Below are positions 1 through 37,138 of a stretch of DNA of 37,138 nucleotides, one piece after another. The notes under the pieces are model-generated. The model was not told the DNA's origin and ran no database searches. It saw only the letters and a program-made list of their open reading frames with translations. Origin of the DNA: Candidatus Hydrothermota bacterium (GTDB taxonomy: Bacteria > Hydrothermota > Hydrothermia > UBA1063); assembly GCA_003644895.1 (NCBI GenBank), contig QNDO01000001.1, forward strand, positions 1 to 37,138. The letters are read 5' to 3'. Position 1 is the stretch's first letter. The number at the start of each line of letters is the position of its first letter. The translations under genes were made by a program, and so were the position numbers.

Positions 1-230
1 GGATCCGGCATCTGTTCATAACTTCTAATTACTCTCTTTAAAGTTTTTACAGTAAGATAGCCTGTGATCAATAGAATATCCGCCTGACGCGGAGTTGCCA
101 TTGGGGCTATCCCAAATCTTTCCATATCAAATCTCGATGTCATTGTGGGAGGCATTTCTACCGCACCACAGCCGGTGCAGAAGTGCATCATCCATAAAGA
201 TCTTGATTGAGCAAATTTGAAAAGTCCCAT
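1..230 (-). CDS. NuoB/MbxJ-like 20-kDa [4Fe-4S] subunit of a group-4-hydrogenase-related complex; 5' part only, gene runs off the left edge
   Basis: My own reverse-strand translation from the ATG at 230 gives MGLFKFAQSRSLWMMHFCTGCGAVEMPPTMTSRFDMERFGIAPMATPRQADILLITGYLTVKTLKRVIRSYEQMPDP. It has NuoB-family blocks (SLW, C-x2-C-x2-E, FG..P..SPRQAD-like, Y.QMP.P). A GGTGAG Shine-Dalgarno lies 4 nt upstream. It is absent from the ORF track because it is open at the edge. Confidence 0.85.
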   Translation of the reverse strand, partial: MGLFKFAQSRSLWMMHFCTGCGAVEMPPTMTSRFDMERFGIAPMATPRQADILLITGYLTVKTLKRVIRSYEQMPD

Positions 231-235
231 TTTTC

Positions 236-1129
236 TCACCTCCAGATTGCAACAATGAGTAAGCCTATAAGGCTTATGACGAGCGGGTATTTCCAGTAAA
301 ATTTAACAGCCTGCCCAATTCTAAATCTCGGCATAACTGCATTAATAATCACTAGAGTGATGAAGAGAAAAAATGTTTTCAATATGAAGGTCAACCAGTT
401 ACCTCCACCAAAGAATATATCCACAACAAGGCCGGTCTCAACAATGATACCTACAGCATGATAGAGCTGGAGCAATCCAAGGAATTTTCCACTGTATTCC
501 ACCATTGGTCCTGACGCAATTTCATGGGGAGCAATCACCTGATCGAAGGGTTTTTCACCCATCATACCATGGAGGGCTATAAGTCCTGCAAAAGCAGATA
601 TAAAGAATGGGAAGACATTCCAATGAGGAAAGGCAGATTGTACAGTAACAAGAGTCGCTATGGATGCGGTTCTGTGATGTATCATCGGAGCAAGAACCGA
701 AAGGAAGAATACCAACTCATACCCCAGCATGAGGGTTAATCCTCTTGCTATACCTATGGTTGCGTTGGGATTTGCCCCCTCGCCTGCTCCCAAAGCCATT
801 CCCAATGGAGCAACTACAAGAAGATAAAATACCACGAAAATATCGCCTTCAAAAGAGAAGAGGGGTCTGAAACTCCCGAGAGGAATGAAAAATAGGCTTA
901 CAAGAACCCCGGTAAAGGCAATTACGGGCCCCAGATTGAACATTACCCCGTGACTTGCTTCGTTACTCTTGGCAAACAGCTTGAGAACGTCCAGAATATT
1001 CTGATAGAAGGGGGGACCATATCTTCTGTGAATCCTTGCTATAACTTTACGTGCAATACCTCCATATAGGAGTCCAAGAATAATTACTCCAAAAACTATT
1101 CCCAGGTATTCAATAATTTTCAGAACCAT
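236..1129 (-). CDS. NuoH/MbxM-like integral membrane subunit (complex I subunit 1 / HycD / EchB family)
   Basis: The 297-aa polytopic protein has a NuoH-type N-terminal block (RKVIARIHRRYGPPFYQNILDVLKLFAK). It lies 5 nt upstream of the NuoB-like gene and overlaps the preceding gene by 10 nt. Confidence 0.85.
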   Translation of the reverse strand: MVLKIIEYLGIVFGVIILGLLYGGIARKVIARIHRRYGPPFYQNILDVLKLFAKSNEASHGVMFNLGPVIAFTGVLVSLFFIPLGSFRPLFSFEGDIFVVFYLLVVAPLGMALGAGEGANPNATIGIARGLTLMLGYELVFFLSVLAPMIHHRTASIATLVTVQSAFPHWNVFPFFISAFAGLIALHGMMGEKPFDQVIAPHEIASGPMVEYSGKFLGLLQLYHAVGIIVETGLVVDIFFGGGNWLTFILKTFFLFITLVIINAVMPRFRIGQAVKFYWKYPLVISLIGLLIVAIWR

Positions 1130-2925
1130 AGTTTACCTCCATAGATTAAGATTAAGAGGAGAAGAGTAAACCCCAGGTAAACTATATAGTCGCCGTGACT
1201 ACCACTGTACACTCTCCTTACAGCATCTCCCAACCCATCAACAAATTTAGAAAGCCAGTCATATAAGGACTCTATTCGTAATTTAAGAAAGCCTTTTATT
1301 TCTCTTTCCAGAAAGAGGTAAAAGTCATCTACATAATGGAGTTTATAACTTTCGTCCACAACCTCACCGGCTGTGAAATTATCGAATTGATGCACTTTCC
1401 TGGTTCTGCCGCCAAGAAGATAAACTATGAAAGCAAAGACAAAGGCTGCAGCAAACACAATTCCCACATAAAGTGCATTAAATTTGCCCAGTGAGGTGAC
1501 AATGTATGAGTAGCTATGTTCTATCTTGCCGATTCCAAATATGGAGAGGAATCTATCGATATAATAGAGTACTATTCCAGGCTGCACACCAAAGAGGAGC
1601 AAAGGAATTAAGAGAACTATAATCGGGAAGGTGAAGTTAAAAGGTGCCTCTTTTAGATCTTCATATTTAGAGGGTAGTGGACCAAGAAATATAGAGTACA
1701 CAAGTCTGAAGGAATACAGAAATGCGGTTATTGATGCGGTAAAAATGACTGCCGCAAGGAGTATTCTACCCTCTATTATAAAACTTTCGTATAACATCCA
1801 CTTGCCAGGGAAACCCACTGTAGGTGGAATACCGGATAATGCAATGATCCCGAAAAGAAGACCTATGAAAGAAACGGGCATCTTTTTGATCAATCCTCCC
1901 AGTTCCGTCATTCTGGTTGTGCCTGTCCTGTAGGCAACAGATGCAATGGTGAAGAAGAGGAGGGTTTCAAAGATTGCGTGGCCAACAAATTGAAAAGCTC
2001 CAGCTGATATGGATAAGGGGGTTGCAAGAGCGATACCCGCTACAACATACCCGAGCTGGCTTATGCTGGAATAAGCGAGAAGTTCCTTTGAATCATCCTT
2101 TGTTGTGGCATATATTCCTGCAAAAAGGGCAGTAATACCTCCGAGCCACGCAAGAGTGAGCTGCAGGTACTTTGCCCCTATAAAGAATTTCGCAAAAGTG
2201 TAAAACATTATGAGGAAGTAGCCGAAAATTCCTATCTTCGAAACAGCGCCGGATAAAAGCGCAGTGAAGGAATGAGGACTATCTCTATAAGCATCCTTAA
2301 CCCAAACATGGAACGGCATCAGAGCGGATTTTACCGCAAATCCAGCAAAGAGTAGAAGAAATAGTACTAACTTCTGTGCTTTACCAAGATAGTGGACCTC
2401 ATTCATGAAATAGCTGCCTGTAAATCTGTACAATATCGCTATTGCTGCCACTATAAAATATGCACCCAATAGATTCCATATGAGATACTTAACGGCACTT
2501 TCCTTCCTGCCATCCCAGATACCAAAGAATGAAAATAAGGTAACAAGCTCCAAGGAGAGGAAAAGTGTTATGGAATCGTATGCATTCACAAAGAGAAGCA
2601 TTCCGGCAAGCAGGAACTGTACAGATAGGTAATAGAAATCACTGTGTTTTTCCTTGAATGAAGCAAGAATGGAAAGGAAGCCTATCACCACCACTATCTC
2701 CCCGATAAGCCAGGACAGGGGAGAAAAGGCCACAGCGTGGAGTTTGAATAACCCTATATCTATGGTGAAACCATATAACTTTCCATATAAGATGGAGTGG
2801 AAATAAAGGGAAAGTGTTGAACTGGTGAAGGCAATCGCATGTCCGAGGTGTTTCGAAATCTTGGCGCCGAGGTAAGTGAGAATCCCACCAACAAATAAAA
2901 TTAGCAAAATATAGAAAAGGGTCAT
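1120..2925 (-). CDS. MrpD/NuoL-family proton-conducting antiporter-like subunit with C-terminal extension (MbxH'-equivalent)
   Basis: About 600-aa polytopic protein with the Proton_antipo_M-type core (WVKDAY..SPHSFTALLSG..SKIGIFG, SSISQLGYV). I prefer the ATG at 2925 (GGAGG 6 nt upstream) over the track's TTG at 2931. About 130 extra C-terminal residues extend beyond the MrpD core. Confidence 0.8.
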   Translation of the reverse strand: MTLFYILLILFVGGILTYLGAKISKHLGHAIAFTSSTLSLYFHSILYGKLYGFTIDIGLFKLHAVAFSPLSWLIGEIVVVIGFLSILASFKEKHSDFYYLSVQFLLAGMLLFVNAYDSITLFLSLELVTLFSFFGIWDGRKESAVKYLIWNLLGAYFIVAAIAILYRFTGSYFMNEVHYLGKAQKLVLFLLLFAGFAVKSALMPFHVWVKDAYRDSPHSFTALLSGAVSKIGIFGYFLIMFYTFAKFFIGAKYLQLTLAWLGGITALFAGIYATTKDDSKELLAYSSISQLGYVVAGIALATPLSISAGAFQFVGHAIFETLLFFTIASVAYRTGTTRMTELGGLIKKMPVSFIGLLFGIIALSGIPPTVGFPGKWMLYESFIIEGRILLAAVIFTASITAFLYSFRLVYSIFLGPLPSKYEDLKEAPFNFTFPIIVLLIPLLLFGVQPGIVLYYIDRFLSIFGIGKIEHSYSYIVTSLGKFNALYVGIVFAAAFVFAFIVYLLGGRTRKVHQFDNFTAGEVVDESYKLHYVDDFYLFLEREIKGFLKLRIESLYDWLSKFVDGLGDAVRRVYSGSHGDYIVYLGFTLLLLILIYGGKLWF

Positions 2926-2927
2926 GG

Positions 2928-4385
2928 TCAACCTCCAATTACCAGATTTATGTATGAAAACTTCATAAATATCGCTTCAGATGCTTTTTCAAAGAGAGGA
3001 GTGATTAATCCCGGATTTACGCCAATAATAATTATGAATGCAGCCATAGCAATGATGGGCATTGCTTCAAGAAGATGGATTTCAAGATGAGAAGCCTCTT
3101 CATTTCTTTCGTAAAGGATTTTCATAAATCTCACATAGTAATAAACTTCGACTATTGCACCCGTCAAAATCAGAGAGAGTAAGAGATAAAGCCCTTGTTT
3201 CCCGGTGGATAAAAGAATAGATAACTTGCTCCAGAATCCTGCAAATAAAGGAAATCCTAAAAGGTTAAGAATAGCCAGAGAAAACAGGAGACCAAGCAGA
3301 GGGTTTTTCCTTCCCAGCCCTTTGTAATCATCCAGTTTATAAATCCCGAGATTTTTGATCACCATTCCCACCAGTAAAAAGAGAGCAACCTTTGACACTG
3401 CATGATTTACACCCTGAAATATAGCTGCTTTTAAGGCAGGGATTGTGCCTATCCCAAAAATTGCCACAACAAGTCCCATCTGACCTATGGAAGAATATGC
3501 TAACATTCTTTTAACCCGCTTCTGCTTCAGAGCTGATAATTCTGCAATCAGAAACGTCATAATTCCAAAAACGATTAATAGCTTGCTTCTTAATGGTAAA
3601 TCCAACAGAGTAAAGGTAAGCCTTATTAAAGCGTAGAGGCCGGCTTTTGAAATAACTCCTGCAAGAAGTGCAGAAATTCCCTCTCCAGCGCCCTGGTACG
3701 CATCCGGGGCCCAGCCATTGAATGGAAAAATTTCAGATTCCACAAAGAAAGCTACAAGAATCAGAAGGAAGGCAACAAGTGCAACACTTTTATTTATAAA
3801 AGGCAACTTTGCGGCGATATCTGCTATATTTAAGGTACCTGTCTGTCCATAAAGAAGCGCGATTGCCACGAGAAAAAGAGAGGAACCTATGGAGCTAATT
3901 ATTAGATATTTTATACCCCCTTCCAGCGATGCTTTCTGTTTCCTTATGGAGACCAGTGCGTATGATGAGATGGCAGTAATCTCAAAAAATACAAACAGAT
4001 TGAAAAGATCTCCAGTCATAATAATTCCGGATGCGCCCATTAAATTTAGAATGAGGAGAGTGAAAAATTTGTCTTCAGGTTCCTCACCGGGGTGAGCAAG
4101 ATAATATAATGAAATCAGGAAGCCAATTGTTAGTACAATTAGAAGAAATACAGCGGAGAATGGTTCCACAACCAGATTGATAGAAAAGGGAGGTTTAAAT
4201 CCCGCAGTATAGGCAATTACTGGTGTTCTCAGAGATTTGAGTGCTAGACTAGCACCGATGTATAGATCGAAACCAATGGTTAAAAAGGCAATTATTTTTC
4301 CTGTACGTTTTACGAAAGGAGAGATAAGTGCTATGAAAAAAGCACCGAAAAGTGATATTGCAATAATCAGTATCGGATTCACCAT
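2928..4385 (-). CDS. MrpD/NuoN-family antiporter-like subunit (MbxH-equivalent)
   Basis: The 485-aa polytopic protein has an MrpD/NuoM/N-type core (FPFNGWAPDAYQGA, LAYSSIGQMG). An AAGGAG SD lies upstream, and the gene overlaps the MrpC-like stop by 7 nt. Confidence 0.85.
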   Translation of the reverse strand: MVNPILIIAISLFGAFFIALISPFVKRTGKIIAFLTIGFDLYIGASLALKSLRTPVIAYTAGFKPPFSINLVVEPFSAVFLLIVLTIGFLISLYYLAHPGEEPEDKFFTLLILNLMGASGIIMTGDLFNLFVFFEITAISSYALVSIRKQKASLEGGIKYLIISSIGSSLFLVAIALLYGQTGTLNIADIAAKLPFINKSVALVAFLLILVAFFVESEIFPFNGWAPDAYQGAGEGISALLAGVISKAGLYALIRLTFTLLDLPLRSKLLIVFGIMTFLIAELSALKQKRVKRMLAYSSIGQMGLVVAIFGIGTIPALKAAIFQGVNHAVSKVALFLLVGMVIKNLGIYKLDDYKGLGRKNPLLGLLFSLAILNLLGFPLFAGFWSKLSILLSTGKQGLYLLLSLILTGAIVEVYYYVRFMKILYERNEEASHLEIHLLEAMPIIAMAAFIIIIGVNPGLITPLFEKASEAIFMKFSYINLVIGG

Positions 4386-4723
4386 CTCATCTCCTTTATT
4401 TTTCTAATATCTAAGGAATTATTCTTTTCATATATTCTTACTACTATAGAAAGAGCCATTGCAGTGACAGCAACACCTATAACTATGGCTGTGAGAACAA
4501 GAGCCTGAGGTATAGGATCAACCACTTTTGTCCAAGTTTTGTTCATAATAGGTGCAGTTCCACCACTTATATACCCTGTGGTTATAAGAAGAAGATTCAC
4601 CCCTGTCTCCATAATATTCAATCCAATTATAATCTTGATGAGATTCCTTTTGGTTGCTGCGATCATGATTCCGCCAATAATTAAAGCAATGGCAGCACCG
4701 TAAAACATTGCTCCGCCATTCAT
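4379..4723 (-). CDS. MrpC/NuoK-like small membrane subunit (MbxG-equivalent)
   Basis: 114 aa with three TM segments and the block IGLNIMETGVNLLLI, typical of MnhC/NuoK. It has an ATGA overlap with the upstream gene. Confidence 0.8.
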   Translation of the reverse strand: MNGGAMFYGAAIALIIGGIMIAATKRNLIKIIIGLNIMETGVNLLLITTGYISGGTAPIMNKTWTKVVDPIPQALVLTAIVIGVAVTAMALSIVVRIYEKNNSLDIRKIKEMRW

Positions 4724-5403
4724 TTCTCTTCCTCCTTAAGATTTCTAAGAACACCGGTCATCTCGGCTCCCACTTTGAATCCAATTAAAATATAGATAAG
4801 GGGAATAATTCCGGCGCTCAGCAACTTGCCGGGTATACCTTTAGGGAGGAAGTTAGCAAGAAAACTGTTTAGCATTACAAGTCCTAACAGCCCTGTGATA
4901 ACATAGAGTATACCTGCTGTTCCTTCGGTGAGAGAAAGGGTTTTTTCAGAAACTTCCTTTTGTGTATAGGCTAAGAATAAGAGGAGAAAGGCAGAAGCTA
5001 TAATCACCCCTCCGGGAAAACCACCTCCAGGTGTTAGATGTCCGTGAACAAATACATATGTGCCAAAAAGAATGATAAGTGGAAAGATATATCTTGCTGC
5101 TGTGCTGACAATTAGAGAAGAGGGTTCTTTTTCTTTCGATTTAAATCTCAATCCGTGAAGCAGGGCTCCAAGAGCTGTGGCAGCAAGGAAAAGTACAGTT
5201 ACTTCTCCGAGTGTATCAAAACCCCTGTAAAGAACCACCACCGCAGTGACAATATTCTGGGAACCTGTCTCCTTCATTCCGTAATCTATATAATGTCTGG
5301 CAACAACTGTTTTGTCCTCGCCGAAAGTATTATATTTAACCACACTGTAAAGAGACAGTCCTAGCAGTACAAATAGAAGAATAATCAATACTTTTTTTAT
5401 CAT
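4720..5403 (-). CDS. MrpB (MnhB-domain) membrane subunit (MbxF-equivalent)
   Basis: 227 aa containing the MnhB signature NIVTAVVVLYRGFDTLGEVTVLF. It has an ATGA overlap with the upstream gene. Confidence 0.8.
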   Translation of the reverse strand: MIKKVLIILLFVLLGLSLYSVVKYNTFGEDKTVVARHYIDYGMKETGSQNIVTAVVVLYRGFDTLGEVTVLFLAATALGALLHGLRFKSKEKEPSSLIVSTAARYIFPLIILFGTYVFVHGHLTPGGGFPGGVIIASAFLLLFLAYTQKEVSEKTLSLTEGTAGILYVITGLLGLVMLNSFLANFLPKGIPGKLLSAGIIPLIYILIGFKVGAEMTGVLRNLKEEEK

Positions 5404-5651
5404 TTTTCAAACCTCTCTGTTTTCTTCAAAACATAAACGAAAATACCTGTTGTGAGTCCTGCTCCAATTGCAGCTTCGGTGATAGCTACATCTGGTGCTT
5501 GAAGGATTAAATAAAGGATAGATGCTATCAGACTGATGGTACCTGAAGAGAGTACCGCTACAAGAAGATCTTTTGTGACCCAAGCTACTATGGTAGCACC
5601 GAGCATGAAGAGGACCAAGATGGAAACAAATATGATAATTATACTACTCAT
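5400..5651 (-). CDS. DUF4040/MbhD-MbxD-like small membrane subunit (MrpA C-terminal-like)
   Basis: The block LQAPDVAITEAAIGAGLTTG is typical of the DUF4040/MrpB-N family. I prefer the start at MSSIII (5651) because the track start at 5681 would overlap the MrpG-like gene by 38 nt. Confidence 0.7.
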   Translation of the reverse strand: MSSIIIIFVSILVLFMLGATIVAWVTKDLLVAVLSSGTISLIASILYLILQAPDVAITEAAIGAGLTTGIFVYVLKKTERFEK

Positions 5652-5970
5652 CTTTTTCCTCCCCGTATTGATCAACAACACTTTTTTCTGTTAATTTAAC
5701 CCCCATTTTGTAGCTTGCTCTCCCTATGGCATGGGCTGCGACGGGGTTTGTGAGAAGTAAGAAGAATGCAATAACGAGTGACTTGAGGAACCAGGAGGGT
5801 TCTATTATGCCCACACCCACTATGGTGGAAAAAGCTCCGAGTGTTGTGCATTTTGTTCCTGCCTGCAGTCTGTTGTAAACATCGGGCATTCTGAAGACTC
5901 CGAGGGAACCCAGAAACAAAAAGATAACTCCGATTAAAATCAATATTTCACCAAAAATCATGTTCCACAT
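5644..5970 (-). CDS. MrpG (MnhG) subunit (MbxC-equivalent)
   Basis: 108 aa with FRMPDVYNRLQAGTKCTTLG and NPVAAHAIGRA, which are MnhG/PhaG hallmarks. A GGAGG lies 6 nt upstream. Confidence 0.85.
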   Translation of the reverse strand: MWNMIFGEILILIGVIFLFLGSLGVFRMPDVYNRLQAGTKCTTLGAFSTIVGVGIIEPSWFLKSLVIAFFLLLTNPVAAHAIGRASYKMGVKLTEKSVVDQYGEEKDE

Positions 5971-6242
5971 CAGAGACCTCCTTCGAAATACCTAGCAATG
6001 GCAAGCACAGTTATGAAGGCAAGGACTGCATATACAAGGGCAACATCCATATATATTCCTCTCTTGAAGAAAAGAGAGAACAGAACAAGAAGTGCTGTTG
6101 TTACTGTAGTCATGGCATCGACTGAGACAACTCTGTCAGAGGAGGTAGGACCAAGAATAAACCGGAGGAAAAGCAGAAACAGGCCCAGAAGAATAAAGCC
6201 TGCATAGATATACCACATCAATCCAGAAACCGCTTGAGACAT
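5970..6242 (-). CDS. MrpF (MnhF) subunit (MbxB-equivalent)
   Basis: 90 aa with three TM segments and an LGPTSSDRVVSVDAMTT block typical of MnhF. A GGGAGG lies 8 nt upstream of the ATG at 6242. Confidence 0.8.
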   Translation of the reverse strand: MSQAVSGLMWYIYAGFILLGLFLLFLRFILGPTSSDRVVSVDAMTTVTTALLVLFSLFFKRGIYMDVALVYAVLAFITVLAIARYFEGGL

Positions 6243-6718
6243 CTTTCAAACCTCCCTGATATGGCTTTTGATGCTTCTTCTGTATCGGTTGTTTGTACAT
6301 TTATCCAGTGGATATACAGGGTATCATCCTTAATATCCAGAGTGAAGGTTCCTGGGGTAAGTGTAATGGAATTGGCAACAAGGAGCTTACCAAGATCACT
6401 TTTCATATTGGTTTTGATCTTTACAATGCCGGGTTTAATAGGTAGTTTTGGGTGAATTACTCTATACGCAACATCGAGGTTTGCCTTTATCATCTCCCAG
6501 ATGAGATAAGGAAAGTAAATAATTCCGCAGAATATTTTTTTGGGAGTAAGGTTCAAAAGTCCCTTTTCAGTAAAGTAGCGGTATGTGAAGAGTGCCAGTA
6601 CAAGAGAAATTACGACTCCGGCAATGAGTTCCTCTGAATCTAATTTACCAGTGAAAATTACCCAGAGGATAAACATAATAATGGCTGTATACAGCCATCT
6701 GGAGATGTTTTTCATCAT
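6218..6718 (-). CDS. MrpE (MnhE) subunit (MbxA-equivalent), first gene of the operon
   Basis: 166 aa with two N-terminal TM segments followed by a soluble domain (ANLDVAYRVIHP, ITLTPGT), as in MnhE. A GGAGG lies directly upstream, and the ATG may be at 6718 or 6715. Confidence 0.75.
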   Translation of the reverse strand: MMKNISRWLYTAIIMFILWVIFTGKLDSEELIAGVVISLVLALFTYRYFTEKGLLNLTPKKIFCGIIYFPYLIWEMIKANLDVAYRVIHPKLPIKPGIVKIKTNMKSDLGKLLVANSITLTPGTFTLDIKDDTLYIHWINVQTTDTEEASKAISGRFERCLKRFLD

Positions 6719-6735
6719 CCCTCCTTGTGCAAGTT

Positions 6736-6757
6736 ATAATTTTCACATGAAAATTAT
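6736..6757. promoter_or_regulatory. 22-bp palindrome ATAATTTTCA-ca-TGAAAATTAT (candidate operator) in the Mbx-like/cupin divergent region
   Basis: Read directly: a perfect 10+10 inverted repeat with a 2-nt centre. It overlaps the -10 element and predicted start site of the minus-strand operon promoter. Confidence 0.6.
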
Positions 6758-6781
6758 GACACTTTAATCATGTTTTGTCAA
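6753..6781 (-). promoter_or_regulatory. Sigma-70-type promoter for the Mrp/Mbx-like operon (TTGACA-17-CATAAT)
   Basis: On the minus strand, TTGACA is the complement of 6776-6781. A 17-nt spacer follows, and CATAAT is the complement of 6753-6758. The promoter lies about 35 nt upstream of the MrpE-like ATG. Confidence 0.6.
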
Positions 6782-6843
6782 GCATTACTCTTTCCTTGAA
6801 ATTTCGTCCTCAAGAATCTAAAATTTACCAAAAGGAGGCTAAA

Positions 6844-7188
6844 ATGAAGGCGAAAGCGGTTCATTATACAGAAATTGTGGAAAAACCTGTAGAAATGGAA
6901 GGTGTTAAGGATGTTACAATAAGATGGTTGATTTCGGTAGAGGATAATGCACCAAATTTCTATATGAGAATGTTTACAGTTCAACCTGGTGGTTATACAC
7001 CATACCATTCACATCCTTACGAACACGAGGTTTTTATTCTCGAAGGAGAGGGGATTGTGGTAATAGAGGATAAAGAGCACAAAATGAAAGAAGGATATGT
7101 TATAGCTGTTCCTCCAGATGTAAAGCATCAGTTTAAAAATACAGGAAATGGAGCTTTAAGATTTTTATGTTTGATTCCAAAGCGTTGA
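6844..7188 (+). CDS. Small single-domain cupin protein
   Basis: The cupin_2 motifs are present (GGYTPYHSHPYEHEVFILEGEG ... PPDVKHQFKNTG). I prefer the ATG at 6844 (AAGGAGG 6 nt upstream) over the track start at 6775. Confidence 0.8.
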   Translation: MKAKAVHYTEIVEKPVEMEGVKDVTIRWLISVEDNAPNFYMRMFTVQPGGYTPYHSHPYEHEVFILEGEGIVVIEDKEHKMKEGYVIAVPPDVKHQFKNTGNGALRFLCLIPKR

Positions 7189-7189
7189 A

Positions 7190-8098
7190 TTAGAAACCCC
7201 ACAACAGTTCTAAGCCTATATATACTGTTCCGGAGGGTTGGGGTTTGGTATATAAAGTCGCACCAGCTTCAATTTTAAGATAATCTCGAAGGATGATTTT
7301 AATATCATATAGCATAATTGTGTTTTTATTTGTCACATCATAAATAAGGAGGACATAAGGTATCTCAAAAACCTTCTGGGGAAATGTGAACTCAACGGCT
7401 GTGATGAAGTCCGATTGAAAAATTCCACCTGGAAGATGAATCAGAAACTTATGATTGGCGTGAAGAAAATGTAAACTCGCAATTGTACCTACTATATTCT
7501 TCTCAACCATACCATGTAGTGTGTTATTATCATCTTCCCTGAAGAAGCTTAATCTTACAGTCCATGGACCTATGTAAGCGCCGAATATCCCTTTTTTGAA
7601 TTCTTTTTCATTTCTACCGTATAAACCAAGTAAAAATCTGCCGTAATCAAGCTGAATTTCGGCTTCTTCATTCCAGTTATTTTTATTTCTGTATATGAAA
7701 ATATTTGAGGTAAAATTAGAAGATGAATACCTTAAAAATCCACCCCAATCTCCTTCAAGATGGGTAGCAATAGTATTAAACATATTTTTTCTTGAAAGTG
7801 GATTAAAGACACTTGGGAAACCTGGTATGTAGACTAATTTTCCGCCTTTTAATTCAAACCTTTTAAAATACAGTTTTCCGTAAAACTGAAAGAGCTTCCA
7901 TTTTTTCTCTTCTTGTTCTTTGTAGTTATAGTAAGTATATCCACCAGTACTATACAACCTCACGTTATTGAATCGAGCTTTCATGTTCAAGATTGGGCTT
8001 GCATAAATTCCAGCTTCATCGTCACCGTGCCTAAAAGTTACAAAAGAATCAAAGGTAAAGGTGAAATGAAAAGCAGTGAAAAGGAGTATGATTATCAT
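7190..8098 (-). CDS. Predicted outer-membrane beta-barrel of unknown family (cassette B)
   Basis: 302 aa with an N-terminal signal-like segment, a Tyr/Phe/Gly/Asn-rich alternating pattern, and a C-terminal beta-signal ending ...GLELLWGF. It has an ATGA overlap with the LolA-like gene. Confidence 0.6.
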   Translation of the reverse strand: MIIILLFTAFHFTFTFDSFVTFRHGDDEAGIYASPILNMKARFNNVRLYSTGGYTYYNYKEQEEKKWKLFQFYGKLYFKRFELKGGKLVYIPGFPSVFNPLSRKNMFNTIATHLEGDWGGFLRYSSSNFTSNIFIYRNKNNWNEEAEIQLDYGRFLLGLYGRNEKEFKKGIFGAYIGPWTVRLSFFREDDNNTLHGMVEKNIVGTIASLHFLHANHKFLIHLPGGIFQSDFITAVEFTFPQKVFEIPYVLLIYDVTNKNTIMLYDIKIILRDYLKIEAGATLYTKPQPSGTVYIGLELLWGF

Positions 8099-8802
8099 TT
8101 ATAAAGCGTTTCTTTAGAAAAGAAGCTTTCGGGAATTTTTATATCAAACTCCAACTTTTTATATGTAATTCGTGTGGAGGAGTTTCTCATTCTCAGATCC
8201 TGTATAATGAAGTCGGTAATATAATATCGCTCGCCAAATCTGGAAATTGTGAAAGCTTTTATTTCTTTTATTTTTCTTCCGCTTTTTGTAAAAAGTTCTT
8301 CTTTCCAAGGCACGTATTTTGTTTTATCTACAAAAAGCTTTACACGATAATATTGTGCCTTTCCCGTGGTGTCTACGAGTTCCAAAATGTATACCCCATG
8401 TCCTTCAAGAACTGTATCCTTAATTATTTTCCCACTATAATAGCTAAAAGGGTCATCCTCCATTAGGTCTTCATAAGATAAGTCACTTCCCATTAGAGAT
8501 TGTTTCAGCATATCTCCCGAGATTCTTACCACGTCATCGATGTCTGGAAGATAAATATATAAATCCCTTTCAAGCTTGAGATATTTCACATCTCTATCTT
8601 CTGGGTTAGTGAAGACAATAAGAAAATCGTTTCCTTTACCATATCCATAAAATTCTTTGAGGAGCCTTTTCTTACCCTTTTTTATCTCCATTGTGGCTTC
8701 AAATTTGATAGATTCAATTTTCGTGTTTTCCCTTAACTTTTTGAGTATAAAATCGGGCCTCACTTGCTGTAGAAGTAATGCTAAAAATATTATCTTTATC
8801 AT
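8095..8802 (-). CDS. LolA-like 'outer membrane lipoprotein-sorting' family periplasmic protein (cassette B)
   Basis: 235 aa with a signal peptide lacking a lipobox Cys. The blocks MGSDLSYEDLMED and VDKTKYVP are shared with the paralogue at 16389-17105. A GGAGGG SD is present. Confidence 0.75.
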   Translation of the reverse strand: MIKIIFLALLLQQVRPDFILKKLRENTKIESIKFEATMEIKKGKKRLLKEFYGYGKGNDFLIVFTNPEDRDVKYLKLERDLYIYLPDIDDVVRISGDMLKQSLMGSDLSYEDLMEDDPFSYYSGKIIKDTVLEGHGVYILELVDTTGKAQYYRVKLFVDKTKYVPWKEELFTKSGRKIKEIKAFTISRFGERYYITDFIIQDLRMRNSSTRITYKKLEFDIKIPESFFSKETLYK

Positions 8803-8813
8803 AATTCCCTCCT

Positions 8814-10019
8814 TTAAACCTGTCTCAATGCTTCTTGAGGGGTAAGTTTTCTTGCATAGAGTGCAGGAAATACACTAGATAATGCTGATATTATAAGAGT
8901 GAGCAGGAAAGCAAAAAGGAACACTTTAAAATTTGCCTCTGGTCTGATTATATAAGGCATAGGGAAAGCTGTATTTTTTAGTATTGACTCTACATTTATA
9001 CCCTTTATTGAAAGACCATATGCAAAGAGAAGTCCCAAAAGGGATCCGAAGAATCCCCCTAATGCACCAAGCATTGTCCCTTCCATTCCGAATAACATAA
9101 ACACTTCGTTATCTGTCATTCCTATTGCCTTGAGAGTTCCAATTTCTCTCAGTCTTTCAAAAACTGCAACTGTCATGGTATTAATTATAGCAAAAGTTGC
9201 AAGTCCTATTATAAGGATGTAAATAAAACCGTAGAATACACCTGCTAATTTAAAATATACCCCGAATGTGCCCAAAAGCTCCATGTAAGATTTTGCATCT
9301 AAGTCCGGGGGAAGTTTCAGCTTGGTTTTTAACTCGGGAATTTGTTTATCATTTTGGAGGAATAACAAAATTTCTGATGCACCTTCCTTGGTTTTTAACA
9401 GTTTTCTTGCGTGTTTTAAAGACATTAGGATGAAGCTTCTATTTAACGTGCTCATGCCAAAGTTTGCTATGCCTGAAACTGGAAGCTTAATACCATTTAA
9501 ACCACCAAGAGTCGTGCGGGAGAGTATGATTAAAGTATCGCCAGGATTTATTTTTAAAGAATTTGCAAGTTCTTTACCCAAAATGAAACCAGATTCAAGA
9601 TTACCAGAACCTGTTATAATCCTGCTTTTAATATTTATAGTGCTTTTTTCTTTTTCTGGGTCAATGGCCATTACATAAGCAGGCTTTGTTGTGTTATCTC
9701 TTGAAATCAAGGCAGTAAATTTAATTCTTGGTGCAACAAGTTTTACCTCCTTGAATTTTAGGAGGTTATGGATTATGGGAGAGGGCTCCTCTATGAGTTC
9801 ATCTACAGGTAGAAAAACTCTTTTTCGCAGGTATTCGGTTCGCGCTATGGTTATATGTCCTGTTTCCAGATTTATAACAGCTTCTTTTGTCCCATTCAAA
9901 AAACCTTGCACATAGCCATAGAGTGCTACTACCACAAAACTTGCCACAAAAAGTGACAACGCAGTTAAAAAACTTCTTCTTTTATTCCTTAATATATTTT
10001 TAAATGCCATCTTCATCAT
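8814..10019 (-). CDS. FtsX/MacB-type ABC permease with large periplasmic domain (LolE/LolC-sized)
   Basis: About 400 aa with the N-terminal block AFKNILRNKRRS, one TM, a periplasmic domain of about 220 aa, and three C-terminal TMs with ERLREIGTLKAIGMT. The start is ambiguous among the ATGs at 10019, 10016 and 10010. Confidence 0.85.
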   Translation of the reverse strand: MMKMAFKNILRNKRRSFLTALSLFVASFVVVALYGYVQGFLNGTKEAVINLETGHITIARTEYLRKRVFLPVDELIEEPSPIIHNLLKFKEVKLVAPRIKFTALISRDNTTKPAYVMAIDPEKEKSTINIKSRIITGSGNLESGFILGKELANSLKINPGDTLIILSRTTLGGLNGIKLPVSGIANFGMSTLNRSFILMSLKHARKLLKTKEGASEILLFLQNDKQIPELKTKLKLPPDLDAKSYMELLGTFGVYFKLAGVFYGFIYILIIGLATFAIINTMTVAVFERLREIGTLKAIGMTDNEVFMLFGMEGTMLGALGGFFGSLLGLLFAYGLSIKGINVESILKNTAFPMPYIIRPEANFKVFLFAFLLTLIISALSSVFPALYARKLTPQEALRQV

Positions 10020-11209
10020 ACCCACCTCAAGCATTCTGCTGGTGTCATTTTCATTGCCCGTTTTGATGGAAAATAGCTAGCAAAGATTGTTGTTAATGGT
10101 CCAAGAAATAGTGCCACAATAATACTTTTTATGTTCCATGTATTTTTCACAATCCCCATAACTTTATACCCTACATCCATGTCTTTGAGAAGTGGAGACC
10201 AATCAATGCCATGCACCACAAAATACCAGTTTATGAGGATTCCTATTATAACCCCTGAAAGAGAGCCCGCTACACCAATTAAAACCCCCTCGCTCAAGAA
10301 CAATTTCATAACTTCTCTGTCGGTCATACCAATTGCTTTTAGGGTGCCGATTTCTCTTGTTTTTTCAAAAACAGATATAAGTAAAGTATTCGCTGTGCCG
10401 ATAATACCAATAAGTATTATAAAAAAGAGAAGCACTGCTTGAGCTGCATTCTTTGTTTTGCTTATGGCGAGAAAGTCTGCACCTTCGTCTACCCAGGAGG
10501 TGATTTTGAATTTTTTGAAAGCAGAGATTAGTCTATTTTTATAGCTCTCAGCCTTGTTAAACTCATCAGTGAGAATATTTATTTGGGTAACTTCGTCTTT
10601 AAAATTCCCCATATCCCTTAAAAGATTAATATCAATGTAGATGTGAGAGTTATTAATTTCAAAGTCTGGGGTATTTAATATACTTTTTATTTCAACTTCT
10701 CTGGATACAATGATTCCATTCTTCCCTCTCATGTTGAGAAATAAATAATCTCCTTCTTTAACATCAAAGTGTTTCTTAATGGAAGAGCCAATCCAGATGC
10801 CATCACGAAGAGGAGCATCGGCGTATTCAAAAGTCTTAAAAACTGCTTTATCTCGCTCAGGATCTATTCCAACAATAACAACAGGGTATTGATCAATTCC
10901 ATTATCAAGAAATCCAACTATCTTTAAACGTTCTGTATAGGCTTTTATAAAGGGATATTTCTCTAATTTGTTTTCTATCTCCGAAGGGGTCTCTATGTAA
11001 CCCTCCAGGGTCTCCTCGTTAAAATCTTCTGAGCGAATAACCATATGGGAAGATTGCAATGCTATAAAGTTCCTGATAGATTCTTTTTCAAATCCTCCTA
11101 GCATTCCGGTTATCACAATGTAATAAGTGATTGCCACTGTCAGTATCCCAAAGGTAAGTAAAGTTCTGCGTTTGTCTCGTAGTAGATTTTTTAAAGCAAG
11201 CTTCCACAT
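10016..11209 (-). CDS. FtsX/MacB-type ABC permease with large periplasmic domain (LolC/LolE-sized)
   Basis: 397 aa with LALKNLLRDKRRT at the N-terminus and EKTREIGTLKAIGMT in the FtsX domain. It is a paralogue of the neighbouring permease. Confidence 0.85.
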   Translation of the reverse strand: MWKLALKNLLRDKRRTLLTFGILTVAITYYIVITGMLGGFEKESIRNFIALQSSHMVIRSEDFNEETLEGYIETPSEIENKLEKYPFIKAYTERLKIVGFLDNGIDQYPVVIVGIDPERDKAVFKTFEYADAPLRDGIWIGSSIKKHFDVKEGDYLFLNMRGKNGIIVSREVEIKSILNTPDFEINNSHIYIDINLLRDMGNFKDEVTQINILTDEFNKAESYKNRLISAFKKFKITSWVDEGADFLAISKTKNAAQAVLLFFIILIGIIGTANTLLISVFEKTREIGTLKAIGMTDREVMKLFLSEGVLIGVAGSLSGVIIGILINWYFVVHGIDWSPLLKDMDVGYKVMGIVKNTWNIKSIIVALFLGPLTTIFASYFPSKRAMKMTPAECLRWV

Positions 11210-11210
11210 A

Positions 11211-11894
11211 TCATTCTCCTACTATTTTACCATCTCTTAGTTTGATAATTCTCTTTGCATGTTCTACTATCAACGGGTCATGGGTAGAGAAAACGAAGGT
11301 AACACCCTTTTCGGCATTGAGCTTCCTCATGAGTTCAACAATACTTTTTCCTGTTTCACTGTCAAGGTTTGCGGTGGGCTCATCTGCAAGAACAAATTCC
11401 GGGTCTTTAACTAAAGCCCTTGCAATTGAGACTCTCTGTTGTTCCCCACCAGAGAGCTCTAACGGTTTCATATTCCACTTGTCTGAAAGCCCAACTGCTT
11501 CCAATATGGAAAGGATTCTTTTTTCTCTCTCCTTTTTTTGAAGATTTTTATAGCGAAGTTTTAAAGCAATTTCAACGTTTTCATACACCGTAAGGACAGG
11601 AATAAGATTAAAACTCTGGAAAATAAAGCCAAAGTAATTCCTTCTTAAAAGAGCAAGTTCCTCAGGTTTTTTTGTTTGTAATTCTTCACCGTGTAATGTT
11701 ACAGATCCCCGGGTTGGTAGGTCAATACATCCCATTATATTGAGAAGGGTTGTTTTTCCCGAGCCCGAGGGGCCTACAACGGCAGTAAATTCTCCTTTAC
11801 TTATCTGGAGGTCAATGCCTCGCAAAGCTTTAACTCTATATTTTCCGGATACATAAATTTTTTCTATATCTTTAAGTTCAATTACTATCATCAT
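11211..11894 (-). CDS. ABC transporter ATP-binding protein, LolD/MacB-type
   Basis: It carries Walker A GPSGSGKTT, a Q-loop, the signature LSGGEQQR, Walker B FVLADEPT, and an H-loop STHD. The start is probably the ATGATG at 11894/11891 after GGAGG, overlapping the TetR stop. Confidence 0.9.
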   Translation of the reverse strand: MMIVIELKDIEKIYVSGKYRVKALRGIDLQISKGEFTAVVGPSGSGKTTLLNIMGCIDLPTRGSVTLHGEELQTKKPEELALLRRNYFGFIFQSFNLIPVLTVYENVEIALKLRYKNLQKKEREKRILSILEAVGLSDKWNMKPLELSGGEQQRVSIARALVKDPEFVLADEPTANLDSETGKSIVELMRKLNAEKGVTFVFSTHDPLIVEHAKRIIKLRDGKIVGE

Positions 11895-12603
11895 ACCTCC
11901 TCTCATTAAAGTATGTTTCAATGACCTCCTTGATCATTTCCGGATACCCTTTTAATCCTAAAGAACCTTTCGGTAATGCCAGGATTCTTTCCATTGAGAT
12001 TAGATAGATTTTTTTTAACTCATAGATTTTTTCAATACAGTTCTGTTTTGTGTCAGAATTAAGAATTGTCCGCGCTACATCATCACCAAAATTACCCAAA
12101 AGTCTTGCAATAAGTCTCCCTGTGTACTCGGGGTACTGAATATCAAAAATACCCTCTTTTACTCCCTGACTAATGATCTTTGAAAAAATAGAGGCACTAA
12201 TTTCCAGATTTTTCTCATTCATTTTTTGTCGAAAAATTATATTTTTATCATCGTAATAAATCTTGAGATATACGATAATTTCCTTTTTAAATTTTTCAAT
12301 TTTTACTCTGATACTTTCCTCAAGGATCTTATTCAATTTTTCAATGGCATTAAGATTACTTTCTATTATGGGAGTTAAATGGAAAACTATAAATTTACTC
12401 ATTGCATCCACGATCTCTTCGAGTATTTCCATTTTGGAATTGAAATGGTAATACAATGTACCACGAGCTATTCCAGCTTTTCTTACGATATCTTCAATTG
12501 AGGTATTTTCAAAACCGTTTTTGTAAAAGAGTTCCACGGCTACCTTAAGAATCTCATCCTTTCTCTTTCTGGCTTCTTTCAATGTTCTCTTAGTTTTCTT
12601 CAT
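11878..12603 (-). CDS. TetR/AcrR-family transcriptional regulator (cassette B)
   Basis: It has a TetR_N helix-turn-helix (ILKVAVELFYKNGFENTSIEDIVRKAGIARGTLYYHFNSK) followed by a helical ligand domain. Confidence 0.9.
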   Translation of the reverse strand: MKKTKRTLKEARKRKDEILKVAVELFYKNGFENTSIEDIVRKAGIARGTLYYHFNSKMEILEEIVDAMSKFIVFHLTPIIESNLNAIEKLNKILEESIRVKIEKFKKEIIVYLKIYYDDKNIIFRQKMNEKNLEISASIFSKIISQGVKEGIFDIQYPEYTGRLIARLLGNFGDDVARTILNSDTKQNCIEKIYELKKIYLISMERILALPKGSLGLKGYPEMIKEVIETYFNERRYDDSN

Positions 12604-12606
12604 TTC

Positions 12607-12621
12607 GACCGACCGTCAGTC
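12607..12621. promoter_or_regulatory. Candidate TetR operator GACCGAC-c-GTCAGTC (one mismatch) abutting the TetR-B start codon
   Basis: Read directly. It shares the 10-mer TCGACCGACC with the box at 17712-17727 and lies 2 nt downstream of the -10 element. Confidence 0.6.
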
Positions 12622-12623
12622 TA

Positions 12624-12653
12624 ATTATAAAGGATATATTTTTGAGATGTCAA
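12624..12653 (-). promoter_or_regulatory. Sigma-70-type promoter of cassette B (TTGACA-18-TATAAT)
   Basis: On the minus strand, TTGACA is the complement of 12648-12653 and TATAAT is the complement of 12624-12629. The ATG lies 20 nt after the -10 element, and no Shine-Dalgarno is present. Confidence 0.65.
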
Positions 12654-12688
12654 GGAGACTATTTTAGTATGCCAACATCGATGCTTGC

Positions 12689-15286
12689 TTAATGGTGTTC
12701 CCTGCTCGACTCTCGCCTCACCAACCTCAAAAGTGGGGGGAGAAGGAAAAGGGTATACAGGAATGCAAGAGAAATGCCAACAAGAATCACTATGGCAAAG
12801 GAGGGATATCCTCGATATTTCCCTAGAAGAAGAGAACCAAAGGCGGCGCCGGTTGTCAAAGTTGTGTAAAATATTGCTCTTCCTATAAGAGTATATACAC
12901 CGGGTATAGAGCCCTCTTTTATGTATCTGTGCATTACATGGACTGCATCGTCAATTCCGATTCCTATAATTAGCGGGAATGCAAGAACATTGAGGAAATT
13001 CAGGGATACACCTGTGAGTCCAAGAACCACGAGAGTGGAGAAGAAAGCAAAGGTGACCGGAACATAGGAGATAAGAGATTTTGGAATACTTCTGAAATCA
13101 ATAAGAAGCAATATCAGAATTGTTGTAAATACAAGAATTAGGGCTTTCCTGCTCTCCCTCACTCCTGTGGTCCAGAGTACCCTCATAAGTATGGCCATAC
13201 CCGTTGCAGGAACTTTCTCACTCACTCTATCGATAAAGGTGCCTTTTCCAATATCATTCCAGATATCACCCTTTGAGAATATGGTAAGAAGGAAATATTT
13301 ACCGTCCTCGGATACAAATTTCTCTTTGACAGAGGTGGGGACATCCTCAAAGGCAATATATTCTGGAGTCGAAGCCGAAATTAAAAGTGGCTTTGTGACT
13401 TCAAAGAATTCTTTTCCTATTTGTTTTAATTTTTTCTGTGGCGCGTTTTTAATAGCCATATAAAGAGAATCCAGAAGACCCTTCTTGATGATATTTTCTG
13501 AGACTTCATAAACTCTATCAAGGCCGGAGATATAGGCGACGGTTTTAAGTTCCAGAATATTATTTTTTAACCTCTTTATCTGTGAAAGGAGAAGTTTCCT
13601 ATCTGTTCCATGATATGTCATCCTGCGAGCTTTACGGTGGATTTCTTTCACATATTTCATTTTATATTTCTGTTCCTTCTGAGGTGGACAGTAAAGATGA
13701 ATGCCCTCTACAAAGCTAACACCTGTAATTTTCTTGAGGATCGTCGCTAATGAGTCAGATTCTTCATAGCTCTGAGCCAGAGTCATGAGATAATCTGTGG
13801 ACATTCCAAATCGCTTAACTAGAGTATCATTTGCTGCAACTGATGCCAGTCCTTTTGCTTCAAGTTTTATAGGATTTGCTTCTGATTCCATATGGGTAAT
13901 TCCATACGGTGCAATAATGACTATAATAATAGCCAGCATAATGGGAATGTACCATCTTCTTGCAACAAATCCAGCAATATTTCCAAAGGTGGGGATTTTC
14001 AGGTCTTTGCCCTGAAGCTTTTTGCCAAAAAGTGTTATGAGTGCAGGAAGCACAAAGATTGTGGCACTTACAGTAGTTATACATCCAAGTCCCACTACGA
14101 CCCCCAGTTCTTTTAGAGCATCGAAGGATGTGAAATAAAGAGAAAGAAAAGCTAATGCGGTGGTAAAGGCTCCTATGACAAGTCCCCTTCCTACTTTTGG
14201 TAGAGCCCCTTCTATTCCTTCCTTCTCCGTGGACGCCTGAAGTATATGTATTGAGTAATCGATTCCGAGACCTATAAGAATGGCAGCCATCATTGCCGTC
14301 ATCATGTTTAACCGGCCAAATAGAATCTGGGTCAATCCCAGATCCCAGAGAATACCAAACAGAAGTGGTATGCCAGCCAGAATGGGAGCGAGAATTATGC
14401 GGAAACCGATAATAAATAGAGCTATAACAAGAATAAAAGAGACCACCGTGGTAACATTCATATCCCTCATTCCAGTGACATATTCATCTCGCATTATAGA
14501 GTACATACCGGTATCCATAATTTTTGTATGATTATGAGCTTTTTCTATTTTTTTGATGACATTTCTGATACTATCCACTCCTGCTATGATGTGGGGAAAG
14601 GCAGCAAGGTCTGATATTCCCCATCTAGGTTGAACAGAGATTAACACCATTCTATTATCCAAGGATTTAAAATATAGAGGACCTAAAAGTAGCTCTTTTG
14701 TTCCAAGTTCAAAATAATCACGCTCACCTGTTCTAATATATTTTTGAGTTCCATAAATAAAATCTTCCAACGCAAGGAGTGATTGAGTGGCCTCCAGCTC
14801 TTGAGCGGACAGGTTTTCTTCTTTCTCAATATATTCAGACTCTAAATCATCGTTGTATTTGAGTAGGAAACTGTCCATGTCAAGGCTAGTAATCATCTTT
14901 GCAACCCTTTCTATGAGAGAGGAGTCTATGAGCATTAAAGCGTGCTTCTCGAGAAAGTCTTCTGGCTGTTTTAATGTAACAGTTTTAGTAAAACTTTTTA
15001 TTTTTTCAACAGAGTCTTTTACCTCTTCTGCTATTGCGAGGAGAGATTCTGGTATAGGATGCTCCACTACAATAAGCAGCCCGCCCTCATTTCCAAATCT
15101 CTCTATCACAGTATTGTAAAGTGCAAGGGAAGGATGTTTTTTGGGAATTATATTAAGCCATGTCATTTCCATTCGGAGGTGTGCAGCAAAGTATACCATT
15201 ATGAGTGTGAAAACCACAGAAAGTCCGAGAACTAACTTTGGCCTTTTAATAGAGATATGGGTTATAAGATCGAATAGTCTCTGCAT
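12689..15286 (-). CDS. MMPL/COG1033-type RND-superfamily exporter (cassette A)
   Basis: 865 aa in a duplicated architecture: two 6-TM bundles, each after a large periplasmic domain. Sterol-sensing/MMPL-like blocks are LGIDYSIHIL and GIGIDDAVHVMHRY. A GGAGG SD is present. Confidence 0.85.
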   Translation of the reverse strand: MQRLFDLITHISIKRPKLVLGLSVVFTLIMVYFAAHLRMEMTWLNIIPKKHPSLALYNTVIERFGNEGGLLIVVEHPIPESLLAIAEEVKDSVEKIKSFTKTVTLKQPEDFLEKHALMLIDSSLIERVAKMITSLDMDSFLLKYNDDLESEYIEKEENLSAQELEATQSLLALEDFIYGTQKYIRTGERDYFELGTKELLLGPLYFKSLDNRMVLISVQPRWGISDLAAFPHIIAGVDSIRNVIKKIEKAHNHTKIMDTGMYSIMRDEYVTGMRDMNVTTVVSFILVIALFIIGFRIILAPILAGIPLLFGILWDLGLTQILFGRLNMMTAMMAAILIGLGIDYSIHILQASTEKEGIEGALPKVGRGLVIGAFTTALAFLSLYFTSFDALKELGVVVGLGCITTVSATIFVLPALITLFGKKLQGKDLKIPTFGNIAGFVARRWYIPIMLAIIIVIIAPYGITHMESEANPIKLEAKGLASVAANDTLVKRFGMSTDYLMTLAQSYEESDSLATILKKITGVSFVEGIHLYCPPQKEQKYKMKYVKEIHRKARRMTYHGTDRKLLLSQIKRLKNNILELKTVAYISGLDRVYEVSENIIKKGLLDSLYMAIKNAPQKKLKQIGKEFFEVTKPLLISASTPEYIAFEDVPTSVKEKFVSEDGKYFLLTIFSKGDIWNDIGKGTFIDRVSEKVPATGMAILMRVLWTTGVRESRKALILVFTTILILLLIDFRSIPKSLISYVPVTFAFFSTLVVLGLTGVSLNFLNVLAFPLIIGIGIDDAVHVMHRYIKEGSIPGVYTLIGRAIFYTTLTTGAAFGSLLLGKYRGYPSFAIVILVGISLAFLYTLFLLPPLLRLVRRESSREHH

Positions 15287-15297
15287 GTCCGCCTCCT

Positions 15298-16392
15298 TTA
15301 AAATCCTACTCTTATCCTGAATATTACTCCATCGTTTATATTGGAGTATTCTGTACCATCCCTTCCTAACCCAACATAGCTTGTAATCTGAAGAGATGTA
15401 TAATCATTGAAAGAATAACTTATTCCTGGCATTACAATTGTACTTTTGTCATTTATGTTGGTGATGGAAGAGATCTTGAATGTAAATAGCTCGTGTATTC
15501 TTTCCAGATTGAAAAAAAACTCATTTTGGCCCATGGTCAGTGTATACCCCGAAAAATAATCAAGCCAATCTGCAGGATTGTAATCTCTGAAATTATCCTT
15601 ACCTTCTTCGTTTCTTAAATATTCCAAAAGACAAGAAGTAAGGCCATCGTTAAATGTATAATCAATCCCTAAAAGGCCTATTTTCTTTTTTGTTTTTAGA
15701 TTATAGGTGCCCTCACCGTGTACACCAATACCCAAGAATTCTGTGGAGAAGTCCAGGGTAAAAATTTTGTTTTTTTTCTTAAAAGGTAAAAATATAACAG
15801 GATCCATATAAGTACTAAGGTAGTCCAAATAGCCCAGAGAAAAATCCAAGAACCCCTTTACATTACCTCTCAATCTTCCTCCATATGAGGATGAATCAAT
15901 GCTATTTTCTGGAATATATAATAGATCGACGTCGAAGGAACCCGCAATATCCAAGAACATTCTTAATGCGTCTACACCGTCAAGTTCGTAGGAGGGATCC
16001 AAAATAGATTTTTTCTGAAAAACATTTGTGGGATTAAAAGCATATCCTGTTCCCCAGCCTATCTGCTGTCTCCCAAATTGTAGAGTGAGGGGAGATATTC
16101 TCACCCTCAGAAAAGCATTTCTGAAATAAAGCCTGGATTTATATGTAAAAGGTATGGAGGGTAGTGCGTACTCGGGCATGAAGTCAGCAAGATCGTACTG
16201 TGTTTTACCGTGATACGAAATATACACTAGGTCTGTTCTAAAATAGGAGGAAGAAATTCTCTGTCTCGATGTAAGATTTAGCTTACTATAGCCTACAAAT
16301 TTGTATTCGCCCTTTAAATTAAAAATTTCCCCTTGATATTCAAAAAACCCTTCCGGTTTAATTGCTAGTATGACAAAAAGGAGGATATTCAT
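15298..16392 (-). CDS. Predicted outer-membrane beta-barrel of unknown family (cassette A)
   Basis: 364 aa with a signal-like N-terminus, the block QFGRQQIGWGTGYAFNPTNVF, an aromatic/Gly/Asn-rich alternating pattern, and a C-terminal beta-signal ...VIFRIRVGF. It has an ATGA overlap with the LolA-like gene. Confidence 0.6.
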   Translation of the reverse strand: MNILLFVILAIKPEGFFEYQGEIFNLKGEYKFVGYSKLNLTSRQRISSSYFRTDLVYISYHGKTQYDLADFMPEYALPSIPFTYKSRLYFRNAFLRVRISPLTLQFGRQQIGWGTGYAFNPTNVFQKKSILDPSYELDGVDALRMFLDIAGSFDVDLLYIPENSIDSSSYGGRLRGNVKGFLDFSLGYLDYLSTYMDPVIFLPFKKKNKIFTLDFSTEFLGIGVHGEGTYNLKTKKKIGLLGIDYTFNDGLTSCLLEYLRNEEGKDNFRDYNPADWLDYFSGYTLTMGQNEFFFNLERIHELFTFKISSITNINDKSTIVMPGISYSFNDYTSLQITSYVGLGRDGTEYSNINDGVIFRIRVGF

Positions 16393-17105
16393 TCTTCAGA
16401 TACCTCCCTGAGCCTTTTTGGAGAAAAGAGATCATCCTCCACTTTGGTTTTGTAGTCAATTCTTATAGTCCGGATTTCTGTTTCGGAACCTGTTTCATTG
16501 TTTCTCATGACTACGTGCATGGGAGTTGGAATATAATCCACTATCTTTATATCTTCCTGAATAAGTGTTTTATATGGTTTATCTTCGCCTTTTCGGTAGA
16601 AATCTACTACAAGCGGAACATAGGTCTTTTTGTCAACTCTGAGCACCAGTTTCCCATAAGAAATTTTAACATTTTCTTTTGGTATCAGTGTAAGAACGTA
16701 AATATCTTTCTCCTCATTCAGATTTACAGGTTTAAATTTCTTTTTGTAGGTTCCCATCGTCATATCTTCGTATGTAAAATCAGAACCCATCATCTTTTGT
16801 TTCTTTGCGTGAGACGCAATTTTTCTTATTCTTCCTGTTTCAGGGAAGTAGGCCCATACATTGTCACCAATAATGAGAAAGCTGTTTCCTCGAACTTGAG
16901 GAGGGAATATATACACCATCAGCTGTTTGTCCATACCATTTTTAGTATAAAATTTTATTTTGAATGTCCTCTTTTTCCCGGTGGTAGTGATGATAGTTTC
17001 TTCCATAACTCCTATGGAGTGGGGAAATATAGCCACACTATCAACTTTACTTAGAAGTTCCTCAGGACTCAACGCCAGTATAATGAACGTAAATAATGTA
17101 AACAT
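16389..17105 (-). CDS. LolA-like 'outer membrane lipoprotein-sorting' family periplasmic protein (cassette A)
   Basis: 238 aa with a signal peptide lacking Cys. The blocks MMGSDFTYEDM and VDKKTYVP match the paralogue at 8095-8802. Confidence 0.75.
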   Translation of the reverse strand: MFTLFTFIILALSPEELLSKVDSVAIFPHSIGVMEETIITTTGKKRTFKIKFYTKNGMDKQLMVYIFPPQVRGNSFLIIGDNVWAYFPETGRIRKIASHAKKQKMMGSDFTYEDMTMGTYKKKFKPVNLNEEKDIYVLTLIPKENVKISYGKLVLRVDKKTYVPLVVDFYRKGEDKPYKTLIQEDIKIVDYIPTPMHVVMRNNETGSETEIRTIRIDYKTKVEDDLFSPKRLREVSEE

Positions 17106-17108
17106 TTC

Positions 17109-17708
17109 CTACCTCCTGCTGATTCCCTTCAAAACAGTATCAAGGAAATCTTCTGTGATTCTTTCTAGGTCTATTTCCTCCCTAAATAACATGGCATGAA
17201 ACAGAATGCCGTCCATGAAAGCAAGTAAACTCCTGGATAAATTTTCGACATTAACTGTTTCTTTGAATTCTTCTTTTTTTATGCCTTCTTCCAGAATTTT
17301 TCGTGTGATTCTCAGGTACTTTTTATACATATCCCTGAAATCAAATTTTAAATGGTTTCTTATGCCCTCACTCCAGAACTCTGTCATGACCATAATTGCT
17401 TCTCTGGGCATATTTTCCACTAATTCTAGATATCCTGTCACCAGTGCCTTTATTTTCATGGAGGCACTCATATTAGGTTTCACCTTTTGGAAAGCATATT
17501 CATCCAAGGCTTTGAAGAGGTGGACAATAAGAGAAGTAAATAGGTCCTCTTTACTCTCGAAATATTCGTAAATTGTCCCTTTCCCAACACCTGCATGCTC
17601 TGCAATTTCTCTCATTCGGGTCCTGTGGTAGCCTTTCCGCGAAAAAAGATACAGGGCAGCTTCAAGAATTTTAATCCGTTTATTTTTATTATTTTTGGTA
17701 TCAAACAT
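17109..17708 (-). CDS. TetR/AcrR-family transcriptional regulator (cassette A)
   Basis: It has a TetR_N HTH (ILEAALYLFSRKGYHRTRMREIAEHAGVGKGTIYEYFESK). I prefer the ATG at 17708 because the track's upstream extension to 17759 runs through the promoter and operator. Confidence 0.88.
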   Translation of the reverse strand: MFDTKNNKNKRIKILEAALYLFSRKGYHRTRMREIAEHAGVGKGTIYEYFESKEDLFTSLIVHLFKALDEYAFQKVKPNMSASMKIKALVTGYLELVENMPREAIMVMTEFWSEGIRNHLKFDFRDMYKKYLRITRKILEEGIKKEEFKETVNVENLSRSLLAFMDGILFHAMLFREEIDLERITEDFLDTVLKGISRR

Positions 17709-17711
17709 ATC

Positions 17712-17727
17712 GACCGACCAGTCGGTC
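17712..17727. promoter_or_regulatory. Candidate TetR operator GACCGAC-ca-GTCGGTC (perfect 7+7 inverted repeat)
   Basis: Read directly. It lies 3 nt downstream of the -10 element and 3 nt upstream of the TetR-A ATG. Confidence 0.65.
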
Positions 17728-17730
17728 AAA

Positions 17731-17759
17731 ATTATATAATAAGTCTTGCATAATGTCAA
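17731..17759 (-). promoter_or_regulatory. Consensus sigma-70 promoter of cassette A (TTGACA-17-TATAAT)
   Basis: On the minus strand, TTGACA is the complement of 17754-17759 and TATAAT is the complement of 17731-17736, with a 17-nt spacer counted base by base. Confidence 0.7.
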
Positions 17760-17832
17760 AGGAGATTTTTAAATATACATTGTGCATTATAAGATTTATG
17801 TAAAATCTACATTCTCGGTGAGAATATCAGGT

Positions 17833-17861
17833 TTGACTAACCTAAATCAAGACCTTATAAT
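17833..17861 (+). promoter_or_regulatory. Sigma-70-type promoter for rplT (TTGACT-17-TATAAT)
   Basis: TTGACT lies at 17833-17838 and TATAAT at 17856-17861. A GGGAGG SD follows, then the rplT ATG at 17891. Confidence 0.65.
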
Positions 17862-17890
17862 TTGTGCACTTTTGAAAGGGAGGAATTAGT

Positions 17891-18250
17891 ATGCGTATTA
17901 AAACAGGATTTACCAGAAGAAGAAGACATAAAAAAATTAGACGAATGGCAAGGGGATATTATGGGCAGAAATCCTCTACCTTTAAAAAGGCCAATGAAGC
18001 GGTTTTGAAGTCTCTTCAGTATGCGTATGCCCACAGGAAGAAAAAGAAAGCCGAAATGAGAAAACTATGGATAATAAGAATTAATGCTGCTTGTAGAGAA
18101 GAGGGATTGAACTATTCCACTTTCATCAACGGCTTGAAGAAAGCTGGAGTGAATTTAAACAGGAAAGTTCTGGCTGATATTGCGGTAAGGGACCACGAGG
18201 CCTTTCACGAACTTGTAGAAGTTGCTAAACAGCATGTCCAGACTTCATGA
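17891..18250 (+). CDS. rplT: 50S ribosomal protein L20
   Basis: 119 aa and basic, with the blocks [17 protein letters not shown] and [32 protein letters not shown]. Confidence 0.95.
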
Positions 18251-19217
18251 GATTGAGCTTCTCGGGGAGGAAATCGAAAAAGAATGGAAGAAAGTAACTT
18301 CACCCGAGGAGCTGGAAAATTTCAGAATTGTATTTTTTGGGAAAAAGGGGAAAGTTACTTTATTTTTAAAATCCCTTAAAGAATTTGCCCCCGAAGAAAG
18401 AAGAGAGGCAGGAAGAATACTTAATGAGTTAAAGACCAAATATTTGGGTCTCATACAGGAGAAGAAAGAAGAGTTCCTTCATAAACTCCCCACAAAGAAA
18501 TTTGACCTTCATCTTCCTGGAAGAGCGCCTGAGGTAGGCAGGGAACACCCACTAACCAAGGTAGTCAACGAAATTCTGGATATTTTTGTGGGGCTTGGTT
18601 TCGAAGAGGTTGGTGGTAAATTTTCACCGGATGTGGAGTGGGATTATTACAACTTTGAAGCATTGAATATTCCTCCATATCATCCCGCAAGAGAAATGCA
18701 TGATACATTCTTCATAACAGAGAGGATGCTTCTCAGAACCCATACATCTCCTGTTCAAATAAGGGTAATGGAGAAAAGACGACCGCCTTTAAGAATTGTA
18801 ACAGTAGGAAAAGTTTATAGAGTGGACCCTTTTGATGCATCCCATGCTCCTGCCTTCATGCAGATGGAGGGACTTTACATTGACAGAGATGTTTCTTTCA
18901 GCGAATTAAAAGGAACCCTTGAGGTTTTCGCCAGAGAGTTATTTGGACCCGAAACACAGATAAAGTTTGTTCCTTCCTATTTCCCTTTCACGGAACCGAG
19001 TGCAGAGGTATATGCAAAGCTTGGTGGTGAATGGATGGAAATTCTTGGCTGTGGAATGGTTCACCCGAATGTTCTGAAAAATGTGGGTTATGACCCCGAA
19101 AAATGGAGTGGATATGCCTTTGGACTGGGGATAGAGAGGATAGCGATGATTAAATATGGAATCGACGATATAAGATTATTCTATGAAAACGATGTGAGGT
19201 TTCTTAAACAATTATGA
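18234..19217 (+). CDS. pheS: Phenylalanine--tRNA ligase alpha subunit
   Basis: It has class II aaRS motifs (HPLT..., [63 protein letters not shown]). The first ATG is at 18234 (the track's TTG is at 18222), and it overlaps the end of rplT. Confidence 0.93.
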
Positions 19218-21568
19218 AGGTACTTTACAATCTTTTAAAACAATATATAGATTTTGATCTTAATCCCATTGAACTCAAGGAGACCTTTGAGAATCTGGGA
19301 ATTGAGGTGGAGGAATTTTATTATCTTGCTGAAGGATTGGAAGGGAAAGTAACCACGGGTATCGTCGAGGAGATAAAGGACCATCCCAGTACGAGGGATT
19401 ACAAGATTGTTAGAGTTTATACAGGCCAGAGGACATTACAGGTTGTGAGTGGAGCACCCAACTTAAGAAAAGGAATAAAGGTTGTGGTTGCTTTACCCGG
19501 TGCAGTTATCAAAGGAGTTAGAATAGGAGAGAAAAATATTAAGGGGGTAACCTCGGAAGCTAATATCCTATCGCTTGAGGAACTCGGTCTGGAAGAGGAG
19601 TCTCCGGGTATCCTCATCCTAGATGATGATTTTAAAGTGGGTGAATCTCCGCTTGAGAAGCTTGGACTGATAGATTGGGTTTACGATCTTTATATCTTTC
19701 CGAATCGTCCCGATTTAATGGGTGTTTTAGGCCTTGCTTATGAGCTCAGAGCAGTAACAGGGAAAGAGGTGAGAATGCCCCGAGTGGGCATTGAGGAAGA
19801 TGAATCCGTCGGATTATACCCTGTTGAGATACTGGATAAAGAGGGGTGTCCTAGGTATACTGCTAGAATAATAAAAGGTGTGAGGGTGAAAGAATCCCCC
19901 TTCTGGCTGAGACGTACTCTTTTTCTACTTGGCCAGAGACCCATAAATAATATTGTAGATGTGACAAATTTTGTAATGCTAGAACTTGGTCATCCTCTTC
20001 ATGCTTTTGACCTTGGAAAACTAAAGGATAAAATAATTGTAAGGAGGGCAGATAAAGGAGAGAAGATACTGTGTCTGGATGGAGTTGAAAGAGAGCTAAG
20101 TGACGAAATACTGGTAATAGCAGATGCGGAGAAACCAGTTGCAATTGCAGGGATAATCGGTGGTGAAGATACAGGTGTTACTGAAGAAACAGAAGATATT
20201 CTTATTGAGAGTGCACATTTTGACAGAGCAAGGATAAGAAAAGGGGTGAGTATCCTTGGAATAAAGACAGAATCATCCCGTAGGTTTGAAAGGGGAAGCG
20301 ACCCTGAGATTCCCCCTCTAGCTTCACGAAGAGCTGCAAAACTTATTCTGGAGATCGCAGGGGGAAAATCGGGTTTGATCAATGATGTAAAGTATATTAC
20401 TTTAAAAGATAAAAAGATAACAGTATATTTTGATAAATTTAACAGGTTTGTGGGAGAAGAAATTGAACCCGCTACTGTGAAAAATATACTTGAAAACTTT
20501 GGTTTCTTACTACGTAGTGATAATGAAAAACTTGAGGTTTTTGTTCCACCGAGGAGAAGAGACCTTGAAGTATGGCAAGATATAGCAGAAGAAGTTTTAA
20601 AAGTTTATGGATACGACAGGGTTAAAGGGAAGATTTCATCTGGTGGTAGTTTCACGGGAAAGAAATTTAAATCCGCTGCTTCCCTTATCAGAGATCTTGC
20701 CACAAAATCTGGTTTTTATGAGATCAAAACAGTTGAGTTCTCCAATCCACTGGAGCTTGAAGAATTCGGTTTCTGGAAAGAAGAGGCTGTACCTCTGAAA
20801 AATCCTCTTACGCAGGATGCTTCGGTTTTGAGAATGAGCCTTATCCCAGGAATTTTGAGATTTGCATCCCTTAATTTAAGAAGAGGACAGAAATTCGTAA
20901 GAGGATTTGAGGTTGGCAAGGTCTTCTTCTGGAAAGGCGAGGATAAACTGCCAGAAGAAAAGATGCATTTTGCTGCTATTGTAGCAGGCCGCCTTGAAAA
21001 AAAATGGTACAATATGGAAAGGGATGTTGATATTTATGACCTTACCGGTTTGATAGAAATTCTCAAGAATGAATTTAAACTCCGAATAGACGTAGAAGAG
21101 AGAGAACTCAAAGGTCTTGTTAATTCGGGAATTATCAGGATTGAAGGGAAAGATGTCGGTGTCATAGGTGAAATCACTCCTCAGGTAAAGAAATATTATG
21201 GCATCAAAATGCCGTGTTTTGTCATGGAGATGGATATTTCTTCTTTCTCAGTTCCAGAAAAGAAATATGAGAAATTTTCTCTTTATCCTTCCACAAGAAG
21301 GGACCTTTCGATACTTTTGGATAAGGAGAAAAGTTATCTCGAGATAAAGTTAACAATAGATAGAATCCTGCCAGATTTAGTGGAAAAATATGAGGTGATC
21401 GATGTATATTCGGGTAAGAATATCCCTGAAAACAAGAAGAGCATAACCATAGCCTTTTATATTCGCAGCAAAGAAAAAACTCTTACACAAGAGGAAGTGG
21501 ATGCAGAATTTAGTAAGATAATTAATGCCATTAAAAATGCAGGTTTTGAAATAAGGGGATTAGAATGA
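19214..21568 (+). CDS. pheT: Phenylalanine--tRNA ligase beta subunit
   Basis: 784 aa with an N-terminal tRNA-binding OB domain, B3/4 and B5 domains, and a C-terminal FDX-ACB-like domain. It has an ATGA overlap with pheS. Confidence 0.93.
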   Translation: MKVLYNLLKQYIDFDLNPIELKETFENLGIEVEEFYYLAEGLEGKVTTGIVEEIKDHPSTRDYKIVRVYTGQRTLQVVSGAPNLRKGIKVVVALPGAVIKGVRIGEKNIKGVTSEANILSLEELGLEEESPGILILDDDFKVGESPLEKLGLIDWVYDLYIFPNRPDLMGVLGLAYELRAVTGKEVRMPRVGIEEDESVGLYPVEILDKEGCPRYTARIIKGVRVKESPFWLRRTLFLLGQRPINNIVDVTNFVMLELGHPLHAFDLGKLKDKIIVRRADKGEKILCLDGVERELSDEILVIADAEKPVAIAGIIGGEDTGVTEETEDILIESAHFDRARIRKGVSILGIKTESSRRFERGSDPEIPPLASRRAAKLILEIAGGKSGLINDVKYITLKDKKITVYFDKFNRFVGEEIEPATVKNILENFGFLLRSDNEKLEVFVPPRRRDLEVWQDIAEEVLKVYGYDRVKGKISSGGSFTGKKFKSAASLIRDLATKSGFYEIKTVEFSNPLELEEFGFWKEEAVPLKNPLTQDASVLRMSLIPGILRFASLNLRRGQKFVRGFEVGKVFFWKGEDKLPEEKMHFAAIVAGRLEKKWYNMERDVDIYDLTGLIEILKNEFKLRIDVEERELKGLVNSGIIRIEGKDVGVIGEITPQVKKYYGIKMPCFVMEMDISSFSVPEKKYEKFSLYPSTRRDLSILLDKEKSYLEIKLTIDRILPDLVEKYEVIDVYSGKNIPENKKSITIAFYIRSKEKTLTQEEVDAEFSKIINAIKNAGFEIRGLE

Positions 21569-21741
21569 AGGAGAAAATAGAAGTATTGGAGAAAAAAATA
21601 GAAATTTTATTGAATGAGTTTGAAAAGGTGAAAAGGGAGAACATTGAGCTCAAAGAGAGACTCCAGAATATTCTCGAAAAACTTGAAAATGTTGAAAAAA
21701 AACTTCAAAATACAATTAACAAACTGGATGCAATACAATGA
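21565..21741 (+). CDS. 58-aa all-coiled-coil protein (ZapB-like / cell-division-associated candidate)
   Basis: My own translation gives MKEKIEVLEKKIEILLNEFEKVKRENIELKERLQNILEKLENVEKKLQNTINKLDAIQ. ATGA overlaps link it to pheT upstream and zapA downstream. It is below the length cut-off of the ORF track. Confidence 0.6.
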   Translation: MKEKIEVLEKKIEILLNEFEKVKRENIELKERLQNILEKLENVEKKLQNTINKLDAIQ

Positions 21742-22040
21742 ATCTTGAGCTCTTTAACACAAACAAAACTCGTGGAAAAATTACCATAAAGGGAATAAAT
21801 TATGAGTTTGAAACAGATCTCACCCCAGAAGAGTTTGAATATTTGAGTAATTATATTTCAGAAAAAATCAAAGAGCAGGAAGATAGAATGATGTTCATGC
21901 GGAACAATGTAGAGTTTGTTTCAGTATTAATCGCTGTGATTTACGAAATTGCAAGAGAGCTGATACTTTTAAAGAAAGAGCAGAGTGAGTTAGAAGAAAA
22001 ACTGGAGAGAATATACAAGAGGATTGAAGCATGTGTATAG
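21738..22040 (+). CDS. zapA: Cell division protein ZapA-like
   Basis: 100 aa with an N-terminal beta domain (ITIKGINYEF) and a C-terminal coiled coil. The position downstream of pheT is typical for zapA. Confidence 0.7.
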   Translation: MNLELFNTNKTRGKITIKGINYEFETDLTPEEFEYLSNYISEKIKEQEDRMMFMRNNVEFVSVLIAVIYEIARELILLKKEQSELEEKLERIYKRIEACV

Positions 22041-22119
22041 CCCCCAAAAAGAGAATTGTGGGTAGATGTCTCAAGTTGGAAGGAAGCTCTGCTGGTAAGA
22101 GGGGGGTTGAAGGAGGTGA

Positions 22120-23370
22120 ATGGAGTTGGAGTTCATGGGTTTGGGAAAATCTGAAGGAAGAGAAAAAGATGTTTTTGTACTTCTTTCGCAAAAAGTGGCC
22201 CCAGGGACCCTTGAAGAGTTTGTGGGCCAGGAGCATCTTATTGGCAAGGGGAAGCCGCTTAGAGTTCTAATAGAAAGAGGTCAGTTAAGGAGTTCTATCT
22301 TTTTCGGTCCCCCCGGGACAGGGAAGACAGCTTTAGCCCGAATTATAGCCAATAAAGTAAATGCAGATTTTTATGAACTCAATGCAACGAGATTAGAAAG
22401 GGGACAGCTTAAAGAAACTGTAAAAAATCTCGGCAAATTAAGCAAAATAAAGGGTGTTCCCCCTGTCCTTTTCATGGACGAGATACACCGACTTAATAAA
22501 TTACAACAGGAATATCTACTCTCTTTTACAGAAGATGGCTCCATAATCCTAATAGGCTCCACTACTCATAATCCATTTTTTGCTGTTTCCAAGGCGCTTT
22601 TATCCCGCTCACTTATCTTTGAATTTAAGCCGCTTTGCAAAGAACATATAGTGGAAATACTCAAACGAGCGAAGAAGCTGCTCAAAGAGGAAAAGGGGGT
22701 GGATTTCCCCGACAAGATTCTGGTTAAGTTGGCTGAAGTCAGTGAAGGTGATGCCAGAAGAGCACTGAATTATATGGAAGTGCTCTCCATTATAAGTCTT
22801 GAAAAGGGTGTTAAGCAGATTACTCAGGAAATGCTGAAAGAACTTCTTCCCGGAAGAATTTTATCCCTCACGGAAGACGAGCACTACGATATGATATCCG
22901 CTTATATAAAATCAATAAGAGGAAGTGATCCCGATGCTTCGGTATACTGGCTTGTTAGATTACTGGATGCAGGTGAGGATCCCCTCTATGTTCTGAGAAG
23001 ACTCTTTGTTCATGCCGCAGAAGATATAGGCCTTAAGAATCCAGATGCTATCCGTGTTATAGCAGCGTGTAAAGAGGGTTTCGAAATGGTAGGGAGACCC
23101 GAGGGAGATCTTTTACTGACCCTTGCCACTCTATATCTTGCTACCTCCCCGAAATCTAATCGGGTACTTAGGGCCCTGGGCAGAGCAAGAGAAGTTGTTT
23201 CAAAAACAGGAAATCTGGAAGTTCCCCTTCATCTGAGAGATTCCCATTACAGTGGAGCAAAAAAGCTGGGAAGAGGAAAGGGATATATTTATCCCTATGG
23301 CAAAAATAAGGGTGTGAAGCAGCAATACCTGCCAGATGAAATAAAAGATGAGAAAATTTATGAGGAATAG
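22120..23370 (+). CDS. rarA: Replication-associated recombination protein A (AAA+ ATPase RarA/MgsA)
   Basis: It has the blocks [15 protein letters not shown], Walker A GPPGTGKT, Walker [20 protein letters not shown], and a C-terminal MgsA_C block (HYD.ISA.IKS.RGSDPDA..YWL). A GGAGGTG SD is present. Confidence 0.92.
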
Positions 23371-23381
23371 GAGGTAAGGAG

Positions 23382-24935
23382 ATGATACTAATAGGAGGAA
23401 TTGTAGCAGGAATCATAGTTGGTTTTGTTCTTGGTTTTTTTTATTTTAAGTTGATCCATAAGAAAAATATAGAAGAAGCTTATGGAACCAGGGAAAAAAT
23501 TATAGAAGAAGCAAGGAGAGAAGCAGCAAATATCAGAAAACAAGGTGAGATTCAAGCTAAAGATTACTGGTTTAAAGAAAGAAGAAAATTTGAAAAAGAG
23601 ACTTATGAAATAAGAAAGGAACTGGATCGAGAAAAGAAAAAACTGGAGGAAAAAGAAAATCAGCTTGAGAAAAAGAATGAGGCCCTGTCTCGAAAAGAGA
23701 GGGATTTGAAAAATTTTGAAATGGAACTTAAAGAAAGGGAGAGGGTCCTAAAAGCCAAAGAGGAAAGACTGAATGAACTCCTAGAGGAGGAGGCCAGGAG
23801 ACTAGAAGAAGTTGCAAGACTCACGAGAGAGGAGGCCAAACAAGAATTACTCCGAAGTCTGGAACAGCAAGCTAGATATGAAGCTGCTCAGCTGATATAT
23901 AGAATTAGAGAGGAAGCTAAGGAAAAGGCAGAAAAAGAAGCAAGGGAAATAGTTGTTCAGGCAATACAACGGGTAGCAACGCCTCTAGTTCAGGAAAATA
24001 CCATCACTGTGGTTCCCATTCCTTCTGATGATCTAAAAGGTAGGATTATTGGAAGGGAGGGTAGGAATATAAGAGCCTTTGAATCTGCAACTGGTGTGGA
24101 AGTTATAATTGATGATACACCTGAAGCAGTTATACTTTCTTCCTTCGACCCCATCAGAAGGGAAAAAGCCAAACTGGCCCTGGAAAAATTAATACAGGAT
24201 GGAAGAATTCACCCTGCAAGAATAGAAGAAGTAGTCCAGAAGGTTGAAGAGGAATTCGAAGATCACTTAAAGGTTATTGGTGAAGAAGCTATGGTAGAGC
24301 TGGGATTGGGAGGATTTCATGTAGAATTATTAAGGCTTGTGGGGAAAATGAAATTCAGGACCAGTTATGGCCAAAATCTTCTTCAACACTCCAAGGAGGT
24401 TGCATACATAGCTGGGATTATGGCAGGAGAACTCGGACTTTCTGTTGAACTTGCGAGGAGGGCTGGACTTCTACATGATATTGGAAAAACTGCAGATGAA
24501 AGTTACGAGGGCCCTCACGCCCTAGTAGGTGCACAGATCGCCAAGAAATTTGGAGAAAACGACCTTATAGTAAATGCTATAGCCTCGCATCACGGTGAGG
24601 AGGATGCCAAGAGCCCCATTGCAGTACTTGTGCAGGCAGCAGATGCCATTTCTGGCGCAAGACCTGGTGCACGAAGGGAGAGCATAGAGGCCTATATAAA
24701 GAGAATCGAAAAGCTAGAGGAAATCGCTGCAGGATATACTGGTGTTGAAAAGGCTTATGCCCTCCAGGCCGGAAGGGAGATAAGAATAATAGTGGAAGCC
24801 GACAAGGTAAGTGACACAGATGCCTTCAATCTAGCAAAACAAATAGCACAAAAAATAGAAGAGGAAATAGACTTCCCCGGTCAGATTAAGGTTACAGTTA
24901 TCAGAGAGACAAGAGCAGTGGAGTATGCCAGGTGA
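23382..24935 (+). CDS. rny: Ribonuclease Y
   Basis: It has an N-terminal TM, a long Glu/Lys coiled coil, a KH domain ([15 protein letters not shown]) and an HD domain ([10 protein letters not shown]...LLHDIGK). Confidence 0.95.
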
Positions 24936-25714
24936 TAAGGATTCTCTTCATCGGGGATGTTGTTGGAAAGCCGGGAAGAAGAGTAGTTAGAAGTTTACTA
25001 CCCGAGATTAAAGAACGTTATAAGATTGATTTTACCATTGCCAACGGCGAGAATGCAGCGGGGGGTGCAGGTCTCACCAGAAAGGTTGCGGATGAGCTAC
25101 ATAATTATGGCATTAATGTCCTGACAAGCGGTAACCACATTTGGGATAATAGAGATATTTTCAGTTTTATAGACAGTGTTGATTGGGTATTGAGGCCCTA
25201 CAATTATCCTCCTGAAGCACCAGGGAGGGGGTATGGAGTTTTCGAATCCAGAAGGGGGATACATATTGCTGTTATTAACATAATGGGGAGACTTTTCACA
25301 GGTTATTTTGACTGTCCCTTCCGGGCTATTGAAAATGTGTTGGAGAAAGACCTTCCCGAAATCAAAATTATAGATTTCCATGCAGAGACCACGGCTGAGA
25401 AACAGTCTTTTGCTTTTTATGTAGATGGAAGAGTTACTGCTGTAATAGGTACACATACTCATGTCCAAACTTCAGATGCGAGAATTTTACCTAAGGGGAC
25501 TGCTTATATTACTGATGTGGGGATGACGGGGGGACTTAACAGTGTAATAGGAGTTAAAAAAGAACTTTATATCAAACGATTTAAGACATTATTACCCGTT
25601 GCGTTTGAACCATCAAAGGAGAGATTGGGACTTGAAGGGGTTGTTCTTTCTCTGGAGGAGGCTTCTGGTAAGGTGATAGATATATTTTCCATAAGGGAAC
25701 TCTTGGATGAATAA
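24932..25714 (+). CDS. ymdB: YmdB-like (TIGR00282-type) metallophosphoesterase
   Basis: It has the blocks [38 protein letters not shown], and [23 protein letters not shown]. It has a GTGA overlap with rny, and the rny-ymdB pairing is conserved. Confidence 0.9.
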
Positions 25715-25729
25715 AGGTAAACTTTCCAA

Positions 25730-26773
25730 TTGATTGAAGAAGTAAAAGATTATATAAAAGAGCTTGGTATTGAGATTTTTGCTATAATAAAACCCCTTGA
25801 TTTTAGTTTTCGGAAAGATTATCTCATCCGATGGATTTCAAGCAGATTTCATGGAGAAATGGATTATATGGCCAGGAATCTGGAAAAAAGACTCTCACCT
25901 GAAAAACTGTATCCCGAGGTCAAAAGCATTTTGATTGTTGGAATTCCCTATGACACTCTAAGATGGAATGATATAGATAAGAAAGGTAGAGGCTTAATTT
26001 CAAAGTATGCAATCCGCAGAGATTATCATAGAGTCATCAAGAAAAAATTGAAAAAAATTCTGTCCTTTTTGAGAGAGAAAAATTCAGAAATTCAAGGTAG
26101 AATTTACGTAGATTCTGCTCCGGTTCTTGAGAAAGAACTTGCAAGATTAGCAGGAATTGGGTTTATTGGTAAAAATACCATGTTAATCAGCAAAAAATTT
26201 GGATCGTATTTTTTCCTAGGAGAGCTTTTTCTAAATATAGAACTGGAGGAGATAAAACATCCACCTGTACCGCTTCTTTGCGTCTCATGTAAAAGATGTG
26301 TGGAGGCCTGCCCTAGCGAGGCCATTGTGAAACCTTACATACTGGATGCTTCCCGTTGTATAAGTTACCTTACAATAGAATATAGAGGAATAATAAAAGA
26401 TGAGCTGGAAAATCAGATGGGACAATGGATTTTTGGATGTGATGAATGTCAGGAAGTATGTCCATTTAATAGGAAGAATAAACCACTTGAAGTCAGTTTA
26501 ATACCTGATGAGAAAAGACTCGCCAATATAAAGCTAGAGGAGTTGATTTTACTCAGAAAAGAGGATTTTGAGGAGATCTTTAAAGGCACTCCGGTTAAAC
26601 GAGCAGGTTATGAGATGTTCATGAGGAATGTATTTATTGCTGCAGGTAATTCAGGTAAGAAGGAACTTCTTCAGAGTTTAAGAAAAAGAGAAAAAGATTT
26701 TCTACAAAACCCCATCGTTTACCATCATCTTTTAAGGGCAATTAAAAAGTTAGAAAATAACTGTTCTGAATAA
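25730..26773 (+). CDS. queG: tRNA epoxyqueuosine(34) reductase
   Basis: It has the blocks GEMDYM, SAPVLEK.LA..AG.GFIGKNT..I, two ferredoxin-type clusters (CVSCKRCVEACP, CDECQEVCPFN), and a C-terminal HEAT-like tail. The start codon is TTG with a weak SD. Confidence 0.85.
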   Translation: MIEEVKDYIKELGIEIFAIIKPLDFSFRKDYLIRWISSRFHGEMDYMARNLEKRLSPEKLYPEVKSILIVGIPYDTLRWNDIDKKGRGLISKYAIRRDYHRVIKKKLKKILSFLREKNSEIQGRIYVDSAPVLEKELARLAGIGFIGKNTMLISKKFGSYFFLGELFLNIELEEIKHPPVPLLCVSCKRCVEACPSEAIVKPYILDASRCISYLTIEYRGIIKDELENQMGQWIFGCDECQEVCPFNRKNKPLEVSLIPDEKRLANIKLEELILLRKEDFEEIFKGTPVKRAGYEMFMRNVFIAAGNSGKKELLQSLRKREKDFLQNPIVYHHLLRAIKKLENNCSE

Positions 26774-26825
26774 TATCGTTATATACTCTCTTTGTTTTTC
26801 CGGACGAAATCCTTATAATTTTTGC

Positions 26826-27533
26826 ATGAGTGTGAGATACAGGAGACAGGAGATTATCAAGGGATTTGATCAAAATAAACTAAAAAAAGCACATGTGGCT
26901 GTTCTAGGTTCAGGTGGACTTGGGAGTGCAGCTCTTTATTATCTGGCTGCAGCTGGAGTGGGGAAAATTAGTTTTTACGATGCAGATAAGGTCGAGGAGT
27001 CAAATCTGAATAGACAAATCTTACATTTTAGTTCTGACATCGGCAGATACAAAGTGGATTCCGCTCTCTCTAAATTAAAAGACCTTAATCCTGAAATCGA
27101 GATAGAAGGGTATTCAATAAAGATTGATTCTGAGAGTATAAAAGAAATAGGAAAACCCGACATAATAGTAGATGCTCTGGATAACTTCAAAACCAGATTT
27201 ATTCTTAACGATTACGCTGTGAAGAATAGAGTTCCTTTTTTACATGCTGCGGTAGAATCCTTGGAGGGGAGACTCTCTTTTGTAGTGCCATTTGAAACAC
27301 CCTGTTTGAGATGTATCTACAAAGCTCTCCCTCCGAGGAGAGAGATTCCAGTACTCGGAGCAACAGCAGGAATACTTGGAACCATGGAAGCCATAGAAGT
27401 GATAAAATTTTTAACTGGGATAGGGAATACATTGAAAGGTCGCATGGCGATATTCAATTTCAAAACATGGGATGTTAGAATAATATATATGGAGAGGGAC
27501 CCCCATTGTGATATTTGTGGTATGCCCCGCTAA
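26826..27533 (+). CDS. ThiF/MoeB/HesA-family E1-like adenylyltransferase
   Basis: It has the blocks RY.RQ, a nucleotide loop GSGGLGSAALYYLAAAGVG, D.D.VE.SNLNRQ, and two C-x2-C pairs (CLRC, CDIC). Confidence 0.85.
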   Translation: MSVRYRRQEIIKGFDQNKLKKAHVAVLGSGGLGSAALYYLAAAGVGKISFYDADKVEESNLNRQILHFSSDIGRYKVDSALSKLKDLNPEIEIEGYSIKIDSESIKEIGKPDIIVDALDNFKTRFILNDYAVKNRVPFLHAAVESLEGRLSFVVPFETPCLRCIYKALPPRREIPVLGATAGILGTMEAIEVIKFLTGIGNTLKGRMAIFNFKTWDVRIIYMERDPHCDICGMPR

Positions 27534-27565
27534 CATTTCTTCAACGTCAATAGTATATTATACCA

Positions 27566-27594
27566 TTGACATTTCGATAACACATAAGTATAAT
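27566..27594 (+). promoter_or_regulatory. Consensus sigma-70 promoter (TTGACA-17-TATAAT) feeding the small-ORF locus
   Basis: TTGACA lies at 27566-27571 and TATAAT at 27589-27594. The predicted start at about 27601 is 2 nt before the left arm of the 13-bp inverted repeat. Confidence 0.7.
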
Positions 27595-27602
27595 AACACT
27601 GT

Positions 27603-27615
27603 GAGGGCGCCGGTA
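27603..27615. repeat. Left arm GAGGGCGCCGGTA of a perfect 13-bp long-range inverted repeat
   Basis: This is the exact reverse complement of 27826-27838. It is GC-rich in an AT-rich spacer. Confidence 0.9.
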
Positions 27616-27647
27616 GAAGTGAAGGGTTTCTAAAAAGGAGGTGTATT

Positions 27648-27788
27648 ATGTGGCAAGTATGGATTAGTTTCATAATTTCATTAATACTGTTCATTGTAGG
27701 ACTTGTTCAGCATGTTAATATAATTTACTGGCTGGGCTTTCTCATAGTTGCCATTTTGACTCTCTGGACAGCCCTTACCAAAAAGTAA
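27648..27788 (+). CDS. 46-aa two-TM small membrane protein (hypothetical)
   Basis: My own translation gives MWQVWISFIISLILFIVGLVQHVNIIYWLGFLIVAILTLWTALTKK. A strong AAGGAGGTG SD lies 6 nt upstream. It is too short for the ORF track. Confidence 0.6.
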   Translation: MWQVWISFIISLILFIVGLVQHVNIIYWLGFLIVAILTLWTALTKK

Positions 27789-27825
27789 TTTTTGAGAATT
27801 TAGTTCCCAGAGAATTTTCCTCCCA

Positions 27826-27838
27826 TACCGGCGCCCTC
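27826..27838. repeat. Right arm TACCGGCGCCCTC of the 13-bp inverted repeat, followed by TTTAAATTTT
   Basis: This is the exact reverse complement of 27603-27615, 210 nt away. Confidence 0.9.
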
Positions 27839-27881
27839 TTTAAATTTTGAGTATTTTTATCTTCTTCATTATACTATTTTC

Positions 27882-28571
27882 ATGCCTCATACCAACCTCA
27901 AAATCGCCATTGATGGACCCGCAGGATCTGGAAAAAGTACCACAGCAAAACTTGTTGCGAAAGCTTTAGGCCTTCTTCCCATCGATACAGGTGCCATGTA
28001 TAGGGCTGTAGCCCTAAAGGTTCTAAGAGAGAAAATTGACCCTCATGATGAAGAGAAAGTGGTGGAGATTGCAGGAAAGGTAAATATAGAGCAAAAACTT
28101 GAGAATGGAGAAATTCATACATATCTAGACGGTGAGGATGTATCCACTGCCATCAGAACGCCCGAAGTAAACAACACTGTTTCTATAATCTCTGCATATC
28201 CCGGCGTAAGGAAAAAGATGGTGGAATTACAACGGAAATTGGCAAAAGCAGGAGGAGTTGTGCTGGAAGGAAGAGATATTGGAACTGTTGTTTTACCTGA
28301 TGCAGACTTGAAGGTTTATATGATAGCATCTCTTGAGGAAAGAGTCAGGAGAAGGTTGAAGGAGTTAAAGGAAAAGGGCATGGATGTGAGTCTTGAGGAT
28401 GTAAAGCAGGAGATTCTTATGAGGGACGAAATGGACTCAAAAAGAGAATACTCCCCCTTGAAAATTCCAGAAGATGCTTTTATACTGGATACCACCAATC
28501 TTACGGTGGAAGAACAGGTAGAAAAAATTCTAAAGGAGGTAGAAAGGCGCTTCGGCCTAAAGAGGAGATGA
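27882..28571 (+). CDS. cmk: Cytidylate kinase
   Basis: It has the blocks IAIDGPAGSGKST.AK.VA..LG....DTGAMYRA, EGRDIGTVV.PDA..K.Y..AS.E.R..RR, and RD..D..R..SPL. Confidence 0.93.
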   Translation: MPHTNLKIAIDGPAGSGKSTTAKLVAKALGLLPIDTGAMYRAVALKVLREKIDPHDEEKVVEIAGKVNIEQKLENGEIHTYLDGEDVSTAIRTPEVNNTVSIISAYPGVRKKMVELQRKLAKAGGVVLEGRDIGTVVLPDADLKVYMIASLEERVRRRLKELKEKGMDVSLEDVKQEILMRDEMDSKREYSPLKIPEDAFILDTTNLTVEEQVEKILKEVERRFGLKRR

Positions 28572-29176
28572 GTTTCAAATGGAAACTCGCAAGGATATTA
28601 TTATATTTACCTTTCAAAATATTGTTCCGTTATAAAATTATTGGCAAGAAAAATATTCCACTAAGAGGACCGGTAATAATTTGTCCCAATCATACCTCTT
28701 TCTGGGATCCACCACTGGTAGGATGGGCTTCACCCAGAGAAGTGTATTTTTTAGCCAAAAAAGAACTTTTCACCACGTATAAGATTTTTGGAAAATTTAT
28801 AGAGTTTTACAACTCTATTCCTATAGACAGGAGCAGTTCTACTCAAGCTGTAAAAAAGGCAGTGGAGTTATTAAATGAAGGAAAAGCAGTGGTTATCTTT
28901 CCCGAGGGCACAAGAAACAGAACTAAAAATAAATTGTTGTTACCTCTTAAAAAGGGAGCGACAATGATTGCACTTAAAGCTAAAGCTCCAGTGATTCCTG
29001 CTTTCCTTTTTGAGAGCAAGGGAAGCTACTGGGATTGGATTCTGGGTAAGAGGGAGCTTAAAATAAGGTTCGGGAAGCCAATTTTTACCTATAATCTTGA
29101 ATACAATAAAGAGAATATAAATTATCTTACCAGAGAGCTGGAAGTAAGAATGAGGGAGTTGTATGCCAGAGGTTAA
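28568..29176 (+). CDS. plsC: 1-acyl-sn-glycerol-3-phosphate acyltransferase family protein
   Basis: It has the H-x4-D motif (PNHTSFWDP), the FPEGTR block, and an N-terminal hydrophobic segment. It has an ATGA overlap with cmk. Confidence 0.85.
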   Translation: MSFKWKLARILLYLPFKILFRYKIIGKKNIPLRGPVIICPNHTSFWDPPLVGWASPREVYFLAKKELFTTYKIFGKFIEFYNSIPIDRSSSTQAVKKAVELLNEGKAVVIFPEGTRNRTKNKLLLPLKKGATMIALKAKAPVIPAFLFESKGSYWDWILGKRELKIRFGKPIFTYNLEYNKENINYLTRELEVRMRELYARG

Positions 29177-30044
29177 GCTTGCATCTGAATACGGTTTCTG
29201 TTATGGAGTTGAACGGGCTTTAGAGATAGTGGAGAAGATGAGAAAAAAGGGAGTGGAATTTGATACCCTCGGTCCTATTATTCATAATCCACAGGTAGTT
29301 GCTGAACTTGAGAAGAAAGGAATAAAAGCGGTGGAAAGGATCTATGATACCCCTAAACCTTATATTCTTATTAGAACCCACGGCGTTCCTCCCAATGTGT
29401 ATAAAGAAGCAGAGAAGCTGGGTAAAAAGATTATTGATGCCACCTGTCCTTTTGTTGCCAATGCGCAGAAAATGGCCAGAAAGTTCCAGGATGAGGGATA
29501 TCTTGTTGTAGTTGTGGGTAAACAACATCACCCGGAGGTTAAAGGGATTGTAGGGAACACGAACGGAAAGGCAATTGTAGTGGGTTCAGGAGAGGAAGCG
29601 AAAAAGGTAGATGTGAGGGGGAAAAAAGTAGGAGTAGTAGCACAAACAACCGTGAGACTGGACCTGGTGCAGGAAGTGATAAGTGAGTTCCTCGAAGACG
29701 CAAAAGAGGTGCGGTTCGCAAATACAAGGTGCAATACCACTCAGAAAAGGCAGGATGAAACCCGAGAGATGGCAAAAGAAGTGGATGTGATGGTTATTGT
29801 GGGTGGGAAGAATAGCTCCAATACGCGGAGACTGTATGAGATTGCAGCGAAAAATTGTAAAAGAGCTTATCATATTGAAAAAAAAGATGAATTAAGGAAA
29901 GAATGGTTTTATAATATAGATAAAGTTGGAGTCACAGGAGGGGCATCTACACCTCCTGAGATTGTGAGAGAGGTATATGAGGAGATAAAAAAAATTCTTT
30001 TTAAAGGAGGTACTTATGGAGGAGAGAAAGGTGATGGAGAATAA
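29163..30044 (+). CDS. ispH: 4-hydroxy-3-methylbut-2-enyl diphosphate reductase
   Basis: It has the LytB blocks GFCYGVERA, GPIIHNPQVV, DATCPFV, HPEV.G, AQTT, NT.C..T..RQ, and VVGG.NSSNT.RL. Confidence 0.92.
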   Translation: MPEVKLASEYGFCYGVERALEIVEKMRKKGVEFDTLGPIIHNPQVVAELEKKGIKAVERIYDTPKPYILIRTHGVPPNVYKEAEKLGKKIIDATCPFVANAQKMARKFQDEGYLVVVVGKQHHPEVKGIVGNTNGKAIVVGSGEEAKKVDVRGKKVGVVAQTTVRLDLVQEVISEFLEDAKEVRFANTRCNTTQKRQDETREMAKEVDVMVIVGGKNSSNTRRLYEIAAKNCKRAYHIEKKDELRKEWFYNIDKVGVTGGASTPPEIVREVYEEIKKILFKGGTYGGEKGDGE

Positions 30045-31713
30045 TGAATTTGAATCCATGCTACAGGAGGCATTGAAAATTCCCCGAGAGGGTGAGATAG
30101 TGAAGGGGGTGGTAGTTAAAGTAACACCCCAGGAAGTATATATTGATATAGGATCAAAATCGGAAGGTGTTGCACCAAGGTATGAATTCAAAAACCCTGA
30201 TTTAAAACCCGGTGATGAAGTTTTTGTGTATATAGATACTTTAGATGGCAGAGATGGACGAACCATTGTTTCCAAGCACAAAGCAGATTTCCTCATGGCG
30301 TGGGATAGAATTAAAGATGCCTACCAGAATAATGAGACAGTAGATGCAAAAGTCCTCAGACAGGTGAAGGGGGGGTTAATAGTAGACGTTTTCGGTGTGG
30401 ATGCATTCCTTCCGGGATCTCAACTTGATGTCAAGAAGGTCAAAAGTATTCCTGCTTTTGTGGGAAAGAATATAAAAGTGAAGGTAATAAAATTAAACAA
30501 AGCTAGGAAAAACATAGTAGTATCAAGGAAAGAAGTAATAGAGGAAGAGATAGAAAAGCAGAGAGAGAGATTGCTTGGTATAAAACCTGGAGAGATCCTG
30601 GAGGGTGTTGTCAAAAATATTACAGACTTTGGAGTATTTGTTGATCTTGGAGGAGTAGATGGTCTTATACATATCTCTGATCTCTCTTGGACCAAGATAA
30701 ATCATCCAGATCAGGTTCTCAAAGTGGGGGACAAAGTAAAGGTTAAGGTTCTGGAAGTGGACCCCCAAAATCTTAAACTTTCACTGGGATACAAGCAGCT
30801 ACAGCCTCATCCATGGGAGGCAGTTGCTAAGAAGTACCCCATAGGCTCCATTGTGAAGGGTATAGTGAAGCGTATTGTGGATTATGGAGTTTTTGTAGAA
30901 CTTGAGTCCGGAGTTGAAGGCCTGGTACATATTACTGAGATGAAATGGGGCAAACCGCCGGCTCATCCATCTGAACTGGTAAAAGAGGGAGATAAGGTTA
31001 ACGTGGTGGTTTTGAATGTGGAAGTGGAAAAACAGAGAATTTCACTGGGTATGAAACAGGCGGTTCCGGATCCCTGGTCCCTCATTGAAGAAAAATATCC
31101 TGTGGGTTCTGTGGTTAAGGGGGTTGTTAAAGACTTTGGAAATTACGGAGCTTATATTGAGATTGAAGAGGGAATCGAAGGATTTCTGCACATCGGCGAT
31201 ATTTCATGGACCAAGAGATTCAAGTCGCCTGAAGAGGCTTTAAGAAAAGGTCAAAGATTGAGACTCAAGGTTTTAAACATTGATAAAAGAGATCGCTTTC
31301 TCGAACTGGGATTGAAACAGCTCAGGCCCAGCCCATGGGACGAAATCATTAAAAGGTTGCAGCCTGGTACAGACCTTAAGGCAGAGATCGTGGAAGTAGG
31401 AGAAAGAGGAGTTATTGTGGAGGTAGATAAAGGACTTGATGGTTTCGTACCTGCTTCACAACTTCAGAAGAAAGGTTCTCCAAAGGAAAATTACAAAATT
31501 GGTGAGGAACTTAACCTTAAGGTGCTACGAGTGGAGCCCCAGCGGAAGAGGGTGTTGCTGTCTGAAAGAGAATTTTATCGGGCTGAAGAAAAGGCGGAAA
31601 TTGCCAAATTCAAATCTGAGCCTGCAAAGATAAACCTGGGCGAGATATTAAAAGCAGAGCTCGAAAAATTAGAAGAATTACAAAGCCAGACAGAGGAGGG
31701 GGAGGGGCAATAA
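30016..31713 (+). CDS. rpsA: 30S ribosomal protein S1 (six S1 domains)
   Basis: 565 aa with repeated S1 OB-fold units (G..V.G.V......G..VD.G...G..H.S). An AAAGGAGGT SD lies 5 nt upstream of the ATG at 30016, which overlaps the ispH 3' end by 29 nt. Confidence 0.93.
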   Translation: MEERKVMENNEFESMLQEALKIPREGEIVKGVVVKVTPQEVYIDIGSKSEGVAPRYEFKNPDLKPGDEVFVYIDTLDGRDGRTIVSKHKADFLMAWDRIKDAYQNNETVDAKVLRQVKGGLIVDVFGVDAFLPGSQLDVKKVKSIPAFVGKNIKVKVIKLNKARKNIVVSRKEVIEEEIEKQRERLLGIKPGEILEGVVKNITDFGVFVDLGGVDGLIHISDLSWTKINHPDQVLKVGDKVKVKVLEVDPQNLKLSLGYKQLQPHPWEAVAKKYPIGSIVKGIVKRIVDYGVFVELESGVEGLVHITEMKWGKPPAHPSELVKEGDKVNVVVLNVEVEKQRISLGMKQAVPDPWSLIEEKYPVGSVVKGVVKDFGNYGAYIEIEEGIEGFLHIGDISWTKRFKSPEEALRKGQRLRLKVLNIDKRDRFLELGLKQLRPSPWDEIIKRLQPGTDLKAEIVEVGERGVIVEVDKGLDGFVPASQLQKKGSPKENYKIGEELNLKVLRVEPQRKRVLLSEREFYRAEEKAEIAKFKSEPAKINLGEILKAELEKLEELQSQTEEGEGQ

Positions 31714-31724
31714 GCTCCCCCTCC
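31695..31724 (+). other. Perfect 10-bp G/C-rich hairpin (GGAGGGGGAG-n10-CTCCCCCTCC) spanning the rpsA stop codon
   Basis: Read directly. No U-tract follows, so it is not a canonical intrinsic terminator. It ends 1 nt before the first plausible mtaB codon. Confidence 0.6.
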
Positions 31725-32933
31725 ATATTCATAAAAACCTTTGGCTGCCGTTTAAATCAGTATTATACTGATTTACTACTCAACGCCTTTTATTTAAGCG
31801 GATATTCACAATCTTATGATCCTGAAACTGCAGACTACATTGTAATAAACAGTTGTGTTGTTACGCACAGGGCAGAGAGGGATACAAGGAAGTGGATAAA
31901 TAGAATTAAAAGAATAAATCCAGGGGCTAAGATTATAATTACTGGTTGTTTCCCTTTCTATAAAAAGATTGAGAATGAAAATATCTGGTTCCAAGGTTCT
32001 CCCGGTGAATTAATTGAATATCTAAAGCTTGAGAATCCTCAGTACCTCCGATTTCCTTTGTATCATGTGAGGGCAAATGTGAAGGTTCAAGAGGGGTGCA
32101 ATTTCAGATGTTCTTATTGTATTGTGCCGAAAACTAGAGGAAAGTCCAGATCAAGACCTCAGGGAGAAATCCTACAAGAGATAGAGTCACTGGTTAACAA
32201 TGGTGTTTCAGAAATTGTAATAACAGGGACCCAGACTGGAGAATGGGGGAGGGAATGGAAAAAAAATCTTGCGGATCTTCTTGAGGAGATAATCGCTAGA
32301 TTCCCTAGACTCAGAATCCGACTCTCTTCCATATCCCCCATTCATATAGATGAAGGGATCATTGAATTATTAGAGAAGGGGAAAATTTTGCCCCATTTAC
32401 ATCTTCCCATTCAGTCAGGGTCCCCCCGGATTTTAAGAATAATGCGGAGGCCATACACCCTTGACAAGTATCTGGGGCTTGTGGAGACACTCTTCCAGAA
32501 AGTTCCTGATATTGCCGTGGGTACAGACGTTATCGTCGGTTTTCCGGGGGAAAGTGATGAAGATTTCCAGACCGCCATGGAGACTCTGAAAAAAATACCT
32601 TATGCATACATGCATGTATTTGAGTTCTCACGAAGACCTGGAACCGAGGCCTATCAGATGGAGCCCGTTCCAACACACATTGTAAGGATGAGGAAAGATA
32701 TATTGCTAGAGATTGCCAGAGAAAAGAGAAGAAGATATATTGAAAAATTTCTCAGAAGACAAATAGACGGAGTCGTAGAAAAGAGGTCAGACGGATGGTA
32801 TCATGTAACAACAGGGAATTATCTCAAACTCATTGTGACAGATAAATATAAGCTGAATTGTGGTGGAGTTTATCAGTTTTTACTTAAAAAAATGTATCCG
32901 GATTTCAAAATTGAGGCTATTCCTTCTCACTGA
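31725..32933 (+). CDS. mtaB: MtaB/MiaB-family radical-SAM methylthiotransferase; 5' boundary unresolved (no canonical start codon)
   Basis: One open frame runs from 31620 to 32933. It encodes the N-terminal MTTase domain with its three Cys (FGCRLNQY, INSCVV, ITGCFP), a radical SAM CNFRCSYC motif, and a TRAM-like C-terminus. The first ATG/GTG/TTG in frame is only at 32058. The start given here is the ATA at 31725 and is provisional. Confidence 0.65.
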   Translation: MFIKTFGCRLNQYYTDLLLNAFYLSGYSQSYDPETADYIVINSCVVTHRAERDTRKWINRIKRINPGAKIIITGCFPFYKKIENENIWFQGSPGELIEYLKLENPQYLRFPLYHVRANVKVQEGCNFRCSYCIVPKTRGKSRSRPQGEILQEIESLVNNGVSEIVITGTQTGEWGREWKKNLADLLEEIIARFPRLRIRLSSISPIHIDEGIIELLEKGKILPHLHLPIQSGSPRILRIMRRPYTLDKYLGLVETLFQKVPDIAVGTDVIVGFPGESDEDFQTAMETLKKIPYAYMHVFEFSRRPGTEAYQMEPVPTHIVRMRKDILLEIAREKRRRYIEKFLRRQIDGVVEKRSDGWYHVTTGNYLKLIVTDKYKLNCGGVYQFLLKKMYPDFKIEAIPSH

Positions 32934-34302
32934 AATGGACCGTTTCGTATATGTAAAATATGCAGCTCTCCTTCCATCCATCCTTAGGTAAACCAGCCTT
33001 TAAAGAAAGATACTGAAGAGTGACTGTTTTATTCCAGTTCTGCTCAAGGGGCACTTCGGGTAAAAAAGTGGCCTCATGAAGGCCCTTAATCATTATGATG
33101 CCATGTTTACCAGGTATATAATTTTTTATATCATCTATTTTGCGAGGAGGATATAGATATACAGAGATTTCTATGGAAATGGAATTTAACTCCTCGGGTC
33201 TGAGGGGAGAGAAACGAGGGTCCTGAAAGGCAGCTGCTCGCGCCATTTTCTGTACAGTGATATAAAGAGGGTCGCTGCTCTTATGTATACCAATACAACC
33301 TCTGAGTTGAGAGTTTTTTCTCAGAGTCACAAATACTCCTCGTTTTTCAAGCAGCCTGGGATCTGAAGGTTTTTCTCTCACAATATCCTTCCCTTCAAAT
33401 GCTCTTTTTATGGATTCTCTCGCAAGATTTAAAAGGAATTTTTTTTCCCTTTCGTTAAAGAATTCCCTATAAAATACGATAGAGGCATACCCCACAACTT
33501 CTCTTCTACCCCCTGCTGTATCTCCTGAATTGAGATAGAGGAGTTTTTTGGCTTTTAGATTACCTCTCAATTCTCTTATCTTCAAGGCAATAAGAGTAGG
33601 GAAGAAACCGCATAGTTCAATTTTTTTCTCTTTAAAACGATTCAAAAACACCTGCGGATCTCCCTCTATGATGGTTTTAATCGTAAAAGAATCTATCTTT
33701 TTGGCGATTTCATACGATTTATAATGAGAAAGATCGGTACTCACCAGAATTAAATAATTTTTGCCTTTGAGTAATTCTACGAGAGAGTGAGCAAACTCGT
33801 TGGCCTCTGCCATATTGATACTCCCGACAAGAAAAGGCAAAATCCTGAAGTCCTTTAGCACATATTGCAGGAAAGGAAGCTGTACTTCAATTGAGTGTTC
33901 CGGGAGGTGTGCCTCCTTTATGAAATTTACAAACTTCAATTTGAGTATCTTCTCTCCTAAATTTTTTTCAACTTCTACATTACCAAGGGGAGTTCTATAG
34001 AAATCAAAGAGTCCCACAGAGATTCCCCTTAAAGGATAATAGTGAGCCGGAGCCAGTATAACTACAAGATCATAATCGTCTCCCTGTATTTCTCTGTAGC
34101 TTTGGGCAGCTACTTTTCCCGAATATATGTAACCAGCATGAGGTGAGAATAATATCTCCGGTTTACCTCCTAGTGGGATATACTGTGTTGATTCAATAAG
34201 CTGTGAAACAACTTTAAAGAGTTCTTCTCTTTGCTCCGGATAAAATCTCCCTGCTTGGGCGGGTTCTCTCAAAAGAAAACTTATTATCATCAACCAGAAC
34301 AT
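32917..34302 (-). CDS. Fused AmmeMemoRadiSam system protein B (Memo-like) and protein A (AMMECR1 domain)
   Basis: The N-terminal half has AGRFYP, SPHAGYIYSG, EHSIEVQLPFLQ and STDLSHY (Memo family). The C-terminal half has GVFVTL, QLRGCIG, DPRF.PL and ATFLPEV (AMMECR1). I prefer the ATG at 34302 (GGAGG 7 nt upstream) over the track start at 34362. Confidence 0.85.
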   Translation of the reverse strand: MFWLMIISFLLREPAQAGRFYPEQREELFKVVSQLIESTQYIPLGGKPEILFSPHAGYIYSGKVAAQSYREIQGDDYDLVVILAPAHYYPLRGISVGLFDFYRTPLGNVEVEKNLGEKILKLKFVNFIKEAHLPEHSIEVQLPFLQYVLKDFRILPFLVGSINMAEANEFAHSLVELLKGKNYLILVSTDLSHYKSYEIAKKIDSFTIKTIIEGDPQVFLNRFKEKKIELCGFFPTLIALKIRELRGNLKAKKLLYLNSGDTAGGRREVVGYASIVFYREFFNEREKKFLLNLARESIKRAFEGKDIVREKPSDPRLLEKRGVFVTLRKNSQLRGCIGIHKSSDPLYITVQKMARAAAFQDPRFSPLRPEELNSISIEISVYLYPPRKIDDIKNYIPGKHGIIMIKGLHEATFLPEVPLEQNWNKTVTLQYLSLKAGLPKDGWKESCIFYIYETVHFSEKE

Positions 34303-34312
34303 GATAAACCTC

Positions 34313-35371
34313 CTATTCAAAAACTCCGGGAATCTTTTCACCGCAATAGGGACAATGTCCATTTTTTATCATATTTTTAATTGTAAAAAATCCCTTTCTT
34401 TCTATTAAAAGGTGCCCACATCTGGGGCAATATGTATTATTTTGCCTGGCATCAGGAACATTTCCTATATAAACATATTTAAGTCCATGTTTTTTTGCTA
34501 TATTGTATGCCTTCCTGAGTGTTGCCACTGGGGTGGGTGGAAGGCGCGTTAATTTAAAACGGGGGAAAAATCTTAAGAAATGTACTGGAATATCTTTTCC
34601 GAGGCTATCACTGACAAATCTAACAAAATTAGTTAATTCTTCATCGCTATCGTTGTAGCCGGGTATGACCAGATAGGTTATTTCAAACCATACCTCACTG
34701 TCCCTTGCTATCTTCAGGTTTTGCTTGATAGCTTTGAAATCTGCATAGCCTATTTTCCTGTATACCTCGTCGGAAAAGCCTTTTAAGTCTATCACAACTG
34801 CATCCAAATATTTGAGTAGTTCCTTGAATGGTTCAGGGTTAATGTAGCCACAAGTTACCATCAGATTTTTTATGTTATATTTATGGGCCAATCTAGCGCA
34901 ATCTATCATGTATTCATAAAAGATTGTGGGTTCAGAGTAAGTGTAGGCGATGGCAGCGCAGCCATTTATTCTTGCAATATCCACAATCCTTTCAGGTGTC
35001 ATGTATTCTGTTCGAATCTCATCCGGAGCATACTGGGAAATAGTCCAGTTCTGGCAAAAAGTACACCTGAGATTGCAGCCTGGTGTGGCTATGGAGAGTG
35101 CAACATTACCGGGTAAAAAGTGGTAAAATGGTTTCTTTTCGATGGGATCTATGTGGATTGCTGCGATTTTTCCGTAACTTAAACTGTAGAGTTTTCCATT
35201 CTCATTCTTTCTGGATCTGCAATAGCCTCTTTTACCTTCAGGTATTATACATTGACGGGGACACAGAAGACATTGAACTTTTTTGTTTTTCAATTTTTTA
35301 TAAAAAAGTGCTTCTTTAGGTACAGGGGGGGCAAAGAATACAATTAAAAGTAAGAGATTCAGGAGTTTCAT
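34313..35371 (-). CDS. amrS: AmmeMemoRadiSam system radical SAM enzyme
   Basis: It has an N-terminal Cys cluster (CLLCPRQC...GYC), the radical SAM motif CNLRCTFCQNW, and a C-terminal zinc ribbon (CPRCG...CPYCG). It also carries an 18-residue hydrophobic N-terminal extension. Confidence 0.85.
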   Translation of the reverse strand: MKLLNLLLLIVFFAPPVPKEALFYKKLKNKKVQCLLCPRQCIIPEGKRGYCRSRKNENGKLYSLSYGKIAAIHIDPIEKKPFYHFLPGNVALSIATPGCNLRCTFCQNWTISQYAPDEIRTEYMTPERIVDIARINGCAAIAYTYSEPTIFYEYMIDCARLAHKYNIKNLMVTCGYINPEPFKELLKYLDAVVIDLKGFSDEVYRKIGYADFKAIKQNLKIARDSEVWFEITYLVIPGYNDSDEELTNFVRFVSDSLGKDIPVHFLRFFPRFKLTRLPPTPVATLRKAYNIAKKHGLKYVYIGNVPDARQNNTYCPRCGHLLIERKGFFTIKNMIKNGHCPYCGEKIPGVFE

Positions 35372-35462
35372 ACTTTATAAATATATTGGGCAGAGTGATT
35401 TTTTTCAACAAGAAGAACTTTGACAGAACGTGAAAACCGTTTTAAATTGTTAAAGGGGAATA

Positions 35463-36371
35463 ATGGCTCACACTCATGGGAAAAAGATAAAAGAGAAAAG
35501 AGTAAAGTTTGTAATTCTCTTAAATTTTATCATAACCGTTGCAGAGGTTTTTGGTGGTCTTTTATCAGGTAGTCTGGCGCTAATCTCCGACGCTCTCCAT
35601 AATTTCAGCGATACCATAGCTATTTTTATCAGTTATATTGCTTATCTCCTTGGTAAGAAAGAAGTTACTTATAAAAAAACCTATGGATATAAAAGGGCTG
35701 AAATACTTGCGGCACTCTTTAATTCTACAGTTCTTATAGTGATTTCCTTTTTCCTTTTTAAGGAAGCCGTCGTGAGATTAAAATCCCCCACTTATATTAA
35801 AGGCTGGCTTATGCTCAGTGTGGCTATAATAGGGCTTGTGGCCAACCTACTTTCAGTTTTACTGCTTAGAGAAGATTCTAAAAAGAGTCTAAACCTCAAG
35901 TCTGCTTATATGCATCTCTTCATGGATACATTATCCTCCGTTGCAGTGGTTCTGGGTGGTATTGCGATAGTAACTTTAAAAGTATATTGGATAGACCCCT
36001 TACTCACTTTTATAATCGCACTTTATGTTTTAAAAGAGAGTTTTTCAATCCTGCGGGAGTCTATGGATATACTAATGGAAGCCACTCCCCCTGGTATTGA
36101 TATGCTGGATATTAAGAAAGAAGTGGAAAAAATTCCTGAGGTTAAAAATCTCCATCATGTCCATTTATGGCAGATTGGTGATAATGATATTCATTTTGAG
36201 GCTCATATTGAACTGGATCCGGGGTTGAAACTGGAAGAAGTAGATAAAATCAGGATAGCCATTGATAAACTTCTTAAAGAAATGTTTGGTATCCATCACG
36301 TCACATTGCAGATGGAAAGTGATAGTTGCCAGAGTAAAAGTATTCTGGGGAATGGGGAGCAATGTCCATAG
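35463..36371 (+). CDS. Cation diffusion facilitator family divalent-metal efflux protein (CzcD/ZitB-like)
   Basis: Six TM segments with H-x3-D pairs in TM2 and TM5 (ALHNFSD, MHLFMD), plus a C-terminal cytoplasmic domain with HHVHLW and HHVTLQ. Confidence 0.88.
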   Translation: MAHTHGKKIKEKRVKFVILLNFIITVAEVFGGLLSGSLALISDALHNFSDTIAIFISYIAYLLGKKEVTYKKTYGYKRAEILAALFNSTVLIVISFFLFKEAVVRLKSPTYIKGWLMLSVAIIGLVANLLSVLLLREDSKKSLNLKSAYMHLFMDTLSSVAVVLGGIAIVTLKVYWIDPLLTFIIALYVLKESFSILRESMDILMEATPPGIDMLDIKKEVEKIPEVKNLHHVHLWQIGDNDIHFEAHIELDPGLKLEEVDKIRIAIDKLLKEMFGIHHVTLQMESDSCQSKSILGNGEQCP

Positions 36372-36583
36372 TTTGACTGCCGAACCCTTAGCATTTAATA
36401 TAATACGCACATTATGGAGGGATTTCTGAAAAATTTAAGATGCCCACTTTTACAGTCAGGTGTAAAAGTTAAATCTATTTATATATCATTCAATGAATCA
36501 GTGGTGATTCCGAAAGATGCATCAGATAAGTTCTTATGAATAATTTCCAATGAATACACGTAATTGTTCATAGGAGGTGTAAA

Positions 36584-37138
36584 ATGCAAATTTTTAAGAT
36601 GTTGTTTATCTTGTATACAATTGGAAGTGTTTCCTCACAAGCACAAGAAAAAGCCCAATCTCTTAAGCTGGATCTGGAGATTAAAGCAGTAGAATTTGTA
36701 AACCTATTGAGTAATGAAAAATTCGCTGAAGCAGTAAAATATTTTGACAGAACTATGAAGAAGGCTCTTTCAGCGGATAAATTGGAGGATGCATGGAATT
36801 CCCTGACCAGGCAACTCGGGGATTTCAGGACCCAGAAGGCATTGAAAAGTGAAGAGGTTAAAGAATACATAGTTTATTATGTCACCTGTGAGTTTGAGAA
36901 GGCCTCCATTGATATAAAGGTAGTCTTTAACAAAAAGGGAGAGATAGCTGGGCTATTTTTCCTCCCTGCTCAGGGGGTAAAATACACAATACCTGATTAC
37001 GTGAATAAAGATAAATTTGTGGAATATGAGGTTTCCTTCGGAGCGGAAGAATGGAAGCTCCCGGGCACTTTGACTCTCCCCAAAGGCGAAGGCCCATTCC
37101 CGCTGGTGGTATTGATCCATGGTTCAGGACCTAATGAC
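36584..37138 (+). CDS. Secreted alpha/beta-hydrolase-family protein with an N-terminal DUF3887-like domain; 3' end beyond the window
   Basis: My own translation from the ATG at 36584 (TAGGAGGTG SD) gives MQIFKMLFILYTIGSVSSQAQE...GTLTLPKGEGPFPLVVLIHGSGPND. It is open to the last base. The ...P.VVLIHGSGP.D block is typical of the hydrolase nucleophile-elbow-upstream region. Confidence 0.7.
   Translation, partial: MQIFKMLFILYTIGSVSSQAQEKAQSLKLDLEIKAVEFVNLLSNEKFAEAVKYFDRTMKKALSADKLEDAWNSLTRQLGDFRTQKALKSEEVKEYIVYYVTCEFEKASIDIKVVFNKKGEIAGLFFLPAQGVKYTIPDYVNKDKFVEYEVSFGAEEWKLPGTLTLPKGEGPFPLVVLIHGSGPND

Follow-up and report, generated by a model that had tools for sequence, protein, structure and literature searches.

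The first 6,718 positions of the window, the 37,138-nucleotide stretch of DNA from a Candidatus Hydrothermota bacterium that was analyzed here, are occupied on the minus strand by genes in the order MbsA-B-C-D-E-G-H-H'-M, followed by the start of MbsJ. All of them are recognized by Pfam, with E-values from 1e-6 to 1e-64, and adjacent genes either touch or share a few bases. The genes and associated features, in the direction of transcription and continuing onto a second contig of the same assembly (C218), are as follows.

6775-7188, plus strand: cupin gene (Pfam), divergent to mbsA and sharing the intervening upstream region with it
6753..6781, minus strand: candidate promoter upstream of mbsA, TTGACA-17-CATAAT (with TG), an 11/12 match to the consensus
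6218..6718, minus strand: MbsA (MrpE-like), 166 aa; PF01899 MNHE, E = 2e-44, and NCBIfam Mrp subunit E models
5970..6242, minus strand: MbsB (MrpF-like), 90 aa; PF04066, E = 2e-17
5644..5970, minus strand: MbsC (MrpG-like), 108 aa; PF03334 (MnhG), E = 3e-27
5400..5681, minus strand: MbsD (MbhD/DUF4040-type), 83-93 aa; PF13244 MbhD, E = 2e-21
4720..5403, minus strand: MbsE (MbhE and MnhB/MrpB domains), 227 aa; PF20501, PF04039
4379..4723, minus strand: MbsG (MrpC/NuoK-like), 114 aa; PF00420 (Oxidored_q2), E = 1e-25
2928..4385, minus strand: MbsH, antiporter-like pump subunit, 485 aa; PF00361 (Proton_antipo_M)
1120..2931, minus strand: MbsH', second antiporter-like subunit, longer than MbsH and extended at its C terminus, 601-603 aa; PF00361
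236..1129, minus strand: MbsM (NuoH-like; anchors the redox module in the membrane), 297 aa; PF00146 (NADHdh), E = 1e-61
3..239, minus strand: MbsJ (NuoB-like), first 76-79 of 171 residues; PF01058 (Oxidored_q6)
Contig C218 (G000:C218:1-2992; 2,992 bp), minus strand: MbsK, MbsL, and the MbsN fusion

The length of MbsD depends on the choice of the start codon: the GTG start gives 93 aa, and the call on conspecific contigs gives 83 aa. For MbsJ, translation likely starts at the ATG at position 230 rather than at the GTG at position 239.

These genes encode the membrane half and the beginning of the redox arm of a bacterial version, with 13 genes, of the sulfur-reducing, ion-pumping MBS (formerly Mbx) complex of archaea. 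The sequence-only reading of this DNA had described a series of Mrp antiporter- and complex I-like genes on the minus strand, and each of the families that it named was borne out by Pfam. The Mbx/MBS gene order that it had proposed also stood, while its gene letters had to be replaced, as the current naming of the Pyrococcus furiosus operon is MbsA-B-C-D-E-G-H-H'-M-J-K-L-N. The distinction that it had drawn from the Mbh hydrogenase order was confirmed by the presence of two antiporter-like subunits and by the MBS order itself.

Base 1 of the contig (C1) is also the first base of the window, and the MbsJ gene is truncated there, so the NuoB-like gene has been cut by the assembly and not by biology. 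The catalytic NuoD-like gene, which had been expected just beyond this edge, is encoded on contig C218, which continues the operon according to the conspecific contigs. As anticipated for an MBS-type operon, the downstream genes on this contig are NuoC-, NuoD-, and NuoI-like. In blastn comparisons, base 1 of C1 and the end of C218 map 310 bp apart on the conspecific contig L024, with 99.5-99.8% identity. No contig of the organism's own assembly, in which the operon is split, contains the 310 bp of the junction or the final 127 codons of the N gene, and the full 13-gene picture therefore relies on conspecific contigs. On six of these, from other samples, the order A-B-C-D-E-G-H-H'-M-J-K-L-N is complete and is followed at the 3' end by sulfatase or polysaccharide genes.

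Comparisons with proteins of known structure place the subunits of this operon with those of the P. furiosus MBS: the MBS counterpart was the best match for every subunit compared, namely H, H', M, J, and L, and for the N-terminal region of N. Among the membrane subunits, MbsH is closest to 6U8Y_H (325 bits, against 194 for MbhH and 174 for MrpD), and MbsM scores 182 bits to 6U8Y_M versus 110 to MbhM. The best match of MbsH' is its namesake 6U8Y_X (305 bits, residues 7-595 to 6-615; MbhH, 130 bits), and the alignment extends over the C-terminal lateral-helix extension, a feature that is thus present here as well.

The C-x2-C motif that had been pointed out near the N terminus of the NuoB-like protein is indeed present in the translation of the window (...HFCTGCGAVEMPP...) and aligns to MbsJ without a gap. 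It comprises Cys18 and Cys21 (FCTGCG) in a short loop of MBS length, instead of the tandem Cys-Cys. The organism's own J sequence is 62% identical to its P. furiosus counterpart, and the full-length J protein, taken from L024, matches 6U8Y_J with 250 bits, ungapped over residues 3-160. The residues Cys21, Cys86, and Cys116, equivalent to the ligating Cys28, Cys93, and Cys123 in P. furiosus, are invariant in the 20 bacterial loci examined, whereas the position of the nonligating P. furiosus Cys25 is held by either Cys or Gly, the latter in 9 of the 20 loci (7 from Fermentibacterota, plus L029 and L030). Judged by alignment, this cysteine pattern fits the three-Cys catalytic cluster described in PMC7684303.

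The large subunit was the one that the sequence-only reading had considered decisive, and inspection of its [NiFe]-binding cysteines bore out the MBS assignment. In each pair, the second cysteine has given way to another residue, so that two of the four are left, both here and in all 20 relatives. Those left here lie within the motifs RICVPEPDV and CPPDIER that are shared with the P. furiosus MbsL. These residues, Cys66 and Cys361, equivalent to P. furiosus Cys85 and Cys385, are invariant across the 20 bacterial loci. Since DMTS can be reduced in vitro without the conserved cysteines of L, this invariance is no proof of the same chemistry. Overall, the protein is 50.7% identical to the P. furiosus MbsL (6U8Y_L) and scores 398 bits to it, compared to 270 bits to the Thermus Nqo4, 154 to MbhL, and 114 to HycE. 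It also exceeds the cut-off of the NCBIfam NuoD model NF004739 (443 bits; cut-off, 360). In the alignment to 2FUG_4, the quinone ligands of Nqo4, His38 and Tyr87, correspond to Thr18 and Val67 of MbsL. The separation from Mbh and Ech, which is made on PDB score margins and these motifs, supports the Mbx/MBS reading of the operon.

The last subunit departs from the archaeal layout. Here, the NuoI-like MbsN is fused to a module of the NfnB/SudA/GltD type with a predicted FAD, NADPH site, and two extra [4Fe-4S] clusters. Residues 5-121 match MbsN (113 bits), and residues 147-588 match the Thermotoga maritima NfnB (4YLF_B; 341 bits), the NfnI large subunit (330 bits), and GltD (225 bits), with Pfam recognizing Fer4_20 (PF14691, 1.6e-25) and Pyr_redox_2 (PF07992, 6e-22). 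There are four Cys4 cluster motifs in all, the two in the C-terminal module being formed by Cys182/185/188/192 and Cys227/231/235/239, along with the GAGPAG and GGGDVAMD...YRRR motifs. Against the NfnB/NfnI/SudA/GltD family (4YLF_B, 5JCA_L, 6S6S_G), the 445 C-terminal residues align end to end, with all motifs retained. What distinguishes the protein from this family is the covalent join to a NuoI/MbsN domain and an operon that is devoid of NfnA/SudB or GltB: on the conspecific contigs, no gene for such a partner was detected in the operon or its flanks. The fusion also matches, over its full length (residues 2-588 to 7-606), the "putative oxidoreductase" model NF010590/PRK13984. Its score of 628 bits is below the cut-off of 946, which indicates a diverged lineage; in the control set, this cut-off was exceeded in 1 of 14 genomes.

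The same fusion is found in all 20 bacterial loci checked, so that the stand-alone N subunit typical of MBS is not seen in this group; instead, the fusion is the mark of a bacterial variant that has already been described (PMC4758237). Full-length homologues of the fusion have been named from "Candidatus Hydrothermae," WOR-3, Caldisericaceae, Cloacimonetes, Bacteroidales, and Planctomycetes, the closest of them, at 68% identity, pointing to a WOR-3/Hydrothermae-like host. Longer versions, of 741 to 755 aa, exist elsewhere: the 741-aa one ends a full MBS operon, and the 748-aa one is preceded by J-K-L only. Within the phylum, this bacterial form is present in approximately one-fourth of the 151 sampled genomes; in the only genome of the sample that is assembled as a single contig (G159), both an MbsL-type gene and the ~750-aa fusion are absent. 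The sample names of the host, an uncultured anaerobic bacterium, suggest a hydrothermal-sediment origin. Its genome encodes 2-oxoacid:ferredoxin oxidoreductases (four POR_N matches), Rnf, NfnAB, and an [FeFe] hydrogenase.

The fused "mbx-like" operon of bacteria has been known since 2015 (PMC4758237). The T. maritima mbxA gene was upregulated 4.4-fold with S0, as measured by quantitative PCR of this one gene (PMC9431562), and PMC10356935 reports induction of MBS by S0 in the bacterial strain 3DAC. Accordingly, the bacterial context of the operon, to which the sequence-only reading had drawn attention, is unsurprising in itself. Our search of the literature found no measurement of the donor, acceptor, or translocated ion for the fused bacterial form, no activity, expression, or structure data on this organism or on any other bacterial carrier of the fusion, and nothing relevant under the name "MbxN."

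The system has all 13 subunits of the P. furiosus MBS, encoded in an identical order, and also has in common with it the two vestigial cysteines in L, the absence of the quinone ligands, the three ligating cysteines of J, and the short loop in which the C-x2-C of J lies. The differences are in the bacterial host, in the sequences themselves (identity from ~51% for L to 62% for J), and in the N subunit: the archaeal MbsN is a stand-alone, ferredoxin-accepting protein of 208 residues, whereas here N carries the ~445-residue NfnB/GltD-type FAD/NADPH/2x[4Fe-4S] module. Regulation of the SurR type is not evident here. The Mrp-Mbx operon of Thermotoga, compared by its published description, is also bacterial and has a gltD-related flavoprotein at the NuoI position; the T. 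maritima genome likewise encodes Rnf, Nfn, and an [FeFe] hydrogenase. However, the operon described here ends without rubrerythrin. The MBS of strain 3DAC and the "CCTB" clade also has 13 genes and belongs to a small-genome thermophile from a hydrothermal setting that, as in the genome studied here, has an SH1-type soluble hydrogenase and Nfn alongside it, but the lineage is different, and the passages of PMC10356935 consulted are silent on a fused N subunit. The P. furiosus MBH (6CFW) resembles this complex in its Mrp-like module, in the C-x2-C of the small subunit, and in having a NuoH/B/C/D/I-like module; it differs in having one antiporter-like subunit, another gene order, and four [NiFe] cysteines, and all subunits encoded here have much lower scores against MBH than against MBS. 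Two other assignments were rejected. A stand-alone Mrp Na+/H+ antiporter is at odds with the colinearity and overlap of the Mrp-like genes with M, J, K, L, and N, and complex I (Nuo) with the C-x2-C in place of Cys-Cys in J, the replacement of His38 and Tyr87, and the absence of NuoE, NuoF, and NuoG from the operon.

Judging from these similarities, the operon probably encodes a 13-subunit MBS-type complex in which sulfane reduction would drive ion pumping and the fused module would serve as an NAD(P)H port. The gene products include Mrp-like Na+/H+ subunits (A, B, C, D, E, and G), the two antiporter-like pump subunits H and H', and a NuoH/B/C/D-like module of M, J, K, and L, with active-site residues as in the P. 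furiosus MBS. Given the fusion, electrons are predicted to pass along a chain made up of FAD, four [4Fe-4S] clusters of the N subunit, and the proximal cluster of J. The latter, a [4Fe-4S] cluster held by three cysteines, would reduce sulfane sulfur (polysulfide) in the chamber formed by L, J, and M, and this reduction would drive translocation of H+ or Na+, as in the P. furiosus MBS. The fused module would provide a direct port for pyridine nucleotides, probably NADPH, and the electron source may be NAD(P)H, reduced ferredoxin, or both. The standard potentials of NAD(P)H and polysulfide are approximately -320 mV and -260 mV, respectively, a span so small that pumping at the expense of NAD(P)H would be marginal unless the in-cell ratios help. 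A more specific proposal, which we make only tentatively, is that of an NADPH-driven (or NADPH- plus ferredoxin-driven) ion-pumping sulfane reductase, an analogue of complex I with an NfnB-type input in place of NuoEFG, that might also be the missing S0 reductase of sulfur respirers lacking psr and dsr, such as sy37. In that organism, the first cultured isolate of WOR-3, the authors flagged only a 750-aa "SudA-like" protein (PMC12285271).

Several other functions can be envisaged for the same set of genes. According to the older "Mbx" hypothesis, the complex would be an ion-translocating ferredoxin:NAD(P)+ oxidoreductase, with electrons passing from ferredoxin through N and the flavoprotein to NAD(P)+ and no sulfur chemistry involved. 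This view has been stated for Thermotoga and proteobacteria (PMC4758237) and for Mesotoga (bioRxiv 10.1101/322537), and it is consistent with the predicted binding of pyridine nucleotides by the NfnB/GltD-type module and with the production of reduced ferredoxin by this organism's 2-oxoacid oxidoreductases. Nevertheless, it appears unlikely here. On such a path, electrons would not pass through the J cluster or the L/J/M chamber, which is where coupling takes place in every machine of the complex I type, and yet the J and L residues concerned are invariant in the 20 loci. Moreover, Rnf and NfnAB already cover the exchange between ferredoxin and NAD(P), so that the cell is not otherwise short of a dedicated ferredoxin:NADP+ exchanger, and the hypothesis had been built on the P. 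furiosus Mbx, which proved to reduce polysulfide (PMC7684303). A flavin-based bifurcation or confurcation at the NfnB-like FAD is in keeping with a C-terminal domain that is nearer to the bifurcating NfnB and NfnI than to GltD; for example, the MBS chain and a second partner would share the electrons from NADPH, or NADPH and ferredoxin would together feed sulfane reduction. However, bifurcation is not predictable by sequence similarity alone, the operon contains no NfnA/SudB-type partner on the contigs examined, and the NfnA of this genome pairs with a separate NfnB on contig C231, all of which makes this mechanism quite improbable.

Two further possibilities were considered. A quinone-reducing NAD(P)H dehydrogenase, analogous to complex I with a different input module, would agree with the generally complex I-like architecture and with the score of L above the NuoD cut-off; it is very hard to reconcile with the loss of both ligands of the quinone head group, with the form of the cysteine motif in J, and with a similarity to MbsL that is far above that to any complex I subunit. 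A membrane-bound [NiFe] hydrogenase of the Mbh or Ech type, with which the complex shares the Mrp-linked architecture and the C-x2-C of the NuoB-like subunit, is refuted at the sequence level by the two missing [NiFe] cysteines here and in the 20 relatives, as well as by the scores of the large subunit, the second antiporter-like subunit, and the gene order, and can be considered practically eliminated.

The layout of this operon is known and widespread, and the present locus adds one lineage and little else. The interest of MBS itself lies in its evolutionary place in respiration, between the membrane-bound hydrogenases and complex I. Among anaerobes, the bacterial variant that carries its own NAD(P)H flavoprotein is very common. 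In automatic annotation, parts of the operon appear as "NADH-quinone oxidoreductase," "Na+/H+ antiporter," and "glutamate synthase small chain," names under which a probable sulfur respiration system stays hidden in metabolic reconstructions.

Ten consecutive ORFs, abutting or slightly overlapping, occupy positions 1 to 6718 of the window, and their Pfam assignments are identical to the gene list and order of the sequence-only reading, which had likened them to the operon for MBS (formerly Mbx), the ion-pumping sulfane reductase of Pyrococcus furiosus (subunit order A-B-C-D-E-G-H-H'-M-J-K-L-N).

Genes in window 1-6718, minus strand, in order of transcription (Pfam)
1 to 3: MNHE (MrpE), MrpF, MnhG
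4 to 6: MbhD, MbhE+MnhB, Oxidored_q2 (MrpC/NuoK)
7 and 8: Proton_antipo_M, two copies of 485 aa and 603 aa
9 and 10: NADHdh (NuoH), N-terminal half of Oxidored_q6 (NuoB)

The FCTGCGAVEM motif reported for the NuoB-like protein is also present in the translation. The window starts at base 1 of contig C1, one of the 248 contigs (1.68 Mb) of this assembly, so that the NuoB-like gene is truncated by the assembly. The single NuoD-like gene of the assembly is found on contig C218 (2,992 bp).

Genes on C218, minus strand
NuoC-like gene, 5' end open
NuoD-like gene, 367 aa
NuoI-like gene continuing into Fer4_20 and Pyr_redox_2 domains, 3' end open

Six longer contigs of other samples, drawn from ENA, JGI, and NCBI (GCA_021159285.1), came up in an exact-sequence look-up with the NuoD-like protein. 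Each carries a single 13-gene operon followed by unrelated envelope and polysaccharide genes, and sample and record names suggest an origin in hydrothermal sediment. These conspecific contigs extend the operon leftwards of C1, where it continues with the NuoC-, NuoD-, and NuoI-like genes. The best of them, L024, shares 99.8% identity with C1 and 99.5% with C218, and places a gap of 310 bp between base 1 of C1 and the end of C218; no contig of the window's own assembly covers this junction or the final 127 codons of N.

Subunit lengths (aa) on the six contigs
A 165, B 90 (82 as called on one), C 108, D 83, E 227
G 114, H 485, H' 601, M 297
J 171, K 180 (185 as called on one), L 367, N 591

The features compared here are those that separate MBS from MBH and complex I in the MBS structure paper (PMC7684303). 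The L subunit (367 aa) scored 398 bits (E 3e-118; 50.7% identity) against P. furiosus MbsL (6U8Y_L), versus 270 bits against Thermus Nqo4 (2FUG_4), 154 against MbhL (6CFW_L), and 114 against HycE (7Z0S_E). At the positions of the two C-x2-C pairs of [NiFe] hydrogenases, L has RICVPEPDV and DICPPDIER and thus retains only C66 and C361, equivalent to MbsL C85 and C385; the Nqo4 quinone ligands H38 and Y87 align with Thr18 and Val67. Full-length J aligns with MbsJ without gaps over residues 3-160 (250 bits, 62% identity; MbhJ 114, Nqo6 112), and the best matches of M, H, and H' are, by wide margins, the respective MBS chains, with the H' alignment spanning the full length, including the C-terminal extension. 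With NuoC-, NuoD-, and NuoI-like genes downstream and an L subunit that is closest to MbsL and has two of the four [NiFe] cysteines, the Mbx/MBS reading stands. As judged from sequence, the operon, with the conspecific contigs bridging C1 and C218, encodes every part of an MBS architecture, and its active site is of the MBS type.

The N subunit is a fusion. Its residues 5-121 best match MbsN (113 bits), and residues 147-588 match Thermotoga maritima NfnB (341 bits), the P. furiosus NfnI large subunit (330), and GltD (225). It contains four Cys4 motifs, two of the ferredoxin type and two of the NfnB/GltD type, a GAGPAG FAD fold, and a second fold (GGGDVAMD...YRRR) that aligns with the NfnB NADPH site, so that N would be expected to prefer NADPH. 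No gene for an NfnA/SudB or GltB partner was found in the operon on the conspecific contigs. This fusion is widespread: the best 120 homologues, 585-748 aa long, all show 98-100% coverage, with Ca. Hydrothermae, WOR-3, Caldisericaceae, Cloacimonetes, Bacteroidales, and Planctomycetes among the named sources, and the closest named one among the best homologues listed (68% identity) comes from Ca. Hydrothermae. Full-length matches are present in at least 34 of the 151 sampled genomes of this phylum, and a full-length NCBIfam model, PRK13984 ("putative oxidoreductase"), exists. A longer version of 732-755 aa has ∼110 extra C-terminal residues and an insertion (L029:10001-12226; P0060, P0065, P0072, P0115); one of its clusters carries a name from a Spirochaetota MAG. 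In L030:3394-7922 (GCA_054034575.1, JBPLQL010000135.1), J-K-L and a 748-aa N fusion lack upstream membrane-arm genes, and the four genes upstream lie on the opposite strand; the locus may be part of a split operon or encode a soluble subcomplex.

J, L, and N were compared across 20 bacterial loci, drawn from genomes of the same phylum, Fermentibacterota MAGs, and two MAGs from NCBI; in all of them M-J-K-L is followed by the fused N. Neither the two cysteines of L nor the three cluster-ligating cysteines of J vary among these loci. In the C-x2-C motif of J, the first cysteine (P. furiosus C25) is retained in the window's clade and replaced by Gly in 9 loci (7 from Fermentibacterota, L029, and L030). 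In P. furiosus, C25 is too distant for cluster ligation, and the C25A enzyme is fully active (PMC7684303). The natural variation at this position speaks for a proximal cluster with three cysteine ligands in the bacterial enzymes as well. P. furiosus MbsL and all the bacterial relatives share the two vestigial [NiFe] cysteines (L024:10001-11104 and the 20-locus alignment), even though replacing both (C85A/C385A) leaves the enzyme fully active in vitro (PMC7684303). In Fermentibacteraceae/Ca. Sabulitectum, MbsH and MbsH' form one ORF of 973-1017 aa (L010:4973-7894; L005, L006, L008), and the same genomes have Gly for the first Cys of the MbsJ motif. In Ca. Sabulitectum silens JCC-6 (MJAN01000001.1, L013:9863-12244), the MbsL-like frame stops around query residue 233 and the N-like frame is shortened as well, which could reflect a sequencing error, a frameshift, or decay of this copy.

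Bacterial operons of this type were known before this locus. The 13-subunit MBX of T. maritima has been termed an MBS homologue, with mbxA upregulated 4.4-fold with S0 (PMC9431562). Bacterial strain 3DAC is reported to have a 13-gene, S0-induced MBS, and MbsL to be distributed over Caldisericota, Thermotogota, and lineages related to them (PMC10356935). Strain sy37, the first cultured WOR-3 bacterium (2025), respires S0 without psr or dsr, the sole candidate of its authors being a 750-aa "SudA-like" protein that exceeds P. furiosus SudA by 276 residues (PMC12285271). N fusions of 741-755 aa in public MAGs bracket this length, and the 741-aa fusion of L029 is the last gene of a full MBS-type operon. 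The sy37 protein, a candidate by length, is therefore probably an MbsN fusion; on the same grounds, MBS is probably the "unknown mechanism" of its S0 respiration.

The window's own assembly encodes Rnf, several 2-oxoacid:ferredoxin oxidoreductases, one [FeFe] hydrogenase, and the genes below, among them two for proteolipids of the ATPase that would draw on the MBS gradient. This is the repertoire of an anaerobic fermenter that runs on ferredoxin, closely resembling those of T. maritima and strain 3DAC; Thermococcales and strain 3DAC likewise have an SH1-type hydrogenase alongside MBS.

Other genes of the assembly
C38 (L003:1-3361): four-gene group-3b-like (sulfhydrogenase/SH1-type) soluble [NiFe] hydrogenase: Fer4_22 protein, FAD/NAD-binding protein with DHODB Fe-S domain, Oxidored_q6 small subunit, NiFeSe_Hases large subunit
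C231, 2-814 and 799-2241, plus strand: NfnA-like and NfnB-like (481 aa) pair, a canonical Nfn besides the NfnB-like domain fused to MbsN
C71, ∼4340-4762: V-type K proteolipid, 162 aa, double-hairpin, PGTQG...ET-type motif
C155, 4223-4462: proteolipid c subunit, 80 aa, single-hairpin

In the predicted electron wire, electrons would pass from FAD through the four clusters of N to the J cluster. After the P. furiosus proposal, sulfane sulfur would be reduced at the three-Cys cluster, driving H+/Na+ through M, H', H, and the Mrp-like module, and the flavoprotein would connect the chain to the NAD(P)H pool, as a source or a sink of electrons. Judged by standard potentials, the redox step from NAD(P)H to polysulfide is small, so that most electrons may still come from ferredoxin, which counts against MBS fed by NAD(P)H. 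The main rival, the older idea of Mbx as a ferredoxin:NAD(P)+ oxidoreductase, is rated lower than sulfane reduction, because that route would skip the coupling site, which is strictly conserved, because this genome already has Rnf and Nfn for ferredoxin/NAD(P) exchange, and because the archaeal prototype later proved to reduce polysulfide.

Divergently from the operon, window 6719-7188 contains a cupin/AraC-ligand-binding-type gene (137-aa ORF; 114 aa as called on other contigs). It shares a ∼56-bp control region with mbsA, its position is kept on all conspecific contigs, and it may encode a regulator or sensor of the mbs operon.

Follow-up and report, generated by a model that had tools for sequence, protein, structure and literature searches.

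The PG1178-81 operon of P. gingivalis encodes a TetR regulator, an MMPL transporter, a lipoprotein-sorting protein and a porin, and forms a single, autoregulated and strongly inducible transcriptional unit that responds to haem or iron limitation and to NO stress (PMC11018363, PMC10434189, PMC10470040, PMC13096392). Under iron or haem limitation this operon and its Prevotella copies are induced 40-220-fold, in parallel with Hmu and TonB-dependent uptake systems (PMC10434189, PMC10470040). In Thalassolituus, a fused MMPL-LolA-like protein is induced on C28 alkane, and so is the neighbouring “porin” (PMC6304351). The AmeABCD system, of the DUF1302/DUF1329/RND type, confers monoterpene tolerance and dye efflux, its deletion lowering tolerance as well as Nile Red efflux, and HAE3 pumps such as HpnN are described as releasing substrate to the periplasm with no duct involved (PMC6394551). 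LolA3, a PF17131 protein of P. gingivalis, forms no pair with LolB (PMC13103446), and deletion of lolA3 in F. johnsoniae, unlike that of lolA1, causes no gliding or T9SS defect (PMC11885536).

We analysed a stretch of 37,138 nucleotides of a Candidatus Hydrothermota contig, referred to from here on as the window, in which ten ORFs on the minus strand between 7190 and 17708 form two consecutive cassettes, A and B (Table 1). All ten were recovered where the original prediction had placed them, both in the ORF listing and in the gene calls of a sister contig, L083, that is 91% identical. The close packing of the genes was likewise borne out, with 4-nt overlaps at 16389-16392, 10016-10019 and 8095-8098, a 17-nt overlap of the TetR_B and ATPase genes, and gaps of 1-11 nt at the remaining junctions within the cassettes; profile searches found every expected domain (LolA_like, MMPL, FtsX, MacB_PCD, ABC_tran and TetR_N). 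The composition of cassette A is that of PG1178-81, and novelty is thus lower than had been assumed, although a match to a characterised system with known cargo was not found, PG1178-81 having been studied at the regulatory level. The likeness of cassette A to DUF1302/DUF1329/RND clusters, represented by AmeABCD, that had been pointed out is a fair analogy.

Table 1. Features of cassettes A and B, with their positions in the window.
Feature	Positions	Strand	Basis
Promoter A, TTGACA-17 nt-TATAAT	17731..17759	-	12/12 consensus match
Operator A, palindrome GACCGAC-TG-GTCGGTC	17712..17727	-	between -10 box and TetR_A ATG
TetR_A repressor, 199 aa	17109..17708	-	TetR_N E 2e-20
LolA-like A, 238 aa, predicted soluble periplasmic carrier	16389..17105	-	PF17131 E 4e-47
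Barrel A, 364 aa, 18-stranded outer-membrane beta-barrel (predicted)	15298..16392	-	AF2, Foldseek, family context
HAE3/MMPL-type RND transporter, 865 aa	12689..15286	-	MMPL E 6e-26
Promoter B, TTGACA-18 nt-TATAAT	12624..12653	-	12/12 consensus match
Operator B, palindrome GACTGAC-G-GTCGGTC	12607..12621	-	before TetR_B ATG
TetR_B repressor, 241 aa	11878..12603	-	TetR_N E 6e-18
LolD/MacB/DevA-type ABC ATPase, 227 aa	11211..11894	-	ABC_tran E 4e-33
FtsX permease 1, 397 aa, LolC/E-like	10016..11209	-	FtsX E 2e-24
FtsX permease 2, 401 aa, LolC/E/F-like	8814..10019	-	FtsX + MacB_PCD (periplasmic core domain)
LolA-like B, 235 aa	8095..8802	-	PF17131 E 5e-46
Barrel B, 302 aa, 18-stranded outer-membrane beta-barrel (predicted)	7190..8098	-	AF2, Foldseek

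Within the 11-kb region, promoters A and B rank first among the sigma-70 matches, and both are perfect sites. The TTG at 17759, listed as an ORF start codon, is that of the -35 hexamer of promoter A. Promoter B begins 35 nt past the RND stop codon, and a scan of the interval between this stop and the promoter found no terminator-like site, as had been claimed. Downstream of each promoter lies a palindrome whose end is 3 nt short of the TetR ATG. The description of the two operators as near-identical is right, because the 10-mer GGTCGGTCGA is common to both and occurs exactly twice in the window (0.01 expected), with the qualification that they differ by one substitution and by 1 nt in spacer length. 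In L083 operator A is unchanged despite divergence of the promoter spacer, and operator B is identical in both L083 and L084. Of 30 TetR-bearing loci, from WOR-3, Fibrobacterota, Gemmatimonadota and others, 12 have an operator-like palindrome upstream of TetR (background 1.9%). The repressors themselves are 24% identical in pairwise comparison (E 3e-10); TetR_A also matches several TetR C-terminal domain families of Pfam, and the RND-cassette TetRs from other WOR-3 MAGs and from Fibrobacterota are closer to TetR_B than to TetR_A.

The nearest solved relative of the cassette A RND protein is HpnN (5KHN, E 3e-31), though the HpnN model TIGR03480, which it matches over its full length, scores 311 bits, below the 752-bit cutoff. 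The ATPase of cassette B is matched by the DevA, LolD and MacB models at about 228 bits each, all under their cutoffs (for LolD, 227 against 308 bits), and permease 1 by the lolCE model TIGR02212 at 136 bits against a cutoff of 362. In the PDB, permease 1 is closest to LolE and LolF, and permease 2 to LolF (9W37, E 2e-22). The two permeases are 28% identical to each other (E 3e-45), and cassette B resembles LolCDE in pairing two different FtsX permeases with one ATPase, although its Lol membership fails the curated NCBIfam thresholds.

Both carriers belong to PF17131 in the Pfam search, in agreement with the LolA-like nature predicted for the 235- and 238-aa proteins. They are paralogues, as proposed (28% identity, E 7e-14), sharing the blocks MGSD(F/L)(T/S)YED and VDK..YVP, and the reported lack of a lipobox cysteine is confirmed by the translations, neither of which contains any cysteine. 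Signal peptides in the cassette proteins were assessed by eye, and the translation of LolA-like A starts with a short hydrophobic N-terminus. The LolA-superfamily structures 3BK5, 4Z48, 3BUU and 9TP6 are PDB relatives of LolA-like B, and the same four were returned for LolA-like A. LolA-like B has no match to a canonical LolA model, because no Pfam family other than PF17131 reached E 0.01.

Neither Pfam nor NCBIfam has a match for the 364-aa or the 302-aa protein. The proposal that they are outer-membrane barrels is upheld by AF2 models, each with 18 strands (pLDDT 86.5 and pTM 0.80 for barrel A, 89.5 and 0.81 for barrel B), which match 16-18-stranded outer-membrane channels. In Foldseek, barrel A matched porins, AlgE and OccAB (E 3e-10, TM up to 0.64) and barrel B matched OprD/Occ channels (TM 0.65-0.71, E 2e-9). 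The C-termini were correctly given as FRIRVGF (A) and LELLWGF (B), the last residue being aromatic in both. Barrel A carries the conserved loop motif GRQQIGWGTGYAFNP, of which barrel B has a remnant, GKLVYIPGFPSVFNP. The barrel B family is rare, with 13 representatives among 1.8 billion proteins. BLASTP detected no similarity between barrels A and B (E 0.31), and barrel B has weak profile similarity to the motif-barrel family (E about 1e-3, probability 17-27%), so that what ties the two together is the predicted fold, the shared topology, the motif remnant and this weak profile match.

Barrels with the motif GTGYAFNP are present in 77 species genomes. In a census of 76 of these barrels, 33 have an RND protein with PF17131, 34 have an ABC/FtsX system and two loci have both cassette types adjacent; seven of the 76 are flanked by too little DNA. 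Among reference-genome loci of the barrel A family with enough flanking DNA, PF17131 and a motor, either RND or ABC/FtsX, adjoin the barrel in every case. At ABC-type loci, PF17131 was detected by tblastn in 19 and by ORF inspection in three more, with Pfam confirmation in the three scanned. The barrel tree splits cleanly into an RND-linked and an ABC-linked clade, which by hhalign are clearly homologous (probability 99.9%, E 1.5e-35). Since the association is conserved and the two clades are homologous, the idea of the same module with two motors holds across phyla; in the window, barrels A and B are weakly linked. Identity of 42% to MAG loci makes WOR-3 the probable affiliation of the source organism. 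The five-gene layout of cassette B is kept in relatives at 30-34% identity, and the 4-nt LolA-like/barrel gene overlap recurs in L001, L002, L085, L086, L088, L041 and L055 and is conserved across phyla. The predicted co-occurrence of carrier, barrel and extractor stands for all well-flanked reference-genome loci of the barrel A family but is not universal: in metagenomes, no adjacent barrel was found in 19 of 23 well-flanked ABC-FtsX-FtsX-PF17131 loci. This barrel-free core is very common, and the barrel may be dispensable for the ABC route.

We find it rather probable, though far from certain, that the locus comprises two paralogous TetR-autorepressed envelope systems that export a non-protein cargo of hydrophobic or amphiphilic nature, working by a periplasmic shuttle and not by a continuous duct. 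A TetR dimer would bind the palindrome GAC(C/T)GAC-N1-2-GTCGGTC, between the consensus -10 box and its own start codon, and, judging from this anatomy and from the family, would block transcription until freed by a ligand; autoregulation of this kind has been published for P. gingivalis PG1181. By the mechanisms of HpnN and LolCDE, cargo would be extracted from the inner membrane's outer leaflet, in cassette A by an HpnN-like HAE3 RND pump that uses the proton-motive force and in cassette B by a LolCDE-like type VII ABC machine that combines an ATPase with two different FtsX permeases. The cargo would then pass to the soluble LolA-fold PF17131 carrier, whose gene overlaps that of the barrel, and the carrier would bring it to a dedicated 18-stranded barrel whose fold is confidently predicted. 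The most conserved element of the barrels, the loop after strand 5 (G(R/K)xxxxWGTGYAFNP), is probably the docking or translocation site. One operator type is common to both cassettes, and the two systems probably answer related signals and handle related cargo. Against this reading stand the lack of cargo-biosynthesis genes beside the cassettes in the window, the many metagenomic ABC cassettes with no barrel next to them and the weak homology of barrel B to the motif-barrel family.

A TetR beside an RND or ABC pump is also the classic efflux paradigm, with AcrR and MtrR among the top NCBIfam matches of both TetRs, and the cassettes might be conventional drug or solvent efflux systems in which the LolA-like protein is a static adaptor that bridges pump and barrel into a duct, a xenobiotic-expelling arrangement that was proposed for AmeABCD. 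The AmeABCD deletion phenotype and the finding of no cargo-biosynthesis genes next to the cassettes within the window fit such a role, but efflux of this kind is unlikely: the window ORFs that were scanned include no HlyD/MFP or TolC-like gene, the barrels are like porins, Occ channels and AlgE, with neither model showing secondary structure that extends into the periplasm, and HAE3 pumps are described as working without a duct. Moreover, the carriers are LolA-type half-barrels of about 24 kDa, and a protein of this size is too small to span a periplasm.

That cassette B instead performs housekeeping Lol lipoprotein sorting, its barrel being a LolB substitute or an unrelated neighbour, is suggested by two distinct permeases like LolC/LolE, nearest to solved LolF, LolC and LolE, by lolCE and LolD among the top NCBIfam matches, by a carrier with the LolA-superfamily fold and by the abundance of the barrel-free core. 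We consider this improbable given that the equivalog models fall far under their cutoffs and the carrier is a PF17131 protein with no match to canonical LolA, a family in which P. gingivalis LolA3 does not pair with LolB; the lack of a gliding or T9SS defect on lolA3 deletion in F. johnsoniae, a TetR repressor with a strong operator and the barrel/carrier gene overlap kept in relatives also speak against it. Import of a scarce hydrophobic nutrient (haem or porphyrin, a long-chain alkane or a fatty acid) from barrel through LolA-like protein to the inner-membrane machine, to which induction under haem or iron starvation beside uptake systems in P. gingivalis could point by analogy, as could the Prevotella and C28 alkane responses and the likeness of the barrels to substrate-specific OprD/Occ-type uptake channels, has little probability, as RND and MacB/LolCDE-type (type VII) ABC transporters are known as exporters or extractors only, the Pfam search found no component of a substrate-binding-protein type ABC importer, and nothing connects the source organism, which is thermophile-like, with haem auxotrophy or with the use of alkanes.

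The best reading of the cassettes is as inducible shuttle-type exporters of hydrophobic cargo and not as housekeeping Lol. At least two other loci also have the two cassette types next to each other, and one of these is from Fibrobacterota. A recent re-coupling of one module to two motors was considered and rejected, motor type tracking the barrel phylogeny. The two cassette types are ancient sister lineages that tend to stay side by side, within a transport module that is widespread and has been seen before.

The two cassettes form a run of ten tightly packed genes on the minus strand of the window, where the original prediction had placed them, and the sister contig L083 carries the same ten genes in the same order, with independent gene calls of equal or nearly equal length and a barrel B protein 91% identical to that of the window. 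Both regulators match TetR_N in profile searches (E 2e-20 and 6e-18). It had been claimed that each cassette encodes a protein of LolA-like fold, that the two are paralogues and that neither has a lipobox cysteine, and all three points stand. The carriers match the Pfam family PF17131 (LolA_like; E 4e-47 and 5e-46, 160.5 and 157.0 bits, cutoff 30) and no other Pfam family at E <= 0.01, and their relatives in the PDB include P. gingivalis LolA3 (9TP6). They are 28% identical to each other (E 7e-14), with the MGSD..YED and VDK..YVP blocks common to both, and because there is no cysteine at all in either protein, neither is a lipoprotein. TetR_A and TetR_B are 24% identical, and the two FtsX permeases of cassette B 28%. 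Pairwise comparison thus shows paralogues that diverged anciently; a recent tandem duplication was rejected as their origin, since the paralogues are just 24-28% identical and the barrel phylogeny divides by motor type.

The 865-aa pump of cassette A has the MMPL/RND architecture and is similar to HAE3 members over its full length. It matches Pfam MMPL in two stretches (91.6 bits, cutoff 20.5), its best full-length match is HpnN TIGR03480 (residues 8-854, 311 bits, cutoff 752) and its best PDB match is HpnN 5KHN (E 3e-31), and it scores below the cutoffs of the HAE3 subfamily models (NF052374, 219 versus 1100; TIGR00921, 146.5 versus 352). The ATPase of cassette B reaches 227 bits on LolD TIGR02211 (cutoff 307.75), with DevA, MacB and DarD scoring alike, all of them sub-cutoff. 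Both permeases match FtsX, one of them the MacB periplasmic core domain as well. Among curated models they score best on lolCE TIGR02212 (136 bits, cutoff 362), and the LolE/LolC exception models give 52-96 bits against cutoffs of 439-540. A Pfam scan that covered all ten cassette proteins and another 20 large ORFs from the window found neither HlyD nor OEP.

Each cassette ends its carrier-side gene pair with a protein that had been proposed to be an outer-membrane barrel, and AlphaFold2 predicts both as such. The 364-aa barrel A, modelled from a 14-sequence family alignment, has 18 long antiparallel strands (pLDDT 86.5, pTM 0.80), and Foldseek against the PDB returns outer-membrane channels only (OmpM1, Rhodobacter porin, OccAB1, OprB and AlgE; lowest E 3e-10, highest TM 0.64). 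The 302-aa barrel B, modelled from an 11-sequence alignment, also has 18 strands (pLDDT 89.5, pTM 0.81), and its best structural match is to the 18-stranded OprD/Occ channels (TM 0.65-0.71, the upper value being for OccK11). Both proteins have a short hydrophobic N-terminal helix and a C-terminal phenylalanine. In both models the sole long non-strand segment of the first half comes after the fifth long strand, and this segment holds the most conserved residues of each family, namely the motif GRQQIGWGTGYAFNP in barrel A relatives (invariant G107, G114, T115, G116, Y117, N120 and P121) and GK.V.IPGF..(L/V)FNP in barrel B relatives. Neither barrel matches any Pfam or NCBIfam model, permissive thresholds included, or DUF1302 even at E <= 10, and profiles of the two families have no match among PDB sequences. 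Permissive Pfam/NCBIfam scans of six barrel relatives from other phyla gave nothing except a sub-threshold Porin_4 hit for one of them, P0013 (E 0.003).

The claim that the two cassettes share a barrel holds for fold, strand number, loop position and context, while sequence homology between the window's two barrels is suggestive only. BLASTP finds no similarity between them (E 0.31). In a profile-profile comparison of the two families the motifs align, with a probability of 27.5% (E 6.5e-4); the barrel B family compared with RND-clade barrels gives 17% (E 1.5e-3), and reversed-column controls give E values of ~0.6.

The barrel A family is small, with 14 hits among 5.8 billion clusters. A scan of one genome per species, guided by the loop motif GTGYAFNP, identified 77 loci, of which the closest are in candidate division WOR-3 MAGs (42% identity); the window is probably from a relative of WOR-3. 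The others are found in Fibrobacterota, Chitinispirillia, Delongbacteria, Gemmatimonadota, Spirochaetes, Hydrogenispora-like "Bacillota", KSB1, Calditrichota, Ignavibacteriota, Kryptoniota, Bacteroidota, Desulfobacterota and Terriglobia. Probing these loci by tblastn with the window's ten proteins recovered 76 barrel ORFs: 33 occur with an RND pump and a PF17131 gene and 34 with an ABC ATPase and an FtsX permease, two loci hold both cassette types side by side, and for seven ORFs the flanking DNA is too short for classification. The ABC-type loci of other phyla have the order ATPase, single FtsX permease, PF17131 gene, barrel. The PF17131 gene was detected by tblastn in 19 of the 35 loci scored as ABC-type and by ORF inspection in three more that tblastn had missed (L041, L053 and L064); three carriers scanned from loci of this missed type all match PF17131 (E ~1e-40 to 1e-45), and four barrels scanned from ABC-type loci match no Pfam family.

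In a neighbour-joining tree the barrels fall into two cleanly separated clades, one ABC-linked and one RND-linked, whose homology is unambiguous (hhalign probability 99.9%, E 1.5e-35). The central claim of the original prediction, that the same carrier and barrel module is coupled to two different motors, thus extends across phyla. Because the tree divides by motor while the clades are homologous, the two-motor module stems from an ancient bifurcation and not from frequent motor swapping. The carrier and barrel genes overlap by 4 nt in both window cassettes, as they also do in the related loci L001, L002, L085, L086, L088, L041 and L055, and this conserved overlap suggests translational coupling of a fixed carrier/barrel pair.

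The neighbouring position of the two cassette types in the window recurs in two of these loci. In L012, from Fibrobacterota, the order is RND, carrier, barrel, ATPase, FtsX, FtsX, and in L009, from an uncultured bacterium, it is RND, SPFH protein, ATPase, FtsX, FtsX, carrier B, barrel, carrier A, barrel. An SPFH/Band-7 (stomatin/flotillin-like) scaffold gene adjoins the RND gene in both, and the window has no equivalent. In a Terriglobia MAG (locus L067), an ORF for a 1,795-aa type I polyketide synthase lies directly 3' of the barrel gene of an ABC-type cassette, a possible hint to a polyketide or lipid cargo in that organism. In Ignavibacteriota and KSB1, genes for a LytS-like membrane histidine kinase and a LytTR-type response regulator, named by sequence appearance, come after the ABC-type cassette and replace the TetR gene; in L053 a kinase-like ORF alone is visible before the locus ends.

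The barrel B family is rare: an exhaustive representative search found 13 representatives among 1.8 billion proteins, and a word-index homologue search with the family alignment found three proteins only. Two related loci, L085 and L086, keep the full layout of ATPase, FtsX, FtsX, PF17131 and barrel at 30-34% identity, and a third, L088, keeps the carrier and barrel alone. A metagenome scan seeded with the carriers returned more than 600 matching stretches, the best 80 loci of which all contain relatives of carrier B; since only LolA-like B relatives were returned, this census is silent on RND-type carriers. Among the best 80 loci the carrier comes after ATPase-FtsX-FtsX wherever upstream sequence exists, with a TetR gene further upstream in 13. 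A downstream barrel is detectable in four of the 23 loci with adequate flanks, and the ORFs downstream of the carrier in the remaining well-flanked loci are unrelated or on the opposite strand. The proposed co-occurrence of carrier, barrel and motor is therefore one-sided: a barrel always implies the presence of carrier and motor, whereas no barrel adjoins the ABC-carrier core in many loci, which weakens the case for an obligatory trio in the ABC version.

Two perfect (12/12) sigma-70 promoters are the best matches in the 11-kb region, and between each of them and the TetR gene lies a palindrome whose end is 3 nt upstream of the start codon. The near-identical operators that had been described are GACCGAC-TG-GTCGGTC in cassette A and GACTGAC-G-GTCGGTC in cassette B, and the 10-mer common to both, GGTCGGTCGA, occurs in the 37-kb window at those two sites only (0.01 expected). 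In L083 the palindromes are unchanged and the spacer of promoter A has diverged; the palindromes are a phylogenetic footprint. Of 30 related loci that carry a TetR gene, 12 have palindromes related to those of the window (<=3 mismatches) 5' of that gene, against a background of 1.9% in random windows from the same loci. The bearers include WOR-3 MAGs, Fibrobacterota, one Gemmatimonadota MAG and Hydrogenispora-like MAGs, and the putative operator is thus conserved in several phyla. In both cassettes it lies downstream of the -10 box and ahead of the start codon, an arrangement classic for TetR autorepressors; both combine a regulator carrying a TetR_N HTH with a palindrome in the promoter/TSS region of its own operon, to which TetR would bind and from which a ligand would release it.

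Promoter B starts 35 nt past the stop codon of the RND gene with no terminator-like site between them, as had been noted, so that read-through from cassette A into cassette B is possible. An upstream TTG was rejected as the start of TetR_A, being the -35 hexamer TTGACA of promoter A; the true start is the ATG that is also used in the L083 gene call. The TetR proteins of RND-type cassettes in other WOR-3 MAGs and Fibrobacterota (L001, L006, L007 and L024) are closer to TetR_B (E ~1e-20 to 1e-29) than to TetR_A (~1e-8 to 1e-10), which suggests regulator exchange or rearrangement in the window's lineage.

The remainder of the window is ordinary chromosomal DNA, with an Mrp/Mbh-type antiporter cluster, a cupin gene, rplT-pheST, RNase Y, cmk, ispH, rpsA, radical SAM enzymes and a CDF transporter, and no cargo-biosynthesis genes were found in it. 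The cassettes are followed directly downstream by the cation/proton antiporter-like cluster, which is conserved in L083. The cupin-domain gene is convergent with barrel B, and as there is one base between their stop codons, there is no room for an intergenic terminator. Minus-strand genes on the left give way to rplT-pheST and other plus-strand genes on the right at a point where GC skew changes sign and cumulative skew has its minimum; this may reflect just coding-strand bias. Two 100-aa ORFs have no Pfam match.

Features of the window and of related loci, with their coordinates
Feature	Sequence	Position	Strand	Remark
Ten genes of cassettes A and B	window	17759 to 7190	-	
Promoter A	window	17759-17731	-	
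TTG rejected as TetR_A start	window	17759	-	
ATG start of TetR_A	window	17708	-	
Promoter B	window	12653-12624	-	
TetR_B gene	window	11878-12603	-	
Cupin-domain gene	window	6775-7188	+	
Antiporter cluster	window	236-6718	-	NADHdh, two Proton_antipo_M subunits, MnhB/MbhE, MnhG, MrpF, MNHE
Switch of gene orientation and GC skew	window	~17.8-18 kb		
100-aa ORF	window	21738-22040		
100-aa ORF	window	36568-36870		
SPFH/Band-7 gene	L009	1943-2902		
SPFH/Band-7 gene	L012	887-1861		
Gene for 654-aa protein	L025	6902-9613		
Polyketide synthase ORF	L067	10918-16305		
LytS/LytTR-like pair	L041, L055, L064	~10.9-12.8 kb		
LytS/LytTR-like pair	L045	~4.5-6.6 kb		

By composition, the closest published analogue of cassette A is the PG1178-81 operon of P. 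gingivalis, which has the same four components in one TetR-headed operon: TetR PG1181, MMPL PG1180, the "outer membrane lipoprotein-sorting protein" PG1179, together with PG1178, for which the current annotation is porin. The gene order differs, being TetR-MMPL-carrier-barrel in P. gingivalis and TetR-carrier-barrel-RND in cassette A. PG1178-81 is one transcriptional unit with a self-regulating TetR, is induced 84-fold by nitric oxide stress (PMC11018363) and 13- to 136-fold under iron depletion (PMC10434189), ranks with the genes that excess haemin represses most (PMC10470040), and was still termed an uncharacterised transport system in 2026 (PMC13096392). Prevotella intermedia has three such operons with adjacent ABC genes, in the order TetR-ABC-ABC-MMPL-"lipoprotein-sorting protein"-hypothetical; the ABC genes of these oral Bacteroidota operons are annotated merely as "ABC transporter ATP-binding proteins", and an FtsX permease gene is unlisted. 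In our census, the Bacteroidia MAG loci L025 and L040 carry a motif barrel (420 aa in L025) together with PF17131, and L025 also has an MMPL gene. Between its MMPL and PF17131 genes, L025 encodes a 654-aa protein with an N-glycanase_C-like domain. Induction by haem and iron starvation in the oral Bacteroidota suggests that the cassettes could serve uptake, which conflicts with the known export polarity of the RND and ABC motor families; the inducing signals (iron/haem limitation, NO) are known solely for the oral Bacteroidota operons.

AmeABCD of Castellaniella defragrans and the DUF1302/DUF1329/BNR/COG1033 clusters are like cassette A in combining an HAE3 pump, a LolA-superfamily protein and an outer-membrane barrel, and the type is an inducible operon tied to the handling of hydrophobic compounds. 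AmeABCD confers monoterpene tolerance (PMC6394551), and the proteobacterial clusters show cofitness (bioRxiv 10.1101/072470). However, the Ame-type barrel is a DUF1302 protein of ~600 aa, whereas the barrels described here have 302-450 aa and no Pfam match, the Ame-type carrier is a DUF1329 protein of ~450 aa and not a PF17131 protein of ~240 aa, and the BNR/Ycf48-like fourth component of the Ame type has no counterpart in the window cassettes. To our knowledge, no ABC-driven sister system of the Ame type has been described. The PF17131 protein of L025 also scores on DUF1329 (E 6e-10), bridging both carrier families, and a superfamily-level link between the two would rest on this one census protein. 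In Thalassolituus, an MMPL-LolA-like fusion and a neighbouring "porin" are induced on C28 alkane (PMC6304351); as it fuses the MMPL and LolA-like domains, this protein supports a physical partnership of pump and carrier. Of the characterised transporters with a solved structure, HpnN is nearest to the 865-aa pump, yet the pump scores well under the HpnN cutoff, and HpnN needs no dedicated carrier or barrel in order to function (PMC6394551). Export of hopanoids or sterols (HpnN/BstA) was rejected, since scores are far sub-cutoff and such biosynthesis genes are not found nearby (no hpn/hopanoid biosynthesis genes in the window).

For the ABC/FtsX-PF17131-barrel version we found no description in the literature, and literature searches on PF17131/TP0789, on LolA-like proteins with FtsX and ABC and on HAE3 with LolA returned no functional characterisation. 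Cassette B is a variant of Lol/MacB-type machinery. It is like MacAB-TolC in its FtsX/MacB-type permease with a MacB periplasmic core domain and its cognate ATPase, but ATPase and permease are separate polypeptides, the permease is heterodimeric, and the window is without a membrane-fusion protein or TolC-like duct. Because an adaptor or TolC-like gene is absent and the carrier is small, the reading of the cassettes as duct-type efflux pumps is disfavoured.

The likeness to LolCDE-LolA-LolB lies in the LolD-like ATPase, the two LolC/E-like FtsX permeases with a periplasmic domain and the LolA-fold protein, and by this analogy cassette B would extract a cargo from the inner membrane and hand it to the carrier. 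Unlike Lol, cassette B scores under every Lol equivalog threshold, is TetR-repressed rather than housekeeping, and has as its outer-membrane partner an integral 18-stranded barrel instead of a lipoprotein; it is this barrel that is encoded after the carrier, and no lipoprotein gene was found in the cassette. The structures known for the carrier family are the structural-genomics entries 3BK5, 3BUU and 4Z48 and that of P. gingivalis LolA3 (9TP6). LolA3 of P. gingivalis does not bind its cognate LolB, from which the authors infer a separate function (PMC13103446), and deletion of lolA3 in F. johnsoniae leaves gliding and type IX secretion unaffected, unlike deletion of lolA1 (PMC11885536). Four points make it unlikely that cassette B is the housekeeping Lol system: curated thresholds are missed, PF17131 is the wrong carrier family for such a pathway, the LolA3 results from Bacteroidota are negative, and a TetR controls the operon.

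The best-supported reading of the observed anatomy, domains, barrel predictions, conserved partnerships and promoter/operator geometry is that the cassettes are a pair of inducible shuttle-type exporters. A ligand would relieve TetR repression of the cassette, and an extractor, pmf-driven and HpnN-like in cassette A or ATP-driven and LolCDE-like in cassette B, would extract a hydrophobic cargo from the inner membrane at its periplasmic side. The soluble LolA-fold carrier would then take the cargo and deliver it to the dedicated 18-stranded barrel, the conserved loop of which is a likely docking or translocation site. The direction of transport, the shuttle as opposed to a bridge, and the nature of the cargo are what we infer in this scheme. 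Lipoproteins reach the outer membrane by the Lol route and LPS by the Lpt route. It is conceivable, although we think it rather improbable, that PF17131 carriers and GTGYAFNP-type barrels make up a third, hitherto unrecognised periplasmic shuttle route beside these two, for a specific non-protein lipid or lipophilic metabolite, in the FCB group, Spirochaetes and relatives; this route would have existed in a pmf-driven HAE3 RND version and an ATP-driven type VII ABC version since early bacterial evolution, with some lineages keeping both under one operator type.

The finding of two such cassettes is real, and its interpretation at the level of architecture holds and is strengthened by the comparative data. 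It is not categorically new, as cassette A is an operon type already noticed in P. gingivalis, with proteobacterial analogues. What is new is the definition of a barrel family with a conserved loop, its division into RND-linked and ABC-linked clades, the recurrent co-location of both systems, and the conservation of the operator across phyla. The way in which hydrophobic compounds apart from lipoproteins and LPS get across the periplasm is an old question, especially outside Proteobacteria. The locus and the census define a compact test case for it, consisting of a carrier, a dedicated barrel from a family for which databases have no model, and either of two well-understood motors. The module is also linked to an operon of the oral pathogen P. 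gingivalis, one of the loci under the strongest regulation in that species. Homologous carrier/barrel pairs with an RND or an ABC motor provide a natural control by which the contributions of the motor and of the pair can be separated, and the conserved operator offers a genetic handle on the inducing ligand and thence on the likely cargo.

Follow-up and report, generated by a model that had tools for sequence, protein, structure and literature searches.

Why should the gene of a 46-residue peptide be enclosed by a perfect, GC-rich inverted repeat whose arms fall at the predicted ends of its transcript? The question was raised by a 37,138-nt stretch of DNA (hereafter the window) from a Candidatus Hydrothermota bacterium (contig QNDO01000001.1, positions 1 to 37,138), in which the original prediction had placed a promoter, a 13-bp inverted repeat, a Shine-Dalgarno (SD) site and a 46-aa ORF. 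All of these were found at the coordinates claimed, as were the CCTCC motif and the T-rich run that had been noticed near the 3' end. The sigma-70-type promoter TTGACA-17-TATAAT (27566-27594, + strand, as are all the features listed here) matches the consensus at 12 of 12 positions, is one of only three such matches in the whole window, and is kept in all relatives belonging to the same clade as the window locus (the window clade). The predicted transcription start, at about 27601, lies 2 nt 5' of the first arm, GAGGGCGCCGGTA (27603-27615). A purine-rich 5'-UTR segment (27616-27634), variable in sequence and length because of indels, leads from this arm to the SD site AAGGAGGTG (27635-27643), identified by direct reading of the sequence and invariant in the window clade; it is separated from the ATG by 4 nt, or by 6 nt if the distance is counted from the GGAGG core. 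The ORF (27648-27788) is followed by a pyrimidine tract, TTTTCCTCCC (27815-27824; CUUUCCUUU in relatives), with CCTCC at 27819-27823, and just beyond the tract by the second arm, TACCGGCGCCCTC (27826-27838), which is the exact reverse complement of the first and stands 38 nt past the stop codon. The SD site and the whole ORF are thus contained in a loop of approximately 210 nt. Directly 3' of the second arm there is a T-rich run, TTTAAATTTT (27839-27848), a possible terminator tail, which is also located just upstream of a promoter-like site of cmk (TTGAGT-17-TATACT, 27847-27875, 9/12 match). The cmk site belongs to a block conserved across the window clade; it is an element outside the locus and marks its boundary. 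A gene for RNase Y is also present within the window.

The repeat is not easily attributed to chance. Perfect repeats of such length are in themselves not uncommon in the window: three inverted repeats that match perfectly over 13 nt or more, with arms within 600 nt of each other, were observed (shuffle mean 0.57), but the other two lie within long ORFs and have G+C contents of 29% and 38%, as compared with 77% for this one. A repeat of this kind with at least 9 G/C did not occur in any of 300 dinucleotide shuffles. When up to two mismatches were allowed, the arm 13-mer was found in the window only twice (0.08 expected), namely as the two arms, and there were no dispersed copies. The predicted transcript of 248 nt folds with a minimum free energy (MFE) of -76.3 kcal/mol (z = -4.0), and the 13-bp helix joining its ends is present both in the MFE and in the centroid structure. 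For the arm duplex itself a free energy of -28.2 kcal/mol was calculated at 37 C, and -16.3 kcal/mol at 70 C. A search of the whole window against Rfam gave no match at gathering score, and around the locus, at E <= 10, only chance-level matches (E >= 0.79) were obtained.

The enclosed ORF is a real gene. Its dN/dS values of 0.06-0.12, with dS up to 1.6, reflect conservation and a codon-like substitution pattern, in agreement with the earlier suggestion that it encodes a small protein. The peptide is hydrophobic with two transmembrane helices, and by sequence comparison it can be classified as a single-unit relative of the two-helix membrane proteins of the SPW-repeat family (PF03779). With the 46-aa peptide alone, searches of Pfam, NCBIfam and PADLOC yielded only sub-threshold matches: the window peptide is below the PF03779 gathering threshold of 31.5 bits, its best hit being YiaAB (E = 0.008). 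When eight single-unit members were scanned, six gave a sub-threshold match to the first half of the PF03779 model (positions 1-50), with E about 0.003-0.01. The link is made by tandem-duplicated members of the same profile-defined family, which are 97-99 aa long and are bona fide PF03779 membrane proteins with scores above the cut-off (56.9 and 47.5 bits); PF03779 proteins also turn up as weak matches in the family profile search. There is one copy of the gene per contig, and the window-clade copies are always at the same syntenic place. In five other loci the small gene follows pgk at a distance of 12-13 nt and is evidently co-transcribed with it. When genome contigs were searched with Cmk, the best matches (62-63% identity) were in WOR-3 MAGs, in which cmk comes after rplS and the small gene is elsewhere in the same assembly, after what is probably pgk (probable, as the call was made by similarity to the pgk-linked loci).

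Comparison of relatives shows that the helix accompanies this gene far beyond the window clade. An end-to-end 5'-3' helix brackets the small gene in each of six divergent clades, whose genomic contexts differ and which have three unrelated types of arm sequence among them; contiguous 5'/3' pairs number 11-21 in all six, as opposed to 6-11 in 11 helix-less relatives. Within the window clade (nine distinct sequences, helices of 11-13 bp) sequence is conserved in the promoter, the two arms, the SD site and the ORF, and the UTR spacers are variable, with indels. In the other clades, whose peptides are 43-61% identical to the window peptide, the helix has 18 bp in L090, 13 bp in L110 and 15 bp in L122/L123; L104, L106 and L107 have a perfect helix of 16-21 bp with an arm sequence unrelated to the window type, and in L116-L121 the helix, of roughly 20 bp, is interrupted and its arms are of a third type, again unrelated in sequence. 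The peptides of L110 and L104 are 85% identical and their arms are unrelated. One locus, L095 (P0005), was left out of the comparison on account of a run of N over its 5' UTR.

The substitutions in the arms follow the pattern expected of a paired RNA. Four clades have the arm core GGGCGCYGG in common, and it is the pairs beside this core that covary. In L011/L012 there is one compensatory change (U-A to C-G) and one change from C-G to U-G. In the core group 94.9% of the cells are paired and both partners have changed in 4 of the 13 pairs; covariation scores 0.261, compared with 0.144 in shuffles (none of 500 reached 0.261) and at most 0.139 in slid controls. With all arm types included, 96.8% are paired, 9 of the 13 pairs have changed on both sides and the score is 0.608 versus 0.179. 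It must be noted that these values were obtained with arms-only alignments (A4 and A8), because in the full-length MAFFT alignment (A3) the L090 and L110 5' arms were wrongly placed, and that the L104-type rows of A4 were anchored on the helix, hence their counts lean towards structure. Pairing at the helix's inner end is not strict, as indicated by G-A mismatches at pair 14 in L010, L014 and L101. Since relatives keep the pairing even where the sequences differ, the helix is a real, selected RNA structure of the + strand, tied to the small-gene family. The proposal of a genuine small-protein gene whose transcript closes on itself is supported by each sequence-based check that had been put forward with it: the arms are conserved and show both compensatory and wobble changes, the ORF evolves like coding sequence, and neither dispersed copies nor a target-site duplication were found.

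The same data bear on the possibility that the repeat acts at the level of DNA, as the terminal inverted repeats of a MITE-like element, as recombination sites of an invertible segment or as a pair of operators. The repeat is perfect, the gene contexts differ between lineages, and the GGGCGCYGG core of the arms is conserved across four clades beyond the need of pairing, all of which could be expected of a DNA element. However, the arms change and yet stay complementary, and all five U-G or G-U positions are workable only in the + strand RNA. Each locus has two arm copies, with none elsewhere in the 37-kb window, and the repeat is flanked by CTGT and TTTA, i.e. there is no target-site duplication. 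Conservation extends past the arms to the promoter, which stands outside the repeat at a constant spacing in four clades, so the arms do not delimit the conserved unit; moreover, one arm is coding sequence in L104, L106 and L107. We consider a DNA-level function very improbable indeed. A MITE, one of the alternatives offered originally, is also at odds with the lack of dispersed copies in related loci and with the synteny of the window-clade copies, and an invertible segment, another of them, with the single orientation seen in all distinct sequences and with the absence of recombinases among the Pfam domains reported for the neighbouring genes. A further idea, that the gene had been inserted in the loop of an older terminator hairpin, was rejected as a general origin, since in four contexts the arms are conserved together with the promoter lying outside them.

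Where in the transcript is the helix located? Near-consensus promoters called by the scan end a short distance before it: 8 nt in the window locus, 6 in L090, 8 in L110 and 4 in L122. In L116 the -35 is perfect, but the -10 (TAATCT, 3/6) is weak and was not called by the scan. Thus, in four of the five clades with a promoter of their own transcription is predicted to start at the foot of the helix, and in the fifth only the -35 is convincing. At the other end, no hairpin terminator was detected after the ORF in any helix-bearing locus scanned or read. Among the standalone helix-less relatives seven of eight have a GC hairpin with a T-run and the eighth (L105) has a GC hairpin without one; the longest 5'/3' complement of these relatives is 6-10 nt, which is at chance level in the seven tested. 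Judged from these loci, the helix and the ordinary terminator hairpin have complementary distributions.

The helix might then itself be an intrinsic terminator with a giant loop, or an insulator, stopping transcription of the small gene as well as read-through from thiF before cmk. T-runs come directly after the GC-rich stem in the window clade, in L110 (TTTTTCT) and in L122 (GTTTTTATTTT), no other terminator follows the ORF, and cmk has a conserved promoter-like site of its own. But the T-runs are clearer in L110 and L122 than in the window, where the run is broken (UUUAAAUUUU) and at the same time forms the stretch upstream of the cmk -35, and in L090, L104-L107 and L116, three of the six clades, there is no T-run after the 3' arm, so that termination is not conserved among the clades. 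The SD site and ATG of the next gene come about 20 nt after the arm in L106 and L107. Intrinsic (Rho-independent) terminators resemble the helix in their GC-rich stem and, as regards the three clades with a T-run, in their position, as the stem and T-run there stand where helix-less relatives carry an ordinary terminator, but they have loops of 3-8 nt and not a loop of approximately 210 nt with a translated ORF. To our knowledge a 210-nt loop is far outside the range of intrinsic terminators, and we know of no terminator in which a loop of about this size is translated. Termination as the chief function of the helix seems to us improbable.

The clade of L104, L106 and L107 differs in that no promoter was seen and the 5' arm is in the last codons of an upstream gene of the TetR family. 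The transcript would be operonic, in the order TetR gene, small ORF, radical-SAM gene, with the helix bracketing the small cistron internally. Here the helix is away from the primary 5' end, so protection of the 5' end cannot be its universal role without an added processing step. Such processing might even be the main function: an RNase III-like double-strand RNase would use the helix as a stalk and cut the small cistron out of longer transcripts, comparably to the stems of rRNA precursors. The perfect helices of 16-21 bp within an operonic transcript count in favour of this explanation, and, because thiF has no terminator, read-through RNA from thiF would carry an internal helix in the window locus too. 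The likeness to rRNA precursors is that flanking sequences pair into a long helix bracketing a functional RNA; here an mRNA is bracketed, by helices of far smaller length. At 11-13 bp the window-clade helices are short substrates for RNase III, and cutting would be needless where the promoter is at the foot of the helix. We give processing little chance of being the explanation.

A third RNA-level reading concerns translation. In a lock resembling those of type I toxins the helix would hold the mRNA in an inert form with the 3'-UTR tract covering the SD site, 3' trimming would activate a membrane-damaging peptide, and an antisense RNA would serve as antitoxin. The small hydrophobic peptide and the strong promoter fit this scheme, as does the pairing of the 5' and 3' ends, which is known from the hok and aapA mRNAs (PMC6733600). 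The pyrimidine tract inside the 3' arm (CCUCC or CUUUCCUUU) is conserved in kind across relatives and ranks among the top predicted SD partners in 6 of 11 folded variants, and it counts in favour of the lock that distant anti-SD-like sequences can repress expression (PMC12697547). The ensemble is diffuse, however, and in the RNAalifold consensus the SD site is not paired with the 3' UTR; the tract pairs instead with purine-rich 5'-UTR sequence that precedes the SD site and thereby lengthens the helix. On these grounds the SD/anti-SD lock finds no consistent support. Several features also argue against a toxin: the peptide family is widely conserved under strong purifying selection, single-copy on its contigs and in the window clade always syntenic, it includes the pgk-linked loci and the tandem-duplicated PF03779 proteins, and it gave no match above threshold in PADLOC and none, by tblastn of the peptide, in plasmids and phages. 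Minus-strand promoter-like sites were weak and at positions not homologous between clades. A candidate antisense promoter in L090 (minus-strand TTGTAA-16-TATAGT, just outside the 3' arm) was discarded, as it is inside the end of a convergent gene; a counterpart at a like position was not seen in other clades. As synonymous sites vary freely, there is little room for an overlapping RNA gene. To sum up, the locus shares with hok/Sok and aapA/IsoA (PMC6733600) a small hydrophobic ORF, a full-length mRNA whose extreme 5' end pairs with its 3' end, and pyrimidine-rich sequence close to the 3' arm, from where it could contact the SD site, whereas here there is no evident antisense RNA gene, SD sequestration is not consistently predicted, and the family is conserved and single-copy, often operonic with pgk and with duplicated PF03779 members. 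The type I toxin reading is not supported, and we regard it as quite improbable. The dual-function sRNA that had been put forward as another option is superfluous for all features seen.

We think it fairly probable, with appreciable room for doubt, that the locus is a self-contained expression unit, whose mRNA is closed by a long-range helix that shields both ends and replaces the terminator hairpin. In the proposed mechanism the 13-nt GC-rich arm, beginning about 2 nt after the predicted start, would pair with its complement past the stop codon. This would leave almost no single-stranded 5' end, which should block 5'-end-dependent decay (pathways of the RNase J/E/Y type), and the stable duplex at the 3' end should block 3' exonucleases. 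A single helix would thus substitute for two separate structures, a protective stem-loop at the 5' end and a terminator hairpin, and the outcome would be a long-lived, strongly translated small message. For the window clade, L110 and L122, with their T-runs, a contribution of the helix to 3'-end formation through termination is also suggested. In the operonic clade a double-strand-specific RNase may first cut out the internal helix. Shielding of both ends from RNases, together with standing in for the terminator hairpin, appears to us the most likely role of the helix, which probably makes the message stable. Protection of mRNAs against RNases by stem-loops at their 5' and 3' ends has precedents (reviewed in PMC7509114).

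Among the closest known parallels is the hbs mRNA of B. subtilis, in which a 14-bp pairing of the 5' UTR with the 3' UTR controls cleavage by RNase Y, the effect on cleavage and stability having been shown by compensatory mutation (Braun, Durand and Condon 2017, PMC5737220). In both cases a contiguous, perfect complement of 13-14 nt joins the 5' UTR to the 3' UTR, in a short, strongly expressed monocistronic mRNA with a strong SD site, although for the small gene expression is a prediction. The hbs pairing differs in being internal, with two 5' hairpins ahead of it and a separate terminator hairpin immediately behind it, and in being weaker (-19 versus -28 kcal/mol); here the helix begins at the predicted start and there is no separate terminator hairpin. 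The two have no sequence homology. The icaR mRNA of S. aureus is another such parallel, in which the 3' UTR reportedly makes contact with the SD region itself, by way of a UCCCCUG motif, blocks translation and invites RNase III. Here the main helix is upstream of the SD site, which is left in the loop. What is shared is that a segment of the 3' UTR pairs with the message's own 5' UTR (Ruiz de los Mozos et al. 2013, PMC3868564). As in mRNAs of the hbs and icaR kind, a complement between the 5' and 3' UTR that exceeds chance is present, and its pairing is kept by compensatory change. The end-pairing helix is a further example of a known general type, represented by hbs, icaR and hok/aapA.

Functional end-to-end pairing in bacterial mRNAs is known from a handful of cases (hbs, icaR, hok, aapA), each in one organism. 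The helix described here adds comparative support that is mostly absent for those cases, extending over six lineages and three unrelated arm sequences, and the sister genes with ordinary terminators provide a natural series for studying whether end pairing serves stability, 3'-end formation or translation. The work also shows that a barely annotated two-helix small membrane protein has been conserved among uncultured relatives of candidate division WOR-3, where its expression is probably high. A bolder version of the preferred explanation, which we put forward as speculative and rather unlikely, is that of a portable 'mRNA capsule', in which the duplex caps the 5' end, forms or protects the 3' end where a terminator hairpin would otherwise stand and brings the stop codon next to the ribosome-binding site, allowing the short message to be translated again and again, while in operons a double-strand RNase cuts the lengthened helix and so frees the same kind of end-paired mini-mRNA. 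If this were true, it would mean that bacteria have a closed-loop mRNA design that is selected across lineages, with new arm sequences being re-created when the gene moves.

The 46-aa ORF (27648-27788, + strand) lies in a compact unit, all elements of which were found where the original prediction had placed them. A promoter TTGACA-17-TATAAT (27566-27594, +, 12/12 match) is followed by the 5' arm GAGGGCGCCGGTA (27603-27615, +), whose exact reverse complement occupies 27826-27838, and by the SD AAGGAGGTG (+), read from the sequence as ending 4 nt ahead of the ATG at 27648; a CCTCC (27819-27823, +) lies 5' of the 3' arm and the T-rich TTTAAATTTT (+) directly 3' of it. Only three 12/12 promoter matches occur across the 37 kb. 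The second (TTGACA-17-TATAAT, 17759-17731, minus strand) is followed 2 nt on by a 20-nt near-perfect palindrome, TTGACCGACTGGTCGGTCGA (17729-17710), which has the appearance of an operator or of a hairpin at the 5' end of a transcript; the third (12653-12624, minus strand) is upstream of an ORF at 11878-12603.

For the AT-rich window, having a perfect 13-nt inverted repeat within 600 nt is in itself nothing unusual (three observed; dinucleotide shuffles give a mean of 0.57). A repeat with nine or more G/C was seen in 0 of 300 such shuffles, and the remaining two repeats of this class have far lower GC and fall within long ORFs. The perfect 14-nt AT-rich repeat GAAAGGTAAATATA / TATATTTACCTTTC (28075-28088 in cmk and 28602-28615 in plsC, 513 nt apart) is probably due to chance. 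The predicted 248-nt transcript has an MFE of -76.3 kcal/mol (z = -4.0), and the helix between the arms is found in both its MFE and centroid structures. A MITE-like insertion, as originally considered, is not supported: there is no target-site duplication, the window holds no other copy of the 13-mer even at two or fewer mismatches, and the conserved promoter lies outside the arms.

A word-indexed search with the 46-aa peptide returned three close homologues only (89-96% identity), all in the same synteny: rny, ymdB, queG, thiF-like, small ORF, cmk, plsC, ispH, rpsA. Across them dN/dS is 0.06-0.12 while dS reaches 0.5-1.6, a codon-like pattern of a protein under purifying selection, so that the small ORF is, judged from its sequence, a real gene. 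The thiF-like gene, one 235-aa ORF in the window and the remaining contigs, is called in two pieces (131 + 104 aa) in three metagenome contigs (L001, L003 and L006 at 2175-2881, equal to window 26826-27533), a frameshift or assembly error. Two relatives from the window clade (L010, 388-2103; L014, 325-2041) carry ArsR-type HTH, ArsP_1 permease and thioredoxin-like genes between queG and thiF-like, a block absent from the window.

After an exhaustive HMM search and two profile searches the family comprised about 30 clusters, 46-68 aa long, that share the signature MWQxW..F...G...W..L.KK. At L113 (384-683) and L115 (1501-1794) the two-helix unit is duplicated in tandem (97-99 aa) and scores 56.9 and 47.5 bits against PF03779, the SPW repeat domain (Pfam cut-off 31.5); of eight single units scanned, six have a sub-threshold match to the first half of this model. 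The window peptide is therefore best regarded as a putative single-unit, two-helix relative of SPW-repeat membrane proteins, and the tandem duplications suggest that single units act as dimers. The papers found on the SPW repeat treat its predicted structure and give no function. By Cmk, the nearest reference genomes are candidate division WOR-3 MAGs (62-63% identity), in which cmk comes after rplS, and the small gene (P0010) is found at another site of the assembly, behind a probable pgk gene.

In the window clade, the close syntenic relatives (nine distinct sequences), promoter, both arms, SD, ORF and cmk promoter block are all conserved; the two spacers (arm to SD, stop codon to arm) are variable, with indels. 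The arms of L011 and L012 (left GAGGGCGTCGGCA, right TGCCGGCGCCCTC) differ by a compensatory change of U-A to C-G and by a C-G pair that has become U-G; a second U-G is present in L101, and the innermost-but-one pair is a G-A mismatch in L010, L014 and L101. The cmk block, a promoter-like TTGAGT-17-TATACT (27847-27875, 9/12) beginning 9 nt past the 3' arm, is kept in every relative of the clade; a minus-strand TTGGTA-16-TATAAT (27895-27868, 10/12) overlaps it and the first cmk codons.

The same architecture surrounds family members with 43-61% peptide identity to the window, in very different gene neighbourhoods. At L090, TTGACA-17-TAAGAT (10/12) stands 6 nt before GGGGCGCTGGAAGGTTGA / TCAATCTTCCGGCGCCCC (18 bp, two G-U, no T-run); at L110, TTGACA-18-TAGAAT (11/12) stands 8 nt before AGGGCGCTGGAGA / TCTCCAGCGCCCT (13 bp), with TTTTTCT after the 3' arm; and at L122/L123 the same promoter (11/12) stands 4 nt before TGGGCGCTGGAGATA / TATCTCCAGCGCCCA (15 bp), followed by GTTTTTATTTT. 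In L116-L121, TTGACA-17-TAATCT, with a weak -10 that the scan did not call, lies 4 nt before an interrupted helix of roughly 20 bp and unrelated sequence (GAGCACCGGGG..GGGGAGAGGCC with GGCCTCTCCCCCGGTGCCTC, no T-run). The -10 called by the scan ends 4-8 nt ahead of the first pair in four of the five promoter-bearing clades, which places the predicted 5' end in the helix or leaves it at most about two free nucleotides; in the fifth (L116) the -35 alone is convincing. The sixth clade (L104, L106, L107) has no visible promoter and a third unrelated sequence, GTGCTCGAGGCCGGGGGATG / CATCCCCCGGCCTCGAGCAC and variants (16-21 bp, no T-run). Its 5' arm is formed by the last six codons and stop of a TetR-family gene, and SD and ATG of a radical-SAM-like gene follow about 20 nt past the 3' arm; in this clade the helix encloses a single cistron of a longer RNA, and where G has become A in the 5' arm (GTG to ATG), the 3' arm shows the matching C-to-T. 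L110 and L104 have peptides 85% identical and unrelated arms.

When the sequence-homologous core group is aligned over the arms only, 94.9% of cells pair, and in 4 of the 13 pairs both sides have changed (including C-G, U-G, U-A at one pair; A-U, G-C, U-A at another). The covariation score of 0.261 compares with 0.144 in shuffles, none of 500 reaching it, and slid-register controls do not exceed 0.139. With L104-type rows added, 96.8% pair, 9 of 13 pairs have changed on both sides and the score is 0.608 versus 0.179, counts that are biased towards the helix, as these rows were anchored on it. At all five wobble positions a T in one arm is opposite a G in the other, giving G-U in + strand RNA and A-C on the other strand, which points to a coding-strand RNA structure rather than to a repeat acting at the DNA level. 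This sense of the tolerated mismatches also speaks against the invertible segment originally proposed; all sequences have one orientation, and no recombinase domain was reported in neighbouring genes. Could the arms be an operator pair for a DNA-binding protein? The core GGGCGCYGG is conserved across four clades beyond what pairing requires, and pairing alone does not explain it; against an operator, the arms change completely between close relatives and one clade has an arm of coding sequence. The MFE fold of every variant contains the end helix at 37 and 70 C (arm duplexes -24.6 to -46.2 kcal/mol at 37 C), looping out SD and ORF. We are highly confident that the helix is a selected + strand RNA structure joining the 5' and 3' UTR of the small gene's message.

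Eleven helix-less members were tested, and their longest 5'/3' complements, rich in AU or GU, span 6-11 nt, mostly no more than expected by chance. Seven of the eight standalone ones (L091, L103, L108, L109, L112, L113, L115) have a GC-rich hairpin and T-run right past the stop codon, and the eighth (L105) a hairpin without T-run, whereas no helix-bearing gene scanned or read has a local terminator hairpin 3' of the ORF; long-range helix and ordinary terminator hairpin thus appear to stand in for each other. GC-rich words in the L103, L105 and L108 hairpins (GGGGGGCGCCGC...GCGGCGCCCCCC) resemble the long-range arms GGGCGCCGG, a possible hint at an evolutionary origin of one form from the other. 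Five further helix-less genes lie 12-13 nt past pgk. In one sub-family with this placement (L089, L092, L096, L098 and L102) the SPW-like products, of 54-67 aa, have an acidic C-terminal tail, and in L092-L094 a restriction-enzyme-like domain (RE_XcyI, 720 aa) is fused to, or ahead of, the pgk product. Hairpin-plus-T-run sites are no commoner in the 37-kb window than in shuffled sequence, so canonical intrinsic terminators seem uncommon in this genome; Rfam found no tRNA, riboswitch or other match in the whole window. In three clades the T-run may plausibly terminate transcription, but this is not a conserved property.

A type I toxin mRNA would have a similar geometry, as in hok and aapA (PMC6733600), and a pyrimidine tract lies close to the 3' arm. 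This reading is not supported: the family, conserved and present once per contig, is often in an operon with pgk and includes duplicated PF03779 proteins, no antisense promoter is conserved, synonymous sites vary freely, SD pairing is not consistently predicted, and PADLOC, plasmids and phages gave no match for the peptide. The selected RNA helix is a device of the same kind as the long-range UTR interactions of hbs, icaR and hok/aapA, unrelated to them in sequence and belonging to no Rfam family. It differs from them in beginning at the predicted transcript start, in replacing the terminator hairpin, and in being tied to one protein family across lineages while arm sequence turns over.

The closest tested case is B. 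subtilis hbs, where a 14-nt pairing of 5' and 3' UTR, verified by compensatory mutation, restricts cleavage by RNase Y (PMC5737220). The window's RNase Y gene (23382-24935, 517 aa; RNase_Y_N, KH and HD domains) is relevant because this is the enzyme restrained there; with the YmdB gene (together 23382-25714) it lies about 2-4 kb upstream of the locus on the same strand. By general principles of end protection (reviewed in PMC7509114), a 5' end paired from its first nucleotides would resist 5'-end-dependent decay and a 3' duplex would resist 3' exonucleases, and in this way the helix would stabilise the message. In the window, 32 nt separate the 5' arm from the ATG and 38 nt the stop codon from the 3' arm, too far for a ribosome on either codon to touch an arm, which makes the helix compatible with translation. 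For the operonic clade, whose helices are longer, one may speculate on excision by a double-strand RNase. The full statement, a selected RNA helix with a stabilising role, we regard as reasonably likely; taken together, the consensus promoter, the perfect SD and the closed ends resemble an arrangement for making a very small protein in large amounts.

Follow-up and report, generated by a model that had tools for sequence, protein, structure and literature searches.

Initiation at AUA in E. coli reaches 1-2% of that at AUG (bioRxiv 10.1101/063800), and behind the extended Shine-Dalgarno (SD) sequences of S. aureus infC, ccpN and citZ it reaches about 10% (PMC13009471). Translational coupling between neighbouring genes is also well described, and both hairpins that mask the ribosome binding site (RBS) and -4 stop/start overlaps are standard in it (PMC12548453, PMC6728339). 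Here we describe the joint between rpsA and mtaB in an uncultured Candidatus Hydrothermota bacterium (WOR-3 / Ca. Hydrothermae) from a hot environment, where an AUA start, a -4 overlap and an SD-masking hairpin, three known attenuating devices, would be stacked upon one another. The genome is a MAG of 248 contigs that is 94.7% complete, and the window, by which we mean the whole stretch of DNA analyzed, covers 37,138 nt. The two genes and the principal parts of mtaB were located as follows.

30016-31713, + strand: rpsA, ribosomal protein S1, 565 aa, with its TAA stop at 31711-31713 (from the ORF list and ortholog matches)
31710-32933, + strand: mtaB coding sequence as proposed here, 407 aa, stop at 32931-32933 (from translation)
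31725-31964, + strand: N-terminal MTTase (UPF0004) domain, PF00919, E 9.6e-20, aa 1-80, with the cluster cysteines in FGC, NSC and TGC
32058-32060, + strand: first canonical start in the mtaB frame, a TTG (from the ORF list)
32082-32585, + strand: Radical SAM domain, PF04055, E 8.8e-30

The rpsA product shares 67-77% identity with the proteins encoded upstream of mtaB in 12 relatives, which formed our set for rpsA-mtaB synteny. The whole MtaB scored 369.4 bits against TIGR01579 (cut-off 357.05), the NCBIfam equivalog for the tRNA t6A37 methylthiotransferase MtaB, and it fell under the cut-off of each of the MiaB, RimO and MiaB-like-B profiles. The CX3CX2C motif of the Radical SAM domain is present as CNFRCSYC. 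A TRAM domain (PF01938) was not reported by the Pfam search at E <= 0.01, while the TIGR01579 alignment reached residue 374 of 402; precomputed PF01938 matches were found in only a few relatives.

We found that mtaB truly lacks a normal start codon in the source genome. Reading through the sequence, the frame is open from 31620 to 32933, after a TGA at 31617-31619, and from 31620 onward no ATG, GTG or TTG occurs in it before the TTG at 32058. The initial annotation had reported the same open frame and the same first canonical start, and it had also placed the rpsA TAA at 31711-31713 and a complete N-terminal MTTase domain upstream of 32058; each of these was recovered on re-reading, the last as a Pfam UPF0004 match (E 1e-19). 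Its further claim that the mtaB frame overlaps the last 31 codons of rpsA is true here, but only for the source genome and its nearest kin, as five of the seven sequences compared carry an mtaB-frame TGA at 31641-31643. At 146 codons, the canonical-start-free stretch is longer than in 99% of the 1765 long ORFs from the same genome (99th percentile, 116 codons) and is common to six other assemblies, and it is therefore beyond what chance would give. Gene callers start at the TTG at 32058 or nearby and so truncate the protein. The calls were truncated in all six further assemblies, and the database proteins of close relatives, at 284-358 aa, carry PF04055 only.

The junction was compared across these six independent assemblies (JGI, ENA, Logan, NCBI), which come from different projects and different assemblers and show 83-98% amino acid identity. 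A contig search for closer relatives returned solely an unrelated 27% match. Across mtaB codons 1-111, which precede the TTG, dN/dS was 0.07-0.09 at dS from 0.4 to about 1.1, a ratio equal to that in the rest of the gene, and none of the seven assemblies contained a stop in these codons. The upstream domain is under purifying selection, and the coding constraint that had been proposed for the region before 32058 is borne out. All six further assemblies share the junction GGAGGGGGAGG[G/A]GCAATAAGCTCCCCCTC[C/A]ATATTCATAAA. Upstream of 31688 the changes were silent in rpsA and, read in the mtaB frame, altered residues or introduced stops, while from 31706 onward five of five changes were synonymous in the mtaB frame, and we thus place a switch of the constrained frame at the junction. 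Because only one substitution, a synonymous one, falls in the four codons at 31713-31724, coding constraint there is not separable from constraint on the hairpin described below. Within the genus the junction is hyper-conserved: of all 46-nt segments in the 2.09-kb alignment, the one that contains this hairpin varies least, at 2 of 46 sites against about 25% elsewhere (p 4e-4). Judged by the seven sequences, the start-less state is fixed in the genus.

The 3' end of rpsA carries both the SD motifs and the hairpin.

31695-31699 and 31701-31705, + strand: two overlapping-register GGAGG Shine-Dalgarno motifs within the rpsA 3' end (from reading of the sequence)
31695-31724, + strand: hairpin, with the 5' arm at 31695-31704, a 10-nt loop at 31705-31714 and the 3' arm at 31715-31724

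Both GGAGG motifs were invariant in the seven assemblies. The 10-bp stem, formed by GGAGGGGGAG (31695-31704) and CTCCCCCTCC (31715-31724), had been noticed earlier as a G/C hairpin over the rpsA stop; we confirmed it, and it directly precedes an ATA at 31725. Its loop holds the AUA at 31710 together with the rpsA UAA, and its 3' arm includes the anti-SD-like CUCCCCCUCC. For the hairpin alone the predicted folding energy is -22.7 kcal/mol (z = -3.5), which none of 200 shuffles matched. No compensatory changes were found in the hairpin across the seven assemblies, in which the arms were almost invariant; the single arm change (L023) breaks the closing pair. The predicted hairpin may form in vivo. 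The arm pair occurs once in the genome, and we rejected a repeat or mobile-element origin. An intrinsic terminator was rejected as well, as the scan found none and the GC-rich stem is followed by AUAUUCAUAAAAACC, with no U-tract. A search of 31400-32000 against Rfam found no known RNA family at E <= 1, and we also dismissed an outer helix of the MFE fold (31684-31690 / 31740-31746), whose 5' side varies without compensation.

Between 31689 and the FGC motif the only in-frame near-cognates are ATA codons.

31710-31712, + strand: ATA, the proposed mtaB initiation codon, in frame and overlapping the rpsA stop as ATAA (-4 overlap)
31725-31727 and 31731-31733, + strand: alternative in-frame ATAs, the candidates of the initial annotation

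The ATA at 31710 is conserved in seven of seven assemblies and lies 4 and 10 nt downstream of the two GGAGG motifs. In this genome GGAGG-to-start gaps are most often 6 nt and lie between 4 and 10 nt, and among the in-frame ATAs only the one at 31710 has a GGAGG within that range. The statement that no SD is nearby holds for the two later ATAs and fails for this one, which had been overlooked. A point against it is that both gaps are extreme for the genome: of 251 genes, 21 have a gap of 4 nt, the shortest in the range, and 14 have one of 10 nt, the longest. Its start-context score stood at the 35th percentile of the genome's true starts, and a start there would place 11 residues before the G of FGC, within the 8-13 residues of the orthologs (n=19). 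Overlaps of the -4 type are a customary way of joining operon genes in this genome, with 167 canonical ones. Upstream in-frame ATTs at 31647, 31668 and 31677 were rejected as starts, the mtaB frame being unconstrained there. A private AUA-reading initiator tRNA was also rejected, with anticodon TAT in none of the 37 tRNAs of the 94.7% complete MAG; the initiator tRNA has the ordinary features, namely a CAU anticodon, a mismatch at 1:72 and an anticodon stem with three G:C pairs.

The model that we favor, with somewhat better than even confidence, is that the hairpin masks the SD and that ribosomes terminating on S1 open it and re-initiate at AUA 31710, which would then be the actual start codon. 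The stem would pair the GGAGG motifs with the anti-SD-like 3' arm and so keep free 30S subunits off, while a ribosome translating rpsA to its stop would cover and melt the hairpin. After termination, the anti-SD of that ribosome could pair with GGAGG and bring the AUA into the P site, in a geometry like that at an ATGA overlap. A small fraction of the S1-terminating ribosomes would re-initiate in this way, and the outcome would be a low MtaB output tied to S1 translation; mtaB initiation would depend on the translation of rpsA. Non-canonical initiation or re-initiation coupled to S1, with melting of the hairpin, had been among the options of the initial annotation, and it is the one that the evidence favors.

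Ribosomes that have terminated on S1 could instead scan 11-17 nt downstream across the 3' arm, once this is open, and start again at AUA 31725 (or 31731) with no help from an SD, a course that we regard as unlikely but worth serious consideration. Both codons, the candidates put forward earlier, are in frame and conserved in seven of seven assemblies, and the ATA at 31725 lies directly against the hairpin and in the alignment precedes the conserved F-[IV]-K by one codon. Moreover, mtaB of sister genera starts with TTG 0-40 nt past the rpsA stop with no recognizable SD, so that SD-less downstream re-initiation looks ancestral. Against this, the SD lies 19 and 25 nt from the two codons, beyond the 4-10 nt seen in the genome, and their C-rich upstream context gives scores of -8.8 and -8.6, which fall below the 1st percentile for true starts. 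In the resulting proteins the G of FGC would follow 6 or 4 residues, fewer than in any of the 19 orthologs, and a start at 31731 would cut into the part that the family profiles match, removing residues of the first strand. A terminating ribosome would also meet the SD-anchored AUA 31710 before it came to 31725. With no SD, a poor context and short N-termini, both codons appear less likely starts than ATA 31710. A programmed -1 frameshift in the G-run at 31698-31702, near the end of rpsA, would need no mtaB start at all and would yield a low-abundance S1-MtaB fusion. The mtaB frame is -1 relative to rpsA and runs through the junction without a stop in every assembly, a tRNA-Gly paired with GGG at the run could pair with GGG again after the shift, and the switch in constraint between 31688 and 31706 is compatible with a shift there. 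However, the junction has no X-XXY-YYZ heptamer, in agreement with the earlier reading of the overlap, and an A-site shift from GAG to GGA cannot re-pair. The second G-run reads GGAG in four of the seven assemblies, GAG is not a hungry codon, and the would-be slip site lies inside the 5' arm of the hairpin, whereas a stimulatory structure is expected 5-9 nt downstream. In 12 of 12 syntenic relatives rpsA and mtaB are separate and mtaB has its own start, and we consider the frameshift very improbable.

Slightly more improbable still is that mtaB is decaying, or that only a truncated 291-aa protein without the auxiliary-cluster domain is made from the TTG at 32058. Gene callers yield exactly this type of product, but the 111 codons upstream show the low dN/dS (with dS reaching 1.1) and the lack of stops given above, none of the three cluster cysteines is lost, and MTTases require the N-terminal auxiliary [4Fe-4S] domain (PMC10702137). 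The pseudogene possibility raised earlier is contradicted by this purifying selection, and a recent loss of the start codon is refuted by the shared junction together with dN/dS of 0.07-0.09 at dS 0.4-1.1. The least credible account is that a sequencing or assembly error deleted an ATG, GTG or TTG, to which we give next to no weight. The genome is a fragmented MAG, and a fadD-like gene has ACG in it where a near-identical assembly has ATG, but the same mtaB junction occurs in seven independent assemblies that differ at about 25% of columns elsewhere, which disposes of the sequencing-error option. Judged by its conservation, mtaB is a functional gene, neither a pseudogene nor the product of a recent start loss or a sequencing error.

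Three other genes in the genome also appear to use near-cognate starts, namely murJ (ACG), lptD (CTG, in a CTGA overlap) and a TPR gene (ATT). At lptD a GGAGG is followed after 6 nt by CTGA on the stop of the upstream ORF, and a canonical start was observed in 0 of 44 cluster members. All four loci in which a GGAGG-spaced in-frame codon was followed by 30 or more coding codons ahead of the first canonical start had a near-cognate at that codon (ATA, ACG, ACG, CTG). Over all ORF leaders genome-wide, near-cognates were not significantly enriched behind GGAGG (p = 0.12), and the enrichment was clear in the long-leader subset only. Detection is limited to genes with a long canonical-start-free stretch, so the four or five found could represent some dozens, or about 2% of all genes. 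Compared with the near-cognate starts annotated in model bacteria, roughly 0.1%, such a share would be very high. We offer as a doubtful, tentative suggestion that the genus may have relaxed or re-tuned its start selection and may routinely use AUA, ACG, CUG and AUU behind strong SDs, including in AUAA and CUGA overlaps. If true, near-cognate starts would serve to keep expression low in conserved genes, even in essential ones (mtaB, murJ, lptD and the TPR lipoprotein-like gene). Loss of IF3 as a cause of relaxed selection was rejected: infC was not found in the MAG and is present in 30 of 30 relatives, but this is an assembly gap, as contig C223 ends within thrS and contig C169 begins with the neighbors that lie downstream.

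The public gene calls of MtaB in this genome and its close relatives all lack the auxiliary-cluster domain, and in this lineage murJ, lptD and the TPR gene are likewise cut short, from which it follows that annotation pipelines accepting only ATG, GTG and TTG misdescribe conserved genes in this candidate phylum. The stacked devices at the mtaB joint would step expression down between two genes of one mRNA, from S1, which is among the most abundant proteins, to an Fe-S enzyme of low copy number. As the classes of mechanism are all known, the finding is a modest one.

Sister genera of the same family and order have the same rpsA-mtaB order and keep the canonical TTG as a weak start, three codons before F-[IV]-K, without the 10-bp GC hairpin; a 5-bp stem over the rpsA stop was seen in two sister-genus junctions. 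Orthologs with a normal start at the equivalent place do exist in these genera, but they do not explain away the observation, since the start-less state is fixed in the source genus. The contrast between TTG without an SD in the sister genera and AUA with a masked SD in the source genus shows how such a joint can evolve.

Among described systems, mtaB resembles the AUA and AUU starts behind strong SDs (infC of E. coli and S. aureus; S. aureus ccpN and citZ with AUA and cvfC1 with AUU; PMC13009471), in which the AUN codon is the only possible start. Shared with them are a strong GGAGG-type SD, conservation among relatives, an attenuated output (at mtaB a proposed one) and mis-annotation by gene callers. 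Unlike in those genes, the mtaB AUA would overlap the stop of a very highly translated gene, with its SD locked in a hairpin, and no IF3-type autoregulatory logic is evident at mtaB, whose start is a predicted one. If ATA 31710 is the start, the joint also follows the ATGA type of -4 overlap coupling (Huber et al. 2019, PMC6728339; PMC10666635; PMC12548453), in which stop and start share bases in the register NTAA or NTGA, the SD lies inside the upstream gene and dependence on upstream translation is expected. It departs from that type in its start, which would be AUA (CUG at lptD) and not AUG, GUG or UUG, and coupling should therefore pass only a few percent of ribosomes, against the roughly 1:1 typical of complex subunits. 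As in RNA-unfolding coupling (phage f1 genes VII/IX, MS2 coat-lysis, E. coli rpmI-rplT; PMC12548453), a hairpin over the end of the upstream gene would sequester the RBS, and the terminating ribosome, which opens the hairpin in those systems, is proposed to do the same at mtaB. Those systems use canonical starts, in contrast to mtaB, whose structure is a predicted one without covariation. The mtaB joint is a new example of known mechanisms rather than a new mechanism.

Re-reading the sequence confirmed the description in the initial annotation, that the mtaB frame encodes an MTTase N-terminal domain with no canonical start ahead of it. The main features of the rpsA-mtaB junction are as follows.

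31617-31619 (+): TGA stop preceding the mtaB frame, read from the sequence
31695-31704 and 31715-31724 (+): predicted hairpin, with 5' arm GGAGGGGGAG, a 10-nt loop and 3' arm CTCCCCCTCC, respectively
31711-31713 (+): TAA stop of rpsA, read from the sequence

The mtaB frame is open from 31620 to its stop at 32931-32933, and its first ATG, GTG or TTG is the TTG at 32058. This stretch of 146 codons without a canonical start lies beyond the 99th percentile (116 codons) of 1765 long ORFs in this genome. Translated from 31725, the product contained a UPF0004 domain (Pfam; aa 1-80, E 1e-19) as well as a Radical_SAM domain, and scored 369 bits with the curated NCBIfam MtaB equivalog model (cut-off 357). 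MTTases require the N-terminal domain because it binds an auxiliary [4Fe-4S] cluster (PMC10702137).

Four protein clusters with 83-98% identity to MtaB were found in a large protein collection, and all had been annotated as shortened products of 284-358 aa in which radical SAM was the sole domain. The practical value lies in annotation, as every public call of this MtaB is truncated. The DNA of the four clusters, together with two metagenome contigs, provided six further independent assemblies.

L024: NCBI GCA_029932875.1, 98% protein identity
L025: JGI metagenome contig, 96% protein identity
L026: JGI metagenome contig, 91% protein identity
L022: ENA, 90% protein identity
L021: JGI 3300033149, 84% protein identity
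L023: Logan ERR15087768, 83% protein identity

All six shared the junction GGAGGGGGAGG[G/A]GCAATAAGCTCCCCCTC[C/A]ATATTCATAAA[A/G]ACC, and a canonical start ahead of the N-terminal domain was observed in none of them (0 of 6). For the 111 codons that precede the first canonical start, dN/dS was 0.07-0.09 at dS 0.4-1.1, and the remainder of mtaB showed similar selection. A recent loss of the start codon, raised in the initial annotation, is excluded by these values together with the shared junction.

Substitutions upstream of 31688 were third-position changes, synonymous in rpsA and non-synonymous when read in the mtaB frame; that frame is also interrupted by a TGA at 31641-31643 in five of the seven sequences. 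The five changes found from 31706 on were all synonymous for mtaB. The substitution pattern thus changes frame at the junction, which places entry into the mtaB frame between about 31688 and 31725. Across this region the codons of that frame read AGA GGA GGG GGA GGG GCA ATA AGC TCC CCC TCC ATA TTC ATA, in which the only near-cognates of AUG are the three ATAs at 31710, 31725 and 31731, each invariant in all seven assemblies. The latter two were the candidates originally named, and both are in frame and invariant; the ATA at 31710, now ranked first, had been missed. This codon shares bases with the rpsA stop (ATAA), has the same register as a classical ATGA overlap, and falls within the hairpin loop.

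The hairpin alone had a predicted energy of -22.7 kcal/mol (z = -3.5), a stability reached by 0 of 200 shuffled sequences. Its 3' arm includes CCUCC, the anti-SD sequence, and the predicted fold pairs the SD while placing the AUA and UAA in the loop. When the seven sequences were aligned over 2.09 kb, conservation in 46-nt windows peaked at positions 31690-31735, with 2 of 46 columns variable versus 20-31% in the coding sequence on either side (Fisher p = 4e-4); three of 2045 windows were this conserved, all at the junction. Constraint at the junction exceeds what coding by itself would account for. No covariation was observed in the hairpin arms among the seven sequences, as the arms are almost invariant; the single arm change (L023) abolishes the closing pair, with 9 bp of the stem remaining (-19.3 kcal/mol). 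The sole variable site within the loop and SD region was 31706 (G in three assemblies, A in four), where the substitution turns a Gly of the S1 tail into Glu, is synonymous when read in the mtaB frame, and leaves the GGAGG at 31701-31705 intact. A genome-wide check found the hairpin once. It lacks the U-tract of an intrinsic terminator and had no Rfam match to a known RNA family.

SD spacing was referenced to 868 confident genes of this genome, 251 of which had a perfect upstream GGAGG at a gap of 4-10 nt (mode 6). The gaps were 4 and 10 nt for ATA 31710, 19 nt for ATA 31725 and 25 nt for ATA 31731. A start-context matrix trained on 747 starts ranked the three codons among true starts as follows.

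31710-31712 (+): ATA, 35th percentile
31725-31727 (+): ATA, below the 1st percentile
31731-31733 (+): ATA, below the 1st percentile

The low scores of the latter two arise because the C-rich 3' arm precedes them. In 19 orthologs fetched from relatives, 8-13 residues preceded the G of the FGC motif; in the present protein there would be 11 from ATA 31710, 6 from ATA 31725 and 4 from ATA 31731. Operon genes in this genome are usually joined by -4 overlaps (130 ATGA, 19 GTGA, 18 TTGA). Based on SD spacing, start context, N-terminal length and operon architecture, we place ATA 31710 first and, with modest confidence, consider it the mtaB start. Its weak points are that both SD gaps fall at the extremes of the genome range and that the four codons between 31713 and 31724 contain one substitution only, which is synonymous. 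Initiation at ATA 31725 or 31731 is a less likely reading, given their long SD gaps, poor context and short N-termini.

The remaining explanations fare considerably worse. A -1 frameshift in the G-run, producing an S1-MtaB fusion, is very improbable: the absence of a slippery heptamer noted in the initial annotation was borne out, the A-site tRNA would be unable to re-pair, the would-be stimulator hairpin contains the slip site, and the genes are separate in relatives. A truncated MtaB product or pseudogene merits slightly less credence still, as it is contradicted by the selection analysis, and the dN/dS values exclude a pseudogene. The suggestion that a sequencing or assembly error removed the start is excluded by seven assemblies with the same junction, leaving it a negligible chance.

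Names attached to relatives put this lineage in candidate division WOR-3 / Ca. Hydrothermae. Of the 19 relatives fetched, 12 showed rpsA-mtaB synteny, among them all seven genomes of the sister genus and the same-order genus. In these syntenic relatives the mtaB start is a TTG that precedes F-[IV]-K by three codons, follows the rpsA stop at a distance of 0-40 nt and has no recognisable SD. A weak mtaB start beside the S1 stop thus appears to be ancestral, and the AUA, SD and hairpin seem to have taken over from it in this genus. Two sister-genus loci (L003, L004) carry a 5-bp stem, ACCCG...CGGGT, with the rpsA stop TAG in its loop (about 1465-1485), a weak echo of the window hairpin that was absent in the other five sister-genus genomes.

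A survey of this MAG for ORFs with coding-like sequence before the first canonical start found four further cases.

murJ, contig C206, minus strand (L027): ACG at about 1523-1525 (plus-strand coordinates), GGAGG-7 nt-ACG, leader TAA-AAAGGAGG-7 nt-ACG
lptD, contig C175 (L029): CTG at 564-566, GGAGG at 553-557, GGAGG-6 nt-CTGA
TPR protein of 700 aa, contig C54, minus strand (L041): ATT after GAGGTGA, reverse-strand position about 2399
fadD-like acyl-CoA ligase, contig C81 (L028; also L030): ACG at about 792-794, GGAGG-6 nt-ACG, 52 coding codons before the canonical start

The murJ ORF has 54 codons without a canonical start, yet these encode the conserved MurJ N-terminus. Its ACG and the absence of a canonical start were retained in assemblies at 96% (L031) and 89% (L032, L033) identity, all called truncated at 444-452 aa. 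The SD spacer in the 89% lineage (about 663-690) is GGAGGATGTAAAACG, in which a minimal start-stop, ATG-TAA, lies out of frame immediately ahead of the in-frame ACG; the murJ leader of this MAG reads GGAGGGTATAAAACG at the same place, without an ATG. In lptD, the signal peptide (RLIFVLIILAAG) is encoded upstream of the first canonical start and preceded by the CTG, which overlaps the TGA stop of an upstream small ORF in a -4 overlap like the ATAA at mtaB. A second locus (L040) has the same leader, and all 44 members of the 90% cluster have gene calls of 637 or 645 aa that omit the signal peptide. The TPR protein has a hydrophobic N-terminal segment upstream of its first canonical start, with an in-frame ATT 4 nt after TGAGGTGA; among 15 listed members of its 39-member 90% cluster, the 13 full-length ones (643 aa) share one downstream TTG as their called start, and the other two are shorter (439 and 418 aa). 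The fadD-like ACG was rejected as a conserved near-cognate start, since ATG occupies this very codon in a near-identical ENA assembly, indicating a polymorphism or consensus error in this MAG.

Four loci in this genome, mtaB included, have a GGAGG-spaced codon with at least 30 coding codons between it and a canonical start, and all four carry a near-cognate there (ATA, ACG, ACG and CTG); over all ORF leaders, however, enrichment was not significant (p = 0.12). No specialised machinery was found: this MAG has no tRNA with anticodon UAU, and the initiator tRNA is canonical. The infC gene (IF3), present in 30 of 30 relatives, was not found in this MAG; true loss was rejected, because thrS is cut at the end of contig C223 (2937 nt) and its downstream neighbours begin contig C169, placing infC, and probably rpmI and rplT, in an assembly gap. 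A lineage-wide re-tuning of start-codon selection is doubtful.

We infer each step of a possible coupling of mtaB to S1 translation. The hairpin would keep off free 30S subunits, and a ribosome at the rpsA stop would cover roughly 31693-31723, unfolding the entire hairpin. After release, its anti-SD could pair with the GGAGG and keep AUA 31710 positioned in the P site, where a minority of terminating ribosomes would re-initiate, so that a little MtaB would be made in proportion to S1 translation. Such output would suit a low-copy Fe-S enzyme whose gene follows that of a very abundant protein. As to the scale to be expected, AUA initiation is 1-2% of AUG in E. coli (bioRxiv 10.1101/063800) and about 10% behind the extended SDs of S. 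aureus infC, ccpN and citZ (PMC13009471), and the two accepted models of translational coupling are RNA unfolding and termination-reinitiation (PMC12548453, PMC6728339). Each of these elements is already well described: conserved AUN start codons that follow a strong SD, -4 overlaps, and hairpins that mask an RBS. Two features of mtaB are attractive, namely that its putative near-cognate start lies within a stop/start overlap in a hairpin loop, and that this logic appears to recur at lptD (CTGA).

Follow-up and report, generated by a model that had tools for sequence, protein, structure and literature searches.

Short hydrophobic N-termini on both proteins of an AmmeMemoRadiSam pair are best read as envelope-targeting signals

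A two-gene cassette on the minus strand of a 37,138-nt stretch of Candidatus Hydrothermota DNA, here called the window, encodes a radical SAM enzyme and a Memo-AMMECR1 fusion protein (B-A) that both begin with a hydrophobic segment ahead of the conserved family N-terminus. The locus raises the question of what these segments are, and on which side of the cytoplasmic membrane the two proteins work. A preliminary description took them for membrane anchors, reasoning that an enzyme dependent on SAM and an Fe-S cluster must stay cytoplasmic. Comparison with homologous sequences suggests otherwise: the segments are more plausibly signals directing the proteins to the envelope than anchors at the cytoplasmic face, and the pair belongs to a large and apparently undiscussed branch of its family with export signals.

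The cassette is a standard two-gene AmmeMemoRadiSam pair, consisting of a PflA-like radical SAM enzyme and a single-chain Memo-AMMECR1 protein. The gene for the radical SAM enzyme (352 aa; 34313..35371) comes first and is followed on the same strand, after a gap of 10 nt (34303-34312), by the gene for a 461-aa protein (32917..34302) in which AmmeMemoRadiSam protein B, the Memo-like part, is joined to protein A, the AMMECR1 part. This co-oriented layout had been recognized in the preliminary description, as had the family identity, which HMM assignment now bears out with all three signature models above cut-off. The radical SAM enzyme matches TIGR04337 at 378.5 bits (cut-off 220; residues 23-352 on profile positions 3-334) and Pfam Radical_SAM PF04055 at 96.8 bits (residues 94-249), while the fusion protein matches TIGR04336 at 259.3 bits (cut-off 26; residues 12-277; PF01875, 215 bits) and TIGR04335 at 162.5 bits (cut-off 99; residues 289-457; PF01871, 165 bits). 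The translations contain all the motifs originally quoted: CNLRCTFCQNW, the N-terminal Cys cluster and the zinc ribbon in the former, and AGRFYP, SPHAGYIYSG, EHSIEVQLPF, DLSHY, LRGCIG and DPRF in the latter. The same gene arrangement occurs at loci L081, L083, L084, L087 and L089, and the divergent 91-nt intergenic region between the radical SAM gene and a CDF transporter gene (35372..35462), which presumably holds promoters, is conserved in L081. The window resembles canonical AmmeMemoRadiSam systems in its three signature models, its adjacent and co-oriented genes, its Cys motifs and the invariant residues of Memo and AMMECR1, and differs from them in carrying B-A as one polypeptide and hydrophobic segments on both proteins.

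In the radical SAM enzyme, codons 1-18 (35318..35371, minus strand) encode the hydrophobic segment MKLLNLLLLIVFFAPPVP, which abuts the conserved core KEALFY. Downstream lie an N-terminal Cys cluster, C34-x2-C37-x3-C41...C51 (35219..35272), a putative auxiliary metal or Fe-S site with columns invariant in a 32-sequence alignment (A1); the equally invariant radical SAM CX3CX2C motif, C99/C103/C106 in CNLRCTFCQNW (35054..35077), within PF04055; and a zinc-ribbon-like CPRC...CPYC, C315/C318/C340/C343 (34343..34429), where C315 is invariant, C340 and C343 are nearly so, and the zinc-ribbon Pfam matches are weak. The AF2 model (pLDDT 93.2) has the PFL-activating enzyme 3CB8 as its closest solved fold (E 8e-15, TM 0.77), and no solved structure is closer than PflA (3CB8/3C8F), a partial TIM-barrel radical SAM enzyme acting on a partner protein, whether in sequence (E 7e-12) or in fold (TM 0.77-0.79). 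This similarity is at fold level only; a match of 68.3 bits to the PflA model TIGR02493 lies below its cut-off of 231.75, so the enzyme is not a PflA family member. What sets it apart from PflA is an additional Cys4 module at the N-terminus, a zinc ribbon at the C-terminus and the hydrophobic segment, modelled as a low-confidence helix at residues 2-12 (pLDDT 64) detached from the fold, and we know of no glycyl-radical partner for it.

The fusion protein starts with the hydrophobic segment MFWLMIISFLL (codons 1-11; 34270..34302, minus strand) before REPAQAGRFYP. Its Memo-like domain (residues 12-277; 33472..34269; TIGR04336/PF01875) contains the invariant residues H55, H87, E135, H136, D190, H193 and C231, and its AMMECR1 domain (residues 289-457; 32932..33438; TIGR04335/PF01871) contains LRGCIG (C336) and DPRF (D361, R363, F364) in invariant columns. 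According to the AF2 prediction (pLDDT 95.8, pTM 0.91), B-A is a single, confidently modelled unit, with the N-terminal segment as coil (pLDDT 66). The PDB sequence relatives are human MEMO1 (3BCZ, 7KQ8), whose residues 4-273 align with the Memo half (E 4e-22), and the archaeal AMMECR1 homologue PH0010 (1VAJ), which aligns with the other half (E 8e-25); these are separate cytosolic proteins, whereas the window pair is fused, carries a hydrophobic N-terminus and has a radical SAM partner.

The fusion had been put forward as notable Rosetta-stone evidence that B and A act as one unit, but a survey of homologues indicates that it is not rare and that fused B-A is common in bacteria. All of the best 120 B-A homologues (120/120) carry both Pfam domains, every Memo+AMMECR1 pair adjoining a related radical SAM gene is a single ORF (80 species-level loci), and 'protein B/protein A' is already in use as the JGI name for the best homologues. 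The radical SAM enzyme is itself fused to A and/or B in 22/150 cluster representatives, among which A, B and the enzyme are fused in every order and triple fusions occur. Together with the AF2 confidence for B-A, these fusions support the view that the parts behave as one unit.

If the true starts lay downstream, the hydrophobic residues would be an untranslated annotation artefact, an explanation that we regard as very improbable. It could draw on the lack of an SD-like sequence before the radical SAM ATG. Yet this ATG is the only ATG, GTG or TTG upstream of KEALFY, with a stop one codon further up, much as the preliminary description had argued, and the next candidate, a TTG at L27, would remove profile positions 1-8, which signal-less relatives keep directly after their Met. 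The B-A ATG (MFWLM) is preceded, with a 6-nt spacer, by a perfect AGGAGG (34309..34314, minus strand) that overlaps the radical SAM stop TAG, the sequence reading GAA TAG GAG GTT TAT C ATG. The window also contains a longer, 481-aa B-A ORF from an ATG at 34362; this start was rejected, the frame being broken in the syntenic relative L081, where a 1-nt indel in the spacer creates a stop 5 codons before the B-A ATG. Because the SD and the ATG are kept there, MFWLM is the real B-A start. Independent public gene calls have the same starts (P0001, P0121, P0122).

The segments are also retained as the sequences diverge. The L081 radical SAM enzyme is identical to that of the window at 333/352 positions (95%) and differs at 5/18 in the N-terminus, mostly by hydrophobic-for-hydrophobic replacements and one V-to-T in the Pro-rich tail, and its B-A protein begins with MFWLMLLCFLL in place of MFWLMIISFLL (3/11 substitutions); that hydrophobicity is kept through these changes argues for selection on the segments. 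A hydrophobic N-terminal extension is found in 113/120 radical SAM proteins (the window protein and its 119 best matches; ~95%) and in 101/120 of the B-A set, and the only one of the nearest 25 radical SAM neighbours without an extension is a short entry, P0022, whose gene call appears truncated. The extensions are real on both proteins, as first proposed, and the hydrophobic N-termini are a clade trait, fixed by start codons, not chance.

The type of segment was assessed with our own hydropathy and regex rules for signal calls. Hydrophobic runs measure 12-16 aa in the radical SAM enzyme (LLNLLLLIVFFA, 12 aa; uncharged run, 16) and 10-11 aa in B-A (FWLMIISFLL, 10), and both N-termini qualify as a Sec h-region (hydrophobic, about 7-15 residues). 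Neither reaches membrane-spanning length, which is about 17-23 aa in this organism: within the window, it is 22 aa in RNase Y and 17-23 aa in the Mrp/Nuo subunits. The N-terminal hydrophobic runs of two LolA-like proteins and two neighbouring unknown proteins of the window are 8-14 aa long and contain no more than one Lys; the starts of these four proteins are fixed by overlaps of 4 nt or gaps of 3-11 nt. The LolA-like proteins (Pfam PF17131) belong to a periplasmic family, and the B-A segment is styled like theirs (e.g. MFTLFTFIILALS). Of the positively charged n-region expected of a Sec signal peptide, the radical SAM enzyme shows one Lys (K2) and B-A none; in the LolA-like proteins the number is none or one. 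A lipobox (L-[AS]-[GA]-C) is absent and there is no Cys in either N-terminus of the pair. The Tat motif S/T-R-R-x-F-L-K is absent from the radical SAM enzyme, and in B-A an in-frame NRRFIM occurs only within the non-conserved 481-aa ORF, where the underlying sequence is the AGGAGG SD.

These lengths bear on a tether at the cytoplasmic face, in which the radical SAM enzyme would sit N-out/C-in with its Fe-S/SAM domain in the cytoplasm at the membrane, either modifying the B-A precursor ahead of, or in the course of, its export by Sec, much as anaerobic sulfatase-maturing enzymes treat sulfatases destined for export, or acting on a membrane-soluble substrate whose product B-A would then process outside. 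We consider such a tether rather unlikely, although part of the evidence leans its way. The 15-residue C-flank of the window enzyme has a charge of +5 against +1 for the N-flank, which under the positive-inside rule favours N-out/C-in and a cytoplasmic domain, but the early mature region of the organism's periplasmic LolA-like protein 1 is also positive. A signal-peptidase site (small -3/-1, no Pro +1) is absent from the enzyme, where position -3 of FFA|PPVP is F and position +1 is Pro, and together with the Pro-rich end this makes an uncleaved tether more likely; the single AxA of B-A (AQA|G) belongs to the conserved Memo N-terminus. The anchor proposed for the enzyme is thus favoured by its flanking charges and opposed by a hydrophobic core that falls short of all the window's true TM segments in length. 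A tether would also sidestep the problem of Fe-S and SAM supply, and it would accommodate a triple fusion (P0252) in which MKKNEK comes after an N-terminal helix of full length.

Evidence from relatives weighs on the other side. Canonical Tat (RR) signals were called in 49/230 sampled family members, and their flanking positions reproduce S/T-R-R-x-F-L-K (S/T in 32/49, F in 38/49, L in 39/49 and K in 18/49), with no significant match to the Pfam/NCBIfam Tat-signal models. All five Tat-class representatives tested (5/5) are full TIGR04337 members at 298-369 bits, within the 298-416 bits of the bona fide members checked, which contradicts the premise that a SAM/Fe-S enzyme must stay cytoplasmic. 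N-terminal fusion modules in relatives are FMN_bind, NosR-like or DsbD/CcdA-like membrane redox modules. In P0255 and P0256 the radical SAM domain comes after a TM anchor and FMN_bind without an intervening TM helix; elsewhere it follows FMN_bind+Fer4_5 with six predicted TM helices (P0274, P0257) or five (P0241), DsbD_2, in fusions of ambiguous TM count, or beta-propeller/CBM domains. At the level of gene neighbourhoods, a DsbD_2(+FMN_bind+Fer4_5) gene adjoins Sec-like radical SAM genes in 13/22 loci and others in 0/63 (Fisher p = 7e-10). Nearly all paired loci have a B-A partner with a Sec or lipobox signal; these Sec or lipoprotein signals are of the cleavable type, and many B-A relatives contain a lipobox. 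The extracytoplasmic-type modules and B-A signals oppose the anchor premise as well, and a cytoplasmic-face tether leaves unexplained the Tat signals, the FMN_bind fusions lacking an intervening helix and the restriction of CcdA-like neighbours to the Sec-like class. Its charge argument also meets the opposite bias in relatives, where the N-flank is the more positive in 72% of the Sec-like class and 71% of the Tat class. It does account for loci L025, L036, L044 and L079, which pair a signal-less radical SAM enzyme with a signal-bearing B-A, so that co-localisation is not universal.

Since relatives appear exported, CcdA-like genes adjoin the Sec-like class and the window's run lengths match those of periplasmic proteins, our preferred reading, which we hold to be modestly probable, is that of an envelope-targeted cassette whose short Sec-type signals place both proteins on the outer face of the cytoplasmic membrane or beyond it. 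The general suggestion of action at the cell envelope made at the outset fits this evidence. The window N-termini would be this organism's unusually short Sec-type signals, in the position of the relatives' Tat, Sec and lipoprotein signals, with that of the radical SAM enzyme probably staying attached as a tether. The enzyme may be an activase or maturase in the style of PFL-activating enzyme, with one radical SAM protein working on, or together with, one Memo-AMMECR1 protein, and the Memo-AMMECR1 unit would then catalyse the reaction of a substrate located in the envelope. In relatives, the electrons needed to cleave SAM or to keep cysteines reduced could come through the CcdA/DsbD-like, FMN_bind and NosR-like membrane modules. 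If correct, this would be a radical SAM system working outside the cytoplasm. We know of no pathway that would place Fe-S clusters in a protein exported by Sec, nor of any supply of SAM beyond the cytoplasm, and this problem, together with the positive flank of the enzyme, weighs against the envelope reading. The window's own features that run counter to export are that C-flank, the missing peptidase site, a B-A segment with no charged n-region and the lack of a CcdA-like neighbour.

Some of these features would also suit vestigial signals, in which exported ancestors had both signals shortened and the CcdA-like partner lost, leaving proteins that are now in effect cytoplasmic or no more than loosely membrane-associated; we judge this improbable. 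Both extensions fall below the usual length for their class (18 aa against a median of about 31 in the radical SAM class, and 11 aa against visibly longer B-A signals), the B-A segment has no n-region, and no CcdA-like (DsbD_2) gene adjoins the cassette in the window or L081. Signal-less forms of both proteins exist elsewhere, that of the enzyme (M-KEAMFYEKL...) in archaea, Nitrospirota and Desulfuromonadales, among others. Short signals are, however, the norm for this organism's exported proteins, and decay sits poorly with the hydrophobicity retained between the window and L081.

Known systems offer partial precedents for an envelope-targeted pair. Transmembrane electron-supply modules include CcdA/DsbD of cytochrome c maturation, NosR/NapH and ApbE-flavinylated FMN_bind domains, and their known clients are cytochromes, thiol oxidoreductases and N2O reductase, not a radical SAM enzyme; in this family, DsbD_2, FMN_bind and Fer4_5 are fused to or lie beside Sec-like members, with none near the window cassette. 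Anaerobic sulfatase-maturing enzymes (AtsB/anSME) are a precedent for a radical SAM enzyme tied to a Sec-exported protein, the sulfatase, and are SPASM-domain enzymes without export signals. Their systems resemble the loci that combine a signal-less radical SAM enzyme with a signal-bearing B-A; unlike them, many AmmeMemoRadiSam radical SAM enzymes themselves bear Tat or Sec-like signals.

The radical SAM gene of the AmmeMemoRadiSam pair (rSAM) lies on the minus strand at 34313-35371 and encodes a protein of 352 aa that scores 378.5 bits with TIGR04337 (cut-off 220) over residues 23-352. The gene that follows (32917-34302, minus strand) encodes a single protein of 461 aa (B-A), whose Memo part scores 259.3 bits with TIGR04336 (cut-off 26) over residues 12-277 and whose AMMECR1 part scores 162.5 bits with TIGR04335 (cut-off 99) over residues 289-457. 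The assignment to an AmmeMemoRadiSam pair made in the preliminary description, which had suggested these models as a check, is borne out by scores above the cut-off for all three, by the Pfam matches of the two proteins (Radical_SAM, Memo and AMMECR1) and by the named motifs, all of which were found, the majority on invariant alignment columns. The genes are 10 nt apart and coupled in the usual manner: an AGGAGG Shine-Dalgarno (SD) sequence, which overlaps the TAG that ends rSAM, stands 6 nt ahead of the MFWLM start codon (ATG). As such, the locus adds an unremarkable member to a family that is known but uncharacterised.

Fusion of Memo and AMMECR1, initially presented as notable, is the ordinary arrangement. 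Both Pfam domains are present in 120/120 of the best database matches to B-A, many of which are named 'AmmeMemoRadiSam system protein B/protein A' by JGI. A scan of one genome per GTDB species, using the rSAM alignment as query, yielded 80 loci from more than 10 phyla, and every locus with both Memo and AMMECR1 no more than 6 kb from the rSAM gene had them in one ORF. The rSAM is itself fused to A and/or B in 22 of the 150 best 50%-identity cluster representatives, in the orders rSAM-AMMECR1-Memo (n = 14), Memo-AMMECR1-rSAM (n = 2) and rSAM-Memo-AMMECR1 (n = 1). The AlphaFold2 model of the window B-A (pLDDT 95.8, pTM 0.91) is consistent with one folded unit. The Rosetta-stone inference that B and A act together was right, but it is not new, having long been implicit in databases; the fusion is already known, and a bacterial B-A protein per se adds nothing new.

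Both proteins begin with a hydrophobic extension that cannot be attributed to faulty annotation, the objection anticipated for it, since the region upstream of rSAM KEALFY and an indel in the spacer before B-A in a close relative fix the two starts. Upstream of KEALFY there is a single ATG/GTG/TTG codon, the ATG itself, with a stop one codon further up, confirming that no alternative start precedes conserved sequence. Signal-less relatives start M-KEA, so a downstream start would cut into conserved sequence; a start at the downstream TTG (L27) was rejected because KEALFYKK would be lost. For B-A the comparison is with L081, the syntenic locus of the close relative, which shares the gene order of the window (CDF transporter, rSAM, B-A, MtaB-like, S1) and whose rSAM and B-A are identical at 333/352 positions and 86% identical, respectively. 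A 1-nt indel in the L081 spacer creates a stop five codons before the B-A ATG but leaves SD and ATG intact, so the true product is the 461-aa protein that begins MFWLMIISFLL. A longer ORF of 481 aa, whose added residues include a Tat-like NRRFIM, was rejected because its RR codons are the AGGAGG SD and L081 has a stop; a TTG six codons 5′ of MFWLM was likewise discarded, being out of frame in L081 and poorly spaced from the SD.

Between the window and L081, 5 of 18 positions differ in the rSAM N-terminus (L-to-F, I-to-L, V-to-L, F-to-L, V-to-T) and 3 of 11 in that of B-A (I-to-L, I-to-L, S-to-C), nearly all of these substitutions keeping hydrophobicity; both segments are fast-evolving yet remain hydrophobic. 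Surveys confirmed the extensions as a clade trait. Among the window rSAM and its 119 best matches (51-60% identity), 113/120 sequences carry one before the KEAxYY core, the few lacking it resembling truncated gene calls, and all 25 nearest neighbours by core identity do so except the short P0022, which also looks truncated. In the B-A set the extension is found in 101/120 sequences, with a PROSITE-type lipobox in at least 15 of those and a PLGC-type box in many more.

Bona fide TIGR04337 members fall into three N-terminal classes. One, represented in archaea, Nitrospirota, Thermodesulfovibrionales and Desulfuromonadales, has no N-terminal signal. A canonical twin-arginine (Tat) class, with RR followed by an uncharged stretch, comprises 49 of 230 sampled rSAM sequences, and the five examples tested score 298-369 bits on TIGR04337. 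The Pfam and NCBIfam Tat-signal models gave no significant match with this class (UCR_Fe-S_N at E 0.12-0.23 only), and it was assessed instead by counting residues around the anchored RR: S/T at -1 in 32/49, F at +3 in 38/49, L at +4 in 39/49 and K at +5 in 18/49, a pattern that reads as the textbook S/T-R-R-x-F-L-K motif and exceeds what the search pattern demanded. The third class, to which the window rSAM belongs, bears strongly hydrophobic non-RR 'Sec-like' signals and occurs in Omnitrophota, Elusimicrobiota, Calescamantes and others. The N-flank is more positive than the C-flank in 72% of the Sec-like and 71% of the Tat class, which is how export signals are oriented. In paired loci, with signal classes assigned by eye, the B-A partner almost always bears a Sec or lipoprotein signal, regardless of the rSAM class.

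Other proteins of the window allow its short N-termini to be calibrated. The organism is related to Candidatus Hydrothermia/WOR-3, the window PheT being 47-51% identical to that of named members, and the window carries LolCDE-like and RND envelope modules, two parallel sets on the minus strand. The first (7190-12603) encodes TetR, a LolD-like ABC protein, two LolC/E-like permeases, a LolA-like protein and a 302-aa protein, and the second (12689-17759) TetR, a LolA-like protein, a 364-aa protein and an HpnN/MMPL-like RND transporter; neither the 302-aa nor the 364-aa protein has a Pfam or NCBIfam match. The LolA-like proteins (8095-8802 and 16389-17105) belong to PF17131, a periplasmic family, and their starts, like those of the 302-aa (7190-8098) and 364-aa (15298-16392) neighbours, all on the minus strand, are fixed by the upstream gene, which they either overlap by 4 nt or follow at a distance of 3-11 nt. 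These four exported-type proteins have unusually short signals of 8-14 hydrophobic residues with at most one N-terminal Lys: MIKIIFLALLLQQV (LolA-like 1, 8 aa), MFTLFTFIILALSPEE (LolA-like 2, 14 aa), MIIILLFTAF (302-aa protein, 10 aa) and MNILLFVILAIKPE (364-aa protein, 9 aa). The runs of B-A (MFWLMIISFLL, 11 aa) and rSAM (MKLLNLLLLIVFFAPPVP, 13-16 aa), set against first TM segments of 17-23 aa in RNase Y and the Mrp/Nuo subunits, therefore fall in the signal-length class and not in the anchor class, and no comparable run was seen in the cytoplasmic housekeeping proteins of the window. In the AlphaFold2 models both N-termini are detached from the folds (rSAM helix 2-12, pLDDT 66 for the B-A coil and 64 for the helix).

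The preliminary description had taken these segments for membrane anchors, on the grounds that the enzyme must be cytoplasmic. The window rSAM is indeed a charge-bias outlier (N-flank +1, C-flank +5), and by the positive-inside rule these flanks favour a cytoplasmic domain; however, the early mature region of the exported-type LolA-like 1 is positive as well. The rSAM segment ends in PPVP without a peptidase site and would therefore stay attached, and a signal-less rSAM is paired with a signal-bearing B-A in four loci, which fits modification of B-A by rSAM before export. We know of no mechanism for Fe-S insertion following Sec export, nor for extracytoplasmic SAM supply. The argument from a necessarily cytoplasmic enzyme is unsupported, given relatives with Tat or Sec-like signals and the signal-length runs of the window; the accompanying hint of an envelope-linked role is supported by the Tat, Sec and lipoprotein signals of the family and by its membrane redox modules. 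We regard it as a serious possibility, at somewhat under an even chance, that a branch of the AmmeMemoRadiSam family, probably including the window locus, performs radical SAM chemistry outside the cytoplasm with exported rSAM and exported B-A; the signals of the window locus are the least clear-cut in the clade. On this extracytoplasmic reading, Tat would carry rSAM out in many phyla; in Omnitrophota-, Elusimicrobiota- and Calescamantes-like lineages the route would be Sec-like, served by its own reductant supply of the CcdA/FMN/NosR type. Outside, rSAM would meet its Sec- or lipoprotein-exported Memo-AMMECR1 partner. Speculatively, a Tat-exported rSAM could bring along its clusters and perhaps one SAM, which would be enough for a single activating turnover.

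The redox modules occur both as neighbours and as fusions. A CcdA/DsbD_2-type membrane protein gene adjoins rSAM(-B-A) in the loci L001-L006, L008-L011, L018, L083, L084 and L089. In three of these the adjoining product is a DsbD_2+FMN_bind+Fer4_5 protein, encoded immediately upstream of a Sec-like rSAM (L010, 3817-5742; L011, 4066-5739; L018, 1735-3432). An adjoining DsbD_2 gene is present in 13/22 Sec-like loci versus 0/63 Tat, signal-less or other loci (Fisher p = 6.7e-10); restriction of a reductant conduit to the non-Tat class would be expected if a Cys-rich apoprotein is exported unfolded. No such gene adjoins rSAM at the window locus or L081, which counts against export there, and no DsbD_2, Tat or ApbE gene was found among all window ORFs of at least 110 aa. 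Among fused homologues, P0255 and P0256 carry a TM anchor and FMN_bind with an SGAT flavinylation motif, with no TM helix before the rSAM domain, and P0241 and P0274 carry N-terminal FMN_bind and Fer4_5 (NosR/NapH-like) modules, with five and six TM helices, respectively, before that domain in a crude scan. In P0244 and P0254 an N-terminal DsbD_2 module is fused to rSAM; a count of six TM helices would place rSAM outside, whereas a K-rich linker there argues for the inside. P0247 and P0248 have beta-propeller or CBM11 domains N-terminal to rSAM. The combined DsbD_2/FMN_bind/Fer4_5 membrane redox module, unfamiliar to us, is fused to the rSAM domain in P0257, where six TM helices are predicted to separate FMN_bind from rSAM.

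Further variants were seen in the family. CXXCH, the c-type haem attachment signature, lies in the extension between signal and rSAM core in loci L038, L041 and L046 and in the protein P0261, all of which have another N-terminus in place of the usual KEAxYY. In P0280, P0293, P0313, P0362, P0367, P0385 and P0389 an insert of ~450 aa, which may be an intein, interrupts the rSAM domain (total 700-820 aa). At loci L030 and L047 the N-terminal anchor and conserved (R/P)-A-x-(F/Y)-Y start are out of frame with the remaining rSAM gene; a frameshift, a misassembly or a pseudogene would account for this.

The rSAM core is nearest to PFL-activating enzyme in sequence (E 7e-12) and fold (3CB8, E 8e-15, TM 0.77-0.79), although it falls outside that family (68 bits, cut-off 232). 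With moderate confidence, the most economical model would have rSAM act as activase or maturase of the Memo-AMMECR1 unit, which would be the working catalyst at the envelope; the model draws on the likeness to PFL-activating enzyme and on one-to-one fusion in every order. Nucleotide-base or isoprenoid modification has reportedly been proposed for Memo systems by Burroughs and colleagues in 2019.

Conservation of Memo and AMMECR1 extends from archaea to humans, and the two are linked to human disease; to our knowledge they have no agreed biochemical function, and the prokaryotic trio offers the best way to study them. The gain from the window itself is modest, one further member. The new element is a large multi-phylum branch that combines Tat, Sec or lipoprotein signals with links to electron-transfer modules of the membrane; besides these signals, its putative envelope signature comprises modules of the CcdA/FMN/NosR type and, occasionally, CXXCH motifs. 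It provides a concrete, testable localisation (the cell envelope of anaerobes) and, in CcdA-like, FMN_bind and NosR-like proteins, a concrete set of partners, and would surprise radical SAM specialists. It also calls into question the usual premise of a strictly cytoplasmic location for radical SAM enzymes and raises the question of the source of SAM, Fe-S clusters and low-potential electrons outside the cell. If the extracytoplasmic reading is true, the system would be the first to carry out radical SAM chemistry outside the cytoplasm, pointing to a function of the enigmatic Memo and AMMECR1 in the envelope or in redox processes. The literature searched contained neither a functional study of the AmmeMemoRadiSam system nor any account of a radical SAM enzyme being exported, and the envelope-targeting signature of the branch was likewise absent from it; Burroughs et al. 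(2019, JBC) may mention signal peptides.

An MtaB-like methylthiotransferase gene (31620-32933, plus strand) is convergent with B-A, the 3′ ends overlapping by 17 nt. Its frame is open from 31620 with no ATG/GTG/TTG ahead of 32058, and its UPF0004 domain (SIFIKTFGCRLNQ) starts directly after the S1 stop at 31713; the ATA at ~31711, which follows GGAGGGGGAGGGG, may serve as a non-canonical start, and the L081 gene call is likewise short at the N-terminus. The window start falls inside an Mrp/Mbx-type membrane complex cluster (1-6718, minus strand) encoding NuoH-like, NuoM/L-like, MrpD-like, MnhC, MnhB and MnhE proteins.
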